IMG/VR virus record: IMGVR_UViG_3300033153_003470
Location: 1 to 52,663 of that record
DNA from: a virus
Lineage: Duplodnaviria > Caudoviricetes
Strand: one strand, 5' to 3'
Length of the DNA stretch: 52,663 nucleotides
Below, piece by piece: positions 1 to 52,663 of the stretch (position 1 is its first letter; the number at the start of each line of letters is the position of its first letter). The notes beneath the pieces are model-generated. The model was given only the letters and a program-made list of their open reading frames with translations. It had not been told where the DNA came from and did no database searches. A program made the position numbers and the translations under genes.

Positions 1-2
1 GC

Positions 3-557
3 TTAACAGCTCAACGTACAGCAACTCGTTTCTTGAATGCTCAACGTGGTCGCAAGATTACAAGCAAGATGAGCTCAAGCGTTCAATACGGTTCTGAAGC
101 AGTAGACGCGGCTTACTTAGCGTTTGGTCATACTGATTTAGATTCAGATGTTCGTGACATTCCAGGCTTCGTGCCAGTAGAAAAGTATGGTTCTATGAAG
201 CCATTACCTTTCGAGTGCGGCAAAGTTGAAAACGTGCGTTATGTATTGACGCCGCTTTTAGAACCATTCGCTGACGCTGGTGATACTGCTTCTGGTACTG
301 GCATGGTTACTTCTGGCACTAAGGTTGATGTTTATCCAATCGTTATGATTGCGAAAGAAGCATACGGCTTAGTTCCTTTACGTGGCGCTGGTGCAATTCA
401 CCCGACTGTTCTTAATCCTGGCACTCCAAGCAAGTCTGACGTTTTAGGTCAGAAAGGCTTCGTAGGCTGGAAAACTTGGTTCGTAGCAGTAGTGCTTAAC
501 CAAGCTTGGATGGTTCGCTTAGAAGTAGGCGCAAGTGAATTAAACGGCGTATCTTAA
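3..557 (+). CDS. Major capsid protein, N4-gp56 family (3' part; gene begins before the window)
   Basis: Frame is open from base 3. C-terminal motifs VDVYP...AYGLVPLRG...SKSDVLGQKGFVGWKTW...LNQAWMVRLE are typical of N4-gp56-like capsids. Confidence 0.9.
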   Translation, partial: LTAQRTATRFLNAQRGRKITSKMSSSVQYGSEAVDAAYLAFGHTDLDSDVRDIPGFVPVEKYGSMKPLPFECGKVENVRYVLTPLLEPFADAGDTASGTGMVTSGTKVDVYPIVMIAKEAYGLVPLRGAGAIHPTVLNPGTPSKSDVLGQKGFVGWKTWFVAVVLNQAWMVRLEVGASELNGVS

Positions 558-587
558 TCGTTTACATCGTGTAGTATAAGTAACTCA

Positions 588-609
588 TAGCCGGCCTTCG
601 GGCCGGTTA
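588..609 (+). terminator. Hairpin after the capsid gene, probable intrinsic terminator or attenuator
   Basis: tagccggcc-TTCG-ggccggtta stem with a UUCG tetraloop, followed by an AT-rich run. Confidence 0.7.
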
Positions 610-664
610 ATTTAAAATAACCTTATTGATGATTAGCTCCGCGCTGTTATCAGGAGAATATAAA

Positions 665-1243
665 ATGTCTAACGAATTAAGTGGTATCACAAACAAAAGT
701 ATCCGTGACACAGTGGGTACTCGTGCTTTATCAGCCGGCCTTTTGGCGATTCACGGATCAACCGTTGAAAACGTATTAACAACAGTAGCGGTTGATCACA
801 TCATAAATGGTGTTTTCCAAACTCCGTTTGATGTTGAAACTTCAATCGACTTAAGTGGTCTGGCTGTAATTAGCGCTAAAGATGGTTCGGTACTATCGGC
901 AGCTGGTGCAGCTTCAGCAACCAAGGCTCACCCTGCATTAGCAGCTGGTGATGATACGCAGACACTTGTGTATATCTTGGCTTGCATAGGCGACACTTCG
1001 TACATCATTGAGCCGACTTTGCCGGTGGCAGCATCTCAGGATGACGCTAACTATGATCTATCTTGTCCTTCAGGCTACTGTCCTTTTGGTTTAATCAAGG
1101 TGGTTCAAGCTCCGACTGACGCGCTTGGTGTTGCGGCATTCCAATTAGGTGTTGATGACCTAACAGGAATTGATCGTCGTACTTCATCATTCTTCGATAT
1201 TGCTGTTTGCCCAGCAACAGTAGCTGATATCGTAGAAGTGTAA
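665..1243 (+). CDS. Probable capsid decoration or minor head protein
   Basis: Directly follows the capsid gene; SD caggag precedes ATG 665; Ala/Gly/Thr/Val-rich composition. Confidence 0.55.
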   Translation: MSNELSGITNKSIRDTVGTRALSAGLLAIHGSTVENVLTTVAVDHIINGVFQTPFDVETSIDLSGLAVISAKDGSVLSAAGAASATKAHPALAAGDDTQTLVYILACIGDTSYIIEPTLPVAASQDDANYDLSCPSGYCPFGLIKVVQAPTDALGVAAFQLGVDDLTGIDRRTSSFFDIAVCPATVADIVEV

Positions 1244-1250
1244 GAAATTA

Positions 1251-1283
1251 AATGAGGCTGACGACGCTGTTAGCCTCATTTTC
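1251..1283 (+). terminator. Intrinsic terminator
   Basis: aatgaggctgac-gacgct-gttagcctcatt followed by a T run. Confidence 0.75.
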
Positions 1284-1353
1284 TAATTGCTGAGAAAGCA
1301 ACAAGATCCCATTAACCGCCAATACCGGCCGTTTACAGAAGGAAACCCTTATT

Positions 1354-1800
1354 ATGACTGACCAACAAGAAGACTTTAATTTAGCAATTGCAGATAAGCA
1401 TCAGCTAAAATTCTACGCCAAAAACACACTTGGATTAGCTCTTTCCCTATCGATGACTGAAGGCACAATGCGAGAACGCATTCAGGAACACTGTGCTAAA
1501 AATGATATCGATCAACCTGTTGCAAAAGTACAGGGCACACGGGGCAAGAAGCACGATAAATACATTACGATTAATGTTGCCAAGTCAGACAAGAAAAATG
1601 GCTCAGAGCCTGCTTTTGTTGGCGTACAAGGTGTTGGTTACACTATACCTCGCGGTATCAACGTGGCAGTACCTGCCTCAGTGGTCGAAGTATTGAAGAA
1701 CGCGATGCAAGAAATTGTGACGCAAGATCCGGATGACGGACAAATCTACAAAGAAGAAGTTATGACATATCCTTTCCAAGTCGTGTCAGGCGGAAACTAA
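1354..1800 (+). CDS. Conserved head-morphogenesis-region protein
   Basis: Motif FVGVQG..Y.IPRG..V.VP..VVEVL.NA...YPF, as in small genes after N4-gp56-like capsids; SD aagga. Confidence 0.6.
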   Translation: MTDQQEDFNLAIADKHQLKFYAKNTLGLALSLSMTEGTMRERIQEHCAKNDIDQPVAKVQGTRGKKHDKYITINVAKSDKKNGSEPAFVGVQGVGYTIPRGINVAVPASVVEVLKNAMQEIVTQDPDDGQIYKEEVMTYPFQVVSGGN

Positions 1801-1803
1801 ACC

Positions 1804-2490
1804 ATGAATTACCTAGAACTATGTGTGCGAGTGCGCGAAGAAGCAGGCATTACTGGTTCTGGGCCATCATCGGTTACAGATCAAGCTGGGCAATTGCTCA
1901 GAGTTGTTAATTGGGTGCAGCAAGCGTGGGTAGAAATCCAGCTCATGCGCCCTAACTGGAATTTCATGCGGGGTGAGTTTACATTCGACACCACCATAGA
2001 TAAGCGTGATTACCTGGCTGCAGATGAAAGCATTACTGATCTGAAGCTTTGGGACCAAGAATCATTTATGTACTATGAAACGGCGCTCGGTGAAATTGAC
2101 CAGAAGCCGCTCATCTATCTACCGTATGCCACTTGGCGCAGCAACTTTCGAGTAGGCATGAATGTCCGGCCAGCAGATTCGCCTCTTTACATTACGGTTT
2201 TACCGGACACTAATGAGATACGCTTTGAGCCTAAGCCGGATGACATCTATACGATTGAAGGCGACTACAAGAAATCTACTCAAGCGCTTACTGCGGCTGA
2301 CGACGAACTAACAAATTTCCCCGACGACTTTCACATGCTAGTTGTGTGGCAAGCCCTCAAAAGTTATGGTTTTTATGAGAACGCACCCGAAGTTCTTGAA
2401 GAAGCTGAGATAAATTTTGATAACTTGCTCTACAGGCTAGAAATAGAACAGCTACCTGCGATGAGCGAGGATAGAGAGCCCCTTGCATAA
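1804..2490 (+). CDS. Head-tail adaptor protein
   Basis: N-terminus MNYLELC.RVREEAG, WV..AW..IQ...W.F, and P.DFH..VW.AL near the C-terminus; position in the module. Confidence 0.7.
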   Translation: MNYLELCVRVREEAGITGSGPSSVTDQAGQLLRVVNWVQQAWVEIQLMRPNWNFMRGEFTFDTTIDKRDYLAADESITDLKLWDQESFMYYETALGEIDQKPLIYLPYATWRSNFRVGMNVRPADSPLYITVLPDTNEIRFEPKPDDIYTIEGDYKKSTQALTAADDELTNFPDDFHMLVVWQALKSYGFYENAPEVLEEAEINFDNLLYRLEIEQLPAMSEDREPLA

Positions 2491-4601
2491 TGAGAAATTC
2501 AAACTTAGCACGCAAGCCTCGCGGTAACGTCGAAACAGAATCATTCGCTTTAAAAGGCGGGCTCAATCTTGTTGACGCTCCGCTTACTATTCCTGACGGC
2601 ATGTGCCTTGCCGCAATTAATTACGAACTACTTACTAATGACGGATATCGCCGTGTCGATGGCTTTGAGCGCTTTGACGGTCAAGGATCACCATCAGAGG
2701 CGAGCTATTGGATCCTCAACTACGATGGCGGAACAGTCGCTGTTAGTGAAGGGGATACCGTAACCGGATTAGATTCTGGCGAAACTGGTGTCGCATTAAC
2801 TGATTACTATGGCACGGTCGAAGAAGGTTATTTGGTTCTAACCGCTGTTACCGGATCATTTGATAATAATGAAGAGCTTCAGGTATCCGCCGCAACCGTG
2901 GCCTATGCAGATGGCGCTACCTTAGAACGTGGTGCAGACAATGACGCAGACGATGCAACTCATGCTCAAGATGCAATTGAAACCCAGCGTGCACTGATTG
3001 GAAAAGTCGGCGTAAGCGATGGGTCCGGTACTGTACGTGGTGTTCATGTTTATAATCACGACGTTTATGCCTTCCGAGATAACGCTGCATTAACCAAGTG
3101 TTTGATGTGGAAAGCCACTGATGCGGGATGGGTAGAACAAGATCTCGGCAATCGATTACATTTTACCGATGGTGGTGCCGGTGCTGAGTATGTTGAAGAC
3201 GAAGTAATTACCGGCACAAGCTCTTCCGCTGTAGCCACTATTAAGCGAGTTGTATTGCAATCCGGCGCTTGGGGCTCGACTGCAGTGGGCTATTTTATCA
3301 TTGGAGATGTAACCAACGGTCCATTTGAGGCCGAAGCCACAACAGGCAGCATATCTGGGGCGATACCGATTGACGGCGCTGAAGAGGCTAACGAGCTGGC
3401 TAATGGCGGCAAATACGAGTTTGAGAACTACAACTTTTACGGATCAACGAAAACAAAACGCATGTATGGCGTTAATGGTGTTAGCGAAGCCTTTGAGTGG
3501 GATGGCTCTGTTTTTGTACCAATTTTCACCGGAAACACGGTTGATGCTCCATTACACCTTGCGATCAACGAGTATCACTTACAGTTAGCTTTTCCTAATG
3601 GTTCGCTGCAAAACTCAGACACAGGAACGCCTTATATCTGGGCTGGTGGTGGCGCAGCTGAAATTGGTTGTGGTGATGATATTGTGGGCCTCAAGAAAGA
3701 GGTGGGCGGTGCGCTTGCGGTTATTTGTCGCAACAGAACATTCGCCTTACATGGCAAAAATACAGAAGCTTTACCCTGGGACCTGAAAACCGTATCTGAC
3801 GAATCGGGTGGCATTGAGTGGACAGTGCAGCGACTTGGATCAACCAAGTATTTAGACGATCGTGGGTTCACTGACTTTATTGCTGTACAAGAATTTGGTG
3901 ATTTCAAGGATTCTGTTTACAGTCATATTATTGAGCCGATTGTAACCTCGCACAAAGAGAGCGCTTTATCTTCTATTATTGTGAAGAAGAAAAGCCAGAT
4001 ACGCACCTTTTTCTCAGATGGGTCCGTGATTGTTGCTACATTCAAGAATAAAAAGCTAAGTGGTTTTACGACGTTTCAATATGTTGGTTCCGACAATAAT
4101 TCCGTTGTTGTTAATTGCACTGCTAATGGTGAAGACGCAAACGGCTCTGAGATCTTATTCTTTGGTGATACCACCGGATATGTTCATCAAATGGATAAAG
4201 GCACATCGTTTGATGGCGGTCCTGTTACGGCAACCTTTATTCTTGCGTACAGCCATCTTGGTTCGCCTTCTTATGATAAGCAATTTAAGAAAGTGGTTAT
4301 TGAAGCAGATGGCGCCACCGGAACACTAATAGAATACAATGTGCTTCTTGATTACTCTTCTGGCAGAGCGCCGGCAGGCATAACGCTAGAAAAATTATTA
4401 ACTTCAGGCGGTTCAAACTGGAACAACGCAAACTGGGACAAGTTCAATTGGTCATCAGAAGACGTAACACGAATAGAAGGTGATATTGACGGCGTAGGTA
4501 GAAATATTGGTTTACAGGTAACGTCCTCAAGCACATATACAGAGCCGCATACTTTATACGGCATTACTTACAACTACATCATTAGAAAATTGGTGAGATA
4601 A
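2490..4601 (+). CDS. Tail nozzle / packaged-DNA stabilisation protein
   Basis: 703 aa, beta-rich, N-terminal GGLN..D...GYRR.DG.ERFDG; follows the adaptor as in podoviruses. Confidence 0.65.
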   Translation: MRNSNLARKPRGNVETESFALKGGLNLVDAPLTIPDGMCLAAINYELLTNDGYRRVDGFERFDGQGSPSEASYWILNYDGGTVAVSEGDTVTGLDSGETGVALTDYYGTVEEGYLVLTAVTGSFDNNEELQVSAATVAYADGATLERGADNDADDATHAQDAIETQRALIGKVGVSDGSGTVRGVHVYNHDVYAFRDNAALTKCLMWKATDAGWVEQDLGNRLHFTDGGAGAEYVEDEVITGTSSSAVATIKRVVLQSGAWGSTAVGYFIIGDVTNGPFEAEATTGSISGAIPIDGAEEANELANGGKYEFENYNFYGSTKTKRMYGVNGVSEAFEWDGSVFVPIFTGNTVDAPLHLAINEYHLQLAFPNGSLQNSDTGTPYIWAGGGAAEIGCGDDIVGLKKEVGGALAVICRNRTFALHGKNTEALPWDLKTVSDESGGIEWTVQRLGSTKYLDDRGFTDFIAVQEFGDFKDSVYSHIIEPIVTSHKESALSSIIVKKKSQIRTFFSDGSVIVATFKNKKLSGFTTFQYVGSDNNSVVVNCTANGEDANGSEILFFGDTTGYVHQMDKGTSFDGGPVTATFILAYSHLGSPSYDKQFKKVVIEADGATGTLIEYNVLLDYSSGRAPAGITLEKLLTSGGSNWNNANWDKFNWSSEDVTRIEGDIDGVGRNIGLQVTSSSTYTEPHTLYGITYNYIIRKLVR

Positions 4602-4602
4602 A

Positions 4603-5988
4603 ATGTCTGCTTTCTGGAATTTTGTAAATAGATTTACTCCTGGCACCTTGGCGAAAGCCGAAGATGTAAACGGCAATTTCGACGGCGTGGACAATGCTTT
4701 CACCTTGGTCGAGGCTGAAACCGAAAGCGCCATAAGAGTGATAACAGAGGCTGGCGTAACTACGATAGCGGCGAATGCTGCCGCACGCGCAAACAAGTAT
4801 CTTCAGTTTGATGCGGTTGGTGATATCGGTGTATCAGTTACAATTCTTGGCGACTGGAGAGGCGATCATGCCGCAGCTGGTGGCACAGATTACGTTCTGA
4901 ATGATGTTGTTAAAGATGCTACCGGAGCGCTTGGTCAAGATAATATTTATGTATGCACGAATGCACACACGTCAACGGGAACGCTCGCAGACGATGTGGC
5001 CGAATGGGATTTATTGGTAGATGCTGCAGCCTCGAAAACATGGGCTATAAAAGTCGATGGCGTTGTTGCTGACAGCGAGTATTCATCAAAGGCATACGCC
5101 ATTGGTGGAACCGGAATAACTGACACGGTTGATAAGGGCGCCGCTAAAGAGTGGGCAACCAAAGCAGAAGACAGCCTTGTAGATACAGTCGAATACTCAG
5201 CAAAACATTACGCAGCGAAAGCAGCTGCATCTTATGATAGTTTTGATGACCGGTACTTAGGTCCTAAATCTTCTCCGCCAACACTTGATAATGATGGCCA
5301 AGCTTTAGTCGAAGGCGCAACGTATTTCGATACCGGAATACCGTCGATGCGCGTTTGGGATGGCTCGGATTGGAGCACTATTTCTGGGTTAAGCACGGCG
5401 ACAGTCTTTGAATATATTGCCACTGCTTCGCAAACTGTGTTCACCGGATTGGATGAAAACGGTGCTCCATTAGATTACGTGCCAGGGTTCTTATTGGTTA
5501 GCGTGAATGGTTCATGGTTGAGCCCAACAGAATACACTGCCACAAATGGAACAAGTGCGACGCTACCCGCTCAACCGGTAGGCGCTCAAGTACAGATGCT
5601 TGCATTCGGTGTCTTTGATATTGCCGATGCCTATACCAAAACAGAAGCTGCCGCCAAGTTCGCATTAAAAGCGGCTGTTACCACATCGCAAGCTTCAGCT
5701 TATGAAGTCGATGTAAGCGTGTATGCTTTAGCTGATATTACTATGACGGGTAACGTAGCGATTACGTTTGCCAATGAGCCGATAGCAGGAATTGTCGCAG
5801 AGCTTACTTTGGTATTAACTCACTCCGGATCAGCAAGGACACCCTCATTCCCAGCTTCAGTGATATGGGATGGCGGTAGCGCACCAACATGGACAACAAC
5901 CGTGGGCAATGAAGACGTGGTTAAGTTAGTCAGTTACGATAACGGAACAACATGGCGCGGAAGATTGTTAGGCCAAGATTACGCTTAA
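4603..5988 (+). CDS. Tail fibre protein
   Basis: SAK.WA/SAKHYA repeats, FDDRYLG motif and an ATASQTVF...VNG..L...YTATNG module common in tail fibres. Confidence 0.75.
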   Translation: MSAFWNFVNRFTPGTLAKAEDVNGNFDGVDNAFTLVEAETESAIRVITEAGVTTIAANAAARANKYLQFDAVGDIGVSVTILGDWRGDHAAAGGTDYVLNDVVKDATGALGQDNIYVCTNAHTSTGTLADDVAEWDLLVDAAASKTWAIKVDGVVADSEYSSKAYAIGGTGITDTVDKGAAKEWATKAEDSLVDTVEYSAKHYAAKAAASYDSFDDRYLGPKSSPPTLDNDGQALVEGATYFDTGIPSMRVWDGSDWSTISGLSTATVFEYIATASQTVFTGLDENGAPLDYVPGFLLVSVNGSWLSPTEYTATNGTSATLPAQPVGAQVQMLAFGVFDIADAYTKTEAAAKFALKAAVTTSQASAYEVDVSVYALADITMTGNVAITFANEPIAGIVAELTLVLTHSGSARTPSFPASVIWDGGSAPTWTTTVGNEDVVKLVSYDNGTTWRGRLLGQDYA

Positions 5989-5999
5989 GGTAAAAAATA

Positions 6000-6965
6000 A
6001 TGCCACAGTCAGATAACCTTTCAAAAATAGCAGAAGCAATCACAGCGGATCTTGCTGGGAACGCGAGTACCACTACGCAATCCCCTGGCGATGACTCGAC
6101 TAAGATCGCAACCACTGCTTATGCTGATGCAGCTGGCGTTAAACCAACCTATTCTTGGCTGGAGCAAATAGGCAGCAGCCTCAATCTCTCTAGCGCTTCT
6201 GTACATTCTATTTCAGCGATGAACAAAAACGAAATAGCATTGCTAGAATCAAACTCTAGCCAACTGCGCTATATGGAGTGGGATGGTAATGTTTTTGCGC
6301 AAGTGGGGTCAGCCGTAACTGTCAGCGAGGGCGTGGTAGGCAGACTAACTAGCACCGATGTAGTTGCTTATAACTCTGGTACCGAAGAGCTGATAACTTT
6401 TAGATGGGGCGGAGCATCTTGGTCGCAAGTAGGTAATAGACTAGATGTAGGTTACATGGAAGATGACAGAATGTGCGCTATGGGCAGCAATGCGTGCGCC
6501 ATATCAAACACTTGGACTAACAGACTAGAGCATTATTCGTTCGATGGAACGGACTGGACTTCAGACGGCTACCTGACAATAACTCTATACAACGCAGCGT
6601 TGATTGCATTAAATGCGACTGATATCGCGGTCGTGGGCGGCTCATCCGATTGGATTCGCACTTACAGATGGACTGGATCTGCTTGGGAGCAGATAGGAAA
6701 TACTTTTTCTATAAATATCAGTGGCACAGATGTTACTGCATTAAACTCCACCGATATAGTGACGGTCAGCAATCAAACAATTAACACTTTTAGATTTGAT
6801 GGGACTGACTGGACGAAAATAGGCGTCGATAATTATCTTACAGGCACGGGGTCAAAAGTGACTGCTTTGAATGGGATCGATATCGCTTTTATAGATTCGA
6901 CATCAGATGATTTGTCGGTGTACAGGTTTGATTTTTCCGTTGGCAGCGGCCCCAGCACAGAATAA
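6000..6965 (+). CDS. Beta-propeller repeat protein, paralog 1 (putative receptor-binding or fibre-associated)
   Basis: N-terminal DDSTKIATTAY fibre motif, then ~45-aa repeats ALN.TDIA....L..Y.W.G..W.Q.G. Confidence 0.65.
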   Translation: MPQSDNLSKIAEAITADLAGNASTTTQSPGDDSTKIATTAYADAAGVKPTYSWLEQIGSSLNLSSASVHSISAMNKNEIALLESNSSQLRYMEWDGNVFAQVGSAVTVSEGVVGRLTSTDVVAYNSGTEELITFRWGGASWSQVGNRLDVGYMEDDRMCAMGSNACAISNTWTNRLEHYSFDGTDWTSDGYLTITLYNAALIALNATDIAVVGGSSDWIRTYRWTGSAWEQIGNTFSINISGTDVTALNSTDIVTVSNQTINTFRFDGTDWTKIGVDNYLTGTGSKVTALNGIDIAFIDSTSDDLSVYRFDFSVGSGPSTE

Positions 6966-6978
6966 AGAGTAAAATTAG

Positions 6979-7974
6979 ATGGCTCAATCAGACAACTTAT
7001 CAAAGATAGCGGAAGCGATAACCGCAGATCTTGCAGGAAATGCGAGCGTTGAAACGCAGGCGCCTGCCGATAACTCAAACAAAATAGCGACCACTGAATA
7101 TGTGGATGCTGGTGGCGTCACGATTAACTGGACCTCTATTGAGCAGATGGGTTCTAGTTTTAGTGTTCCTGGCACCTCAGATCCTGCGATAGCCGTTTTA
7201 GATTCAAAAACTATCGCTTTTTCAGATTGGTTTAATGATGAGCTAAGAACGTATGAATGGAATGGTGCAACTTGGGTTTTAAAAGGAACTCCGTTAAGCA
7301 TTACGCCTATGGGCACTCCTGGCATGGCTGCTTTAAATTCAACTGATATAGCCTTTATTGCGTATGATGATGCTGAATTAAAAACTTATCGATGGAACGG
7401 TTCCATTTGGACTTTAATTGGTACTCCGCTACCAATTACAGGTGTTAGCGCATGCACATTAGACTCATTAAATTCTACCGATGTTGTTTATACAGACCCA
7501 GGAAATGACGAACTAAGATTATATAGATGGAACGGTTCAACTTGGTCTTTAATTGGCTCAGGCCTAGACCTTTCGCCTATGAATACCGCAGCGGTAGCGG
7601 GCATGACTTCAACTACTGCAGCCTTTATCGATCAGCAAAATAAAGAATTAAGAATGTATAGCTGGAGTGGATCGGCTTGGTCGGAAATTGGAACGGGGCT
7701 AGTTATACCAGATGTGGGTATTAACGCATTAGCTAGATTGACCGACACCGATGTCGTGCATATAGATTCTGTAAATGAAATATTAAGTATTTATAGATGG
7801 GGAGGATCTTCATGGACGCAAGTAGGCAACCCATTAACTTTAGCAACCGATGTGGGCGCTCCTGCAATGAAGCTAATGGACGGGACTAATCTTGCGTACA
7901 TAGATTCTACCCATGAGGAATTAAGAACATACCGCCTAAGATTTTATTTAGGTGATGGCCCGCATCGTCCGTAA
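6979..7974 (+). CDS. Beta-propeller repeat protein, paralog 2
   Basis: Same N-terminus (QSDNLSKIAEAITADLAGNAS) and repeats as 6000-6965; ends FYLGDGPHRP. Confidence 0.65.
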   Translation: MAQSDNLSKIAEAITADLAGNASVETQAPADNSNKIATTEYVDAGGVTINWTSIEQMGSSFSVPGTSDPAIAVLDSKTIAFSDWFNDELRTYEWNGATWVLKGTPLSITPMGTPGMAALNSTDIAFIAYDDAELKTYRWNGSIWTLIGTPLPITGVSACTLDSLNSTDVVYTDPGNDELRLYRWNGSTWSLIGSGLDLSPMNTAAVAGMTSTTAAFIDQQNKELRMYSWSGSAWSEIGTGLVIPDVGINALARLTDTDVVHIDSVNEILSIYRWGGSSWTQVGNPLTLATDVGAPAMKLMDGTNLAYIDSTHEELRTYRLRFYLGDGPHRP

Positions 7975-7995
7975 CAGGGCAAACAGGAAAATAAG

Positions 7996-9006
7996 ATGGG
8001 ACAATCAAAAGAACTAGCAGCAATAGCCGAGGCGATACAAGCTGATATTGATGGGAACGTCAGTACCGTAACGCAATCGTCCGGAGATAACTCAGATAAA
8101 ATAGCAACTACTGAGTATGCAGATGCTGCTGGTGTCACTATTAATTGGGTCGCTCCAAAAGAAATACACACAGCCTTTACAATTGCAGGCACTCCTAATG
8201 CAGCATCGTTATGCGCATTAACAGAAACACAAATTGCATACATTAATGATTCTGCCGACTCACTAGAGTTTTATCAGCTGGATGGCGATGTTTGGTCGCT
8301 GCAAGGCTCTGGGTTCTCAGTCGGATCTCATTCTGGGCAAGCTGGTATATGCCGAATGACTGACACAGCTGTTGCTTTGATGCACGAAGGCGATGATAAG
8401 CTGACGTATTACACATGGGGAGGCTCAGCTTGGACGATTACCGGCAACCAGCTTAATATTAATGCTGCTTCATCAGTTTCAATTGCTGCATTAACCAGCA
8501 CCACCATCGCGTATATCGATAGCTCATTTAATGATATGAGGGTGTACAGCTGGAGTGGTACAGACTGGACTCAAGCCGGCAATGATTTTGTGTTTGGAAC
8601 ACTATCTGATATACATTTAACAGCGTTGAATAGCACTGATATTGCAATCGTTGAAACTTACAACTGGAGCCAATTAAGAACATACAGATGGGATGGCGAC
8701 GACTGGTCATTGGTTGGTAACGGTTTGGATATAGACGATCCTGGCGCCACTTCGATTTGGCTAACCGCTTTAGATTCAACAACTGTTTCTTTCATTGATT
8801 CTACAGATGAAGTGCTTAAATTATACACTTGGGATGGCACAGACTGGACGCATGAAACACAATGCGACTACGCTATTCCATCTATATCATATCCGGCAAT
8901 AAGCGCTTTGAATGGTACTGACATAGCGTTCGCTGAATCGATCGGCGATGAGTTACGTGTATACAGTTATGGTTTTTATTTAGGCGACGGCCCTTATCGG
9001 GCTTAA
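7996..9006 (+). CDS. Beta-propeller repeat protein, paralog 3
   Basis: Same architecture as the previous two; ends FYLGDGPYRA. Confidence 0.65.
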   Translation: MGQSKELAAIAEAIQADIDGNVSTVTQSSGDNSDKIATTEYADAAGVTINWVAPKEIHTAFTIAGTPNAASLCALTETQIAYINDSADSLEFYQLDGDVWSLQGSGFSVGSHSGQAGICRMTDTAVALMHEGDDKLTYYTWGGSAWTITGNQLNINAASSVSIAALTSTTIAYIDSSFNDMRVYSWSGTDWTQAGNDFVFGTLSDIHLTALNSTDIAIVETYNWSQLRTYRWDGDDWSLVGNGLDIDDPGATSIWLTALDSTTVSFIDSTDEVLKLYTWDGTDWTHETQCDYAIPSISYPAISALNGTDIAFAESIGDELRVYSYGFYLGDGPYRA

Positions 9007-9026
9007 CAAATTAAAGGGTTAATAAA

Positions 9027-9971
9027 ATGGCAACTAACACACTAAATCCAATTACACCGGAAGAGACACTTAATCCTCCAAAGATTGATCAGCCGCCAGT
9101 TCAAGATGGAGCCAACGCTGTTGTCGCTTCTCAAATTCCTGCGCCAGCTGTTCCGGCCGACACGTACAGAGCGCCAGATACATCGCCAGTATCATCGCAA
9201 GTAGCTGCGGAAGGTGAAACCGTCGAATCAAGAATAAATGCGATGACGGCTGAAGGAAGCAGATACACCGATCTCGCTAAAAGTGACACTATTCGCCAAG
9301 CCAATAGTCGTGGGCTAATTAATAGCACGATGGCTGGAGCAGCCGGTACTGAGGCCGCAATTAGAGCGGCACTGCCTATTGCTCAGCAAGATGCTAAGAC
9401 GATGACCGATACTCGCATGCTCAACCAGAATACCGAGAATGAGTTTTTAAAGAACCGTCAAAGCGCTGACTTGAATATGGAAACAGCTGCGCATACCAGT
9501 CGGCTTGCGCAAATTGAAACGGTATTAGATTACGATCAAAAAGCAAGACTCGAAATACTATTGCAGAGCGAAAAATTCTCTGACGAAGCAAAGATGAATA
9601 TCGTCACAACGATGAGCAACATTGTTCGTGATACTCAAACGCAGATCACTGAGATCGGCTTATCAGATAGAAGTGCGGCACAACAAGCATCTGCAATCGA
9701 GATGGTTTACGAGAACCGCGATGCAGAGCTGGCTGTTTATGAAGCCTTGCTTGACAGCTTTAGCGACTGGGACTGGGGTACAAACTTCACGCCTGGCCAA
9801 GTAGAAGCCGAAACATCACTGGAGCCTAAGCCAACCGCACCACCACCAGAACCAACAGGTGAATTTGGCTCGATACTTCAGACTGTTGCAGCGCAGACAA
9901 GTCCAGATGGTGATTGGGTATGGGATTCACAAAGAGGCGAATGGGTTCTTAACCCAACGACGCCAAACTAA
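9027..9971 (+). CDS. Putative internal virion (ejection) protein
   Basis: N.RGLINS.MA...AALPIAQQDA motif, helical, start of the ejection module. Confidence 0.6.
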   Translation: MATNTLNPITPEETLNPPKIDQPPVQDGANAVVASQIPAPAVPADTYRAPDTSPVSSQVAAEGETVESRINAMTAEGSRYTDLAKSDTIRQANSRGLINSTMAGAAGTEAAIRAALPIAQQDAKTMTDTRMLNQNTENEFLKNRQSADLNMETAAHTSRLAQIETVLDYDQKARLEILLQSEKFSDEAKMNIVTTMSNIVRDTQTQITEIGLSDRSAAQQASAIEMVYENRDAELAVYEALLDSFSDWDWGTNFTPGQVEAETSLEPKPTAPPPEPTGEFGSILQTVAAQTSPDGDWVWDSQRGEWVLNPTTPN

Positions 9972-10435
9972 TGAGCGGGATCAGAATAGCTGATATACCT
10001 GACATAGAAGAGATTTGTACGCTTGGGCGTGAACTATTAGCCCAGAGCGTATATGCTGACATTAAGCCAGATGAGTCTAAATTCAGGCTTTTTGTTGCCG
10101 GCTTAATGGGTAACAAAGCAGGAACCGTGTTGGTTGTTGTCGATGATAATGACAAGCCGCAGGGTTTTATGATCGGCATGATTGATGAGCTGTTTTTCAG
10201 CCGTCAACGAATGGCGACCGACTTGGCTGTTTATGTTCGAGAAGGGTACAGGCATTTAGCGCCGAGAATGTTTAGAGAATTTATTAAGTGGGCAGAAAGC
10301 AAAGCCCGTGTTGCACAGATTACATTAGGCATATCCAGTGGTATCGGCGATGCTGAAAGGGTCGGAAGAATGTACGAGAATTTAGGATTATCGCAAGTAG
10401 GCGGTATTTTTGTTAAAAGAGTTAAGAGGGTTTAA
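9971..10435 (+). CDS. GNAT-family acetyltransferase of the virion module
   Basis: IR.A...D start, LAVYVREGYR and YENLG motifs; usual position before ejection proteins. Confidence 0.75.
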   Translation: MSGIRIADIPDIEEICTLGRELLAQSVYADIKPDESKFRLFVAGLMGNKAGTVLVVVDDNDKPQGFMIGMIDELFFSRQRMATDLAVYVREGYRHLAPRMFREFIKWAESKARVAQITLGISSGIGDAERVGRMYENLGLSQVGGIFVKRVKRV

Positions 10436-10437
10436 TT

Positions 10438-11199
10438 ATGTCTGGTATCCCGATAATTGGTAAAGTTTTTGATGCGATTGTAGATGTCCTTGATGACATA
10501 CCAATCCTTAAAGTAATCGTTGTTGCGGCAATAATTTATTTTACCGCAGGCGCTGTAATGTCGTATTTCTCAAGTGCTGGTGCAACAACCGCTGCGGCAG
10601 GAGGATCGGCAGCTGCCACCACCGCCGCAAATGCTAGTGCCGCTACTGCAGCGGGCGCTGGCACAGCAGGAGCAGGAACAGCAGCAGCAGGAACAACGGC
10701 AGCAGCAGGAGCAGGAACTGCGGCAGCGGGAACAAGCACAGCAGCTGTTGCAGGAACGCAGGCGGCTGCGTACAACGTGGCGCTTCCGGCAGCAACTCAG
10801 TCCATAGCCTCCTTGGAGGCAGCAGCATTAGCCGCAGAAGCGGGAACAGTAGCGGCTACAAGTTGGTTCGCAGCAAACCCAGTGGCCACAATGATGTTGG
10901 GGCAAGGTGTTATTGGCGCAGTATCAAGCGCAGAAGCTGATGAACGAGCAAAAGAAGCTGAAGCCGAAGCAGCCCAAGTTCGCAAAGAAGAAAGAGAGAA
11001 TCGCGGGTTATTTGGTTTTGATTTTGAAGGCAAGTCAGCGGGCGTTGTTGATTCAGCAATGGGCGCAGGCACCTCCGATCAGCTTGCCCAAGAAACCCCA
11101 GCGCCCGTTGTGGATACGCAGCAGGTTGCTCCAACAGGTATGTATGCACAGCAAATACCAGTGCAAAAGAAAGACCTACCTAAACTTAATATAGGGTAA
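10438..11199 (+). CDS. Putative ejection protein with a hydrophobic N-terminal helix and Ala/Gly/Thr repeats
   Basis: Hydrophobic VIVVAAIIYFTAG segment followed by (GTAAA)n repeats. Confidence 0.6.
   Translation: MSGIPIIGKVFDAIVDVLDDIPILKVIVVAAIIYFTAGAVMSYFSSAGATTAAAGGSAAATTAANASAATAAGAGTAGAGTAAAGTTAAAGAGTAAAGTSTAAVAGTQAAAYNVALPAATQSIASLEAAALAAEAGTVAATSWFAANPVATMMLGQGVIGAVSSAEADERAKEAEAEAAQVRKEERENRGLFGFDFEGKSAGVVDSAMGAGTSDQLAQETPAPVVDTQQVAPTGMYAQQIPVQKKDLPKLNIG
10640..10760 (+). repeat. Imperfect coding tandem repeat (gcagcaggaaca-like, encoding AAAGT units)
   Basis: Repeated gca/gga/aca codons in the 253-aa gene. Confidence 0.7.
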
Positions 11200-11204
11200 T
11201 TGTT

Positions 11205-11840
11205 ATGGACGGTATGACAGAAGACACAACAGGAAATCCACGCGGTTTTGGCGAAAGCGAAGGCGTAGAGATGGATGATGAGCTGAAAGCAACGCCAGAA
11301 GAACAGCAGGACTATGAGATTCTTATTATACGATCTCGTAAAATGATGTTCGGCAAAGGCAAGGAAGAAATTCTTAAATTGCTTGGCTCCAGTGAGTCGC
11401 CGTCCAAAGGCATTGGTAAAGCTGGCTCGATGCTGATCAAAGCGCTTATGCAGTCAGGTGAGCAGCAAGGCAGAAAGATGAGCCCAGACGCAGCAATTAA
11501 TGCTGGGGCCGTTGTTGCTAATGACTTAAATGAGCTCGCAAAAGCAAACAATATATTCCAGTATGATTCTCCGGAAGAAGAAGAGAAGCAGCTTAAGGAA
11601 GGCGTGTTGTGGGGTGTTAAGCTGTACGGCGATGGAATGCTGGAGCAAAACGAGATCTCACCAGAGATGCAGAGTTTAGCCAAAAAACAAATGGTTAAAG
11701 CAATCGAAGATGAGACTGGCGATAAAATGCCAAACACTCAAATGAAACCGGTTAATGCAGCAGTGAACCAAGCAGTAAATCAGCCGCAACCGATGCAAGG
11801 TTTGGTTGGTGGTGCAATGCAGCAAGAGGAGCAAATGTAA
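11205..11840 (+). CDS. Hypothetical virion-module protein (acidic, helical)
   Basis: 211-aa ORF translationally coupled (TAATG) to the next gene. Confidence 0.65.
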   Translation: MDGMTEDTTGNPRGFGESEGVEMDDELKATPEEQQDYEILIIRSRKMMFGKGKEEILKLLGSSESPSKGIGKAGSMLIKALMQSGEQQGRKMSPDAAINAGAVVANDLNELAKANNIFQYDSPEEEEKQLKEGVLWGVKLYGDGMLEQNEISPEMQSLAKKQMVKAIEDETGDKMPNTQMKPVNAAVNQAVNQPQPMQGLVGGAMQQEEQM

Positions 11841-12586
11841 TGGGCTTAATAAGTGGTTTCATTGGTGGTGCCGGCAAAGGCATGGCTGATGCTGGAAAAA
11901 TGATGTTCGGCAAACAGCTTCAAGATGAGCGCGACGAAGCAAATTACCTGCGCGATAGAGAGCTGAATAAAACAAAGCAAACCTTCACGGCTGGAGAAAA
12001 ACAAAAGGATCGTGAAGCCACAACGGCTGAGAAGCAAAAAGATCGCACATCTACAGAGTCCGAGAAACAAAAGGACCGCGATGCTTCAATGGAGAGAACC
12101 AAGTACAAAGCTGATAATAAAAAAGCAGCTAAGCCACAGCTAATCAAATACACTGACAGCAAAGGTATGGAGCAAGAAGGAATATTGCACACTAATGCTG
12201 ACGGCACATACACGATCGTAAAGCCTGGCACCCAAGAAATTATTGAAGAAAAAATATCAAAAGAAGAGCTAAAGAACAAAGCTGCTCAAATGAATGTAGC
12301 TGAAGGCAAAGGCGAAGACTGGATCCCGTTCAACAAGTACAAACCAAAACATGACGCAGTAAGAGCTGGCGTCATTAAGGACCGCGAAGCTAAAAAGAGT
12401 GGTGGTATCATTGGTGGTGAAATGAATAAAACTCAGAACCAAGAAGTAAATAAAACCCAAAACCAAGAAATGAAGATGGTCGGTAAAAAGCAAATGACCA
12501 AAGCCGATTTTATTGCCGCTATGGTAGAGAAGTATGGCGACGGCAAAATGAAAGAAATAGAAGACACTTGGGCAAATATTAAATAG
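11840..12586 (+). CDS. Putative ejection protein, Lys/Glu-rich
   Basis: MGLISGFIGGAGKG N-terminus; internal 11-aa and 8-aa repeats. Confidence 0.6.
   Translation: MGLISGFIGGAGKGMADAGKMMFGKQLQDERDEANYLRDRELNKTKQTFTAGEKQKDREATTAEKQKDRTSTESEKQKDRDASMERTKYKADNKKAAKPQLIKYTDSKGMEQEGILHTNADGTYTIVKPGTQEIIEEKISKEELKNKAAQMNVAEGKGEDWIPFNKYKPKHDAVRAGVIKDREAKKSGGIIGGEMNKTQNQEVNKTQNQEMKMVGKKQMTKADFIAAMVEKYGDGKMKEIEDTWANIK
11990..12085 (+). repeat. Three copies of a 33-bp coding tandem repeat (EKQKDR)
   Basis: gagaaacaaaaggaccg-like unit occurs three times. A separate 24-bp duplication (NKTQNQE twice) lies at about 12424-12470. Confidence 0.75.
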
Positions 12587-12597
12587 GAAATGAAAGC

Positions 12598-15500
12598 ATG
12601 TCACTCGATTATTCGTTTCTTTCCGAAGAAGAAACCCAAGAAGAAGGGCTTGATTATTCGTTCTTAGGTCAAGAAGAAGAGCCTATAGAAGAACCTGCAG
12701 AAGAGGCGACAGTTCTCGCTGAGCCTGAGTTAATGCCAGAGCAGTCGGAACCGAAGCAAATACCAACCGCTTCTGGAGATTTCACGTCTGAAGAACACGG
12801 CGAACCCTTAAATCAGGATTCCGGTTTAGTTGGGCGCGCAGCAAAGAACCGCCAGCTTGCAGATCAGGAAAGCCCAGCATTACAGAATATGCTCGCTGAA
12901 GGCGTTGTAGGCATGTTCGGCCCAGCAATGAATAAGATTGCCGGTGTCGATAGCGACGATCCTGATTCAGCACAAAACCTAGCCGCAGAAGTATTCAATC
13001 CGGAAAACCTACGCCGACCACATTTACGTCCAACCGGCGAAACTGACGATAAAGACTGGCTTGATGCGATGGGTGAAACCGGATATCAACCGGAGCGCTT
13101 AATCCCTTTTCTTGGCCAAGGCTCAGAAATGGTCGATATCAAAGGACTATATGATGCAGCAAAGCGAATTGAAAGCGACGAAGGAAATGACCGAGATCAA
13201 GAATTAATCGAAGGCTGGATGGCCAGAGCGAAAGAAGATGCTGAGCGTGGGACTACTTTTGGTTACAAAGTTGTTGACCTATTAAGTCATTTACCTGGCT
13301 TCGTAGGCGAGTTTGCATTAACTGGCGGGACCTATACAGCCGGTAAAAATGTCGCATCAAAAGGCATTCTCAAACTATTAAAGCAAAGCATTAAATCGTC
13401 AACCAAAAAAGGCTTGTTGCGCCAAGGTGCCGAAGCTTCATTGGGTGCAGCTTTCCAAACATTACCGGCAATGGGAATGCGGATTGCTGGCAATACAATG
13501 AGCCGGATGCTGGATCAATATAACTTCAGTGCGGATGACGAAGGCAAACTGCAAGCCATAATGGAAGAAGGCGGCGATTCCTTTGGAATGGCAATGACCA
13601 AGGCGCTTGGCGATTCTTATATCGAAATGCTATCAGAGCGAAGCGGTGGTTCTATTCCTTTAATCTGGAAGAAGCTGCCAGGAACCAAAAAAATAATTGC
13701 ACTAAAAGCAGCTGTTATTGGCAAGTGGCTTAAAAGAAACCCAAACAAAAAACTGGATGCTCTATTAGCTACTATCCGCGAGAAAGGTGGATGGCATGGT
13801 GTGTTCGGTGAAATATCAGAGGAATTTATTGGTGATGCAGCGCGCTATGCCACTGGCGTCGAGGATACGTCTGCGTTTTACGAGCAGTACAAAAAAGGCG
13901 AGTTAGGCGAAAATGTTCTATCAATGGCTGTTGCCTTCTCTGTTCCTGGCGGCAGTGCAGCGCTTGCTCGATATAGCTTCCGAGAAAAAGAAACCACGGT
14001 AGATCAATCAGATCAGCCACCAGAACTATTCAATCCAACACATAAAGCGAACGGTGGCCAAGATGCTCAGATTGTCACAAAGAACGGAAAAGTTGTTCCG
14101 GACACCTATATGGATGCTCAAGGCAACGTATTTCGGGATAGTAATGCTGTTCCTAATAACCCTGATTCTGGCGATGTTTCTATGGACGTTAGCGCAAGAG
14201 CTGCTGAAATAAAGAACGAAATATTTGGTAAAACTGAAACAGAAACACCTCAACAAATTATTGAGCGTCTTGGCAATCAAAGCCGCGATGGTCAGTTAGC
14301 GTGGGCAGAACAAAACCCATTAGATCCACAGGCACCAAATCAGGACTCATTCTTAAGTGATGCTGAAAAGCAGGAAATGCACACAGCAAAACAAGCCTTA
14401 CCGTCTGCTGGGCAAGAGCAAGCCGATGCTAAGCAGCGGCTAAGTAAGAAGCTTGAAGCAAGATCAAAGCAAGAAACCGATGTTCCACATGGAACCTTAG
14501 TTAAGCCAACAGGTAAGGAAACCAAGGTAACTACCTCAACCGGAACGGATATTAATACTCAATTTGCTGTAGTAGAAGCTGATAGCTTGATTGCGTCGAA
14601 TGATGAGGCCGGCAATAAAAACCCAAATTACCCTACAGAATTACAGCCGCGTGACAGATCTCGCGGAGCATCACAGCTGCAGATTAAAAAAATTGCCAAT
14701 AATCTTAATCCGGTATTGCTGGAGGATTCTGTTAAGGCGTCCGATGGCGCACCAATTATTGGATCTGATGGGGTTGTAGAGTCTGGAAATGCCCGCACGT
14801 TAGGCATACGTGGCGCCTATGCAGCAAACAAGGCCGAAGCTTACAGACAACATCTAATTGATAACGCGGAGGCTTACGGGCTTTCTAAGGCGGAGATAAG
14901 CAATTTAAAGACACCGGTATTGGTTCGCGTTCGCCAAGGTGATATGGATCACGCTGGCCGTGCTGAATTTGCACGCCAGTCGAACCAGCCAGATATTGCA
15001 CCAATGTCAGCTGCAGAGCAGGCAGTATCAGACTCGGACCGGATCACGGACGAGGATATGCAGCTGTATATTCCTTCTGAGCAAGGCAATATCCTGGCAG
15101 CAACTAATCAGCCGTTCTTACAGCAGTTTGCTAAAAAGCTGGGTGATCTGGAAGTAGGCGGGTTATCCACAGCTGACGGTCGCTGGACAAAACAAATGGG
15201 CGATCGCGTCCAAGCTGCAGTATTCAATAAAGCGTATGGCAGTGAACGATTATTAAATCTTGTTGCCGAAGAAGCAGATCCAGATATTAAGAATGTCCTG
15301 AATGCGTTAAACCGTGCGGCACCAGCTTTTGCGCGTGCGCGTGCAGTTACAAAGGATATGGGTGATCTCGATATTATCAGCGACATTGTTGATGCCATCG
15401 ATGTTCTACGGAAAGCGAAAGCAGATAAAACCAGTGTTGAGCAAGCAGTCAGCCAGACCGGTTTATTTGGCAATATCGATCCAGTGGTAAGTCAGATCGC

Positions 15501-18500
15501 AAGATTCATTGAAGCAAACACACGAAGCCCTAAGCGATTAGGTATTGGCCTTGCAGAAATGGCGAAATTTCTGGAAGTTGAGCTGGCAAGTTCCGAGCAA
15601 GACGCACTATTCAGCAAGGAGCCAGTAGGTAAAGCGGATATTATCAAGGCCGCAGACACACAAATTAAAAAGGTATATGGCGATGAAAAGACAACAAAAG
15701 ATCTCTTCACGGAAACAAGAGCTGGTGAACAAGATGCTGGAGCAGGCCGTGATAGCGGGGAACAAGCTGAAGGTGCTGGAACCGGTACTGAAACTGCCGA
15801 AAGCTTAGCCGGAAAAGAAAAGTCTAAAAAGAAAACAGCTAAGAAGCGACTGCAGAAAAAGAAGAAAAAGGATTTACGTGCGGTGCCTTTCGACACTACT
15901 GGCATGAAACCAATGCCAGAGGAGTATCTTGGCCGCATGTATCGTCCTGGCGACTCGGCAGCAATTGAAAGCCTGACTGATAACGAGGCAATTAAACAAG
16001 CTTACGAATACAAAGGCAGTCGTGACTTTTTCCAAGAATTACTGGATGAGCAAAAGCCACTATGGATGGAAGCCCATGATGGCCGCGAACCAACAGCGGC
16101 TGAGTGGAAAACAGAAATGGGTATACTCGCCAAAATGACGCTTCAAGGCGATATGGATGAGATGGGCTTTATTGATGGCGAATATACGGAAATTGAAGAG
16201 CAAGACTGGAATGTTGGCGTCGGCATGTTCGAGGACCAAGGAAAGACTGACAGCTTTATCAGTAAGTTAGGCGACAACTATATCCCTAAGAAAGAAGCCA
16301 ATACCGCACTGAAAGAGTGGAAAGCCGAAGTTGAGCGCATTGGTCTGGAAGAAGATCACAGCAAAGAAATCGTTATCAGCTTGTTTGATGCGTCCGGTGA
16401 AATTACTAAACCCTGGCGTGAAGCAGGTTATGTGGTAGAGCAGTACGATATTCAGCTGGGCGACGATTTGATGTTTAAGCAATCGCCGCTGAATGCTGAA
16501 ATGATGGGCTACGATAAAAGCTATAAAGTGGTGGGTATTATTGCTCAGCCGCCTTGCACTTGTTTTAGCTCTTCTGGTGCGCGCTGGTGGCAGACACGCC
16601 ACGATAAGCATGATCGAGATATGGTTGATAAGATGTTCGGACCAGAGGCGAGCGTGTGGTTTAGCAAGCCTAAAGAGTACACGAAGGCACTTGTATCAAT
16701 GGTCGATGTTTGGATTGATCTGAATAAGTCAGATAATCCCGATCTGTTCTACGCGCTGGAAAATCCAGTAGGCCGTATTGCAAAAGAAACTGGATTACCT
16801 GCTCCAACAATGCGTTTTCACCCGCACAACTTCGGTGATCCGTACACAAAAAATACTGCGATATGGGGTAAGTTTAATAAAGATCTCCCTACCGCTAATG
16901 TTGAGCCTACGCTTGGTTCGCTCATGCACAAAATGTGGAGCACTGCAGAAACCAAAGACGGTGCCCGCTCATTAACTCCAGAAGGATTCGCTTATTCGTT
17001 CTTTATGGCGAACAACACGTCTGATGGTGCGCAGGCCGAAGCAAAGCCAGTGACGCTAAAAGAAGGCGATCAGTTCAATACAACGACTGGCAGAATTACA
17101 GCGCCTTTCCCGCGTTCAAACTACAAAGTTGAAAGCAAAAACCAGAAAGCTATCAATCAATGGCTCAAAAACGAGTATACCGCTGAAGCTGAGAGCCGTG
17201 GCGACGATTACAATGTCACTTTGGCTAAGAGCCTCGATGTAAATAATTGGTCGCAGGCAGACGGTGATGGCGTAAACCTGTACTTATTTGATGATGCTGA
17301 GGGACGTATAGGCAGTCGAAAAGTAGAAACTAAGCCAGCATTACCGGAAGCCACAGTTAAGCAGGTAGCGGCACTGAATAAGTTAGCCGATGCTATGCAG
17401 AAGGATATCGACAGCAAGCTTGATCCTGGTGTTGCTCATCAAAATCTAACCGCGCGACGCGCAGCACAGATCGACAGTATGAGAGGCGATGCAGAAAGAT
17501 TGCAGCATGCTCAAGCAATTATGCGCGGTATCGCAGAAGGACTGGAGAATGGGACCGTAGATTCAGCGCTGGCCAATGTGAAAAACAAGAAGACTGCGCT
17601 TGAACTGGTTCGATTATCTAAAGATAACGAATGGCTTAAAGACTTTGATCGCAACTCCGATGAAACAAAAGCATTATTGCAGCGAGCAAAAATCACTAAG
17701 AAGAATTACGCCAAGGCGCGCAAGGCTGCAAAAAACCTGATTAAGCCACCATCAAAAGAGCAGATACAAAAAGCCGATCTCCAAAAATTAGAGCGTGAGC
17801 TTATCGGTACAAAAATACCTGGCTTCTTTTCTACGCCACCAGCGGTAGCGCAAAAGGTTGTGGATAACGCAGATATCCAAGCAGGCATGACCGTGCTGGA
17901 ACCATCAGCCGGTACAGGCGGAATTGCTGACTTCATTCGAGATCAACAGCCAAAAGCAAAACTTACGGTTAATGAGCTCAATTACAAACTCAATCAAGTT
18001 CTTGAGGCAAAAGGATACAAACCAACACAGGGCGACTTTCTGAAGTTAAAAGGGAAGTACGATCGTATTGTGATGAACCCGCCTTTTGAAAAAGGTCAAG
18101 ATATTGAGCATGTGATGCACGCCTATTCATTATTGAATGATGGTGGTCGCATTGTTTCGATTATGAGCGAGAGCCCATTCCACCGGTCCGAGAAAAAATA
18201 CCAAGCATTCAGAGAGTGGATTGATGAGCTGGGTGCTGAAGTTGAAGAACTGCAGTCCGGAGATCTATCAGATCCAGCCGCGCCACAGCGAAGCAACGTA
18301 AAAGGCCGCATTCTCACATTGGTAAAAGAGGCTGGGAATGTTTTACCGGTTCCTGATTTAGCGTCAAGAGCAGAACACAGCGGGCAAGCAAAGGCCGGTG
18401 GTGAGTGGGGTGTAAATGGTGAATGGTACAGAGGTGGGCAATTTATGCCTGCAAGTGCGCGAACCGTAAAAGGCGAGTACAAAGCTTCATACACAGCTGG

Positions 18501-18915
18501 GACCGGAAGACAGCTCATAGCGCCAGGGGAGTTTGCTGTACCGCCAGCTGGTGGACTATCTATATTTAGCGGTATCAGATCGCTGGTCAAATATGGCGAT
18601 GATGGTGTTTTATCTCCAATAAACAATAAGCTGGCAATCAAGTCTTATGGTGGCATGAAGCAGCTGAAGAGAAAGATTGATTTATACAATAAAGGCATTC
18701 GCTTTGTTGATGAAAGCAATAATCCGATATCTCCAGCTGGTGCAGTAGCGGAGGGCCAGAGCCAATATAAGGCAATGGAAGGCAAAGAGGTCAGCTACGA
18801 AGTTGAGGTTGAAGATACTGGGGAAACCTATACAGTAACGGTTGATGCTGGCGTGGTAATGAAAGATCTCGACGCCAGAACTGAAGCGCTACGAAAACTC
18901 AAAGAGTGCATTTAG
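12598..18915 (+). CDS. Large polyvalent (probably virion-ejected) protein 1: DdrB-like ParB domain, C5-cytosine-MTase-like domain and N6-adenine-type MTase domain
   Basis: ~14550-15600: VVEA..L..S...YP.ELQPRDR...GAPII...VESGNAR. ~16360-17015: SLFD.SG...PPCTCF..SGARWW...ENPVG...GDPYTK...RS.TP.GFA. ~17810-18330: FF.TP...VLEPSAGTG...YDRIVMNPPF. Confidence 0.85.
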   Translation: MSLDYSFLSEEETQEEGLDYSFLGQEEEPIEEPAEEATVLAEPELMPEQSEPKQIPTASGDFTSEEHGEPLNQDSGLVGRAAKNRQLADQESPALQNMLAEGVVGMFGPAMNKIAGVDSDDPDSAQNLAAEVFNPENLRRPHLRPTGETDDKDWLDAMGETGYQPERLIPFLGQGSEMVDIKGLYDAAKRIESDEGNDRDQELIEGWMARAKEDAERGTTFGYKVVDLLSHLPGFVGEFALTGGTYTAGKNVASKGILKLLKQSIKSSTKKGLLRQGAEASLGAAFQTLPAMGMRIAGNTMSRMLDQYNFSADDEGKLQAIMEEGGDSFGMAMTKALGDSYIEMLSERSGGSIPLIWKKLPGTKKIIALKAAVIGKWLKRNPNKKLDALLATIREKGGWHGVFGEISEEFIGDAARYATGVEDTSAFYEQYKKGELGENVLSMAVAFSVPGGSAALARYSFREKETTVDQSDQPPELFNPTHKANGGQDAQIVTKNGKVVPDTYMDAQGNVFRDSNAVPNNPDSGDVSMDVSARAAEIKNEIFGKTETETPQQIIERLGNQSRDGQLAWAEQNPLDPQAPNQDSFLSDAEKQEMHTAKQALPSAGQEQADAKQRLSKKLEARSKQETDVPHGTLVKPTGKETKVTTSTGTDINTQFAVVEADSLIASNDEAGNKNPNYPTELQPRDRSRGASQLQIKKIANNLNPVLLEDSVKASDGAPIIGSDGVVESGNARTLGIRGAYAANKAEAYRQHLIDNAEAYGLSKAEISNLKTPVLVRVRQGDMDHAGRAEFARQSNQPDIAPMSAAEQAVSDSDRITDEDMQLYIPSEQGNILAATNQPFLQQFAKKLGDLEVGGLSTADGRWTKQMGDRVQAAVFNKAYGSERLLNLVAEEADPDIKNVLNALNRAAPAFARARAVTKDMGDLDIISDIVDAIDVLRKAKADKTSVEQAVSQTGLFGNIDPVVSQIARFIEANTRSPKRLGIGLAEMAKFLEVELASSEQDALFSKEPVGKADIIKAADTQIKKVYGDEKTTKDLFTETRAGEQDAGAGRDSGEQAEGAGTGTETAESLAGKEKSKKKTAKKRLQKKKKKDLRAVPFDTTGMKPMPEEYLGRMYRPGDSAAIESLTDNEAIKQAYEYKGSRDFFQELLDEQKPLWMEAHDGREPTAAEWKTEMGILAKMTLQGDMDEMGFIDGEYTEIEEQDWNVGVGMFEDQGKTDSFISKLGDNYIPKKEANTALKEWKAEVERIGLEEDHSKEIVISLFDASGEITKPWREAGYVVEQYDIQLGDDLMFKQSPLNAEMMGYDKSYKVVGIIAQPPCTCFSSSGARWWQTRHDKHDRDMVDKMFGPEASVWFSKPKEYTKALVSMVDVWIDLNKSDNPDLFYALENPVGRIAKETGLPAPTMRFHPHNFGDPYTKNTAIWGKFNKDLPTANVEPTLGSLMHKMWSTAETKDGARSLTPEGFAYSFFMANNTSDGAQAEAKPVTLKEGDQFNTTTGRITAPFPRSNYKVESKNQKAINQWLKNEYTAEAESRGDDYNVTLAKSLDVNNWSQADGDGVNLYLFDDAEGRIGSRKVETKPALPEATVKQVAALNKLADAMQKDIDSKLDPGVAHQNLTARRAAQIDSMRGDAERLQHAQAIMRGIAEGLENGTVDSALANVKNKKTALELVRLSKDNEWLKDFDRNSDETKALLQRAKITKKNYAKARKAAKNLIKPPSKEQIQKADLQKLERELIGTKIPGFFSTPPAVAQKVVDNADIQAGMTVLEPSAGTGGIADFIRDQQPKAKLTVNELNYKLNQVLEAKGYKPTQGDFLKLKGKYDRIVMNPPFEKGQDIEHVMHAYSLLNDGGRIVSIMSESPFHRSEKKYQAFREWIDELGAEVEELQSGDLSDPAAPQRSNVKGRILTLVKEAGNVLPVPDLASRAEHSGQAKAGGEWGVNGEWYRGGQFMPASARTVKGEYKASYTAGTGRQLIAPGEFAVPPAGGLSIFSGIRSLVKYGDDGVLSPINNKLAIKSYGGMKQLKRKIDLYNKGIRFVDESNNPISPAGAVAEGQSQYKAMEGKEVSYEVEVEDTGETYTVTVDAGVVMKDLDARTEALRKLKECI
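15683..15808 (+). CDS. Candidate nested small ORF in the +1 frame inside polyvalent protein 1 (MKRQQKISSRKQELVNKMLEQAVIAGNKLKVLEPVLKLPKA)
   Basis: aaggt SD-like element 8 nt before ATG 15683 (an in-frame ATG also at 15677); stop TAG at 15806-15808; the host frame here becomes a G/A/E-rich linker. Confidence 0.45.
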   Translation: MKRQQKISSRKQELVNKMLEQAVIAGNKLKVLEPVLKLPKA

Positions 18916-18918
18916 AAA

Positions 18919-19413
18919 ATGATTACTCAAAAAGAACTAAAATCCTTGTTAGGCTATAACTATGAAACCGGAGTTTTTACTTGGATGATATCGCCGTCAA
19001 GAGGTGTAAAAACCGGAGATATTGCTGGATGCCTACGTGAATCGGATGGGTATATCATAATTAGGATTAGCGGGAAGTCATACTATGCTCACAGATTAGC
19101 TTGGGTGTATATGACGGGTGAGTGGCCAGAATACCAAATCGATCACGATGATCATATTAGGCACAATAATAAATGGGACAATTTAAACGCAGCTACCAGC
19201 CAGGAAAATGGTAAAAATAAATCAAAAAACCGAAGGAATAAATCAGGGGTAACTGGCGTAAACTGGTTTAAGGGAAGTGAGAAATGGATAGCTCAAATAC
19301 AAACAGACAGCAAAAAAGAGTATCTCGGCCTATTTGAAGATAAATTTGAAGCTATTTGTAAACGCAAGTCAGCCGAGCTTGATCATGGCTTTCACCGGAA
19401 TCACGGGGCTTAA
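18919..19413 (+). CDS. HNH homing endonuclease with AP2 domain
   Basis: Y.AHRLAW.Y..G.WP...IDH.D....NN...NL and NKSGVTGV...W.AQI...LG.F. Confidence 0.9.
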   Translation: MITQKELKSLLGYNYETGVFTWMISPSRGVKTGDIAGCLRESDGYIIIRISGKSYYAHRLAWVYMTGEWPEYQIDHDDHIRHNNKWDNLNAATSQENGKNKSKNRRNKSGVTGVNWFKGSEKWIAQIQTDSKKEYLGLFEDKFEAICKRKSAELDHGFHRNHGA

Positions 19414-19414
19414 A

Positions 19415-19837
19415 ATGAAAAAGAAAATAACATCAAAAGAAAACCTGAAGGATATGGCCTTAAATTCTGGCGCCACCATTACGGACAGCAAAGGAAAGAC
19501 GTTTAATTCAACCAAAAAACAGGCAATTAAACGTCCTAAACCAGCAGAACCGGAAACCCCAAAGAAATTAGAAAAGGCGGAACCGGCACCAAAACCTGAG
19601 CCACCACTTAATCCGGAAACAGCAGACGAAGGATCAAAGATGGTAGCGGAAAGCCTGAACACGATGAGCAAGGCTAATGTAATGATGTTGGCAGAACTAA
19701 AAAGCCAGATTGCCGCTATCCAGTTCAATGCCGCTCAACCAGTAACAGACTGGGAGTTTGACTTTATCCGTGACGATAAAGGGTATCTTGTTAAGCTCAT
19801 AGCTAGTGCCCAAACAGACAAACGAACCATTAACTAA
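19415..19837 (+). CDS. Hypothetical protein (Lys/Pro-rich N-half, C-terminal WEFDFIRD..G motif)
   Basis: ATG at 19415, immediately after the HNH stop. Confidence 0.6.
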   Translation: MKKKITSKENLKDMALNSGATITDSKGKTFNSTKKQAIKRPKPAEPETPKKLEKAEPAPKPEPPLNPETADEGSKMVAESLNTMSKANVMMLAELKSQIAAIQFNAAQPVTDWEFDFIRDDKGYLVKLIASAQTDKRTIN

Positions 19838-19848
19838 GGTTAGAAATA

Positions 19849-21483
19849 ATGGCGCTTACAGTAACTGAAAACCTAACCCTTGTATCGGCTTGTGATTCTA
19901 TAACAGGCTGGTCTGGCGGTACCCGTCTTGAATTAGATACCGATGTAAAAATTCAGAACACAGGCTGTCTTGCGCAATGGATTGACGCCATGCTATCACC
20001 CTTGTGTTCGTATGCTATTTCAAGCACCGATATGTCCAATGGTGAACACGTCTATGTTTGGATGTACTGCTCTGGTGTTGTTGAAACGCAAGCGAATGGT
20101 GGTTATAGAATTTATGCTTCTGACGGAACCAATGATTCGACGTGGTATGTTGGCGGCAACGATACGCATGGCTCTGGCTGGCAGTTAATGGTTGTTTCAT
20201 TAGATGCAACTCCCGATATCGCTAACGGAACTTTGAATACTGCTGCAATAACTTCTGTAGGGGTTTACTTCAACACGATAACGGATGCTGTTCAGAAAGG
20301 TCAGACTTTTATAATGAACTGCTTCTTTGATGTTGTTCGTTATGGCACAGGGCTAACGATTACATCTGGTGTATCTGATGCAATAACTATGGAAGATATT
20401 TACGATGTAGATAATGCTTCCGCTAATAAGTTTGGTGTTATTCAAAAGAGTGCCGGTGCTTATGTTCTTAATGGCGGCTTGGTTTTTGGCAACACAGGCT
20501 CAGATAGCGTGGATGCTGTTATTGATGGTGAAGTATTACTTTACCCCGATAACCCTTATGTCGGCACTTCGTTTAATACGATACAAGCACTCGGTAATTC
20601 TACAGGCGAAACCAACTTGGATATAAGTGGTTCGTTTATTAAAGCAAATAATGTACCCCTGATATTCGAGGTTGATAACACTGATGTTGATGTAGTAAGT
20701 GTTGTTGGCAGTACGATTATTAATGCAAGCGCAGTATCTTTTGCTGATGGCCAAACGTGTGAAGCGAATGTATTTACAGATATAGATTTAACCGATATTG
20801 ATAACTCACCTTTGAATTGTACTTGGAATGCGTCTGGGCTAATAGCGCTCACAGTTAATGGCGTAATGGATGCAGGTAATATTTTTAATTCAACAGGCGC
20901 GGTTAGCGTATCAGGTGATAATTTATCCGATGTAGATGGAAGCACTTTTTTATCAGACGGCTCTAATCACGCATTTGAGTTAAATACTTATGTTGCATCT
21001 ATGACATGGGATGCGCTTACTACGGGCTATGAAACTGGCGCTACAGGTTCGCCAGTTACACCAACATCAACAGGCAATGAAGACATTTATATTAATTGCA
21101 CCTCATCTTCCGATATAACTATTAATGTGGCATCTGGTGCAACCATTCCTTCCATAAGGAAAGGTGCAAGTTTTACAGGTGATGTGAACGTAGTTGCCGG
21201 ACAAGTCCCAGTAACCGTTATTGTAGAAGACATAAATGGCGATCCCATAGAGGATGCCAGGGTAAGATTGTTTGATACTGCAACTAAAGCAGTCATATAC
21301 ATTAGTGATGAAGTTGATGTGGATGGGGAAGTAACCACAAACGTAACATACTCAACAGACGTTCCCGTAAGTGGGTGGGTCAGGCAAATGGATACCATAG
21401 GCACTGAATATGTACCTAAAGATATAAGCGGTACAATAGGAAGCGCGGGTTTATTATTAACAGTAGTTTTAGAAGAACTTTAA
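19849..21483 (+). CDS. Beta-rich putative structural or adhesin-like protein with a C-terminal carboxypeptidase-regulatory-like (Ig-like) domain
   Basis: Ser/Thr/Gly/Asn-rich; C-terminal VTVIVEDINGDPIEDARVRL motif. Confidence 0.55.
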   Translation: MALTVTENLTLVSACDSITGWSGGTRLELDTDVKIQNTGCLAQWIDAMLSPLCSYAISSTDMSNGEHVYVWMYCSGVVETQANGGYRIYASDGTNDSTWYVGGNDTHGSGWQLMVVSLDATPDIANGTLNTAAITSVGVYFNTITDAVQKGQTFIMNCFFDVVRYGTGLTITSGVSDAITMEDIYDVDNASANKFGVIQKSAGAYVLNGGLVFGNTGSDSVDAVIDGEVLLYPDNPYVGTSFNTIQALGNSTGETNLDISGSFIKANNVPLIFEVDNTDVDVVSVVGSTIINASAVSFADGQTCEANVFTDIDLTDIDNSPLNCTWNASGLIALTVNGVMDAGNIFNSTGAVSVSGDNLSDVDGSTFLSDGSNHAFELNTYVASMTWDALTTGYETGATGSPVTPTSTGNEDIYINCTSSSDITINVASGATIPSIRKGASFTGDVNVVAGQVPVTVIVEDINGDPIEDARVRLFDTATKAVIYISDEVDVDGEVTTNVTYSTDVPVSGWVRQMDTIGTEYVPKDISGTIGSAGLLLTVVLEEL

Positions 21484-21501
21484 TTTAAGGGGCAATACAA
21501 A

Positions 21502-23238
21502 ATGGCAATTTATGATACTGATGCTGACAGTTCAACAGCGATAACCGCATGGTTAGCACAATATAAAGTTGCTGCTAGTGGTGCAATTACTCACGCAACA
21601 GGAACGCATACCTTCCATGTTAAATGGATTAATCGCGCACTCCAAAAGTTAGCGTGGGATTTTATTATTTCAGGCGATGATGAGATTAATTTATCATTTC
21701 CTAACCCATCAAAAGAAGAAGCACTTGGTAAGATTGTTACCTTGTTCGACCACACTGCTGATTACAGTGTTAATTACACTGTTACTGATACGGTAATGGA
21801 GCAGCATTTTGGTGGCTCAGTATCACAGAATAATGGTGAGGATATTTATTACGGCGTTATCGTTTATGGTAGTAACTCAACACCTATCCCGTTAAAGATT
21901 ATTCAGAACGAAGTTGAATTAACTTCGCACTGGAGCACAGGTAAAAACCAAACAGCTTCTAATATTTTGTTGCGCGTCATGGTTAAAGGTCGTGATGCAG
22001 ATGCGGATATTGATAACTTACTTATCAATGTTAAAGCAAGTACATGGTTAGAGACTTACGCAATTTGGGAAACTGGTTTAGCGTTAGGTGAGTCTGTTGC
22101 ATCTATCATCACAGAAGATGATCCACAAAACACCAGCGACCAAGGTACTGTAGAAGCGTATGGTATTTCCAAGTCAGAAGGTTATAACTTGCTTGACCTT
22201 GATGGTAACGGTAACAAGCCGTTCTTAGGTGAATGGTCTTACTCACCACAGGCAACTAAAAAACACCTATATGAATTTGTTAAAGCAATCTTAGTCGATG
22301 GAACAACTAACACGCTCTATGGCGTTGATGGTGATTTATGGACCGGTCGTTTATATGATTGTTCTATTACTTCTGGTGCAGGTACTCATGCACAAAACGA
22401 AACATGCTCATGGGGTACAGGCGCAACAGCTGGCAACGGTAATTTAGTAGGCGTAGATAATACAGCGGGTGGTTCTACTACACGTTATATCTTACATCTT
22501 GGCGCGGGTGTTGCTCCGGTTGATGGCTTAACCATTACAGGTCTTGGTGGCGGAACGGCAGTTCTTGATGCGGATAGCGTTAAGTTATCTACAAGCCCTA
22601 ACCATTTAGCCCAGTTTACCGGCGCGTGGATTGGTGCTCTTGGTATCGGTTTCGATTCTAACGAAATTGGCTCAGTGGATTCATTTAAGGACTTGGATGG
22701 TAACTCTGTTACACCACCAAACAATGTGCCTGTATCTGGAACGATTGAAGCCTTGGATAGCGGCGATGATTTGCACGTATTCCTTGCACCTTCAACAGCC
22801 GGCGTAATTGATAAAGCGGTTTATACCTGCGTAGGTGAAAGTGTTTCTTCTGCTGAAATTCGAGTCAATGAAGATATTGCAGCGGATACACCTCAAACTG
22901 GTTGGTTCGGCGTTCTTAAAGATGGTACGACCACTTATAAATTCTATGAGTATGATTCATGGGATGGTGGTACCGATACATTCAGCTTGGTTGGTACGAT
23001 TGCTGATGACCCTATTGTAGCAAGTGATCCTGGCTTCCATGCTATTTTTTATGACTCAATGACAGGCGGCGGTACTACCAAGACGGCTTCTAACTCACTG
23101 GTATATAGCGTTGGAATTGAAGTGCGCGGCTGGGTACGTCATGGCGATGCTTCGGGCGTTGATAAGATTATTCCTATCGCCGGTAACATTGGTTCAGGTG
23201 GCTTTAGCTTCTCAGGTAACATGGAAGCAGAAGTATAA
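21502..23238 (+). CDS. Beta-rich putative structural protein
   Basis: 578 aa, acidic and Gly/Thr-rich; SD aagggg; C-terminus (GWVR.G...I.G.IGS.G) resembles that of the preceding gene. Confidence 0.55.
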   Translation: MAIYDTDADSSTAITAWLAQYKVAASGAITHATGTHTFHVKWINRALQKLAWDFIISGDDEINLSFPNPSKEEALGKIVTLFDHTADYSVNYTVTDTVMEQHFGGSVSQNNGEDIYYGVIVYGSNSTPIPLKIIQNEVELTSHWSTGKNQTASNILLRVMVKGRDADADIDNLLINVKASTWLETYAIWETGLALGESVASIITEDDPQNTSDQGTVEAYGISKSEGYNLLDLDGNGNKPFLGEWSYSPQATKKHLYEFVKAILVDGTTNTLYGVDGDLWTGRLYDCSITSGAGTHAQNETCSWGTGATAGNGNLVGVDNTAGGSTTRYILHLGAGVAPVDGLTITGLGGGTAVLDADSVKLSTSPNHLAQFTGAWIGALGIGFDSNEIGSVDSFKDLDGNSVTPPNNVPVSGTIEALDSGDDLHVFLAPSTAGVIDKAVYTCVGESVSSAEIRVNEDIAADTPQTGWFGVLKDGTTTYKFYEYDSWDGGTDTFSLVGTIADDPIVASDPGFHAIFYDSMTGGGTTKTASNSLVYSVGIEVRGWVRHGDASGVDKIIPIAGNIGSGGFSFSGNMEAEV

Positions 23239-23242
23239 GTGA

Positions 23243-24544
23243 ATGGCTTATTCCGTTGACTGGATAACAAAGATAGTAACGATACCGGTTTCAGATTTAG
23301 AATTAGTTTCTGGGACTCGGTATCGACTACCTATGGCTGACTTTCTTGATGAGTGCCGCAGATTAGAGTGGGCGTTTATCGAAGGACTGTGGGCTCCGCC
23401 TATACTTGATCATACTAATGCTAAGCTTGATTTTGCTGGCGCTGATTACGCGGGCTTCGATAAAATCATAAACGGCTACACTATTACTTTCTCAGCTCCG
23501 GCAACACGGGTAGATCTGCTTGGTTCAAATAACAATATTATCGATGTACTTAATGACGCCGGTATTTCTGTTGTTCCAAGCAACTCTGCAGGTCTGCAGT
23601 TAATTTCAACCGGATCAGGCTTGAGCTCTGAACAAGATCACAAGCTTTCTGAGATACATGGCCACACAGAGCAGCGTGTTTATATCAATACTGAGCTGGT
23701 CCCTGTTGGTGACGGTTATCAGCAAACACCATTCAATAACTTCAATGACGCAGTAGATCACGCTGAAAGCGACGGAATTAGACGATTAACAATATCCGCT
23801 GACGCTGATGTTCCAGTAGGGCGCTCATTAAAGAACTTTGATGTTGAGGGTGTTGGCGCACCAAAAATTGATCTGAATGGTCAAGCAATGGATGGAACCA
23901 GATTCTACGGGTGCACATTAACGGGATCTTACACAGGATTCTTAATTGGCGAGATGGGTCATCTATCTGATCTTTCCGGTATCAATGGTGCCTTCAAATG
24001 CGTTAAAGCAGAAGGGGTTCTAACTATCGGCACGCATGCGAAAGTATGGAGTATCGCCTCTGGTATAACTAATGTTCCTTACACCATTGATATGAATGGC
24101 GCCACTGAAGCCAAGGCAACATTGTCAGACGCTTATGACGGCATAATAATCCAGAATGCAGGCCATGCTGATGACGTACTGCATATTCATGGCGGTAATG
24201 GCGAGATAACAATAAACAGCTCTTGCACCTTGGGTAACATTCATATTTCAGGCGACTGGAAAATAACCAATAACGCGAACGGCACAACCGTAGTTTATAA
24301 CGGCGTACAAATTGATCCAGATCAAGTTTGGGACCATGTTGACGCACAATTCTTAATCGGCATTGTTAAGAACTTAAAAGAAGTTAAGAAAATATCAGCA
24401 AGCTGGTATCTGATTATCTACGCTGTTGGCGAAGGATCGGGCGGAACAGAAATACTTCGCAAGAAGCTAACCGATTCAGCTGGTGCAGATATCACTGATT
24501 TAGCGGCTGGAACACTGGCCAAAGAGTTAGAGAACAGTGTTTAA
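23243..24544 (+). CDS. Putative structural protein with a beta-helix-like region
   Basis: 433 aa; GDGYQQTPFNNFNDAV resembles the GDG...P...I..A lead-in of beta-helix proteins. Confidence 0.5.
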   Translation: MAYSVDWITKIVTIPVSDLELVSGTRYRLPMADFLDECRRLEWAFIEGLWAPPILDHTNAKLDFAGADYAGFDKIINGYTITFSAPATRVDLLGSNNNIIDVLNDAGISVVPSNSAGLQLISTGSGLSSEQDHKLSEIHGHTEQRVYINTELVPVGDGYQQTPFNNFNDAVDHAESDGIRRLTISADADVPVGRSLKNFDVEGVGAPKIDLNGQAMDGTRFYGCTLTGSYTGFLIGEMGHLSDLSGINGAFKCVKAEGVLTIGTHAKVWSIASGITNVPYTIDMNGATEAKATLSDAYDGIIIQNAGHADDVLHIHGGNGEITINSSCTLGNIHISGDWKITNNANGTTVVYNGVQIDPDQVWDHVDAQFLIGIVKNLKEVKKISASWYLIIYAVGEGSGGTEILRKKLTDSAGADITDLAAGTLAKELENSV

Positions 24545-24812
24545 CCTGCAGCCAGGGCAAGGCTTGGGCCTTACAGGCAGTAAAGAGATCGCGCTTGGCC
24601 TTGGTTATGTTGCTGGCGACTACGTGCCTCCAGTCGAACCACCAATACCTAAGCCTGAAATACCTAGTTCTGGCGGGGGTGGTCGATACGATCCTGGCTA
24701 TACTCGTCAGCGCGAGGATGCTTTAAAAGAAACTCGAAGAAGGCGTATACTTCAGGAAGACGACGATATTACGGCAGTCATAATGGCTATGGTTACTAAG
24801 GATTTATTATAA
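24537..24812 (+). CDS. Small hypothetical protein (SGGGG linker, RR.ILQEDDDI C-terminus)
   Basis: GTG start overlapping the previous gene; TAATG-coupled to polyvalent protein 2. Confidence 0.55.
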   Translation: MFNLQPGQGLGLTGSKEIALGLGYVAGDYVPPVEPPIPKPEIPSSGGGGRYDPGYTRQREDALKETRRRRILQEDDDITAVIMAMVTKDLL

Positions 24813-27800
24813 TGTCACTCAAGAAATGTATCAAAGCAACCACCAACCTGAATGATGCTGATGTCGAAAGTGTTACCGATTCCTTTGACACATACAGCGA
24901 GCGTATGGACCAAGATGTAGCGGCAAAGCTTGCTATCGATGACACTATTGCATCGCTCGAACAAGAGCGGGCAGAATATCTTGAGTTGTTCGATGAAACC
25001 TACCCAGAAGCCAGAAAGCCAGTAGAGAAACCAAAAAGCAGAGTGCAGTCTTTTGACTCGGACACTGAAACCGGTGAAGCCGTGCGCACCATGAAGGGCA
25101 AGCAATCTGGCTGGGGCCTCAAAGAGCACTATAAAAACGCGCACGATAATCAGGTCTTATTAAACGAAGTAGCTGAAAGCATCACCACAGTAACCAGCGC
25201 TAATTACATTCACGCACCAAAAGAATTTGCACAATCTGAAGCTGGCGAAAAAACCAAGAAATCAGCCAGAAGAAAAATTAACGAGAAGTACCGCGGCGAC
25301 GGATCAAATATGACCGATATCGTTCGCGGCACCTTTACCGTTAAATCCCCAAAAGATGTGGCGGTTATTACTGCGAGACTTGGCGAACAATTTGATGGTG
25401 TGGACGAAGGCTGGGCAATGACTTCAACCGGATACTTTGATCGCAAGATATTGATCCAGTTCGACGGTGGACAGATAGGTGAGATCCAGCTGGTAGCGCC
25501 CAACACGCTTAATGCAAAAGAAAATCTAGGGATGCACGACGTATATGACGATTGGCGCAAAACGCTCACGCCAAGCAAGAAGACTGGGAGCTTGGTAATT
25601 AAGCCAGGTATGGAATTTTTATCAAGTCTCGAAAAAAATACTATGTCACGGTTCTACGCCGAAGCAATTGGTGCAGAGGCTGACACAGCATGGCGCGATG
25701 TTTATGCAGATGTAGCGCGCTCTAGTTTGTCTACCCAAGATTCAAGCGAGCTCATTGAGATGAGTTTAGCGTCATCGATAACCACATCTACATCTTCAGA
25801 GGCCCAAGCTCCATCACGGAAAACAGCTGCGGCCACTTCTTTTTCTGGTGTTTCAAAAAGCACGGTAGGCTCGTATTCATACGAAAGCGAGCGAACTATT
25901 CTGCCTAGTGGAAAATCCATTATTGACTCCTATATTAAAAGCTTACCTAAAACCGCGATAAGAGGCGGCGTGAGGTTAGATCTACGCAGCGGAAAAGACG
26001 ATATCCAGACTGGCGATTTCATACAGCATACACCACCAGCAGAGCAGTCGCCAAAAAAATCACTTACTGTTGAAAGCTTAACTGGCATAACGAAGAGCTT
26101 ACAGCGCGACTTCCACGGAACCAGAGAGCTGCATTTCCATATATTTGAGACACAGGCTGAAGCGTTTGGTTCAAATTCTGTGAAAGAAAACGGCGTATTG
26201 AAGGGCGGGTTCTATGCCGGCACCAATGAAGTTGTCATGATCGCCGAGAACATCAAAGACGTGAACGAAGCAATAACCGTGATGCGGCATGAGGTTGTGG
26301 GCCACTTCGGTTTGCGCAAGCTGTTAAACGGTAAAGGCGAATATGATGCCTTACTGGTGCGCGTTTATGATTCGCGTACTGGCGAGCTAAAGGATCTGTA
26401 TGATTGGGTTGCGAAAATATACCCAGATCTTATTGTTAAAAATGATATTCGTGCAATTGCTGACGAGATGTTGGCGCGAGCAGCTGAAACAAAAACAAAA
26501 TCTAACCTGCTCACTAAAATTTATGATGAGATTATTAAGCTGCTGAATAAAATCGGCTTAGTAATGGACACGATTAGCCATAGTGAAGTTGATTCACTTG
26601 TTCGCTCAAGTGAAATGCTATTAAGAAAAAACATTATCAGTCAGTCTTACGGCAATCTTGTGTGGTCAGATAAAGCAGATGGCGTGAGAGAGCAGGCGCA
26701 ATTCGATCTGTTTACACCAGAAGGCTTGCCAGCAGAAGTTGCGCGCAGCCAGGTAACGGATAATTTTAATATCAAGTACAAGCAGGTTGAAGTAGGAAAA
26801 TTAAAAGTCGGATTGACTACGGTTACTAGCCCAGAAGAAGCGGCGCACGTACTGGCGCCAATTCGTAAGCATGGCCAAGAAACAATGATGGCCGTCGTAT
26901 TAGATAAGAATAAAAAAATACTACACGTTATTCGCCACACGAAAGGTGTGAAGGATGGAGCAAGCGTAAGCCCAGTAGAATTAGCTGCGGCAATTGGCGC
27001 AACAGAAAAAGCTGCGAGCGTATGGATTGGCCATAATCACCCTTCGGGCCAAGCGATACCGTCGAGTGCAGATAGAACAATAACCGGTAGAGTAAAAGAT
27101 GCGCTTGACGGTTCTGGCATTGAGTTGAAGGGACATATAGTTCTTGGCAAGGGCGCCGCTGCATACAGCATGGACGGTAACGGCGATCTAATGGGCGAAA
27201 TTAAAGCAAAGCCTCTTGTCAGAAAATCTGCAGCGCCTGTTACTGAGCGCATGATCCGTAAAAACAAAATGGAAGACGCCCCCACGATTACCAACACTAA
27301 AACCGCAAAAGAATTTATTAGAAATGAAGCCACAAAGAACGGCGTTATTTTAATGAATACCCAGCATTATGTGATCGGCGTTTTATCTATGTCACCACAT
27401 GAAATGAAAAACCTGCGTGACGGTAAGCAGATCCCGAGAATACTAAAAGCAATAGATGAAACAAATACCAGTGCGGTTATTGTTGTTACCGAAGATAAGA
27501 ACGCGGCACACAATCTTAATACTTATTTTATGCGGCTTGGCGACTTAAACAGATTGGATACGTTTGTTCGTGACGGCGCCAGCATTATAAGTTTGGAAGA
27601 AAGAGGTGAGGCGTCGGGTTCGTATGGCGCAGTGTTTCATCGCAAAGAAGATCAGGTTGACGGGGGCCGTAGAGTCTTCGACTCTAATGATCCTAATATT
27701 TTATTCAATCGTGCAGCCGACACTATTAATGATGCGCCCACTGACGGCAACTTAGGTATGCCAGATGAAACCGTGAAAGATCGTTGGTTGCGCGGGCTGC

Positions 27801-30460
27801 ATGACGCCTTTAATCGCGTGAAAAAACTACAGGAAACCATTGAAGAAAGGGGCGGTAAAATTGAAACGGAAACCGATGTATACCGCACAGAAGAACGCTC
27901 AAGCAGCAAGATATCTTTCCGGTTAAGAGAGCTTGAGAAGCAGCGCCAGAAACCCATGCGCGAATTGATGAAGAAGAATGGCATCGATCTCGATACGCTT
28001 GATTTATTCGTAATGGCGAAGCATGCCCAAGAACGCAACGAATATATTGCCAGCATTAACGATGAAATGCCTGACGGCGGATCTGGTATCACGAACCAAG
28101 AAGCGCGAGATATTCTTGAGGAACTTTCTGATAGCCGTGAAGTATTAGAAGAAATCGCGGAATTTGTTTACACCGTTAATAATGAGGCGCTGACCAATCT
28201 AGTTGAAGGTGGCCACTTAAAACAAGAAACCGCAGATGAGTGGCGAGCTCGATGGAAATACTACGTGCCGCTAAAAGGAAAGGATGGAATAGAATTACAC
28301 GCTGGCACCGGAACCGGTTTTGCTATATCTGGCGCAGGCATTAAAAAAGCAATGGGCCGAGGTGAGGGTAACAGAGCAGAAAGCCCAGTAGCTCATAGTT
28401 TTGCGCAAGCAGAATCAATCATTGTTCGCACCGAGAAAACAAAGGTCGGTAGAGCGTTAGTTGAGCTGGTTCGCGCTAACCCTGATCCTGGCTTCTGGAC
28501 TATCAGCAAGCGCGTATATAAAAAGTTTGAGACATTATTTGGCGAGCCTTTTGAGGGTTACGAAGAAGCGCCAGAAGGTTTGATTGAAGACGTAGATTAC
28601 CATCGTGTATCTGCAATCAGCCAAGAAGAGCGGGCGCGGGCAAAGAAAGAAGGCCGCAAACCGGTTGGTAAGATCGTGTATCGATTAGATCAAAACTATA
28701 AGCGCCGCGATGATGTGTTTACAGTTATGGTTGAAGGTGAAGAGCTGCTAATCAACATTAAAGATAAAGTGTTAATGGAGCAGCTGAAAAAAATGAACAC
28801 GACACAGCTCAATGCGGTTGTTCGTGGGTTCGGCAGACTTAATCGATATCTTGCGATGATCAATACCGCGCTAAACCCAGAATTTGTTATCACTAACTTT
28901 GAGCGTGATTTCCAAACCGCCATGATTAATCTGGGTGGTGAGCATTCCGCGGCAATTGCTGCAAAAGTAATGAAGGGGATCCCTGGCGCAATGCGTGGTA
29001 TCTGGCAGTCAACATTCGACACCAAAGGTACTTCTGAATGGCGCGCCTTATTCGATGAGATGCAGGAAGCTGGCGGCACCATCGGTTTCTTTGGCTTAGA
29101 AGATATCGAAACGAAAGTAAAAAACATTCAGCGTAAGCTTACTGATCAACCTGGCGTGCTGGGCCAAACCAAAAAAGGTCTTTTGACAGTTCGAGATATC
29201 GTGTTGGACGCCAACCTATCAGTAGAAAATGCGTCACGTTTAGCTGCATACAAAGTGATAAAAGAAGAGTCGCTTAAGAACGGCATGAGCATGAAAGATG
29301 CAAAAGCCAAAGCCGCATCGGTTGCTAAAAATCTAACGGTAAACTTCAATCGTAAAGGTGAATTGGCTCCAGTATTCAACAGCGCCTATCTATTTTTTAA
29401 TGCAACAGTACAAGGCTCAATGCGTATTATTACAGCGCTGAAGCACAAGCGCGTTCGCAAGATTGTCACTGGCGTTGCTATAGCGGCGTACTTCCAAGCA
29501 ATGTATAACCAGGGCGCGGGTGGCGACGATGAGGATGGCGTTCCGAATTGGGATAAAATTAGCGACTACTTAAAGCAGACTAATATAATTTTCATGCACC
29601 CAGATGGATCTGGTAACTACAGTAAAATTAAGTTGCCTTATGGGTACAATGTATTCTATTACGCCGGCACAGCTATGTATGACTTGCAATACGGCAAGGA
29701 TTCATCAGCAACAAAAACAACGATGAACATGCTATCTGCGATATTGAATGCTTATAACCCAATACAAGGTGCCGATTTGCTTGACTCTATAACTCCTACA
29801 TTCTTAAAGCCGTATGAGCAGGACGTAAGAAATACAAACTTCATGGGTGCCAAGCTTAAGCCTGAGTATCCGTTCGACACTTACGATCGCCCAGAATCAC
29901 AGAAGCATTTTAAGTCTACGAACCCACAGCTTGTGGAAATGATGAAGTATCTTAATGAGGCGACCGGTGGCGATGAAACCCACTCTGGGCTAATTGATAT
30001 GTCTCCTGAAATAGTAGAGCACTACATTGGCTGGGTAACAGGTGGTGCCGGTAAGTTCGCAACACGAACAATCGATACCGCATCAAAATTAGTAACCGGC
30101 GACGAGATAGATCAAAGAGATGTGCCTTTCCTCCGGACATTAGGTGGAAAGCGTGGATCGCACTACGACACAAACCGATACTATGAATCAATGAAAGCGG
30201 TGGCTGCGGTCGAGGCTCAGCTGAAGCTGTACAAGGGAACCGATAACTGGGCCGACTACAGAGACAAAAACTCTGAGGTCCATAAGCTTGCGATAAACGT
30301 GAGAAGATATAAGAACGCCATTAAAAATCTGCGCACACAGCGAGACAAGGCATACATCGATGACGATCGGGACCTGGCTGCAGAAAAAACTGAAATGATC
30401 CGCCAGAGAATGATGGAGTTTTCCATGAAATATGATGAAGCGCTTGAGGAACAGAAATAA
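24812..30460 (+). CDS. Large polyvalent protein 2: RelA/SpoT-type synthetase-like domain, zincin-like metallopeptidase, JAB/RadC domain and C-terminal LPD38-like region
   Basis: ~25240-25690: K..ARRK...TDIVRG...GYFD...GEIQL...HDVY. ~26284: RHEVVGHFGL. ~26820-27170: ET...HNHPSG...PS.AD...GHIVLG. C-terminal VNFNRKG...Y.FFNA...KLPYG. Confidence 0.85.
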   Translation: MSLKKCIKATTNLNDADVESVTDSFDTYSERMDQDVAAKLAIDDTIASLEQERAEYLELFDETYPEARKPVEKPKSRVQSFDSDTETGEAVRTMKGKQSGWGLKEHYKNAHDNQVLLNEVAESITTVTSANYIHAPKEFAQSEAGEKTKKSARRKINEKYRGDGSNMTDIVRGTFTVKSPKDVAVITARLGEQFDGVDEGWAMTSTGYFDRKILIQFDGGQIGEIQLVAPNTLNAKENLGMHDVYDDWRKTLTPSKKTGSLVIKPGMEFLSSLEKNTMSRFYAEAIGAEADTAWRDVYADVARSSLSTQDSSELIEMSLASSITTSTSSEAQAPSRKTAAATSFSGVSKSTVGSYSYESERTILPSGKSIIDSYIKSLPKTAIRGGVRLDLRSGKDDIQTGDFIQHTPPAEQSPKKSLTVESLTGITKSLQRDFHGTRELHFHIFETQAEAFGSNSVKENGVLKGGFYAGTNEVVMIAENIKDVNEAITVMRHEVVGHFGLRKLLNGKGEYDALLVRVYDSRTGELKDLYDWVAKIYPDLIVKNDIRAIADEMLARAAETKTKSNLLTKIYDEIIKLLNKIGLVMDTISHSEVDSLVRSSEMLLRKNIISQSYGNLVWSDKADGVREQAQFDLFTPEGLPAEVARSQVTDNFNIKYKQVEVGKLKVGLTTVTSPEEAAHVLAPIRKHGQETMMAVVLDKNKKILHVIRHTKGVKDGASVSPVELAAAIGATEKAASVWIGHNHPSGQAIPSSADRTITGRVKDALDGSGIELKGHIVLGKGAAAYSMDGNGDLMGEIKAKPLVRKSAAPVTERMIRKNKMEDAPTITNTKTAKEFIRNEATKNGVILMNTQHYVIGVLSMSPHEMKNLRDGKQIPRILKAIDETNTSAVIVVTEDKNAAHNLNTYFMRLGDLNRLDTFVRDGASIISLEERGEASGSYGAVFHRKEDQVDGGRRVFDSNDPNILFNRAADTINDAPTDGNLGMPDETVKDRWLRGLHDAFNRVKKLQETIEERGGKIETETDVYRTEERSSSKISFRLRELEKQRQKPMRELMKKNGIDLDTLDLFVMAKHAQERNEYIASINDEMPDGGSGITNQEARDILEELSDSREVLEEIAEFVYTVNNEALTNLVEGGHLKQETADEWRARWKYYVPLKGKDGIELHAGTGTGFAISGAGIKKAMGRGEGNRAESPVAHSFAQAESIIVRTEKTKVGRALVELVRANPDPGFWTISKRVYKKFETLFGEPFEGYEEAPEGLIEDVDYHRVSAISQEERARAKKEGRKPVGKIVYRLDQNYKRRDDVFTVMVEGEELLINIKDKVLMEQLKKMNTTQLNAVVRGFGRLNRYLAMINTALNPEFVITNFERDFQTAMINLGGEHSAAIAAKVMKGIPGAMRGIWQSTFDTKGTSEWRALFDEMQEAGGTIGFFGLEDIETKVKNIQRKLTDQPGVLGQTKKGLLTVRDIVLDANLSVENASRLAAYKVIKEESLKNGMSMKDAKAKAASVAKNLTVNFNRKGELAPVFNSAYLFFNATVQGSMRIITALKHKRVRKIVTGVAIAAYFQAMYNQGAGGDDEDGVPNWDKISDYLKQTNIIFMHPDGSGNYSKIKLPYGYNVFYYAGTAMYDLQYGKDSSATKTTMNMLSAILNAYNPIQGADLLDSITPTFLKPYEQDVRNTNFMGAKLKPEYPFDTYDRPESQKHFKSTNPQLVEMMKYLNEATGGDETHSGLIDMSPEIVEHYIGWVTGGAGKFATRTIDTASKLVTGDEIDQRDVPFLRTLGGKRGSHYDTNRYYESMKAVAAVEAQLKLYKGTDNWADYRDKNSEVHKLAINVRRYKNAIKNLRTQRDKAYIDDDRDLAAEKTEMIRQRMMEFSMKYDEALEEQK
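25702..25920 (-). CDS. Nested antisense small acidic protein; candidate immunity or antitoxin for the adjacent RelA/SpoT-like domain
   Basis: AGGAG (minus strand, 25927-25931) lies 6 nt before the ATG. The 72-aa product is protein-like (15 D/E, 2 W), while the sense frame over the same bases is a Ser/Thr-rich shadow. Confidence 0.65.
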   Translation of the reverse strand: MDFPLGRIVRSLSYEYEPTVLFETPEKEVAAAVFRDGAWASEDVDVVIDDAKLISMSSLESWVDKLERATSA

Positions 30461-30679
30461 ATGGCAGCTATAATTGAAAATAAAATGAGCTCAGAATGGC
30501 TGGCTATTAAAGGGTATTGCGAGAATAGCCTTGCAGATCTGAGGGCTGAAAACGATAATGAGCTCAGTGAAAAAGAAACATCGATATTGCGAGGCAAGAT
30601 TGCCTTTGCAAAAGAGATTCTGGATCTGGGTAAAAACGAGCAAGATGTAGAGATATCTGATACAAAGTACATTGACTAA
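30461..30679 (+). CDS. Small conserved phage protein (W..I......L...R..ND......T..LRG.I)
   Basis: Abuts the stop of polyvalent protein 2; motif resembles small genes usually next to the portal. Confidence 0.6.
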   Translation: MAAIIENKMSSEWLAIKGYCENSLADLRAENDNELSEKETSILRGKIAFAKEILDLGKNEQDVEISDTKYID

Positions 30680-30712
30680 TATCACCGTCGAGATGACAGC
30701 GAGGAATTTATT

Positions 30713-30997
30713 ATGAACGGTTTTGGAGTATTTGAAAAACGCACACCAATGGGGTTTGAGCAGGTAACTGGGCTCAGTTCAGCCAAAGGCTTAACCGTTC
30801 CTCCTGGCGCACGCATGGCGGTACTAAGCTGCGTCACACAAGCAGTAACTTGGCGAGATGATGGAACAGCGCCAACGTCTACTGTTGGTGTACATCTACC
30901 GGTGAACACACCTTTCTCATATACAGGCAACTTAAACGCGCTTCAGTTTATCGAAGTAACTACGTCAGCAGAAATTAGCGTCAGCTATTACAGCTAA
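30713..30997 (+). CDS. Small beta-rich putative structural protein
   Basis: SD gagga; Q.V.WRDDGTAPT...G motif. Confidence 0.6.
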   Translation: MNGFGVFEKRTPMGFEQVTGLSSAKGLTVPPGARMAVLSCVTQAVTWRDDGTAPTSTVGVHLPVNTPFSYTGNLNALQFIEVTTSAEISVSYYS

Positions 30998-31428
30998 TGG
31001 CTTCTATGACAGAAAAGCTTAGGGACCTCCTTATTCAACATGAGGGAGAGGTAAATCATGCTTACGAGGACTCGGAAGGCTACCTAACTATTGGGGTAGG
31101 CCGGCTAATCGATGAGCGTAAAGGTGGCGGTATCAGCCACGAAGAAGCCATGCACTTACTGGATAACGATATCAAGACAACTCTTGGTGAGTGCGATCGC
31201 ATGTTTGACTGGTTCGATGATCTGGATGAAGTCAGAAAAGTAGTTGTTCTCAATATGGTTTTTAATATGGGCCTGAGTAACTTTATGGGCTTCAGAAAAA
31301 CAATCTATTTTATTTCTGCCAGCGCTTACGAATCAGCGGCAAAAGAAATGCTTGATTCTAAATGGGCTACGCAAGTAGGAAGAAGAGCCACGCACCTGTC
31401 CGGAATGATGGAGTCGGGCGAATATTAA
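30997..31428 (+). CDS. Endolysin, T4-lysozyme-like (GH24)
   Basis: HEG....AY.DSEGYLTIGVGR (catalytic E-D-T arrangement) and AAKEMLDSKWATQVGRRA. Confidence 0.9.
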   Translation: MASMTEKLRDLLIQHEGEVNHAYEDSEGYLTIGVGRLIDERKGGGISHEEAMHLLDNDIKTTLGECDRMFDWFDDLDEVRKVVVLNMVFNMGLSNFMGFRKTIYFISASAYESAAKEMLDSKWATQVGRRATHLSGMMESGEY

Positions 31429-31443
31429 TTTAGGGGTGGCGGC

Positions 31444-31710
31444 ATGGCAGACTCGGACAGTCATACAAAATGGATAGGCATTATTGTCGGTCTAATCATT
31501 TTGTTCCTTACTTGGGTTAGTAACTCGGTAATAAACCTGCATGAACAGGTTGATGAGAAAGCGGATAAGACTGACATCTCTGATAGATGGACCGGCAAGC
31601 AGCAAATCGAATATAGAATGAATGTGCAGAATCAAATGGATTCGCTGCACGAAGAAGTGGACAGGCTGCGCGATAACACACACATCAAAAAGCATTTGCT
31701 GGAAGACTAA
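31444..31710 (+). CDS. Small membrane protein of the lysis region
   Basis: One N-terminal TM helix (WIGIIVGLIILFLTWV) followed by a coiled coil. Confidence 0.6.
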   Translation: MADSDSHTKWIGIIVGLIILFLTWVSNSVINLHEQVDEKADKTDISDRWTGKQQIEYRMNVQNQMDSLHEEVDRLRDNTHIKKHLLED

Positions 31711-31712
31711 CG

Positions 31713-32006
31713 ATGAACGTAGAAACATTATCAAAGCTCATGAATAATGCAAAAGCAATTTATGCTGTTATGTTTTTAGTTGCTGCAGGAATGTATAACG
31801 GCATTATATGGGCTGCTGACCAGCGATACTTGCAAACCGCGAACTATGAAAAGCGTGAAGTAGTTAAGGAAATACGGCAATTGAATTATGAAATAGCTAA
31901 GTATGAAACTCAGCTGCTGTACGAAAAAGATGCAGATAAAAAAGCAATGATTAATGCTTTGATTATCAACGTCAAGAAAGAAATTAAAAACTTAAAGGGC
32001 GAATAA
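31713..32006 (+). CDS. Small membrane or coiled-coil protein of the lysis region
   Basis: Hydrophobic AIYAVMFLVAAG segment followed by a coiled coil. Confidence 0.55.
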   Translation: MNVETLSKLMNNAKAIYAVMFLVAAGMYNGIIWAADQRYLQTANYEKREVVKEIRQLNYEIAKYETQLLYEKDADKKAMINALIINVKKEIKNLKGE

Positions 32007-32008
32007 TT

Positions 32009-32506
32009 ATGAACTGGAAAGACATTGTTAAGTCTGTTGCACCTGTGCTGGGTGGAGCATTAGGCGGCCCATTTGGTTCGATGGCTAGTAAATGGTTAGC
32101 CGGTACATTACTGGGTGATGAGAACGCTGGCGAAGGCGCACTTGAAGAAGCAATTAATGCAGCGAACCCAGATACATTTTTAAAGTTAAGAGAGCTTGAC
32201 GCTGACTTTAAAGTTGAGATGAAGCGTATCGGTCTGGAAGAAAAGCAATTGGTTGTTGAAGACAGAAAGGATGCGCGTAAATTGTTTAGCGTGGACAAGC
32301 GACCACAGATCATATTGTCAGGTGTCTTTATTGGCGGTTACTTTATCCTGGTGTACTCATTAATTACTGGCGGATTTGAAATCGATCCATCTCAAACCGC
32401 ATTGGTCGCTACGCTTATTGGCGTATTAACCGCGGGTGTATCAAATATCATGCAATTTTGGTTCGGATCTTCTTCAGGCAGCAAAGATAAAACCAAGGTG
32501 GGTTAA
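32009..32506 (+). CDS. Holin-like membrane protein
   Basis: VAP.LG.ALGGP start, DR.DAR motif, two TM helices and a FWFGSS.GSK end. Confidence 0.7.
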   Translation: MNWKDIVKSVAPVLGGALGGPFGSMASKWLAGTLLGDENAGEGALEEAINAANPDTFLKLRELDADFKVEMKRIGLEEKQLVVEDRKDARKLFSVDKRPQIILSGVFIGGYFILVYSLITGGFEIDPSQTALVATLIGVLTAGVSNIMQFWFGSSSGSKDKTKVG

Positions 32507-32733
32507 TACTTACGTTTACCGCCTTTTTTGGTTTTACCCATCTTAGACCAAAATGGTTGTTCAGGTTTATGTGTCACTTCAATTGCGCTGGCGTGTGACC
32601 GTAACTCATCAACCACCAAGAATGTCTCGCCGCCAACAACCGTAACCCACGTACCGCTATCTATTGACTGGGTACCCATATCAGTAACTTCATAAGCTGT
32701 ACCACGAATCACCACAACATTATTTACTATCAT
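32503..32733 (-). CDS. Hypothetical protein
   Basis: 76-aa ORF, ATGA-coupled to the upstream gene; last gene of the leftward arm. Confidence 0.55.
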   Translation of the reverse strand: MIVNNVVVIRGTAYEVTDMGTQSIDSGTWVTVVGGETFLVVDELRSHASAIEVTHKPEQPFWSKMGKTKKGGKRKY

Positions 32734-32942
32734 CTAATAAAGCCGAAGTAATAGTCAGCATCTTCTCGACGTTGTTCCGCTTCAGTTTTATTAATAAACT
32801 GGCCAAGCCATATTTGTTTATTTCCAACCTTTATCTGTACGGCCCATCGCTTACGGTCTATTCGCCACCACACGCCATTAACGCCTGATGTGTTGTCTGT
32901 TCTAACTTTACGATTATCCAGTTTGGCTTTATTCATCGCCAC
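32730..32942 (-). CDS. Stand-alone AP2 DNA-binding domain (possible HNH-AP2 remnant)
   Basis: DNTSGVNGV.W....RW..QI......LG.F.....A...R; no HNH part. Confidence 0.7.
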   Translation of the reverse strand: MAMNKAKLDNRKVRTDNTSGVNGVWWRIDRKRWAVQIKVGNKQIWLGQFINKTEAEQRREDADYYFGFIR

Positions 32943-33202
32943 GTTTTCTTGACATAGATCATATCGAGACTTGAATCGGTTGAGTCGAGGATCCCAGACA
33001 CATGCTGGTACTGCACGCTATACCCGTCTTTAAGCTGGTAGCCAAGCTCAACAATGCCCAGCGGGGACTCAAGTGAGCGTGAGCGTACCGTGATTGCAGA
33101 ACACTGCTCACAGGTGATGTCATGGCCTGATGTTGCACCAGATCCATTAACGCTGACGCCCATTCCGAGCGCAAAGTACCAACCTAGAATTAAAGATTCC
33201 AT
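32933..33202 (-). CDS. Small beta-strand-rich, possibly envelope-associated protein
   Basis: Alternating aromatic/hydrophobic strands (ELGYQ..YSVQYQH.S...MIYVKKTW). Confidence 0.5.
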   Translation of the reverse strand: MESLILGWYFALGMGVSVNGSGATSGHDITCEQCSAITVRSRSLESPLGIVELGYQLKDGYSVQYQHVSGILDSTDSSLDMIYVKKTWR

Positions 33203-33231
33203 TATATTCTACCGCCTTTTTTAGTAAAAAT

Positions 33232-33420
33232 TTAAACAGGGTTTCTGAGTTTGCGTATGAGAAAGTTGTGACCTTCGATCTGGTTTTTAGTCATAACCTT
33301 GCTGCGAACCGGATCACAATGATTGGTGCGAACAAAATCCATATCAGCTAAAAGGCGAGCATAATCAAGATCCCCTTTCTGAATGGCCATTGCTACTTCT
33401 TGCGTAAGTGCTTGTTTCAT
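33232..33420 (-). CDS. Hypothetical protein
   Basis: 62-aa ORF in operon orientation; no SD, possible promoter immediately upstream. Confidence 0.45.
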   Translation of the reverse strand: MKQALTQEVAMAIQKGDLDYARLLADMDFVRTNHCDPVRSKVMTKNQIEGHNFLIRKLRNPV

Positions 33421-33494
33421 AATCGGAATATAGCCTAGCTACGCAGGAAATCAAGGAATATGGGTGAAAATATACCCACAAAGAGATATATAGC

Positions 33495-33851
33495 CTAAAT
33501 TTTAGCGTATTTCTTGATTGCCTGTATGGCCTCATCGGCACCATAACAAACCACGCATTTATAACCCTGCTTCTTCATATCTCTGTGAAAGAACGCCTGA
33601 TTAGCTGATACCTTGCTGGGACCGTCAACTTTTCGCCTCTTAAGCTCAATGTAAAGCCCAGGGTACTCTTTAGTCACAATAGGGAGGCACATATCAGCAA
33701 CGCCGGCCTTTACCCCTCCACGCTTTAATCTAGCCGCTTCCCGCGCATCTCGCTTACCGCCATTAGGAACCGAAAAAAGCCAGCGAAGCACTGGATAATA
33801 TGCAGCCCACTGAAATACAAGCTCCTGCTCATAATCCTCATGATGCTTCAT
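33495..33851 (-). CDS. VRR-NUC domain nuclease
   Basis: E..EQ...PNGG.R..EAARLK..GVKAGVAD...IELK...S.NQ; start placed at MKHHE. Confidence 0.85.
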   Translation of the reverse strand: MKHHEDYEQELVFQWAAYYPVLRWLFSVPNGGKRDAREAARLKRGGVKAGVADMCLPIVTKEYPGLYIELKRRKVDGPSKVSANQAFFHRDMKKQGYKCVVCYGADEAIQAIKKYAKI

Positions 33852-34341
33852 TGGGTTGCCCGTGATTATGATGAAAACCAAATTTATTATCTGCCGACTT
33901 GCGGGAGCAAGCAGCCTCAAACCAGTCATCAAAATATCCTAGATGAACATCTTTATAGTCAATCGTTATTCGTGAGCGCCATTTATTTTCCCTCGATGCC
34001 CAACCAACACCGATTAAGCCGCTATTATTATTTTTACCTATGCTTCGGTTTCTTTGGTTTTCTTGTTTCGTCACTTCGCGTAGATTAATAATGCGATTAT
34101 CGTCTGTTATGTGGTTAATGTGATCTATATCGAGTTTTGGCCACTCCCCGTAAATATATAGCCACGCAAGCCTGTGGGCGAAATATTTCTTACCCTGAAA
34201 ACCTATGAGGATATATCCGTGCCTGTTCTTGCCGGCAACATCGCCAGCTCTCACGGTACTGGTTGGGCTAACAAGCCACTTAAACACGCCTGTTTCTCGG
34301 TCGTAGTCCAGTATCTTTTTAAGTTTGGCTCGTGTAATCAT
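33838..34341 (-). CDS. HNH homing endonuclease with AP2 domain
   Basis: AHRLAW.Y..G.WP..DIDHIN....DNRI.NLR and NNSG..GV. Confidence 0.9.
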   Translation of the reverse strand: MITRAKLKKILDYDRETGVFKWLVSPTSTVRAGDVAGKNRHGYILIGFQGKKYFAHRLAWLYIYGEWPKLDIDHINHITDDNRIINLREVTKQENQRNRSIGKNNNSGLIGVGWASRENKWRSRITIDYKDVHLGYFDDWFEAACSRKSADNKFGFHHNHGQPNEAS

Positions 34342-34637
34342 AAAACCAATACCCCATCTTCAATCATTATGATTTGTGTGCGTATAACCGCCTCTAAGTG
34401 AAGTCGATCCCTAAAATCTCTCATATCTGTTTTTGCGTATCCGCCATCCAGCCAAGAATGACAGTGGGAGCACGCATAGGCGCCGTGGATATTGTAATGC
34501 TTTGCTGCCATGCCTCCGCCGTTGATATGGGCGAGCACGGTTGTTTCGTTTTCTGGTGCCGGTCGGCAAACGCCAGGGACCCGTACTTGGCACGGCTTAC
34601 CTTTTGCGCTTCTGGTGTACTTGTCCCGCTTACTCAT
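34338..34637 (-). CDS. DUF1364 / YbcO-like putative nuclease
   Basis: A.G..CQVR.PGVC.....TVLAH......G......GAYACS.CH..LD. Confidence 0.85.
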   Translation of the reverse strand: MSKRDKYTRSAKGKPCQVRVPGVCRPAPENETTVLAHINGGGMAAKHYNIHGAYACSHCHSWLDGGYAKTDMRDFRDRLHLEAVIRTQIIMIEDGVLVL

Positions 34638-35068
34638 AACAACTCAACCAAATATCTGTAAGCCTTGACGTACCTGTTTAACCGAACCACGTCCCGCTCT
34701 TTAATTTCTGGCAACCGCCTAATGTTCATGTTGTCCACTAAATCGGCAATCTTAACCACTCTAGCAATCTTGTTGTCACCAGCACGGATAACGAAGTCTT
34801 TATACTCTTCACCATGCCTACGTGTTAAAGCATTAACAGCCTCAACAACCTCTTCTGGAATACCTTTCGCAATCAAGTCTTCAAAACTAACCTCAGTATC
34901 TTCAACAACATCATGCAAAACAGCAGCAACCTTCTCAAGATCACCAACCACATTGCTCATTACTCTAAATGGGTGAGTGACATAAGGTAAGCCGGCTTTA
35001 TCAACCTGCCCTTCGTGGGCTTCGACGGCAATCATAATCGCTCTGCTAATTAACTCGTTGTATCTCAT
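34634..35068 (-). CDS. Small alarmone hydrolase (RelA/SpoT HD domain, Mesh1/Aph1-like)
   Basis: A..AH.GQ.DKAG.PY.THP.RV...AVLHDVVEDT...LT...VKIADL.DN. Confidence 0.88.
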   Translation of the reverse strand: MRYNELISRAIMIAVEAHEGQVDKAGLPYVTHPFRVMSNVVGDLEKVAAVLHDVVEDTEVSFEDLIAKGIPEEVVEAVNALTRRHGEEYKDFVIRAGDNKIARVVKIADLVDNMNIRRLPEIKERDVVRLNRYVKAYRYLVELL

Positions 35069-35070
35069 TA

Positions 35071-35116
35071 GTTCCTCCTACATATATATATTATACCTAT
35101 AAGCTATATTAATCAA
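35071..35116 (-). promoter_or_regulatory. Early-type sigma70 promoter copy F with SD, driving the hydrolase
   Basis: Minus strand TTGATT-N17(aatatagcttataggta)-TAATAT...tatatgtaggagg; same family as the promoters at 40.7-43.6 kb. Confidence 0.7.
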
Positions 35117-35304
35117 CGCTTATCCGACCCAAGATTCTTCAAGTAGGCGGCAATAGCCTTTTCTGGTTCGTCTTCATCATCGAGATTTAAGTGGTTCTTG
35201 GTTCGCAACATAAAACCTTGATCAGAGCGCATGCCGTGATCATCATCAATATGCACAGCTAGGTACGTGTTGTACCCGCATTTAAGTTTTCTAACTTTTG
35301 TCAT
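35113..35304 (-). CDS. Hypothetical protein
   Basis: Start placed at MTKVRK, just after the upstream stop. Confidence 0.5.
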   Translation of the reverse strand: MTKVRKLKCGYNTYLAVHIDDDHGMRSDQGFMLRTKNHLNLDDEDEPEKAIAAYLKNLGSDKR

Positions 35305-35308
35305 AGCT

Positions 35309-35878
35309 TTACCCATTTTCCTCAACAAATTTATCCAAGATATCTTTTGCATATTCTGGCAAATATTTATTATGCTCATAAGAAGACACGTAACCAGCCT
35401 GAATATCTAACGACTTGGCAAGCTTGGTTTGTGACAACTCCATATCGGTACGAATAACCTGTAGCGATTCTCTGTTAGAAACAAAATCCTTATGCTTAGT
35501 TTTCATGTGGTTCTGCAGATTTTTAAATGTGCGATTGCAGCAAGGGCATACGCCATGCTTGATACGGTTTTTCATTCGCAACTTAGATTTACGCTGAACT
35601 TCTTCCTTGATTCGCATTTTATCAGCCTCGGCTCTCGCTTCATTGGCTCTACGCAAGGCGTCTTCTTTTCGCCTTCTCTCTTTAGCGAGCTCGTCCCTTA
35701 GCTTTTGCTCCGATGATTTATTTTTGTCAAAATATAAAGAGTGGCCGTTATAGCAAAAAAATTCACTGCCATCTTTTCGCTTTCTGCTCATAACATCGTT
35801 AGGCAAAACAACAACCGCGCCACACTTACAGCAAGTTGTTTCATCAAAATAAACTTGTAAGCTATATATTGCTGACAT
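35309..35878 (-). CDS. Cys-rich zinc-binding protein with a C-terminal XRE-like HTH
   Basis: CCKCG, FFCYNGH, CPCCNRTF..L..H...H, then LSQTKLA..L.I....VS.YE. Confidence 0.7.
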   Translation of the reverse strand: MSAIYSLQVYFDETTCCKCGAVVVLPNDVMSRKRKDGSEFFCYNGHSLYFDKNKSSEQKLRDELAKERRRKEDALRRANEARAEADKMRIKEEVQRKSKLRMKNRIKHGVCPCCNRTFKNLQNHMKTKHKDFVSNRESLQVIRTDMELSQTKLAKSLDIQAGYVSSYEHNKYLPEYAKDILDKFVEENG

Positions 35879-35880
35879 AA

Positions 35881-36375
35881 TTACCTCTCCATTGTTCCTG
35901 CTGCTTTCATCAACGCTTCCCAGTAAAGATCTTCTGGCTGCGGTAAAATAATTCCGTTATTAGCGCTGTTCATATCGATCAGATCCAAGTAATGCGCGAA
36001 CTGCTTAGTTGACATTAGACTGGTAACTGGCACGAACTCCATTGCTATCAGCTGAAGCTCATGGCTTAGCGGCATTAACGCAGTCGCATAGAACTCATTA
36101 AAATCAGCGTCATCTAGCAGAATAGGAACGCCATAAACCAGCTTACAGTTTCTACGCTCATAATCTTCGCCGTGACCAGTCGCATCGCCTAACACCCGAT
36201 ACCACATAAAGCTCAGCCGGTTCTGTTTGTTGCTTCTGCTTTCATCGTCAATAGAAACTTTCACTGTGTACGGCTTCTCTTTAGTGGGTACGAGTTTAGA
36301 GATGGCCGCTGCAACTTTGTTTGCGTGAGCCACATTTTTCAGGTGGAATGTTTTTGTGTGATCAGACGTTTCCAT
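35881..36375 (-). CDS. NinB/Orf-like recombination accessory protein
   Basis: RS..QN.L...W and TS.MSTKQF..YL..I....A..GI.LP. Confidence 0.75.
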
Positions 36376-36544
36376 TTACAGGGCCAGCATCTTTTTTCGT
36401 GCGAATTTCTTCACGATCGACGGCTACATCTTTCGGCGCATCAACTCCAAGCCGAATATGCCCACCATCTATATTAAGAACCGTCACGGTGATGTCATCA
36501 CCGATCATAATTGATTCACCGATTCGTCTGGTAAGTATGAGCAT
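36362..36544 (-). CDS. csrA: Carbon storage regulator CsrA/RsmA homolog
   Basis: [43 protein letters not shown]; SD aaggag. Confidence 0.93.
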
Positions 36545-36545
36545 T

Positions 36546-37625
36546 TTATTCTCCTTGGGTTCCGTCAAAAATCATTTTAGAAATATCATCAAGCTTCTTT
36601 AGCGCTACAGATAACAGCGTCATCATAGCTTCGCTTTCCACTTCTGGTATATCGACCGACCGTAGACCTGCCACATATACTCGCATCTTTTCGTCTTCTG
36701 GTAGGCGCTTCAGTAGCTCAGCTTCCTGCTTTTCTTTGGCTTTAGATTCGGCAATCTCTTTGTTTTTCCGTTCTTCTTCCGCAGCCTCTGCTGCCGCTTC
36801 AGCATCTTTGCGATCTTTCTCGGCCTTTACTTGTTGCGCCGCTTCATCTTTCAAACGCTGGGCCTCAACCTCATTAGCAAGCCTAGTTTTTTCCAGCTCA
36901 GCGGCCTTCTCAGTAATTTCTTTTTGAGCTGCAGCAATAGCTTCCTGATTAACTTTAAGTTGTGCCTGTTGTTCTTCAAATGTTTCGCGCTCCGCAATTG
37001 CAGAATCGATCACCTTAACTGCATTATCCTTATGGTATTGAGCTGCTTCAACAAACTCGCCGTAAGAATCGTCGATAACAACGTCGCTGATAATCCTTAA
37101 ACGCTCTTTAAGCCGGCTAACAGGTAGGCCCAGCAAACCTTCAGCCGCTGATTTAAGCTGCTCAACCTTGGCCTCAATAACTTGAATGCGTAATATTTCT
37201 TTTTCGCGCTCAGCTTCTGCTTCTTTGGCTTCTTTTTCGTCAAGGGCAACCTTCAACTCTCTCCAAGGCCCCTCAATTTCTTCAACGATCGCTGTTAGTT
37301 CTTTTGCTTTTCCATCAACCAGCTTTCCCCATGCTAAAGCATCGGACTTAAGATCTTTACGTCTGGCTTCAATAGCGGTTCGCACCTTAGTAATGGCCAT
37401 CGTTTTTTCGTGAACAACCAAGTAACCTTCGTCGCCTTTCTTTTCCGTGTCCGGAATTAAAGCCGGATCATATTCTTTTCTGAGCTTCGCAATAGCAGCT
37501 TCAGTCATGTTGTATTGGACCGGCAAAAAGTTTGGATCTGATTGGTCCAGCTTTTGAACCTCGTCTTTCTTCGCGGTTTTTTTCTTAGCTGTTTTCTTCT
37601 TAGTAGTTTTCTTTTTTGTCGCCAT
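36546..37625 (-). CDS. Coiled-coil protein of the recombination module with a Lys-rich N-terminal tail
   Basis: [20 protein letters not shown] start, long E/K/A coiled coil; SD aaggagg. Confidence 0.65.
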
Positions 37626-37635
37626 GATGGCCTCC

Positions 37636-37941
37636 TTAATTTTGAATGAGTATTTCTGCAAGCTCGGCCATAACGTGACCAGTAGGATAAGTTTCGCCTG
37701 TGCGCTTAACTATCCCCGCTTTTTCTAATGCTTCCGGTATTCCTTTGTTTTCTGACCAGCCTTTGAGCCAAACAAAACCTTCCTCGGCAACCGGACCAGT
37801 AGGAGCTAAACAAACCGTTGCTACAGCCTCCTTACCTTTATCGCTATAAATAACTAATGCTGTGCTGCCGTCCATATAGCATTTTGAATGAACCTCGCCG
37901 CCCATTGTGTTTTTTGCCGGCCCCATTATTCCAATCTTCAT
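37636..37941 (-). CDS. Conserved hypothetical phage protein
   Basis: ATV.L...V.LK.WSEN.G....L..AGIV..TG; SD aaggagg. Confidence 0.65.
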   Translation of the reverse strand: MKIGIMGPAKNTMGGEVHSKCYMDGSTALVIYSDKGKEAVATVCLAPTGPVAEEGFVWLKGWSENKGIPEALEKAGIVKRTGETYPTGHVMAELAEILIQN

Positions 37942-37955
37942 TTGATCCTCCTTGG

Positions 37956-38573
37956 TTATAATCTAGCTAATTTAAGTAGGTTGTTTCGTTCTGCTATACA
38001 CGCCATTAATTGTTTCTTTAATGTTTCGTGATAGCTTGGTATCGGATAATGACGATGAATAATTGGCTCGAATTGTGGATGATAGAAAACAATATCTACC
38101 CACTTTCTACCGGTCACAAATAGTTCGCCTTGCAGCTGCGGTATGTAACTTGGTGGCGTAACATTATGCTTTTTGCAAGCTAAATATAACTTCCAAAATG
38201 TTTTGGCAATTAGGTTTTTAAATTCAACAATGCCATCTTCACCAACCAGGCCATCGGTGCTTGAGCCCCAACGCATAAGATCGTCAGTGATAAAACCCAC
38301 TGGCTGTATCTTTACTTGCCTTGTCATCTCATAGTCAGAGTTTGACAGTGGTTCGAGCTCGGTGCCTCGGTCAGTGTACTTGTTGCCTTTGAACCCATCG
38401 TCAACTGGCACACCCAAAAAAGTCTCTAAGGCGAGCGCTGCGGCGTACTCGGGCATGCTTTTTGATGGTTTGCCGGTGCCAGTGATTAAGCTTCCAAACA
38501 TACTGCTGGACGGCTTACCTCGTTTAATATTGAACCACGAATCAGATCCTTGTGGCATGTCATGGATTATCAC
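37956..38573 (-). CDS. YqaJ / lambda-exonuclease-family exonuclease
   Basis: QGS..W...R, RG.ELEP, GSSTDGLV...VEFK and Y.PQLQG; GTG start at 38573 after SD gggag. Confidence 0.88.
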   Translation of the reverse strand: MIIHDMPQGSDSWFNIKRGKPSSSMFGSLITGTGKPSKSMPEYAAALALETFLGVPVDDGFKGNKYTDRGTELEPLSNSDYEMTRQVKIQPVGFITDDLMRWGSSTDGLVGEDGIVEFKNLIAKTFWKLYLACKKHNVTPPSYIPQLQGELFVTGRKWVDIVFYHPQFEPIIHRHYPIPSYHETLKKQLMACIAERNNLLKLARL

Positions 38574-39045
38574 GGTTAAACTCCCCGAAAAGTTCTTTTC
38601 TTTTTTCCAGATAAACGCTTTCCGCTTCTTCTGGCGTTTCATATACCCCAAGATAATGCGTTTTTTCATCGCATATTAATCGAGCCTGATACTTGTCTCT
38701 CATAAATCTAACGCCACAAGGTAGCCCAGACTTATTTATAGTTTTCCCGTGGTTCATATTGTTTTGCTGGACCGTGCACTCTCTTAAATTATCCCACCAA
38801 TTATGCAGCCCAATGCCGTCTTTATGATCAACAACATCTGGCAGATAGCCTTTCACATACAAATAGGCAAGTCGGTGAGCGCGATACTTTACTCCGTCGA
38901 TTTTTATTAATAAATACCCCTCATTTTCGCACCCAGCAATAGTGCCGTTTTTTTCCGAGTGGTACTTACTTACATTGATCCATGTAAATATTCCGGAGCC
39001 TTTGTCATAACTCAAAACCTCTTTAAGTCTTTCATGGATAATCAT
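38560..39045 (-). CDS. HNH homing endonuclease with AP2 domain
   Basis: YRAHRLA.LY..G..P..VDHKDG...N...NLR and GV....YQA...LG.Y.T.EEA. Confidence 0.9.
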   Translation of the reverse strand: MIIHERLKEVLSYDKGSGIFTWINVSKYHSEKNGTIAGCENEGYLLIKIDGVKYRAHRLAYLYVKGYLPDVVDHKDGIGLHNWWDNLRECTVQQNNMNHGKTINKSGLPCGVRFMRDKYQARLICDEKTHYLGVYETPEEAESVYLEKRKELFGEFNRDNP

Positions 39046-39256
39046 ATTTACCTTTCTTCCTTTTGCGGCCCGTTTCCGTTGGCGTTCTTTCTAGCAGGTC
39101 CTGCTTTATAATGTAGCGAGCTATATCATCAACAGTAATTCCACCAGTAAAAACCCACTCACCATTCCTATGAACAAAGACTTTGTTGCTTCGTCCAATC
39201 TTGCAATACTGCCCATTAAAAAAACAATGGGCCCCTTTTGGCGCGTCGTTATCCAT
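39032..39256 (-). CDS. Hypothetical protein
   Basis: 74-aa ORF abutting the ERF stop; AP.GAH motif. Confidence 0.55.
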   Translation of the reverse strand: MDNDAPKGAHCFFNGQYCKIGRSNKVFVHRNGEWVFTGGITVDDIARYIIKQDLLERTPTETGRKRKKGKYDYP

Positions 39257-40081
39257 TTACTTATCGGCTTTTATTTTAATGCTTTCTTCAATCTTCTTAA
39301 TTACGCGATCAAAGAATGTGTTGGGGATATCCTCAACGTGCGCAACCTTCACAGCTTTATTAATCCAGCCTACGAAGATCTCTTTATCAAGCTCGTTCTC
39401 ATCAAGCATTGCGTAAATCTTGTTTGCTTGCGCTTCAGTGATAGGTGGGACCGGTGGTGGCGCCGTACTATTGCCATCGTCGTCCACATTTCCAGCGACA
39501 CTTGCGATACCTGTTACAGCTTCATAAGTTTCGAGCTTCAAATAAGTTCTTCCAGACTTGCGGCCTTGCATTTTATTTTTCTTGCCTTCGGTATCAATCG
39601 GGCCTTCTAATGTAACGCTAACCTCATGCCCTAATTCATGCGATAAAATACAGGTAACTTTGAGCATATCTGCAGAGCTTGGTTCTGGGTATTCCCATCG
39701 CGCATTTAAGCCAAACGGGCCCATCGCTTCATTGACAGTGCTAACCGTATTACCAATAGATGAATAGCTTGAATTGTATTGATTGTTGATTAAGTCTTTA
39801 ATTACTTTTGGTGGGTTCCGTTTAAATTCAGCCATCGCTTTATCAAATGCTTTCTTAGCAATACGCTTGTCGTCGCGGTCCTGCAGGTCCATCATTTCTT
39901 TGATTTCTTCCATTGAGAACCCAGCTTGCTTAGCTTGGATCATCATAGCCATTGGGCTTTGAGCTTCCGCCACCAGCGCAGGCGGTTTAACGTCTTGCTT
40001 CTGGATCATCTTTTCTGTTGAAACAACGTCTTCAGCTGCGCCAAAAGTTGTTGGGGTTTTAGCTTCGGTTTTATCGTTCAT
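39257..40081 (-). CDS. ERF-family single-strand annealing protein
   Basis: AF.KAMA.F....P...K, VTCILSH..GH, TY.K...Y....G.A....DDDG; SD aggag. Confidence 0.85.
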   Translation of the reverse strand: MNDKTEAKTPTTFGAAEDVVSTEKMIQKQDVKPPALVAEAQSPMAMMIQAKQAGFSMEEIKEMMDLQDRDDKRIAKKAFDKAMAEFKRNPPKVIKDLINNQYNSSYSSIGNTVSTVNEAMGPFGLNARWEYPEPSSADMLKVTCILSHELGHEVSVTLEGPIDTEGKKNKMQGRKSGRTYLKLETYEAVTGIASVAGNVDDDGNSTAPPPVPPITEAQANKIYAMLDENELDKEIFVGWINKAVKVAHVEDIPNTFFDRVIKKIEESIKIKADK

Positions 40082-40108
40082 TTTTCTCTCCTAATGAAAG
40101 CCGCTCAA

Positions 40109-40270
40109 TTAGAACGGCTGTTTAAATTTTGGCTCTTCTTCCTTAGCTGCTTCTATTTCGTCAGCGCAAGCTTCACAGCAATACGCCAGCGGATTAGTTG
40201 GATGCTCAACGCATGGGAAATAATCACCGTCAATCATCTGTTCGCATTCTTCGCACCTGTAGATAGCCAT
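40109..40270 (-). CDS. Small zinc-ribbon protein
   Basis: MAIYRCEEC...C..H...CCEAC; SD ggaggtg. Confidence 0.6.
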   Translation of the reverse strand: MAIYRCEECEQMIDGDYFPCVEHPTNPLAYCCEACADEIEAAKEEEPKFKQPF

Positions 40271-40386
40271 TACGCTTGCACCTCCGCGATTAACTGAACA
40301 ATTAATAAGACAATAGCCGCAGCAAGAAGGCCGACGACCACAGTAATAAAGCATTCAAGGATCGCGTCTATGAATTTATCCCACAT
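40270..40386 (-). CDS. 38-aa single-pass membrane peptide (not in the ORF track)
   Basis: SD aggag 6 nt before the ATG; MWDKFIDAILECFITVVVGLLAAAIVLLIVQLIAEVQA; stop is TAATG-coupled to the next gene. Confidence 0.65.
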   Translation of the reverse strand: MWDKFIDAILECFITVVVGLLAAAIVLLIVQLIAEVQA

Positions 40387-40396
40387 AACAATCTCC

Positions 40397-40738
40397 TTAC
40401 GCAGCAATACTGCCAAGCATTCTGGCTTCTTCTGCATACTCGCTTAATGGTTTATCTGCTTTGAATCCTCGGTCACGCTCAATGGGTAATCCGAAGGGTT
40501 TGAACCGGATGGCTTTCAGCTCATCGTATGAAGCATAACCCATCTCTGGCGAACCAAAACCAAGATCACATAACCCGTACATGATGCCGTTTCTATCCAT
40601 CTCGGAAATAAGCCAAGTAGCTGCGGAACCACCAAAGAGCTTCACGACCGGAAAAAGATCGAGTCCTTCTGGCGCTTCAGCTGAAGCCTTAGCGTTTGCG
40701 ATTAGTTTGGCCTCATCAGCCTTTAAAAGTAATTTCAT
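40397..40738 (-). CDS. DUF2958 family protein
   Basis: PVVKLF....ATWL.SE.D....YGLCDLG.G.PE.GY....EL.......PIERD. Confidence 0.85.
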   Translation of the reverse strand: MKLLLKADEAKLIANAKASAEAPEGLDLFPVVKLFGGSAATWLISEMDRNGIMYGLCDLGFGSPEMGYASYDELKAIRFKPFGLPIERDRGFKADKPLSEYAEEARMLGSIAA

Positions 40739-40744
40739 CTTGAA

Positions 40745-40804
40745 CACCTCCTGGTTAGTTGTCTCTCTATCTAAATTATATAACTATATGTTATTAAGAA
40801 GCAA
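40745..40804 (-). promoter_or_regulatory. Early promoter copy A with TAACCAGGAGGTG SD leader
   Basis: TTGCTT-N18-TATAAT with the spacer ending atagtta. Confidence 0.75.
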
Positions 40805-40810
40805 GAGTTA

Positions 40811-40951
40811 TTATCGCCGCTTTTTTTCCTTTGAGTCAGAACGAATAATTTGCGACCATGTTTTAAAGTTAATCTTAGATAATGTAGTAACCCCGTTTAG
40901 TTTTCGAGGCTCTTGAGGTATTTCTGTGGCGCTAACCTGTACCTTTATCAT
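40811..40951 (-). CDS. 46-aa hypothetical protein (not in the ORF track)
   Basis: SD aaggtg; MIKVQVSATEIPQEPRK...EKKRR; fills the gap in the operon. Confidence 0.45.
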   Translation of the reverse strand: MIKVQVSATEIPQEPRKLNGVTTLSKINFKTWSQIIRSDSKEKKRR

Positions 40952-40955
40952 GCTT

Positions 40956-41171
40956 TCACCTTTTTTTATTCAATTCTTGCTCATGCAGAAAGCGTGCTTT
41001 ATCAGCTTTCTGATCTTCAGTTAATGGCTTGTCTTCCTCGAACCACTCATAACCGCAAGCTAGGCAAACCTTGTCATATCCGTTCTTCGTTCTGGTGCCG
41101 CCAGTTCTTAAGTGTTTGCACGGCTCCGTTATCGCATCAATCATTTTTATAGCATCAAGTAATCTGTTCAT
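40956..41171 (-). CDS. Small Cys-containing hypothetical protein
   Basis: CKH...CLACG; TAATG-coupled to the upstream gene. Confidence 0.55.
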   Translation of the reverse strand: MNRLLDAIKMIDAITEPCKHLRTGGTRTKNGYDKVCLACGYEWFEEDKPLTEDQKADKARFLHEQELNKKR

Positions 41172-41758
41172 TAGTGACCATACCCCCAAGCAGTTTTATA
41201 TTTAGGCTCTCCGTCCCAAGGGTAAGCATTCGCAACACTATTCACCCTAACAATGTTTCCTTCCTGTACACGCTTTAAACTCGGTTCCTCGTCTTTATCG
41301 AAGCTACCTGGCACCGCCACAACATAATCAGCACTAGGACCGGACCCTTCAACCTCAACATAAGCGGAGCCAATTGGAGCAATCATCACTGATTTTTTAC
41401 CGACCAATTTAACCACTTCATAATAATCAATGTTAGTTTGGTCGTAACCCCAGCTAGAATACAGAATGCTTCCGACCTCTAAACTGTGCTTAAAATTTCT
41501 TTTTAATGCAGCACGCTCAGCTTTTTCCTTAAGTCGATCACCTAAGCGATCAAAATAATCATCAATATATTCTTTCCGTTTTTCTTCATCTCTAAACCGG
41601 AATTGAAAGTCTGGTTTAGAACGCTTACCACCAAAACCGTAAGCAACCGGACCACGCGAACCATCAACCAAGTAAACCTCGGCTTCGATTCCTTCTCTTG
41701 TGATTTTGTCGGTAAACTCGCGGGGAAGATAAAACTCTCTGGACATTCTTGCTCTCAT
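41171..41758 (-). CDS. Conserved early phage protein
   Basis: F.GKR.KPD...RF and VG.ILYSSWGYDQTNIDYYEV. Confidence 0.7.
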   Translation of the reverse strand: MRARMSREFYLPREFTDKITREGIEAEVYLVDGSRGPVAYGFGGKRSKPDFQFRFRDEEKRKEYIDDYFDRLGDRLKEKAERAALKRNFKHSLEVGSILYSSWGYDQTNIDYYEVVKLVGKKSVMIAPIGSAYVEVEGSGPSADYVVAVPGSFDKDEEPSLKRVQEGNIVRVNSVANAYPWDGEPKYKTAWGYGH

Positions 41759-41764
41759 TTTCAT

Positions 41765-41828
41765 CACCTCACTGGTTAAAAAACAATTCCTTCATTCACA
41801 ATATATAACTATTAGCTATATATTGCAA
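41765..41828 (-). promoter_or_regulatory. Early promoter copy B with TAACCAGTGAGGTG leader
   Basis: TTGCAA-N17(tatatagctaatagtta)-TATATT. Confidence 0.8.
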
Positions 41829-41838
41829 TTGTTATTTA

Positions 41839-42210
41839 CTAATCGAATAACGGAGTATTATCCCAATACGCCTTCCACTGTTTTTCAGTAGTCAACACAT
41901 CGCTGATCTTCCAGCCCTCAACATTACCACCAGCAGTGATTTTAAATTTCTCCCAAGCCTCTTCTTCAGAAGTTGCGAACTCTTGGTTGAACCCACCAAA
42001 ACAAGTGAATAAGTACAGAGCTTTTTTATTGCTGGCTTTAGTAAGCGCTGGCTTCAAGACATTAAAGAACTCTTCAATTGCCTCAATGCTTTCCGCGTTA
42101 ATATTTAAGTGCTTAGTAGCAATCTTGCTGCCTGTTATTTTTAGCTGCATTGAATCAGGCTCGTTATTCACTAGTAATTGCTGAAGCTGATCTTTGTAAT
42201 AGTCTTTCAT
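41839..42210 (-). CDS. Early hypothetical protein
   Basis: ATG 6 nt after gaggtg; TKHLNI..E motif. Confidence 0.6.
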   Translation of the reverse strand: MKDYYKDQLQQLLVNNEPDSMQLKITGSKIATKHLNINAESIEAIEEFFNVLKPALTKASNKKALYLFTCFGGFNQEFATSEEEAWEKFKITAGGNVEGWKISDVLTTEKQWKAYWDNTPLFD

Positions 42211-42216
42211 AGTAGA

Positions 42217-42279
42217 CACCTCGCTGGTTAAAAATACTTCCTACATATAGATGATATAACTATTAGCTACTCAATACAA
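42217..42279 (-). promoter_or_regulatory. Early promoter copy C with TAACCAGCGAGGTG leader
   Basis: TTGTAT-N17(tgagtagctaatagtta)-TATCAT-ctatatgtaggaag. Confidence 0.8.
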
Positions 42280-42280
42280 G

Positions 42281-42436
42281 CTACTTACCTTTTAGCCCTT
42301 TAGCTAAATTATCAACCGCTTCTTCAACATGAAACAACAAGCCTTCTATCTTTTGGATTTCCTCTTTGTCGTTTCTCTTGATTGCTTCGTCCCATATCAG
42401 CTTTAATTCACGCTCTATAATTTCAATATGTTCCAT
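42281..42436 (-). CDS. Small hypothetical protein
   Basis: MEHIEII..., preceded by SD aggggt. Confidence 0.5.
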   Translation of the reverse strand: MEHIEIIERELKLIWDEAIKRNDKEEIQKIEGLLFHVEEAVDNLAKGLKGK

Positions 42437-42447
42437 TTTAATTACCC

Positions 42448-42705
42448 CTATACTTCGTAGACGTTTAACACACCGGCATTTTCCCACTCAGGGTATAGGC
42501 CGTTTTTATTCAGCACATCAACAATCTTCATGCTGACACCAAATTCACCAAGGTCCGGCTCCCAGTAATCTGCCCAACCTTCACCTGACTCTCCTGATAT
42601 TTTAAAAGAACCACGCTCAACTGGAGAACCGCCGTCATATTCTTTAAAAACAGGCGCGCCTATTTTCTTTAGCTCGTTATAAGCTTTAATAAATACTCGT
42701 TTCAT
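42448..42705 (-). CDS. Early hypothetical protein
   Basis: A...L.K.G.PV...F.IS.E...WADY...L...GL..EW.N; SD gaggtg. Confidence 0.65.
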   Translation of the reverse strand: MKRVFIKAYNELKKIGAPVFKEYDGGSPVERGSFKISGESGEGWADYWEPDLGEFGVSMKIVDVLNKNGLYPEWENAGVLNVYEV

Positions 42706-42710
42706 TTGAT

Positions 42711-42773
42711 CACCTCACTGGTTAATTACACTTCCTACACACACATGATATAGCTATTAGTTATGCAAAGCAA
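42711..42773 (-). promoter_or_regulatory. Early promoter copy D with TAACCAGTGAGGTG leader
   Basis: TTGCTT-N17(tgcataactaatagcta)-TATCAT-gtgtgtgtaggaag. Confidence 0.8.
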
Positions 42774-43579
42774 GCGCTCTGTACTGAACCCAAAACTTCA
42801 TTAATTAAAATGTTTGCTGTTTTATAATTCCTGTACAAAGTGCGTGGTTCCGGAACATGGACGCCTTTGATTTTGTTCTTACCAACGGTTCCGTAAGTTT
42901 TCTCAATGTGGTTTGGGTAATCAAAAATACTCGGATCTTCAGCTAAGATCCTCTTCAACTTCTTCTCACACTTTTTGAAACACCAAGCACAGTTCCCTTG
43001 GTAATCTTCAATCTCTAAATCAAATTCCTGGCTCTTCCAGAAATCCCAAACGTCTTGCTGAGTTACATTGATGATGTCAGCCAATGGGTAGATCTTGTTC
43101 TGCCAGTGCGCGTTTCTCTTTAAGCGTTTCGGTTCGTCACCTCGGATACCGATAGCAGTTTGATAAGTACCTTTCTTCCAACCAACAACATTCTGAACAT
43201 AGTGGTGGATGGGATTCTCTTTCAATTCTCTAGTACAGTGCATGTAAGCTTTGTTAGGGATGCCGTACTTTTTAACTACCTCAGTGTAGGGTGAGTTTTC
43301 AAACTCAGTTCTACGTGTTGCTGTTTCGTGATTAACAACCTTATGAGTCGATGCGATACGAACGCCGTGATGAACTTCAGCCTCTACCCAGACAACGCCC
43401 AAGTCGAAAGCCTTATCAACCGCTTCAACAAAATCCAAAGTTTCATCGTTTTCTTGTCCAGTGTTAGCGAACACATAAACAATATTATATTCGTCGCTAT
43501 AGTATTTTTTCATGTGATAAGCCATCAGGCCGGAACTGCGACCGCCACTGAATGTGACTAATAGATTTGGCTTACTCAT
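42761..43579 (-). CDS. PAPS-reductase-family (PP-loop) protein
   Basis: FSGGRSS PP-loop, FANTG.E, CTRELK..P, GIR.DE..R, YPL and GNC.WCFKK. Confidence 0.85.
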   Translation of the reverse strand: MSKPNLLVTFSGGRSSGLMAYHMKKYYSDEYNIVYVFANTGQENDETLDFVEAVDKAFDLGVVWVEAEVHHGVRIASTHKVVNHETATRRTEFENSPYTEVVKKYGIPNKAYMHCTRELKENPIHHYVQNVVGWKKGTYQTAIGIRGDEPKRLKRNAHWQNKIYPLADIINVTQQDVWDFWKSQEFDLEIEDYQGNCAWCFKKCEKKLKRILAEDPSIFDYPNHIEKTYGTVGKNKIKGVHVPEPRTLYRNYKTANILINEVLGSVQSACFA

Positions 43580-43582
43580 TGG

Positions 43583-43645
43583 AACCTCCTGGTTAATGAC
43601 TGCTTCCTACATATAGATAGTATAACTATTGGTTCCCTTTTGCAA
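43583..43645 (-). promoter_or_regulatory. Early promoter copy E with TAACCAGGAGGT leader (start of the leftward arm)
   Basis: TTGCAA-N17(aagggaaccaatagtta)-TACTAT-ctatatgtaggaag. Confidence 0.78.
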
Positions 43646-43688
43646 ATTATTCATATACTATCCAGCTATATTTAATGGGAGATCCAAA

Positions 43689-43937
43689 ATGAGTGTTAGA
43701 GCAGGTTTAGATAAAGCGTTTAAAATTATGAGTAAATCAGCGCTGGCTGACGAACTGGGTATCAGTTACCAGTCAATGAACCGTTGGTATGACTACAATG
43801 AAATGCCGTGTACCGAGTACAATGGTAAAACAATGTACTCAAAACAGATTGAAAAGCTTACTGATGGCAAAGTGACAATTAAAGAACTGTGTGGGTTCGT
43901 GCCATTTCCGCAGACAGATAAGTGGAATAAAAAGTAG
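43689..43937 (+). CDS. Cro/YdaS-like HTH transcriptional regulator
   Basis: SALADELGISYQSMNRW and IEKLTDGKVT..EL; SD gggag; divergent from the early arm. Confidence 0.8.
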   Translation: MSVRAGLDKAFKIMSKSALADELGISYQSMNRWYDYNEMPCTEYNGKTMYSKQIEKLTDGKVTIKELCGFVPFPQTDKWNKK

Positions 43938-43939
43938 AC

Positions 43940-43981
43940 AAAAAAATACCCGCTTTGACATTTGGTGTCTCTGGCGGGTAT
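43940..43981. terminator. Hairpin downstream of the cro-like gene (U-tail on the minus strand)
   Basis: aaaaaa-atacccgc..gaca-tttgg-tgtc..gcgggtat. Confidence 0.55.
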
Positions 43982-44090
43982 CCTGCTTATTCGGTTTAGC
44001 GGCCAACAAGCAACGTGGGATTGATTATCTATCTTTCTGTCAAATAAGACAAGCCCACGATGTTGAGATTAACTTTTATGGGGTTTGTTA

Positions 44091-44840
44091 ATGCACTACT
44101 ACCAATTTAATGTTGCGGATTACCGCAAAGACACCGGCCACTTATCCACAGAAGAACATTATGCTTATCGCTGGCTGATGGACAATTACTACCTTACAGA
44201 GAAACCAATACCCAAAGAAACCCAACTGGTTATCCGTCGGTTAGGGTTGGGTTCGGATGGGTTAGAGTCGGTTACTAACGTGCTCAATGATTTCTTCGTT
44301 TTGCTTGATGATGGGTGGCATCATAAGCGTATTGACGCAGAAATTGAGCATTACCACTCAAATTCAAAGAAAAACAGAATAAACGGAAAAAAGGGTGGGC
44401 GCCCTAAAAAACAACAACTTAGCGACGATAAAAAACCCAAAAAAACCCAGTCGGTTACGGATGGCAACCCAAACAAAAGCGAAACTAACCCTAACCAAGA
44501 ACCAATAACCAATAACCATAAAGATCAAAACACTACGTCGGTGGCTACACCACCAACCTGTAAACATAATGAGATCATTCAGATTTATCGGGAAACATTA
44601 CCTGAGTTACCTAATGTTGTGCTGGGTAGATATAAGGGCTCAACAAAAGAAAAGGATCTCAGGGCAAGATGGAAGGAAGATAAAGTGCACCAAGATATAA
44701 ATTTCTGGAGAGATTTTTTTAAGGTGGTTAGAACGAACCCGCATTGGATGGGGGAAAACGATCGAAGCTGGACCGCAAGCTTTGGATGGCTAATAAAACG
44801 AAGTAATTTTGATAAAGTAATTGAATGGGGGCTGAAATGA
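44091..44840 (+). CDS. Replication initiator, YdaU/DUF1376 family
   Basis: MHYYQFNVADY..DT.HLS..EH.AY..L.D.YY..E.P; C-terminal W.A.F.WL....NF.KV.E; lies upstream of the helicase. Confidence 0.85.
   Translation: MHYYQFNVADYRKDTGHLSTEEHYAYRWLMDNYYLTEKPIPKETQLVIRRLGLGSDGLESVTNVLNDFFVLLDDGWHHKRIDAEIEHYHSNSKKNRINGKKGGRPKKQQLSDDKKPKKTQSVTDGNPNKSETNPNQEPITNNHKDQNTTSVATPPTCKHNEIIQIYRETLPELPNVVLGRYKGSTKEKDLRARWKEDKVHQDINFWRDFFKVVRTNPHWMGENDRSWTASFGWLIKRSNFDKVIEWGLK
44210..44520. repeat. Iteron-like AACCC/GGTT repeats inside the initiator gene (probable origin of replication)
   Basis: aacccaactggtta (~44219), aacccagtcggtta (~44444), gggttagagtcggtta and an aaccaat repeat run at ~44490-44520. Confidence 0.55.
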
Positions 44841-46186
44841 GTGAGCTGATTGAAGTGCCGCACTCAATCGAAGCAGAGAGAAGCGTTCTTGGTTCGGTAT
44901 TGATTGACAACGCAGTTTTTGATTCGGTGAGCTTTCTGACCTCTGATGATTTTTACTCAGCTGCGCACAGATCTATTTTTGCTAAAATCTCAGATCACCT
45001 AAACAACGGGAGAGCAGTGGATCCGGTTATTCTGCATGAGAGCTGGGCAGAGATAAATGAGAACGGGGGATTAAGTTATCTGGGCTCCTTGGTTAAAGGC
45101 ACACCAACCACCGCGAACGTAAAAGCCTACGCAGGCATTGTTAAGAAGAAGGCGCGGTTAAGAGGATTGGCAAAAGTGAGCAGCGAGATTTATGCGTTAA
45201 TGGGCAGCGAAGACGTTGATGCCGCGATTGATCAAGCCCAGGCTTTAGTGATGAGTCTCGGAGAAAATCACAAAAAACAAAAAACAATGAAGGAAGCGTT
45301 AGCGAACGTCATAGATAATTTAGAAGAAAGATACAACAACAAAGGCAAGCTGGTAGGACTATCAACTGGGTTTTGCGATATAGATAAACGACTTAACGGG
45401 CTAAATAAATCAAACCTGATTATTTTAGCCGCACGCCCAGCAATGGGTAAAACCACTCTTATGATGAATATCGCTGAGAATGTTGGCATAGATCAGCATT
45501 TACCGGTTGCTATATTTTCTATGGAGATGGCTTTTGAAGAGCTGCTGGATAAATCCGTGTGCTCTATTTCTGGTATAGATTATGGCGAATACAGATCCAA
45601 TGTTGATGAGGAAATTTTACAGAAATCTGTACATGGCTGCAGCAAGCTAATGTCCTCAAATATTATAATCGATGACAGGCCCGCGCTAACCGTCAATCAA
45701 ATACGATCTAAATGCAGAGAAATAAAAAGAACTCAAGGACTTTCTTTAGTTTGTGTTGACTACCTGCAGCTGATGACCGGCAAAGGAGAGAACCGCGTAC
45801 AGGTTATATCTGACATATCGAGAGGGTTAAAAAGCCTTGCCAAAGAGCTTGAGGTGCCCGTTATCGCGCTATCTCAACTTAATCGCTCAGTAGAGCAAAG
45901 ACCAAACAAAAGACCGCAGATGTCCGATTTGCGTGATTCAGGGGCAATTGAACAGGATGCCGATGCTATTTTATTTCTATACCGCGATATCGTTTATGAC
46001 GCAGACTCAAGATGGGAAGGAATTACAGAGATTGAAACGGCCAAGCAGCGCAGTGGCACAGTAGGTAGAAACTACCTATCGGACCAACTTCAATACAGCA
46101 GATTTAAGAATTTTTGTGGCGAACTACCTGACGACGACCGCCAGAACGTATCGAGCATGAAAAATTATTATGGCGGTAAAAAATAA
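44837..46186 (+). CDS. dnaB: Replicative DNA helicase DnaB
   Basis: PHSIEAE.SVLG, AARPAMGKT, DYLQLM, LSQLNR..E.R..KRP..SDLRDSGAIEQDAD. Confidence 0.95.
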   Translation: MSELIEVPHSIEAERSVLGSVLIDNAVFDSVSFLTSDDFYSAAHRSIFAKISDHLNNGRAVDPVILHESWAEINENGGLSYLGSLVKGTPTTANVKAYAGIVKKKARLRGLAKVSSEIYALMGSEDVDAAIDQAQALVMSLGENHKKQKTMKEALANVIDNLEERYNNKGKLVGLSTGFCDIDKRLNGLNKSNLIILAARPAMGKTTLMMNIAENVGIDQHLPVAIFSMEMAFEELLDKSVCSISGIDYGEYRSNVDEEILQKSVHGCSKLMSSNIIIDDRPALTVNQIRSKCREIKRTQGLSLVCVDYLQLMTGKGENRVQVISDISRGLKSLAKELEVPVIALSQLNRSVEQRPNKRPQMSDLRDSGAIEQDADAILFLYRDIVYDADSRWEGITEIETAKQRSGTVGRNYLSDQLQYSRFKNFCGELPDDDRQNVSSMKNYYGGKK

Positions 46187-46344
46187 TGAGCATGAAATCA
46201 GTAGCAGGGCTATTACCTGAGTTTGTTCGGAAGCTGGACGAGAAAGTGGACGGAGGAATACCGGAGCCACATAGAACAGAAATTTTTGGTATTGTTGGGT
46301 TAGACCCAAGTAAAAAAGTAGATAGTAAAGTCGATAAGAGGTAA
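46186..46344 (+). CDS. 52-aa hypothetical protein (not in the ORF track)
   Basis: TAATG-coupled to dnaB; MSMKSVAGLLPEFVRK... Confidence 0.45.
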   Translation: MSMKSVAGLLPEFVRKLDEKVDGGIPEPHRTEIFGIVGLDPSKKVDSKVDKR

Positions 46345-46353
46345 CATAACGCT

Positions 46354-46614
46354 ATGTCAAATTTACTGCCAAAAGGCACACAAATTCTCTGCCCAAGGAA
46401 GCGCCACAAGATCGGCGTATTGAGTAGAGCCATGAAAGCCGGCGAACCGTTAATGGTTAGTCGTATCGATTTTGAAGATGGCCAGGGTACAATCGCTGGA
46501 GAACCCACAGCATGTAAGCTATGCTCAAGCCTGTATTATGTTGGCGGCAAGCTATACACTGCTGATGGATGGCGTCCTAATGCGCCGCAACTCGAACCCG
46601 TAACCAGAAGGTAA
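46354..46614 (+). CDS. Small Cys-containing hypothetical protein
   Basis: SD gagg; CP...H and CKLC. Confidence 0.55.
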   Translation: MSNLLPKGTQILCPRKRHKIGVLSRAMKAGEPLMVSRIDFEDGQGTIAGEPTACKLCSSLYYVGGKLYTADGWRPNAPQLEPVTRR

Positions 46615-46620
46615 ATTATT

Positions 46621-46839
46621 ATGACAATCTCAATCAAGCAACACTTTAAGCATGCGCCTACTCAAGAATCAATTGAGATGAAGCGCGTAATGTCTGCGGT
46701 ACTAGCCGACTCAACAGCACTACGAGAGGCGTTTGTTGCGCTAACAGCAAAGATGGATTTAGATTTCGCTGACGTATCAAATGCCAGCGTTGATTATGCG
46801 TCGTCTGTTGATCCAGCTGCATTAACTTTGGTTGAATAA
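46621..46839 (+). CDS. Small hypothetical protein (LTAK.D.D motif, possibly virion-associated)
   Basis: SD aagg; L..LR..F..LTAKMD.D......DY motif. Confidence 0.55.
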   Translation: MTISIKQHFKHAPTQESIEMKRVMSAVLADSTALREAFVALTAKMDLDFADVSNASVDYASSVDPAALTLVE

Positions 46840-47318
46840 TGAACGAGGCCGACCAACAGAACCACTGTAGCGATGATGAAGAGCTTGCGGTTATGCTGCA
46901 TAAGCTCTTCGTTGTCGAAGGCCATGAGGAAGTTGTAATTCAACACCCTGAAGATGGCGAGCGCGTTGTCACGAAAAAAGAATATCTTGAGCTTCAGGAC
47001 AATCTGAACAAAGCAAGAAACATGAGCCCAGCTGAGCGGATTGTTGAAAGCAAGCGAATAAGAAATATAAAGCAAAAGCAATTCAGAGATGCGATGCTTA
47101 TCGCTGAATGCTATGTGATTGACCTCGATGATGAGGACTCATTTGGATTAGATATCAACGGAACCAAAATTGATATCGAAGGGATGGATTTTGTACCAGT
47201 TAAGGATTACATCTCAGGAATTGAAAAGAAAGAAAATGAAATAGGATGCTACGCAAGTGAAAGCCTGCATAAGCCTCCAGTAAGATTGCTTACGGAAGAC
47301 AGTAAAAAAATACACTAA
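46839..47318 (+). CDS. Hypothetical protein
   Basis: 159-aa ORF coupled to the upstream gene. Confidence 0.55.
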   Translation: MNEADQQNHCSDDEELAVMLHKLFVVEGHEEVVIQHPEDGERVVTKKEYLELQDNLNKARNMSPAERIVESKRIRNIKQKQFRDAMLIAECYVIDLDDEDSFGLDINGTKIDIEGMDFVPVKDYISGIEKKENEIGCYASESLHKPPVRLLTEDSKKIH

Positions 47319-47336
47319 CCCAGGAGAGGCTGCGTT

Positions 47337-47621
47337 ATGATCGATCCAAAAGACCAAGCATTTTTCATCGCAAGCGTGATGGCTAACCGAAAAGAAGCGG
47401 CGCTAAGAGTAGCAATTGATTATTGGTTCGCAGGTAAGCCTTGGGATGAAAACACACTAGAACAAATAGCTGGCGTGCGTATCGATGCAGACGGCACCGA
47501 AACTTTCTACATTGGCGACGATGATCTTATCGAGTTCTCGCCACTCCAAACAAAAATTGATATCGAAGGTGAGCGCGTCATGTGCTTATACAGCCAGCCG
47601 TTCAAAGGATTATTTGAATGA
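47337..47621 (+). CDS. Hypothetical protein
   Basis: SD aggagagg. Confidence 0.55.
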   Translation: MIDPKDQAFFIASVMANRKEAALRVAIDYWFAGKPWDENTLEQIAGVRIDADGTETFYIGDDDLIEFSPLQTKIDIEGERVMCLYSQPFKGLFE

Positions 47622-47824
47622 GCACAACTATCGACAAAACAAAAGAAATCGCAGAAGAAGTAAGAAAGCTATCAGCATCTATTCGCAGATTCCGTGACGG
47701 GCCGTTAAACAACAGATGTATTTTGCTGCTTCTGCGCGATGTCACTGGTTTAGGTATGAATGAGATTGATGCTGTACTTAAGGGCGCCGCAGATCTTGAT
47801 AAGAAATTCTTGAAGGATTCATAA
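47618..47824 (+). CDS. Hypothetical protein
   Basis: Translationally coupled on both sides (ATGA and TAATG). Confidence 0.6.
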   Translation: MSTTIDKTKEIAEEVRKLSASIRRFRDGPLNNRCILLLLRDVTGLGMNEIDAVLKGAADLDKKFLKDS

Positions 47825-48258
47825 TGATCAAACGAATAGTGACAAACAAGGAACAGCTTGCGATCCCCAGCAAAGAAATACATGACCAAGATCTAATCGC
47901 TGAAATTGTACGGGACCTAAAAGATACCGCGCAATACTACGCAGGCACGAAAGCCGGTTGCGTGGGTTTAGCTGCGAACCAGCTGGGCTACTTACACCGC
48001 ATTATCCTTATTCAGCATTCCGGAATATGGATCGCAATGATAAACCCCGCTATCGAAAGAGTAGCTGGCTGTAAAAGCAAGCTTGAGGGTGAAGGCTGTT
48101 TATCGCGCCCTGGCGTTCATAGAAAAATACGCAGAGATAAGAAGATCATTATCCGGTACTGGGATGAAGATGAAGATCTAATTCAAGAAGAAGTTAAGAA
48201 CTTTACAGCAAGAGTTATTGCCCACGAGTGCGACCATCTTGACGGTAAGTTTATATGA
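47824..48258 (+). CDS. def: Peptide deformylase
   Basis: All three motifs present: VGLAANQ, EGCLS and HECDH. Confidence 0.93.
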   Translation: MIKRIVTNKEQLAIPSKEIHDQDLIAEIVRDLKDTAQYYAGTKAGCVGLAANQLGYLHRIILIQHSGIWIAMINPAIERVAGCKSKLEGEGCLSRPGVHRKIRRDKKIIIRYWDEDEDLIQEEVKNFTARVIAHECDHLDGKFI

Positions 48259-48668
48259 GAGCGGTAAAGCCGATAGCCAGCAGACTCGAAGAAAATATTG
48301 AGCGTATCACTGAGTCTGGCTGTTGGTTATGGTTGGGCGCTCCAGATGTAGGTGGTTACGGTAGGTTTTGGGTTAATGGAAGAAGCGAGCAAGCCCACAG
48401 AGTTTCATATAGGTTATTTTTTGGAGAGATACCAAAAGGCTTGCAGCTCGATCATTTATGCAGAGTTAGAGGGTGCGTTAATCCAAGCCATTTAGAACCA
48501 GTAACGCTTGGCGAAAATATTCGTAGAGGCGTAAGCCATAACGGAAACAAAACTCATTGCCCTAGCGGTCATGAGTACACCGAAGAAAATACATACATTT
48601 TCCCTGCCGGCGGCAGAGGGTGCAGAGAATGCAACAGAAAAAACCAAAGAAAAAGGAAAAATAAATAA
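48255..48668 (+). CDS. HNH endonuclease with a C-terminal zinc finger
   Basis: CWLW.G....YG...AHRVSY...LDHLC....CVNP.HLEPVT..EN and KTHC..GH. Confidence 0.88.
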   Translation: MRAVKPIASRLEENIERITESGCWLWLGAPDVGGYGRFWVNGRSEQAHRVSYRLFFGEIPKGLQLDHLCRVRGCVNPSHLEPVTLGENIRRGVSHNGNKTHCPSGHEYTEENTYIFPAGGRGCRECNRKNQRKRKNK

Positions 48669-49126
48669 TGGCAAAATCATTAAACAGATGCGAATTTATT
48701 GGCAACTTAACTAAAGACGTTGAAACTAAGTTTATGCCTAACGGGACCGCTGTTACGCAATTTACAATGGCTTGCAATGATGGCTATAAAGACAAGAATA
48801 GTGGGCAGCAAGTGGATCAGGTTGAATACCCAACCATAGTGGCGTTTGGAAAGCTCGCTGAAATTATGGATAAATATTTAAAGAAAGGATCAAAAGTTTA
48901 TATCGCTGGAAAGTTCAAGAACGAAAAGTGGACCGACAAACAAGGTGAAACAAAATACTTCACAAAGTTTGTCGCCAGTGAAATGTTAATGCTGGACGGT
49001 CGTGCTAGTGGCAGTGGACAGCAATCAGGTCCAACCCCCGCTGCTAGTTCGGGGGACCCGTCTGGCGCCAAACAAGCAGCACCAGCACCTAATGCAGATT
49101 TCGATGACGATATCCCTTTTAATTAA
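48668..49126 (+). CDS. ssb: Single-stranded DNA-binding protein
   Basis: LN....IGNL..D.E, FGKLAE....YLKKGSKVYI.G and a C-terminal DFDDDIPF. Confidence 0.95.
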   Translation: MAKSLNRCEFIGNLTKDVETKFMPNGTAVTQFTMACNDGYKDKNSGQQVDQVEYPTIVAFGKLAEIMDKYLKKGSKVYIAGKFKNEKWTDKQGETKYFTKFVASEMLMLDGRASGSGQQSGPTPAASSGDPSGAKQAAPAPNADFDDDIPFN

Positions 49127-49188
49127 GTCCCTTGTAAGTATTTAATATGCTTGCTACGCTCTTCGGGACGAAAGAATTGGAGAGCAAA

Positions 49189-49605
49189 ATGAAAGAATGC
49201 ATTAAGTGTGGGGATGAAAAAGAATTAGATGAGTTTTACAAGCATAAAGGCATGGTTGATGGTCGGTTAAATAAATGCAAGCCATGCTGCAAAGAAGACT
49301 CAACAAAAAATAGAAACGACAACATAGAGCGTATTCGTGAATATGACCGAAAACGAGGAAACAGACAGACGCCTGAGTATGTGAAGGAATGGAGAGAAAA
49401 ATATCCAAACAAGTACAAGGCCCACAATATGGTTAATAACGCGATAAGAGATGGGAAGTTATTTAGTGAGCCATGCAAGTGCGGGAAAGAAAGTGAGCAC
49501 GCTCACCACGATGATTATTTAAAGCCTCTTAACGTGAGATGGTTATGCGCAGCTTGTCACTCGAAATGGCACGCAGAAAACGGAGAAGCATTAAACGCAT
49601 GTTAG
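49189..49605 (+). CDS. Zinc-finger / HNH-like protein
   Basis: C.KC...K...EFY...CK.C and AHH.DY.KPL.V.WLC..CH. Confidence 0.75.
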
Positions 49606-50240
49606 CAACAACTAAACAGCCAGAGCACAACTTTAATTCTGATGATTATTATGAAGTGCTTGGCGCGGATAGAGATAGTTCGCAAGAATATATTCGAGCT
49701 GCTTACCGGAAACTGGCTAATAAGTTTCACCCTGATAAAGAAGAAGGCGACGATGAGCGCTTTAAATTAATTCAAGAAGCATTTGAAATGCTCAGCGATC
49801 CAATTAAGCGCAAGCAATATGATGAGTTTGGCCGGTTCACCGCAGAGCAGGTTAATGAAGTTAAGTCTTATGTTGCGTCGATTGTTGACCAGATCATTAA
49901 TAATGAGCAGGTTGACTTGGCTTACGTTGATGTTGTGGAAACACTGAGAAAGACAACACTGCAGAACGTGCAAACAGCAAAGACTCAGCTGAAGTCTCAA
50001 GAGAGAAAGAAAAAACGCATTGAGAAGAATGAGCACCGGACAAAGAACGATGCCATCTCAGGTGTTTTCAGTAAGCACAAAGGACTGGCAATAAAGAAAA
50101 TTGAGGAACTGAAGAACAACATTAAGATGTTTGAGATATCGCTATCGATGATAGAGAACTATGAGTACATCTTTGATGAGCGCCCACAAGTAACGATAAG
50201 AAGAGATTCCGCTGGGTACATCACCAGCGTAGCCGATTAA
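49599..50240 (+). CDS. DnaJ (J-domain) protein
   Basis: DYYEVLG....I..AYRKLA..FHPDK...F..I.EA.E.LSDP.KR..YD, followed by a coiled coil. Confidence 0.88.
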
Positions 50241-50254
50241 CTGGGGATAGTAAG

Positions 50255-50818
50255 ATGGACACAAAATCACAGCACGTAACAATATCAACAATGAACAGGG
50301 GAACGAACATGCAGCGATATATTGGCACCAAACTAATTAATGCAATACCGATGACTCGGCTTGAATACAATAATTTCCGTGGATGGCTGTTACCTGAAGA
50401 TGAAGAAGCAACCGATGACGGTTATCTGGTTGAGTATCTTGATGGTGGAAAACCCAATACTGACGAATATGATGGTTATGTAAGCTGGTCCCCAAAAGAA
50501 CAATTCGACAACGCATACCGTAGAGTGACCGAGTGTAGTTTCGGGCTTGCTGTTGAAGCAATGAAGAACGGCATGAAAGCAGCGCGAACCGGCTGGAACG
50601 GTAAAGGCATGTTCTGCATTTATGTGCCTGGCACAAAAGAAGCTAAGCTAAGAGAGGGCACACCTTATGCGCTGGCATTACCGAACATGGAGACAATTGA
50701 TATTTTGCCTCATTTTGATATGTACACGGTAAACGCTCAAGGCCGGCGTGCAATGTTACCTGGCTGGTTAGCATTACAGTCAGATATCGATGCAGACGAT
50801 TGGATTATTTATAAGTAA
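50255..50818 (+). CDS. DUF2829 (Tad2-like) protein with an extra N-terminal domain
   Basis: N-terminal YIGTK...GYLVEY...YVSWSPKEQF..AY; C-terminal FG.A.EA.K.G..AR.GWNGKGMF...PGW...Q.D..A.DW. Alternative start at 50309. Confidence 0.8.
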   Translation: MDTKSQHVTISTMNRGTNMQRYIGTKLINAIPMTRLEYNNFRGWLLPEDEEATDDGYLVEYLDGGKPNTDEYDGYVSWSPKEQFDNAYRRVTECSFGLAVEAMKNGMKAARTGWNGKGMFCIYVPGTKEAKLREGTPYALALPNMETIDILPHFDMYTVNAQGRRAMLPGWLALQSDIDADDWIIYK

Positions 50819-50874
50819 ATCACCCCCCCCCAGCCAAGGATGGCATCATTTAGGAACCAGTGAGGTAACGAGAG

Positions 50875-51231
50875 ATGACAGGAAATCCACCAAGATATGA
50901 TCCGCCGCCACCAGTGGGGCTTTTCACAATAAAGCACCGCAAGCCAGTACCTTGTGATGATTTGCTTAAGTGGGGTATGTGGATGGAGAAAGCCAACATA
51001 AAGGCAAAAAGAAAAGTAAGAAGAACACACCTTAAAGGGTGTTATGTATCAACCGTATTTTTAGGCATAGATCATAATCACACAATGAATGGACCGCCTG
51101 TATTGTTTGAAACAATGGTCTTCTCTGGTGAAGGCTGGCTGGATATACAGGAACGCTGCTCAACATGGCGACAAGCGCTGAAGCAGCACTGGAACGTAGT
51201 GAGCACTGTTAAAGCGGGGAGCTTACAATGA
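50875..51231 (+). CDS. Conserved hypothetical phage protein
   Basis: VSTVFLG.DH.....P.LFETMVF; leader aaccagtgaggt. Confidence 0.7.
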   Translation: MTGNPPRYDPPPPVGLFTIKHRKPVPCDDLLKWGMWMEKANIKAKRKVRRTHLKGCYVSTVFLGIDHNHTMNGPPVLFETMVFSGEGWLDIQERCSTWRQALKQHWNVVSTVKAGSLQ

Positions 51232-51611
51232 ATGCGAAAAAACTGAATAAGCTTATAGAAGAAGAAAACGTAAAGTGGCCAGAGAAACTAAAGCAGGTAC
51301 CGGAAGAAAGCTGGCCAACATCAAAACCAAAAAGCTTAATCGAAGTGTGGCGCTCCCGTGGATTCTTGGTCCAGATATATCAAGAGGTTAATGTTAAACG
51401 AATGTCAGTATGCCGGACTGCAGTAAAAACAGACGGTAAGTGGGCAGAGGAAATTACTTGGGTAGAACTGCAGGAACTTAAAAGCCAGTGCGGATACGGT
51501 AAAAAAACAGCAACCGAGGTATACCCACCGGACAGCGATGTAGTAAACGTGGCAAATATGCGCCACTTATGGATATTGGATGAACCACCTCACTATATGT
51601 GGAAAGGCTAA
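51228..51611 (+). CDS. Conserved hypothetical phage protein
   Basis: ITW.ELQ..K...G......EVYP.....VN.ANMRHLW. Confidence 0.7.
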   Translation: MNAKKLNKLIEEENVKWPEKLKQVPEESWPTSKPKSLIEVWRSRGFLVQIYQEVNVKRMSVCRTAVKTDGKWAEEITWVELQELKSQCGYGKKTATEVYPPDSDVVNVANMRHLWILDEPPHYMWKG

Positions 51612-51973
51612 TGAAAAGACGAGCGTTCTTAAAAACAATTGGTGGGTTAGCAGCTGCGACAGCATTACCAGTATTGGCATGCCCAAAGCTGCCCAAGACA
51701 AAAGATACTTTTATTGCTTGGCCAGAGGATATGAAGGTAGGCAATATCCTAACAACAGATTCAATCGAGCTAACGTCAAACCCGTATGGATATGAAGTAG
51801 GGGATTTCATTGTTCTTAATCGTGATGAGGACACCTACAAAATTACTCATATCGATCCGCTGGACGTATATATCGACTTAGCAAAGCCAGGTGAAGACAA
51901 AACCGTGGTGAGAACAATCTTTAATAAGGATTGGCAGAAATACATTAAATACAGTACACGACGCAGAACGTAA
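51611..51973 (+). CDS. Protein with a twin-arginine (Tat)-like signal peptide
   Basis: MKRRAFLK followed by hydrophobic TIGGLAAATALPVLA. Confidence 0.65.
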   Translation: MKRRAFLKTIGGLAAATALPVLACPKLPKTKDTFIAWPEDMKVGNILTTDSIELTSNPYGYEVGDFIVLNRDEDTYKITHIDPLDVYIDLAKPGEDKTVVRTIFNKDWQKYIKYSTRRRT

Positions 51974-52008
51974 ATAACGCCGCTCAATGAGCCGCAAGGA
52001 GAACAAAG

Positions 52009-52476
52009 ATGGATAACAAAACAAAACAAGCAGAACAAGAACTAGGTGAAGGTGATGCAGTAATTCAGGAAAGCACTCAGGCTGAAGGGCAAGAAGCTAG
52101 CCCTGAAAAAGAACGCAAGCTTGATGAAGAAACAGAGCATTCATTCTCGAATGCGCCAGCTGACTTCGATAAAGAAGAGATATGTGTTGATGGCGGCAAG
52201 ATAGATAAAATTCTTGAGCAGCTATACGAAGCCTGTAAAGAAGAAAACATACCGTGCCTTGCATTTGTTAATTACGGATTAAAAGAAAAATCAGACTCAC
52301 AGGAAATTGCAGTACGTGGGCTTCAAGTATCGATTGACGGTTGGATGCCTCCAATATTCAAAGCGGTTATGGCAGTAACAGAAAACCAAGAGCTAATGGA
52401 TTTAATCTCGCGTATCACTCGGGACCCAATGATATTAATGTTTATGAAGATGATGTCAGCAGAGAGAGCGAAATGA
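52009..52476 (+). CDS. Hypothetical protein with an acidic N-terminus
   Basis: SD aaggag; 155 aa. Confidence 0.6.
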   Translation: MDNKTKQAEQELGEGDAVIQESTQAEGQEASPEKERKLDEETEHSFSNAPADFDKEEICVDGGKIDKILEQLYEACKEENIPCLAFVNYGLKEKSDSQEIAVRGLQVSIDGWMPPIFKAVMAVTENQELMDLISRITRDPMILMFMKMMSAERAK

Positions 52477-52652
52477 GAAATACAATATTAGTGGAATTAT
52501 CAAACCGATGGACCGCTGACGCAAACGATCCTGGCGAACCGCATGAGGCTTTTAATTCTGAAGTAGAAGCAGCAAAAGCAAAAGCTATACGAGAAACAAA
52601 GCGTGAGTGCGCAGATACCCTGTTATCACTAATGCAAGTATTGCCAGATTAA
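52473..52652 (+). CDS. Hypothetical protein
   Basis: ATGA-coupled start at MRNTIL; ECAD.L motif. Confidence 0.55.
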   Translation: MRNTILVELSNRWTADANDPGEPHEAFNSEVEAAKAKAIRETKRECADTLLSLMQVLPD

Positions 52653-52663
52653 TAACGCCGCCT

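Follow-up and report, generated by a model that had tools for sequence, protein, structure and literature searches.

A conserved gene nested antisense behind the Tas1/Apk-like toxin domain of a giant phage protein is a probable immunity gene

The phage DNA studied here, a stretch of 52,663 nucleotides called the window below, carries a 72-codon open reading frame (ORF) on its minus strand (25702 to 25920) that lies entirely inside the gene of a giant protein read from the plus strand. Comparison with other loci indicates that this ORF is almost certainly a genuine protein-coding gene, the expression of which is predicted from sequence. Its product is probably the cognate immunity protein of the RelA/SpoT-type synthetase domain encoded by the same giant gene. 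The reading that we favour as a whole, and consider likely, combines a real antisense gene, a likely immunity function and an origin by capture of a convergent gene. The locus is a rare and well-supported case of one stretch of DNA coding for protein on both strands.

The host gene (24812 to 30460, plus strand) encodes an 1882-aa protein that contains an LPD38 domain at aa 1579-1774 (Pfam, E 8.3e-37), a RadC-like JAB domain at aa 672-790 (Pfam RadC, E 1.1e-20) and a HEVVGH motif. The PHROG matches to its residues 983-1881 are giant phage proteins. Judged by its LPD38 and RadC-like JAB domains, it is a phage-type large polyvalent protein, and its packaging into the virion is putative. The available parts of Iyer et al. 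2017 (PMC5512222) describe large polyvalent proteins as giant multidomain proteins with LPD38 and a RelA/SpoT-type domain, as in this phage. Those parts mention neither an opposite-strand gene nor an immunity for the RelA/SpoT domain, whereas this phage has the nested antisense gene, and they propose (p)ppGpp-like signalling, whereas the links to Tas1 and Aph1 described below point to (p)ppApp.

The original prediction had recognized a synthetase-like domain in the 1882-aa ORF, and this domain proved genuine. It spans aa 100-306 (25109 to 25729, plus strand) and resembles the RelA-SpoT-homologue (RSH) synthetase domain of Tas1/Apk1. A profile built from it matches Tas1 (6OX6_A, E 3e-17) and SaSAS (8VX3, E 1.8e-6) in the PDB, and 6OX6_A is already matched by the single toxin-domain sequence (phmmer, E 2.5e-4); Pfam RelA_SpoT gave no match to the domain even at E≤10. 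The AlphaFold2 (AF2) model has a pLDDT of 84-98 over the domain residues. With this model, Foldseek places Tas1 at the top (E 6.8e-7) and small alarmone synthetases next, and there are 29 PDB matches at E≤0.001, the listed ones being alarmone synthetases or Rel enzymes. RSH synthetases are characterized by the motifs K..K, D.VR, GY.D, GE[IV]Q and H..Y. In an alignment of 17 toxin domains including that of this phage, K48, K56, D70, R73, E100, G108, Y109, E125 and Y146 are invariant and D111, R112 and Q127 nearly so, and the conserved residues line up with the Tas1 motifs in the profile alignment. Relatives of the domain number 625 representative proteins at E≤1e-3. We conclude that the domain is a Tas1/Apk-like RelA-SpoT homologue, for which (p)ppApp synthesis and toxicity are predicted from sequence and model.

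Just past this domain, a 72-aa ORF had been proposed on the minus strand within the 1882-aa gene, and it was found at exactly 25702 to 25920 (72 aa plus stop, starting MDFPLG). Its ATG occupies 25918-25920 and is preceded, after a 6-nt spacer, by the Shine-Dalgarno (SD) sequence AGGAG at 25927-25931 on the same strand, as predicted. The composition had also been described correctly, since the antisense protein is acidic (15 D/E, 7 K/R), of the 73 sense residues at aa 298-370, 21 are Ser and 8 are Thr, and the upstream antisense ORF (25210 to 25578) is a Ser-rich shadow with 18% Ser. The coordinates confirm that the sense and antisense frames are wobble-aligned, their third codon positions coinciding. 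In such an antisense frame, stops are possible only opposite Tyr, His or Gln codons, and that of the polyvalent gene contains eight open stretches of at least 72 aa, the longest being 171 aa. The length of the 72-aa ORF is by itself no better than chance in this frame, so that the evidence for a gene has to come from comparison with other loci, where it is strong. Promoter and terminator scans gave none on the minus strand near the ORF, with counts at shuffle level, and no sigma-70-like promoter was present on that strand within 1.4 kb upstream of it. A search for public sequencing runs with positions 24900-27400 listed none, and no RNA run among them.

Of 109 loci, 98 were found to have the small-protein family behind the toxin domain, and there it forms 58 clusters defined at about 90% identity; a family match was absent at the other 11 loci. 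In 46 of the 58 clusters the small gene is nested antisense over its full length, the frame being the same in every one, and in 11 most or all of it is outside the toxin ORF. The non-nested clusters comprise nine convergent ones (0-24% overlap), two with a co-directional, free-standing gene downstream of the toxin, which is the canonical position of an immunity gene, and one overlapped by 65%. At the free-standing copies the opposite frame contains stops in most cases (for example six in L086, five in L047, three in L066), and only the small protein is conserved there. The 12 non-nested copies (the 11 outside plus the one overlapped by 65%) were used on their own to build a profile, which was run against 1396 six-frame fragments. 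It ranked first the orthologue in the sister phage record L002 (E 1.7e-6) and second the 72-aa ORF of this phage (E 1.1e-4), the next match being at E 0.18. The L002 orthologue has its start and stop as in this phage, and its protein is 54% identical. Relatives of the 72-aa protein have already been called as genes, with 16 matches at E≤0.01 including NCBI 'hypothetical protein' entries.

The small gene is linked to the toxin domain across different carriers, including a portal fusion (L022), ddrB-ParB polyvalent proteins and a 548-aa bacterial protein (L028). Prophage carriers are found in Mesorhizobium yinganensis, Pleomorphomonas koreensis (DSM 23070) and Ancylobacter crimeensis, the last having a free-standing copy. 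In L031 and L032, the closest toxin-domain relatives after L002, the nested ORF is absent, the linker is different and the antisense frame contains stops, indicating that a polyvalent toxin can exist without the nested gene. Profiles were needed to detect the family because single-sequence tblastn is weak beyond L002: the two 72-aa proteins searched by tblastn against the first loci gave only weak matches beyond that record. A first scan of viral contigs with this phage's own peptides gave no match, and blastn and tblastn of the N-terminal region against a GenBank phage collection returned no close relatives.

Conservation in the homologues bears out the further expectation that they keep the antisense ORF with its start, SD and stop. 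The start codon and SD (a GGAG, GAGG or AGGA core 4-12 nt upstream of the homologous start, the start being picked from up to three candidates per locus) are kept in 18 of 19 non-redundant lineages, against a background of 4.9% at minus-strand start codons of the same genes. A Trp is invariant in all 58 clusters of the small protein. The sense codon before it stands for ten different residues, but in all 46 nested clusters it has C as its wobble base, and where that codon is four-fold degenerate it ends in C in 28 of 28 cases versus a background of 34.5% (P about 1e-13). This base is fixed because it lies opposite the invariant antisense Trp.

Selection was estimated by an OLGenie-type count over 14 disjoint pairs (omega, taken as dSN/dSS for the antisense frame). 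As had been anticipated, omega in the overlap region is lower in the antisense frame (0.27, 0.18-0.40) than in the sense frame (0.52, 0.35-0.75). In the toxin-domain control the same antisense frame gives 1.14 (0.86-1.51) and the sense frame 0.27 (0.22-0.33). The direction was unchanged with seven pairs including that of this phage and L002. This last pair alone does not separate the frames, with 22 first-position versus 22 second-position differences in the overlap, and on an alignment derived from the sense protein the advantage of the antisense frame in BLOSUM scores is gone (0.44 vs 0.43 before composition correction). Taken with the presence of the family in 98 of 109 loci, the antisense omega supports the claim that the ORF is a genuine conserved gene tied to a RelA/SpoT-type toxin domain.

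The two products of this segment differ in their predicted structure. AF2 folds the 72-aa protein with a pLDDT of 91.1 and a pTM of 0.77 into four strands and two helices, so that a small folded protein is expected. The sense read-through (aa 307-375; 25730 to 25936, plus strand) is Ser/Thr-rich and has a pLDDT of 27-35 (model residues 208-276), in agreement with the earlier proposal that the shadow of the antisense gene serves as a linker, here predicted to be disordered. This sense tail aligns without gaps between this phage and L002 (41/73 identical) and has recognisable motifs in distant homologues. As to the identity of the small protein, Pfam, NCBIfam and PHROGs hold no family for it. 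Profiles of 35 and 58 sequences searched against all PDB sequences at E≤10 did not retrieve Tis1 (6OX6_B), their best matches being noise (E 0.22-0.33), and Foldseek against the PDB gave nothing at E<0.2. With VIA-align over 48,161 chains, Tis1 (6ox6_B) ranks 19th (Z 3.4, rmsd 4.6, 59/76 residues); since the top Z is only 4.2, Tis1 and the other rows are tied within noise. The best look-alike in the ESM Atlas (score 0.75) belongs to an unnamed cluster. By these searches the family is previously unannotated and has no Pfam or PDB sequence relative. Co-folding of the toxin domain with the 72-aa protein, run without controls, scored 0.00 and counts neither for nor against binding.

A second gene of the window bears on immunity. 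The 144-aa ORF at 34634 to 35068 (minus strand) matches the PDB entry 7SMG_A, '(p)ppApp hydrolase', over residues 5-142 (E 1.7e-41), and Pfam HD_4 with 27.2 bits, equal to the cut-off. It is an Aph1-family homologue, with (p)ppApp hydrolase activity predicted, and is on sequence grounds a probable second, enzymatic immunity. An Aph1 homologue is likewise present in the L002 record (E 3.1e-37); in four other records searched it was found in none, and the small gene is kept in all four. The presence of this homologue in the same genome lends indirect support to a (p)ppApp chemistry of the toxin domain.

The closest known systems are Tas1(Apk1)-Tis1 of Pseudomonas aeruginosa and Apk2-IapK(BcTis1)-Aph1 of MuF toxins in temperate phages. 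The toxin domain is homologous to Tas1, the gene of a small non-enzymatic protein adjoins it as in both systems, and an Aph1-family hydrolase occurs in the same phage as in the Apk2 system. Unlike in these systems, the small gene is antisense and wholly inside the toxin ORF, the aph1 homologue is 9 kb away on the other strand, and the toxin domain takes an N-terminal, internal position in a polyvalent protein instead of a C-terminal one on PAAR or MuF. The small protein also differs from Tis1 in having no detectable sequence similarity to it, the match to the Tis1 fold being weak (Z 3.4). In the accessible portions of PMC12226406 and PMC10083569, the known Apk/Tas1 immunity genes are separate co-directional genes after the toxin gene, and PMC10083569, in the same portions, reports a pattern also seen here, in which the small gene is almost never missing while the occurrence of aph varies. 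Excerpts of PMC11782079 describe (pp)pApp synthetases inhibited by Tis1-like domains. Our proposal that the 72-aa protein is the cognate immunity protein draws on its position, its strict linkage, the analogy with Tis1 and IapK, the homology of the toxin domain to Tas1 and the Aph1 hydrolase of the same phage.

The following scheme may account for these data. In phages and prophages, the genes of the small-protein family always directly adjoin the 3' edge of a Tas1/Apk-type (p)ppApp-synthetase toxin domain, and in most members the toxin ORF reads through the small gene on the other strand with coinciding third codon positions, so that one segment specifies a structured protein and, on the opposite strand, a linker that is disordered and rich in Ser, Thr, Ala and Gly. 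By binding to the synthetase domain, the small protein would hold it inactive during synthesis and packaging of the polyvalent protein, as Tis1 does for Tas1 and IapK for Apk2, and the Aph1 homologue (34634-35068) would hydrolyse (p)ppApp that escapes. As for its origin, we infer that a convergent downstream immunity gene, an arrangement still present in nine clusters, became enclosed in the toxin ORF once that ORF had lost its stop and run on through the stop-poor antisense frame. The original prediction gave another cause, namely that an internal toxin domain leaves no downstream site for an immunity gene. This argument did not hold, since nesting is the rule even with the toxin domain near the C-terminus, where the overlap is followed by no more than 62-115 aa, and lack of downstream room is thus not the driver.

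Among the alternatives, the one that deserves most attention accepts the gene and disputes its role: the small protein would be a chaperone or packaging adaptor, a regulator, or an effector with its own target. In the regulator variant, convergent transcription would throttle toxin expression. We consider such a role unlikely, though it keeps an appreciable share of the probability. The gene status is well supported and inhibition is argued by analogy, the small protein is unrelated in sequence to Tis1 or IapK, some loci may hold other candidate immunity genes (L028 has another possible immunity-like ORF, on the plus strand and downstream), and Aph1 could protect this phage. Yet the small gene sits exactly at the site of the Apk/Tas1 immunity genes (as given in the accessible portions of PMC10083569 and PMC12226406), it goes with the toxin domain irrespective of the carrier protein (L022, ddrB-ParB, L028), and in the four other records it is kept each time where Aph1 is never found, all of which favours immunity.

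Two further readings deny the gene. One holds that the sense tail is selected, as a linear motif or processing site (e.g. ..QAPSRK.AAA.. or ..AGRPSQ..), and that the antisense ORF is a by-product of composition because no antisense stop can arise opposite Ser, Thr or Ala codons in this frame. The gap-free alignment with L002 (41/73), the motifs in distant homologues, the sense omega of the overlap, which at 0.52 is below the 1.14 of the non-coding-frame control, and the frequency of long open stretches in this antisense frame are consistent with it. It predicts neither the 11 clusters with the small gene outside the toxin ORF, mostly with stops in the opposite frame, nor a wobble base fixed at C while the residue before Gln/His varies over ten amino acids, and it is at odds with the SD and start kept in 18 of 19 lineages and with a sense tail predicted disordered opposite an antisense protein predicted folded. 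It is very improbable and is largely refuted by the free-standing copies. The other reading, a chance ORF or annotation artefact with nothing selected on either strand beyond a linker-like composition, can point to eight open stretches of this length or longer in the same gene, among which 72 aa is ordinary. We give it the least credence of all, as it is contradicted by the SD, the family distribution, the non-nested profile, the wobble pattern, omega and the contrast between the AF2 models. A real antisense gene with a likely immunity function thus remains our preferred reading.

Arrangements with an immunity gene on the other strand exist elsewhere. In pore-forming colicins the immunity gene lies on the strand opposite the colicin gene, in the intergenic region. 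It is thus convergent to the toxin gene, like the small gene in the nine convergent clusters, whereas the nested genes described here are inside the toxin reading frame. In bacteria and phages, the existence of long antisense overlapping genes is disputed because most candidates are based on expression noise and have no evolutionary support, and those reported in bacteria are mostly young, taxonomically narrow and rest on expression data. In contrast, the present family is known from sequence and predicted fold, with 58 clusters, free-standing homologues and purifying selection. Excerpts of PMC9927249 report antisense overlapping genes in bacteria, e.g. E. coli O157:H7, which like that of this phage are protein-coding ORFs antisense within an annotated gene. 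For (p)ppApp or polymorphic toxins, we found no report of a nested or antisense immunity gene in the literature, supplementary neighbourhood tables aside, and the arrangement is absent from the accessible portions of PMC12226406, PMC12691689, PMC10083569, PMC11782079, PMC5512222 and PMC3482391.

The deep family, the free-standing homologues, the frame-specific purifying selection, the conserved ribosome-binding site and the contrast in predicted fold are the reasons why this case could become a reference for dual-strand coding. On balance, we lean towards the view that an entire clade of phage-borne (p)ppApp-synthetase toxins has its inhibitor encoded antisense to its own coding sequence, having absorbed a convergent immunity gene by read-through of the stop-poor, wobble-aligned antisense frame. 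If this is true, some 220 bp code for a folded inhibitor when read one way and for a flexible interdomain linker when read the other way, the toxin cannot be physically separated from its antidote, and a once C-terminal toxin can enter the interior of a polyvalent virion protein with its antidote retained. (p)ppApp toxin biology would thereby gain a new family of candidate inhibitors that had no annotation, and toxins that seemingly have no immunity gene would be explained, since a fully nested gene escapes gene callers. The arrangement also suggests a route by which toxin domains may reach the interior of injected polyvalent proteins.

The giant ORF (24812-30460, plus strand; 1882 aa) lies within the plus-strand structural block of the window, a 52.7-kb IMG/VR virus record. 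Pfam recognizes a RadC-like JAB domain (aa 672-790) and an LPD38 domain (aa 1579-1774) in its product, the latter being characteristic of phage-type large polyvalent proteins according to PMC5512222; the N-terminal domain is unrecognized by Pfam. The toxin domain (aa 100-306) matched the T6SS (p)ppApp synthetase toxin Tas1 (6OX6_A) with an E-value of 2.5e-4 in a single-sequence search and of 3e-17 with a profile of 17 sequences. In an AF2 model of aa 100-375, pLDDT is 84-98 across aa 100-306, and the PDB fold search returned Tas1 as top hit (E 6.8e-7), with small alarmone synthetases and Rel enzymes ranking next. The family alignment shows the synthetase motifs with no or almost no variation. 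At E<=1e-3, the domain family counts 625 representative proteins with many architectures. Further along the giant protein, an HEVVGH motif (26288-26305, plus strand; aa 493-498), read as HEIVGH in the sister-phage protein P0002 and HELVGH in the protein P0004, looks like a zinc-metallopeptidase signature, and this region, which has no Pfam match, could be a processing peptidase of polyvalent proteins. A second giant ORF (12598-18915, plus strand; 2105 aa), whose PHROG matches are DNA methyltransferase-containing giant proteins, is probably a second polyvalent protein of the same structural block.

The 72-aa ORF (25702-25920, minus strand) is located inside the giant ORF. The ORF, its ATG (25918-25920) and the Shine-Dalgarno AGGAG (25927-25931, minus strand) at a 6-nt spacer were found where the original prediction had placed them, and the compositions it had reported are exact, with Ser making up 21 and Thr 8 of the 73 residues that the sense frame reads over the ORF, and the antisense protein having 15 D/E and 7 K/R. 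The two frames have their third codon positions in common (wobble-aligned). In this geometry, antisense stops are possible only where the sense codon is Tyr, His or Gln, and the code pairs antisense GAN (Asp/Glu) with sense TCN (Ser), GTN (Val) with ACN (Thr), GCN (Ala) with GCN (Ala) and CTN (Leu) with AGN (Ser/Arg). Since the genetic code thereby fixes the paired compositions, chance alone is expected to yield an open, acidic antisense frame where the sense frame is rich in Ser and Thr, and the antisense frame of the giant gene contains eight open stretches of at least 72 aa. A minus-strand scan of 1.4 kb upstream of the 72-aa ORF found no promoter, and a look-up of public sequencing runs listed none containing 24900-27400. 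The window sequence by itself does not decide whether this ORF is a gene.

P0002 is the only close full-length relative of the giant protein in the protein database (51% identity over aa 100-400). In its DNA (L002), the antisense frame is open over exactly the span of the window ORF, with the same MDFPLG start and ...RATSA stop and a GAGG 5 nt upstream of the start, and the antisense proteins of the two phages share 54% identity. The sense alignment runs without gaps to the antisense start and collapses directly beyond. The overlap shows 22 first-position and 22 second-position differences, and this pair alone cannot tell the frames apart.

The toxin-domain alignment scan gave 22 loci from viral, 6 from genome and 80 from metagenome contigs, the metagenome loci being the 80 kept of 94 confirmed, some of which were the same contigs as viral loci. 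A protein in the wobble-aligned minus frame recurs directly 3' of the toxin domain (approximately M.F..WDGRPA......A.A....G.W..V....V......LS...F...FG.LP). Its profile retrieved 16 called proteins at E<=0.01 among 5.8 billion, including NCBI 'hypothetical protein' entries of Phycobacter azelaicus and Aliiroseovarius. By a uniform search the family is present in 98 of 109 loci, forming 58 clusters at ~90% identity. The small gene is nested antisense in 46 clusters (toxin stop visible in 35, toxin ORF running off the locus in 11), partly overlapped in one (65% overlap), convergent in nine (0-24% of the core overlapped), and co-directional and free-standing downstream of the toxin stop, the textbook immunity position, in two (L046 and L102). 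The same search gave no match in 11 loci; one of them (L029) is truncated, and four that were inspected (L034, L038, L042, L062) have an open minus frame that is family-like but divergent. L031 and L032, also among these 11 and the closest toxin-domain relatives after L002, have a linker of another, non-Ser/Thr kind with stops in the antisense frame; judged from their sequences, some polyvalent toxins can do without the nested gene.

Several loci differ in their carriers or small proteins. In L022, a Tas1-like domain is fused to what appears by eye to be a phage portal protein (1-1872, plus strand), not to a MuF or polyvalent protein; the small gene, last of three genes in a minus-strand operon and preceded by a gene that is helix-turn-helix-like by eye, overlaps this fusion by 52 nt. 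In L005, L025 and L026 the toxin carriers include a ddrB-ParB domain (Pfam E 1e-30 to 1e-32), which places them among polyvalent-type proteins of Alphaproteobacteria prophages. The small proteins P0159, P0162 and P0165 (119 aa) have a C-terminal extension of ~45 aa rich in Trp, Tyr and charged residues, suggesting a two-domain variant. In the Ancylobacter crimeensis contig L028, a plus-strand ORF (3025-3675) past the toxin stop lies partly opposite the convergent small gene, and its C-terminal ~107 aa, a natural-looking small protein, may represent either an additional candidate for immunity or an artefact of high GC.

The free-standing copies prove, at the level of sequence comparison, that the small protein has a gene of its own. 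The frame opposite most non-nested copies is broken by stops (six in L086, five in L047, three in L066), and a profile built only from 12 non-nested copies, searched against 1396 six-frame fragments of both phages, retrieved the L002 ORF first (E 1.7e-6) and the window ORF second (E 1.1e-4), the next match being at E 0.18. A Trp is invariant in 58/58 clusters. Antisense Trp (TGG) needs sense NNC-CAN; the sense residue preceding Gln/His is S, D, F, T, V, R, P, A, L or H, and its third base is C in 46/46 nested clusters. Among four-fold-degenerate codons at this position, C occurs in 28/28 against 34.5% expected (P ~1e-13, clusters taken as independent).

An OLGenie-type count over 14 disjoint pairs (851 overlap and 2326 control codons) gave in the overlap an antisense omega (dSN/dSS) of 0.27 (0.18-0.40) and a sense omega (dNS/dSS) of 0.52 (0.35-0.75), against 1.14 (0.86-1.51) and 0.27 (0.22-0.33), respectively, in the toxin domain taken as control. 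The strand roles in the overlap are reversed relative to the toxin domain, and antisense dN/dS is below sense dN/dS there, the outcome that the original prediction had proposed as a check; an earlier count of seven pairs including window-L002 went in the same direction. Column-wise BLOSUM scores reverse likewise, at 1.11 for antisense and 0.56 for sense over the overlap, compared with 0.82 and 1.86 in the toxin domain; with a sense-derived alignment the raw overlap scores tied (0.44 vs 0.43), the composition nulls being -0.91 and -0.40. The antisense start, Shine-Dalgarno and stop, whose conservation had also been proposed as a check, are shared with L002, and 18/19 non-redundant lineages have a GGAG/GAGG/AGGA core 4-12 nt ahead of a start codon (starts picked from at most three candidates per locus); the same core occurs at 4.9% of other minus-strand start codons in these genes. 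AF2 folds the 72-aa protein into four strands and two helices (mean pLDDT 91.1, pTM 0.77), and the same DNA translated in the sense frame reaches a pLDDT of 27-35.

No family in Pfam, NCBIfam or PHROG matches the small protein, nor does any PDB sequence, and fold searches with its model gave nothing significant; Tis1, the Tas1 immunity protein of similar size, ranked 19 of 48,161 chains (Z 3.4), within noise. According to PMC11782079 and PMC12226406, small Tis1-like or IapK proteins inhibit (pp)pApp synthetases by occluding the acceptor site. By analogy with these, we infer that the small protein is probably the immunity protein of the toxin domain, because the small gene is strictly linked to this domain across unrelated carrier proteins, because some members sit in the canonical immunity position, and because the window phage encodes an Aph1-family (p)ppApp hydrolase homologue (34634-35068, minus strand; 144 aa, full-length match to 7SMG, E 1.7e-41). 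The homologue was also found in the sister phage and in none of four other records searched. It lies 9 kb from the toxin domain among early/replication-type genes, with HNH, VRR-NUC and NinB-like neighbours. The toxin, small binder and hydrolase triad of the Apk2 system would thus be reproduced in the window phage in another gene layout, with the small binder as a candidate.

Co-directional, convergent and nested arrangements coexist, and 46/46 nested clusters use a single frame, the naturally stop-poor antisense one. The simplest path would start from a convergent immunity gene abutting the toxin stop codon; loss of this stop would extend the toxin ORF into the downstream sequence and, in polyvalent proteins such as that of the window, read-through would run on into further domains. 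The sense frame would afterwards need only to remain open and linker-like, which fits the relaxed yet non-neutral sense omega in the overlap. Opposite the co-directional copies of L046 (684-1007, plus strand) and L102 (2076-2348, plus strand), the wobble-aligned frame has no stop and reads a '..AGR.SQS..' motif resembling the sense tails, which hints at a recent inversion of a once nested or convergent module. Literature searches, covering main texts, returned nothing comparable to an antisense immunity gene nested in a toxin frame. Earlier work already covers the toxin family, Aph1 and the principle of immunity through a protein; the novelty lies in a small-protein family that had gone unannotated and, chiefly, in its conserved nesting, antisense, within the toxin reading frame.
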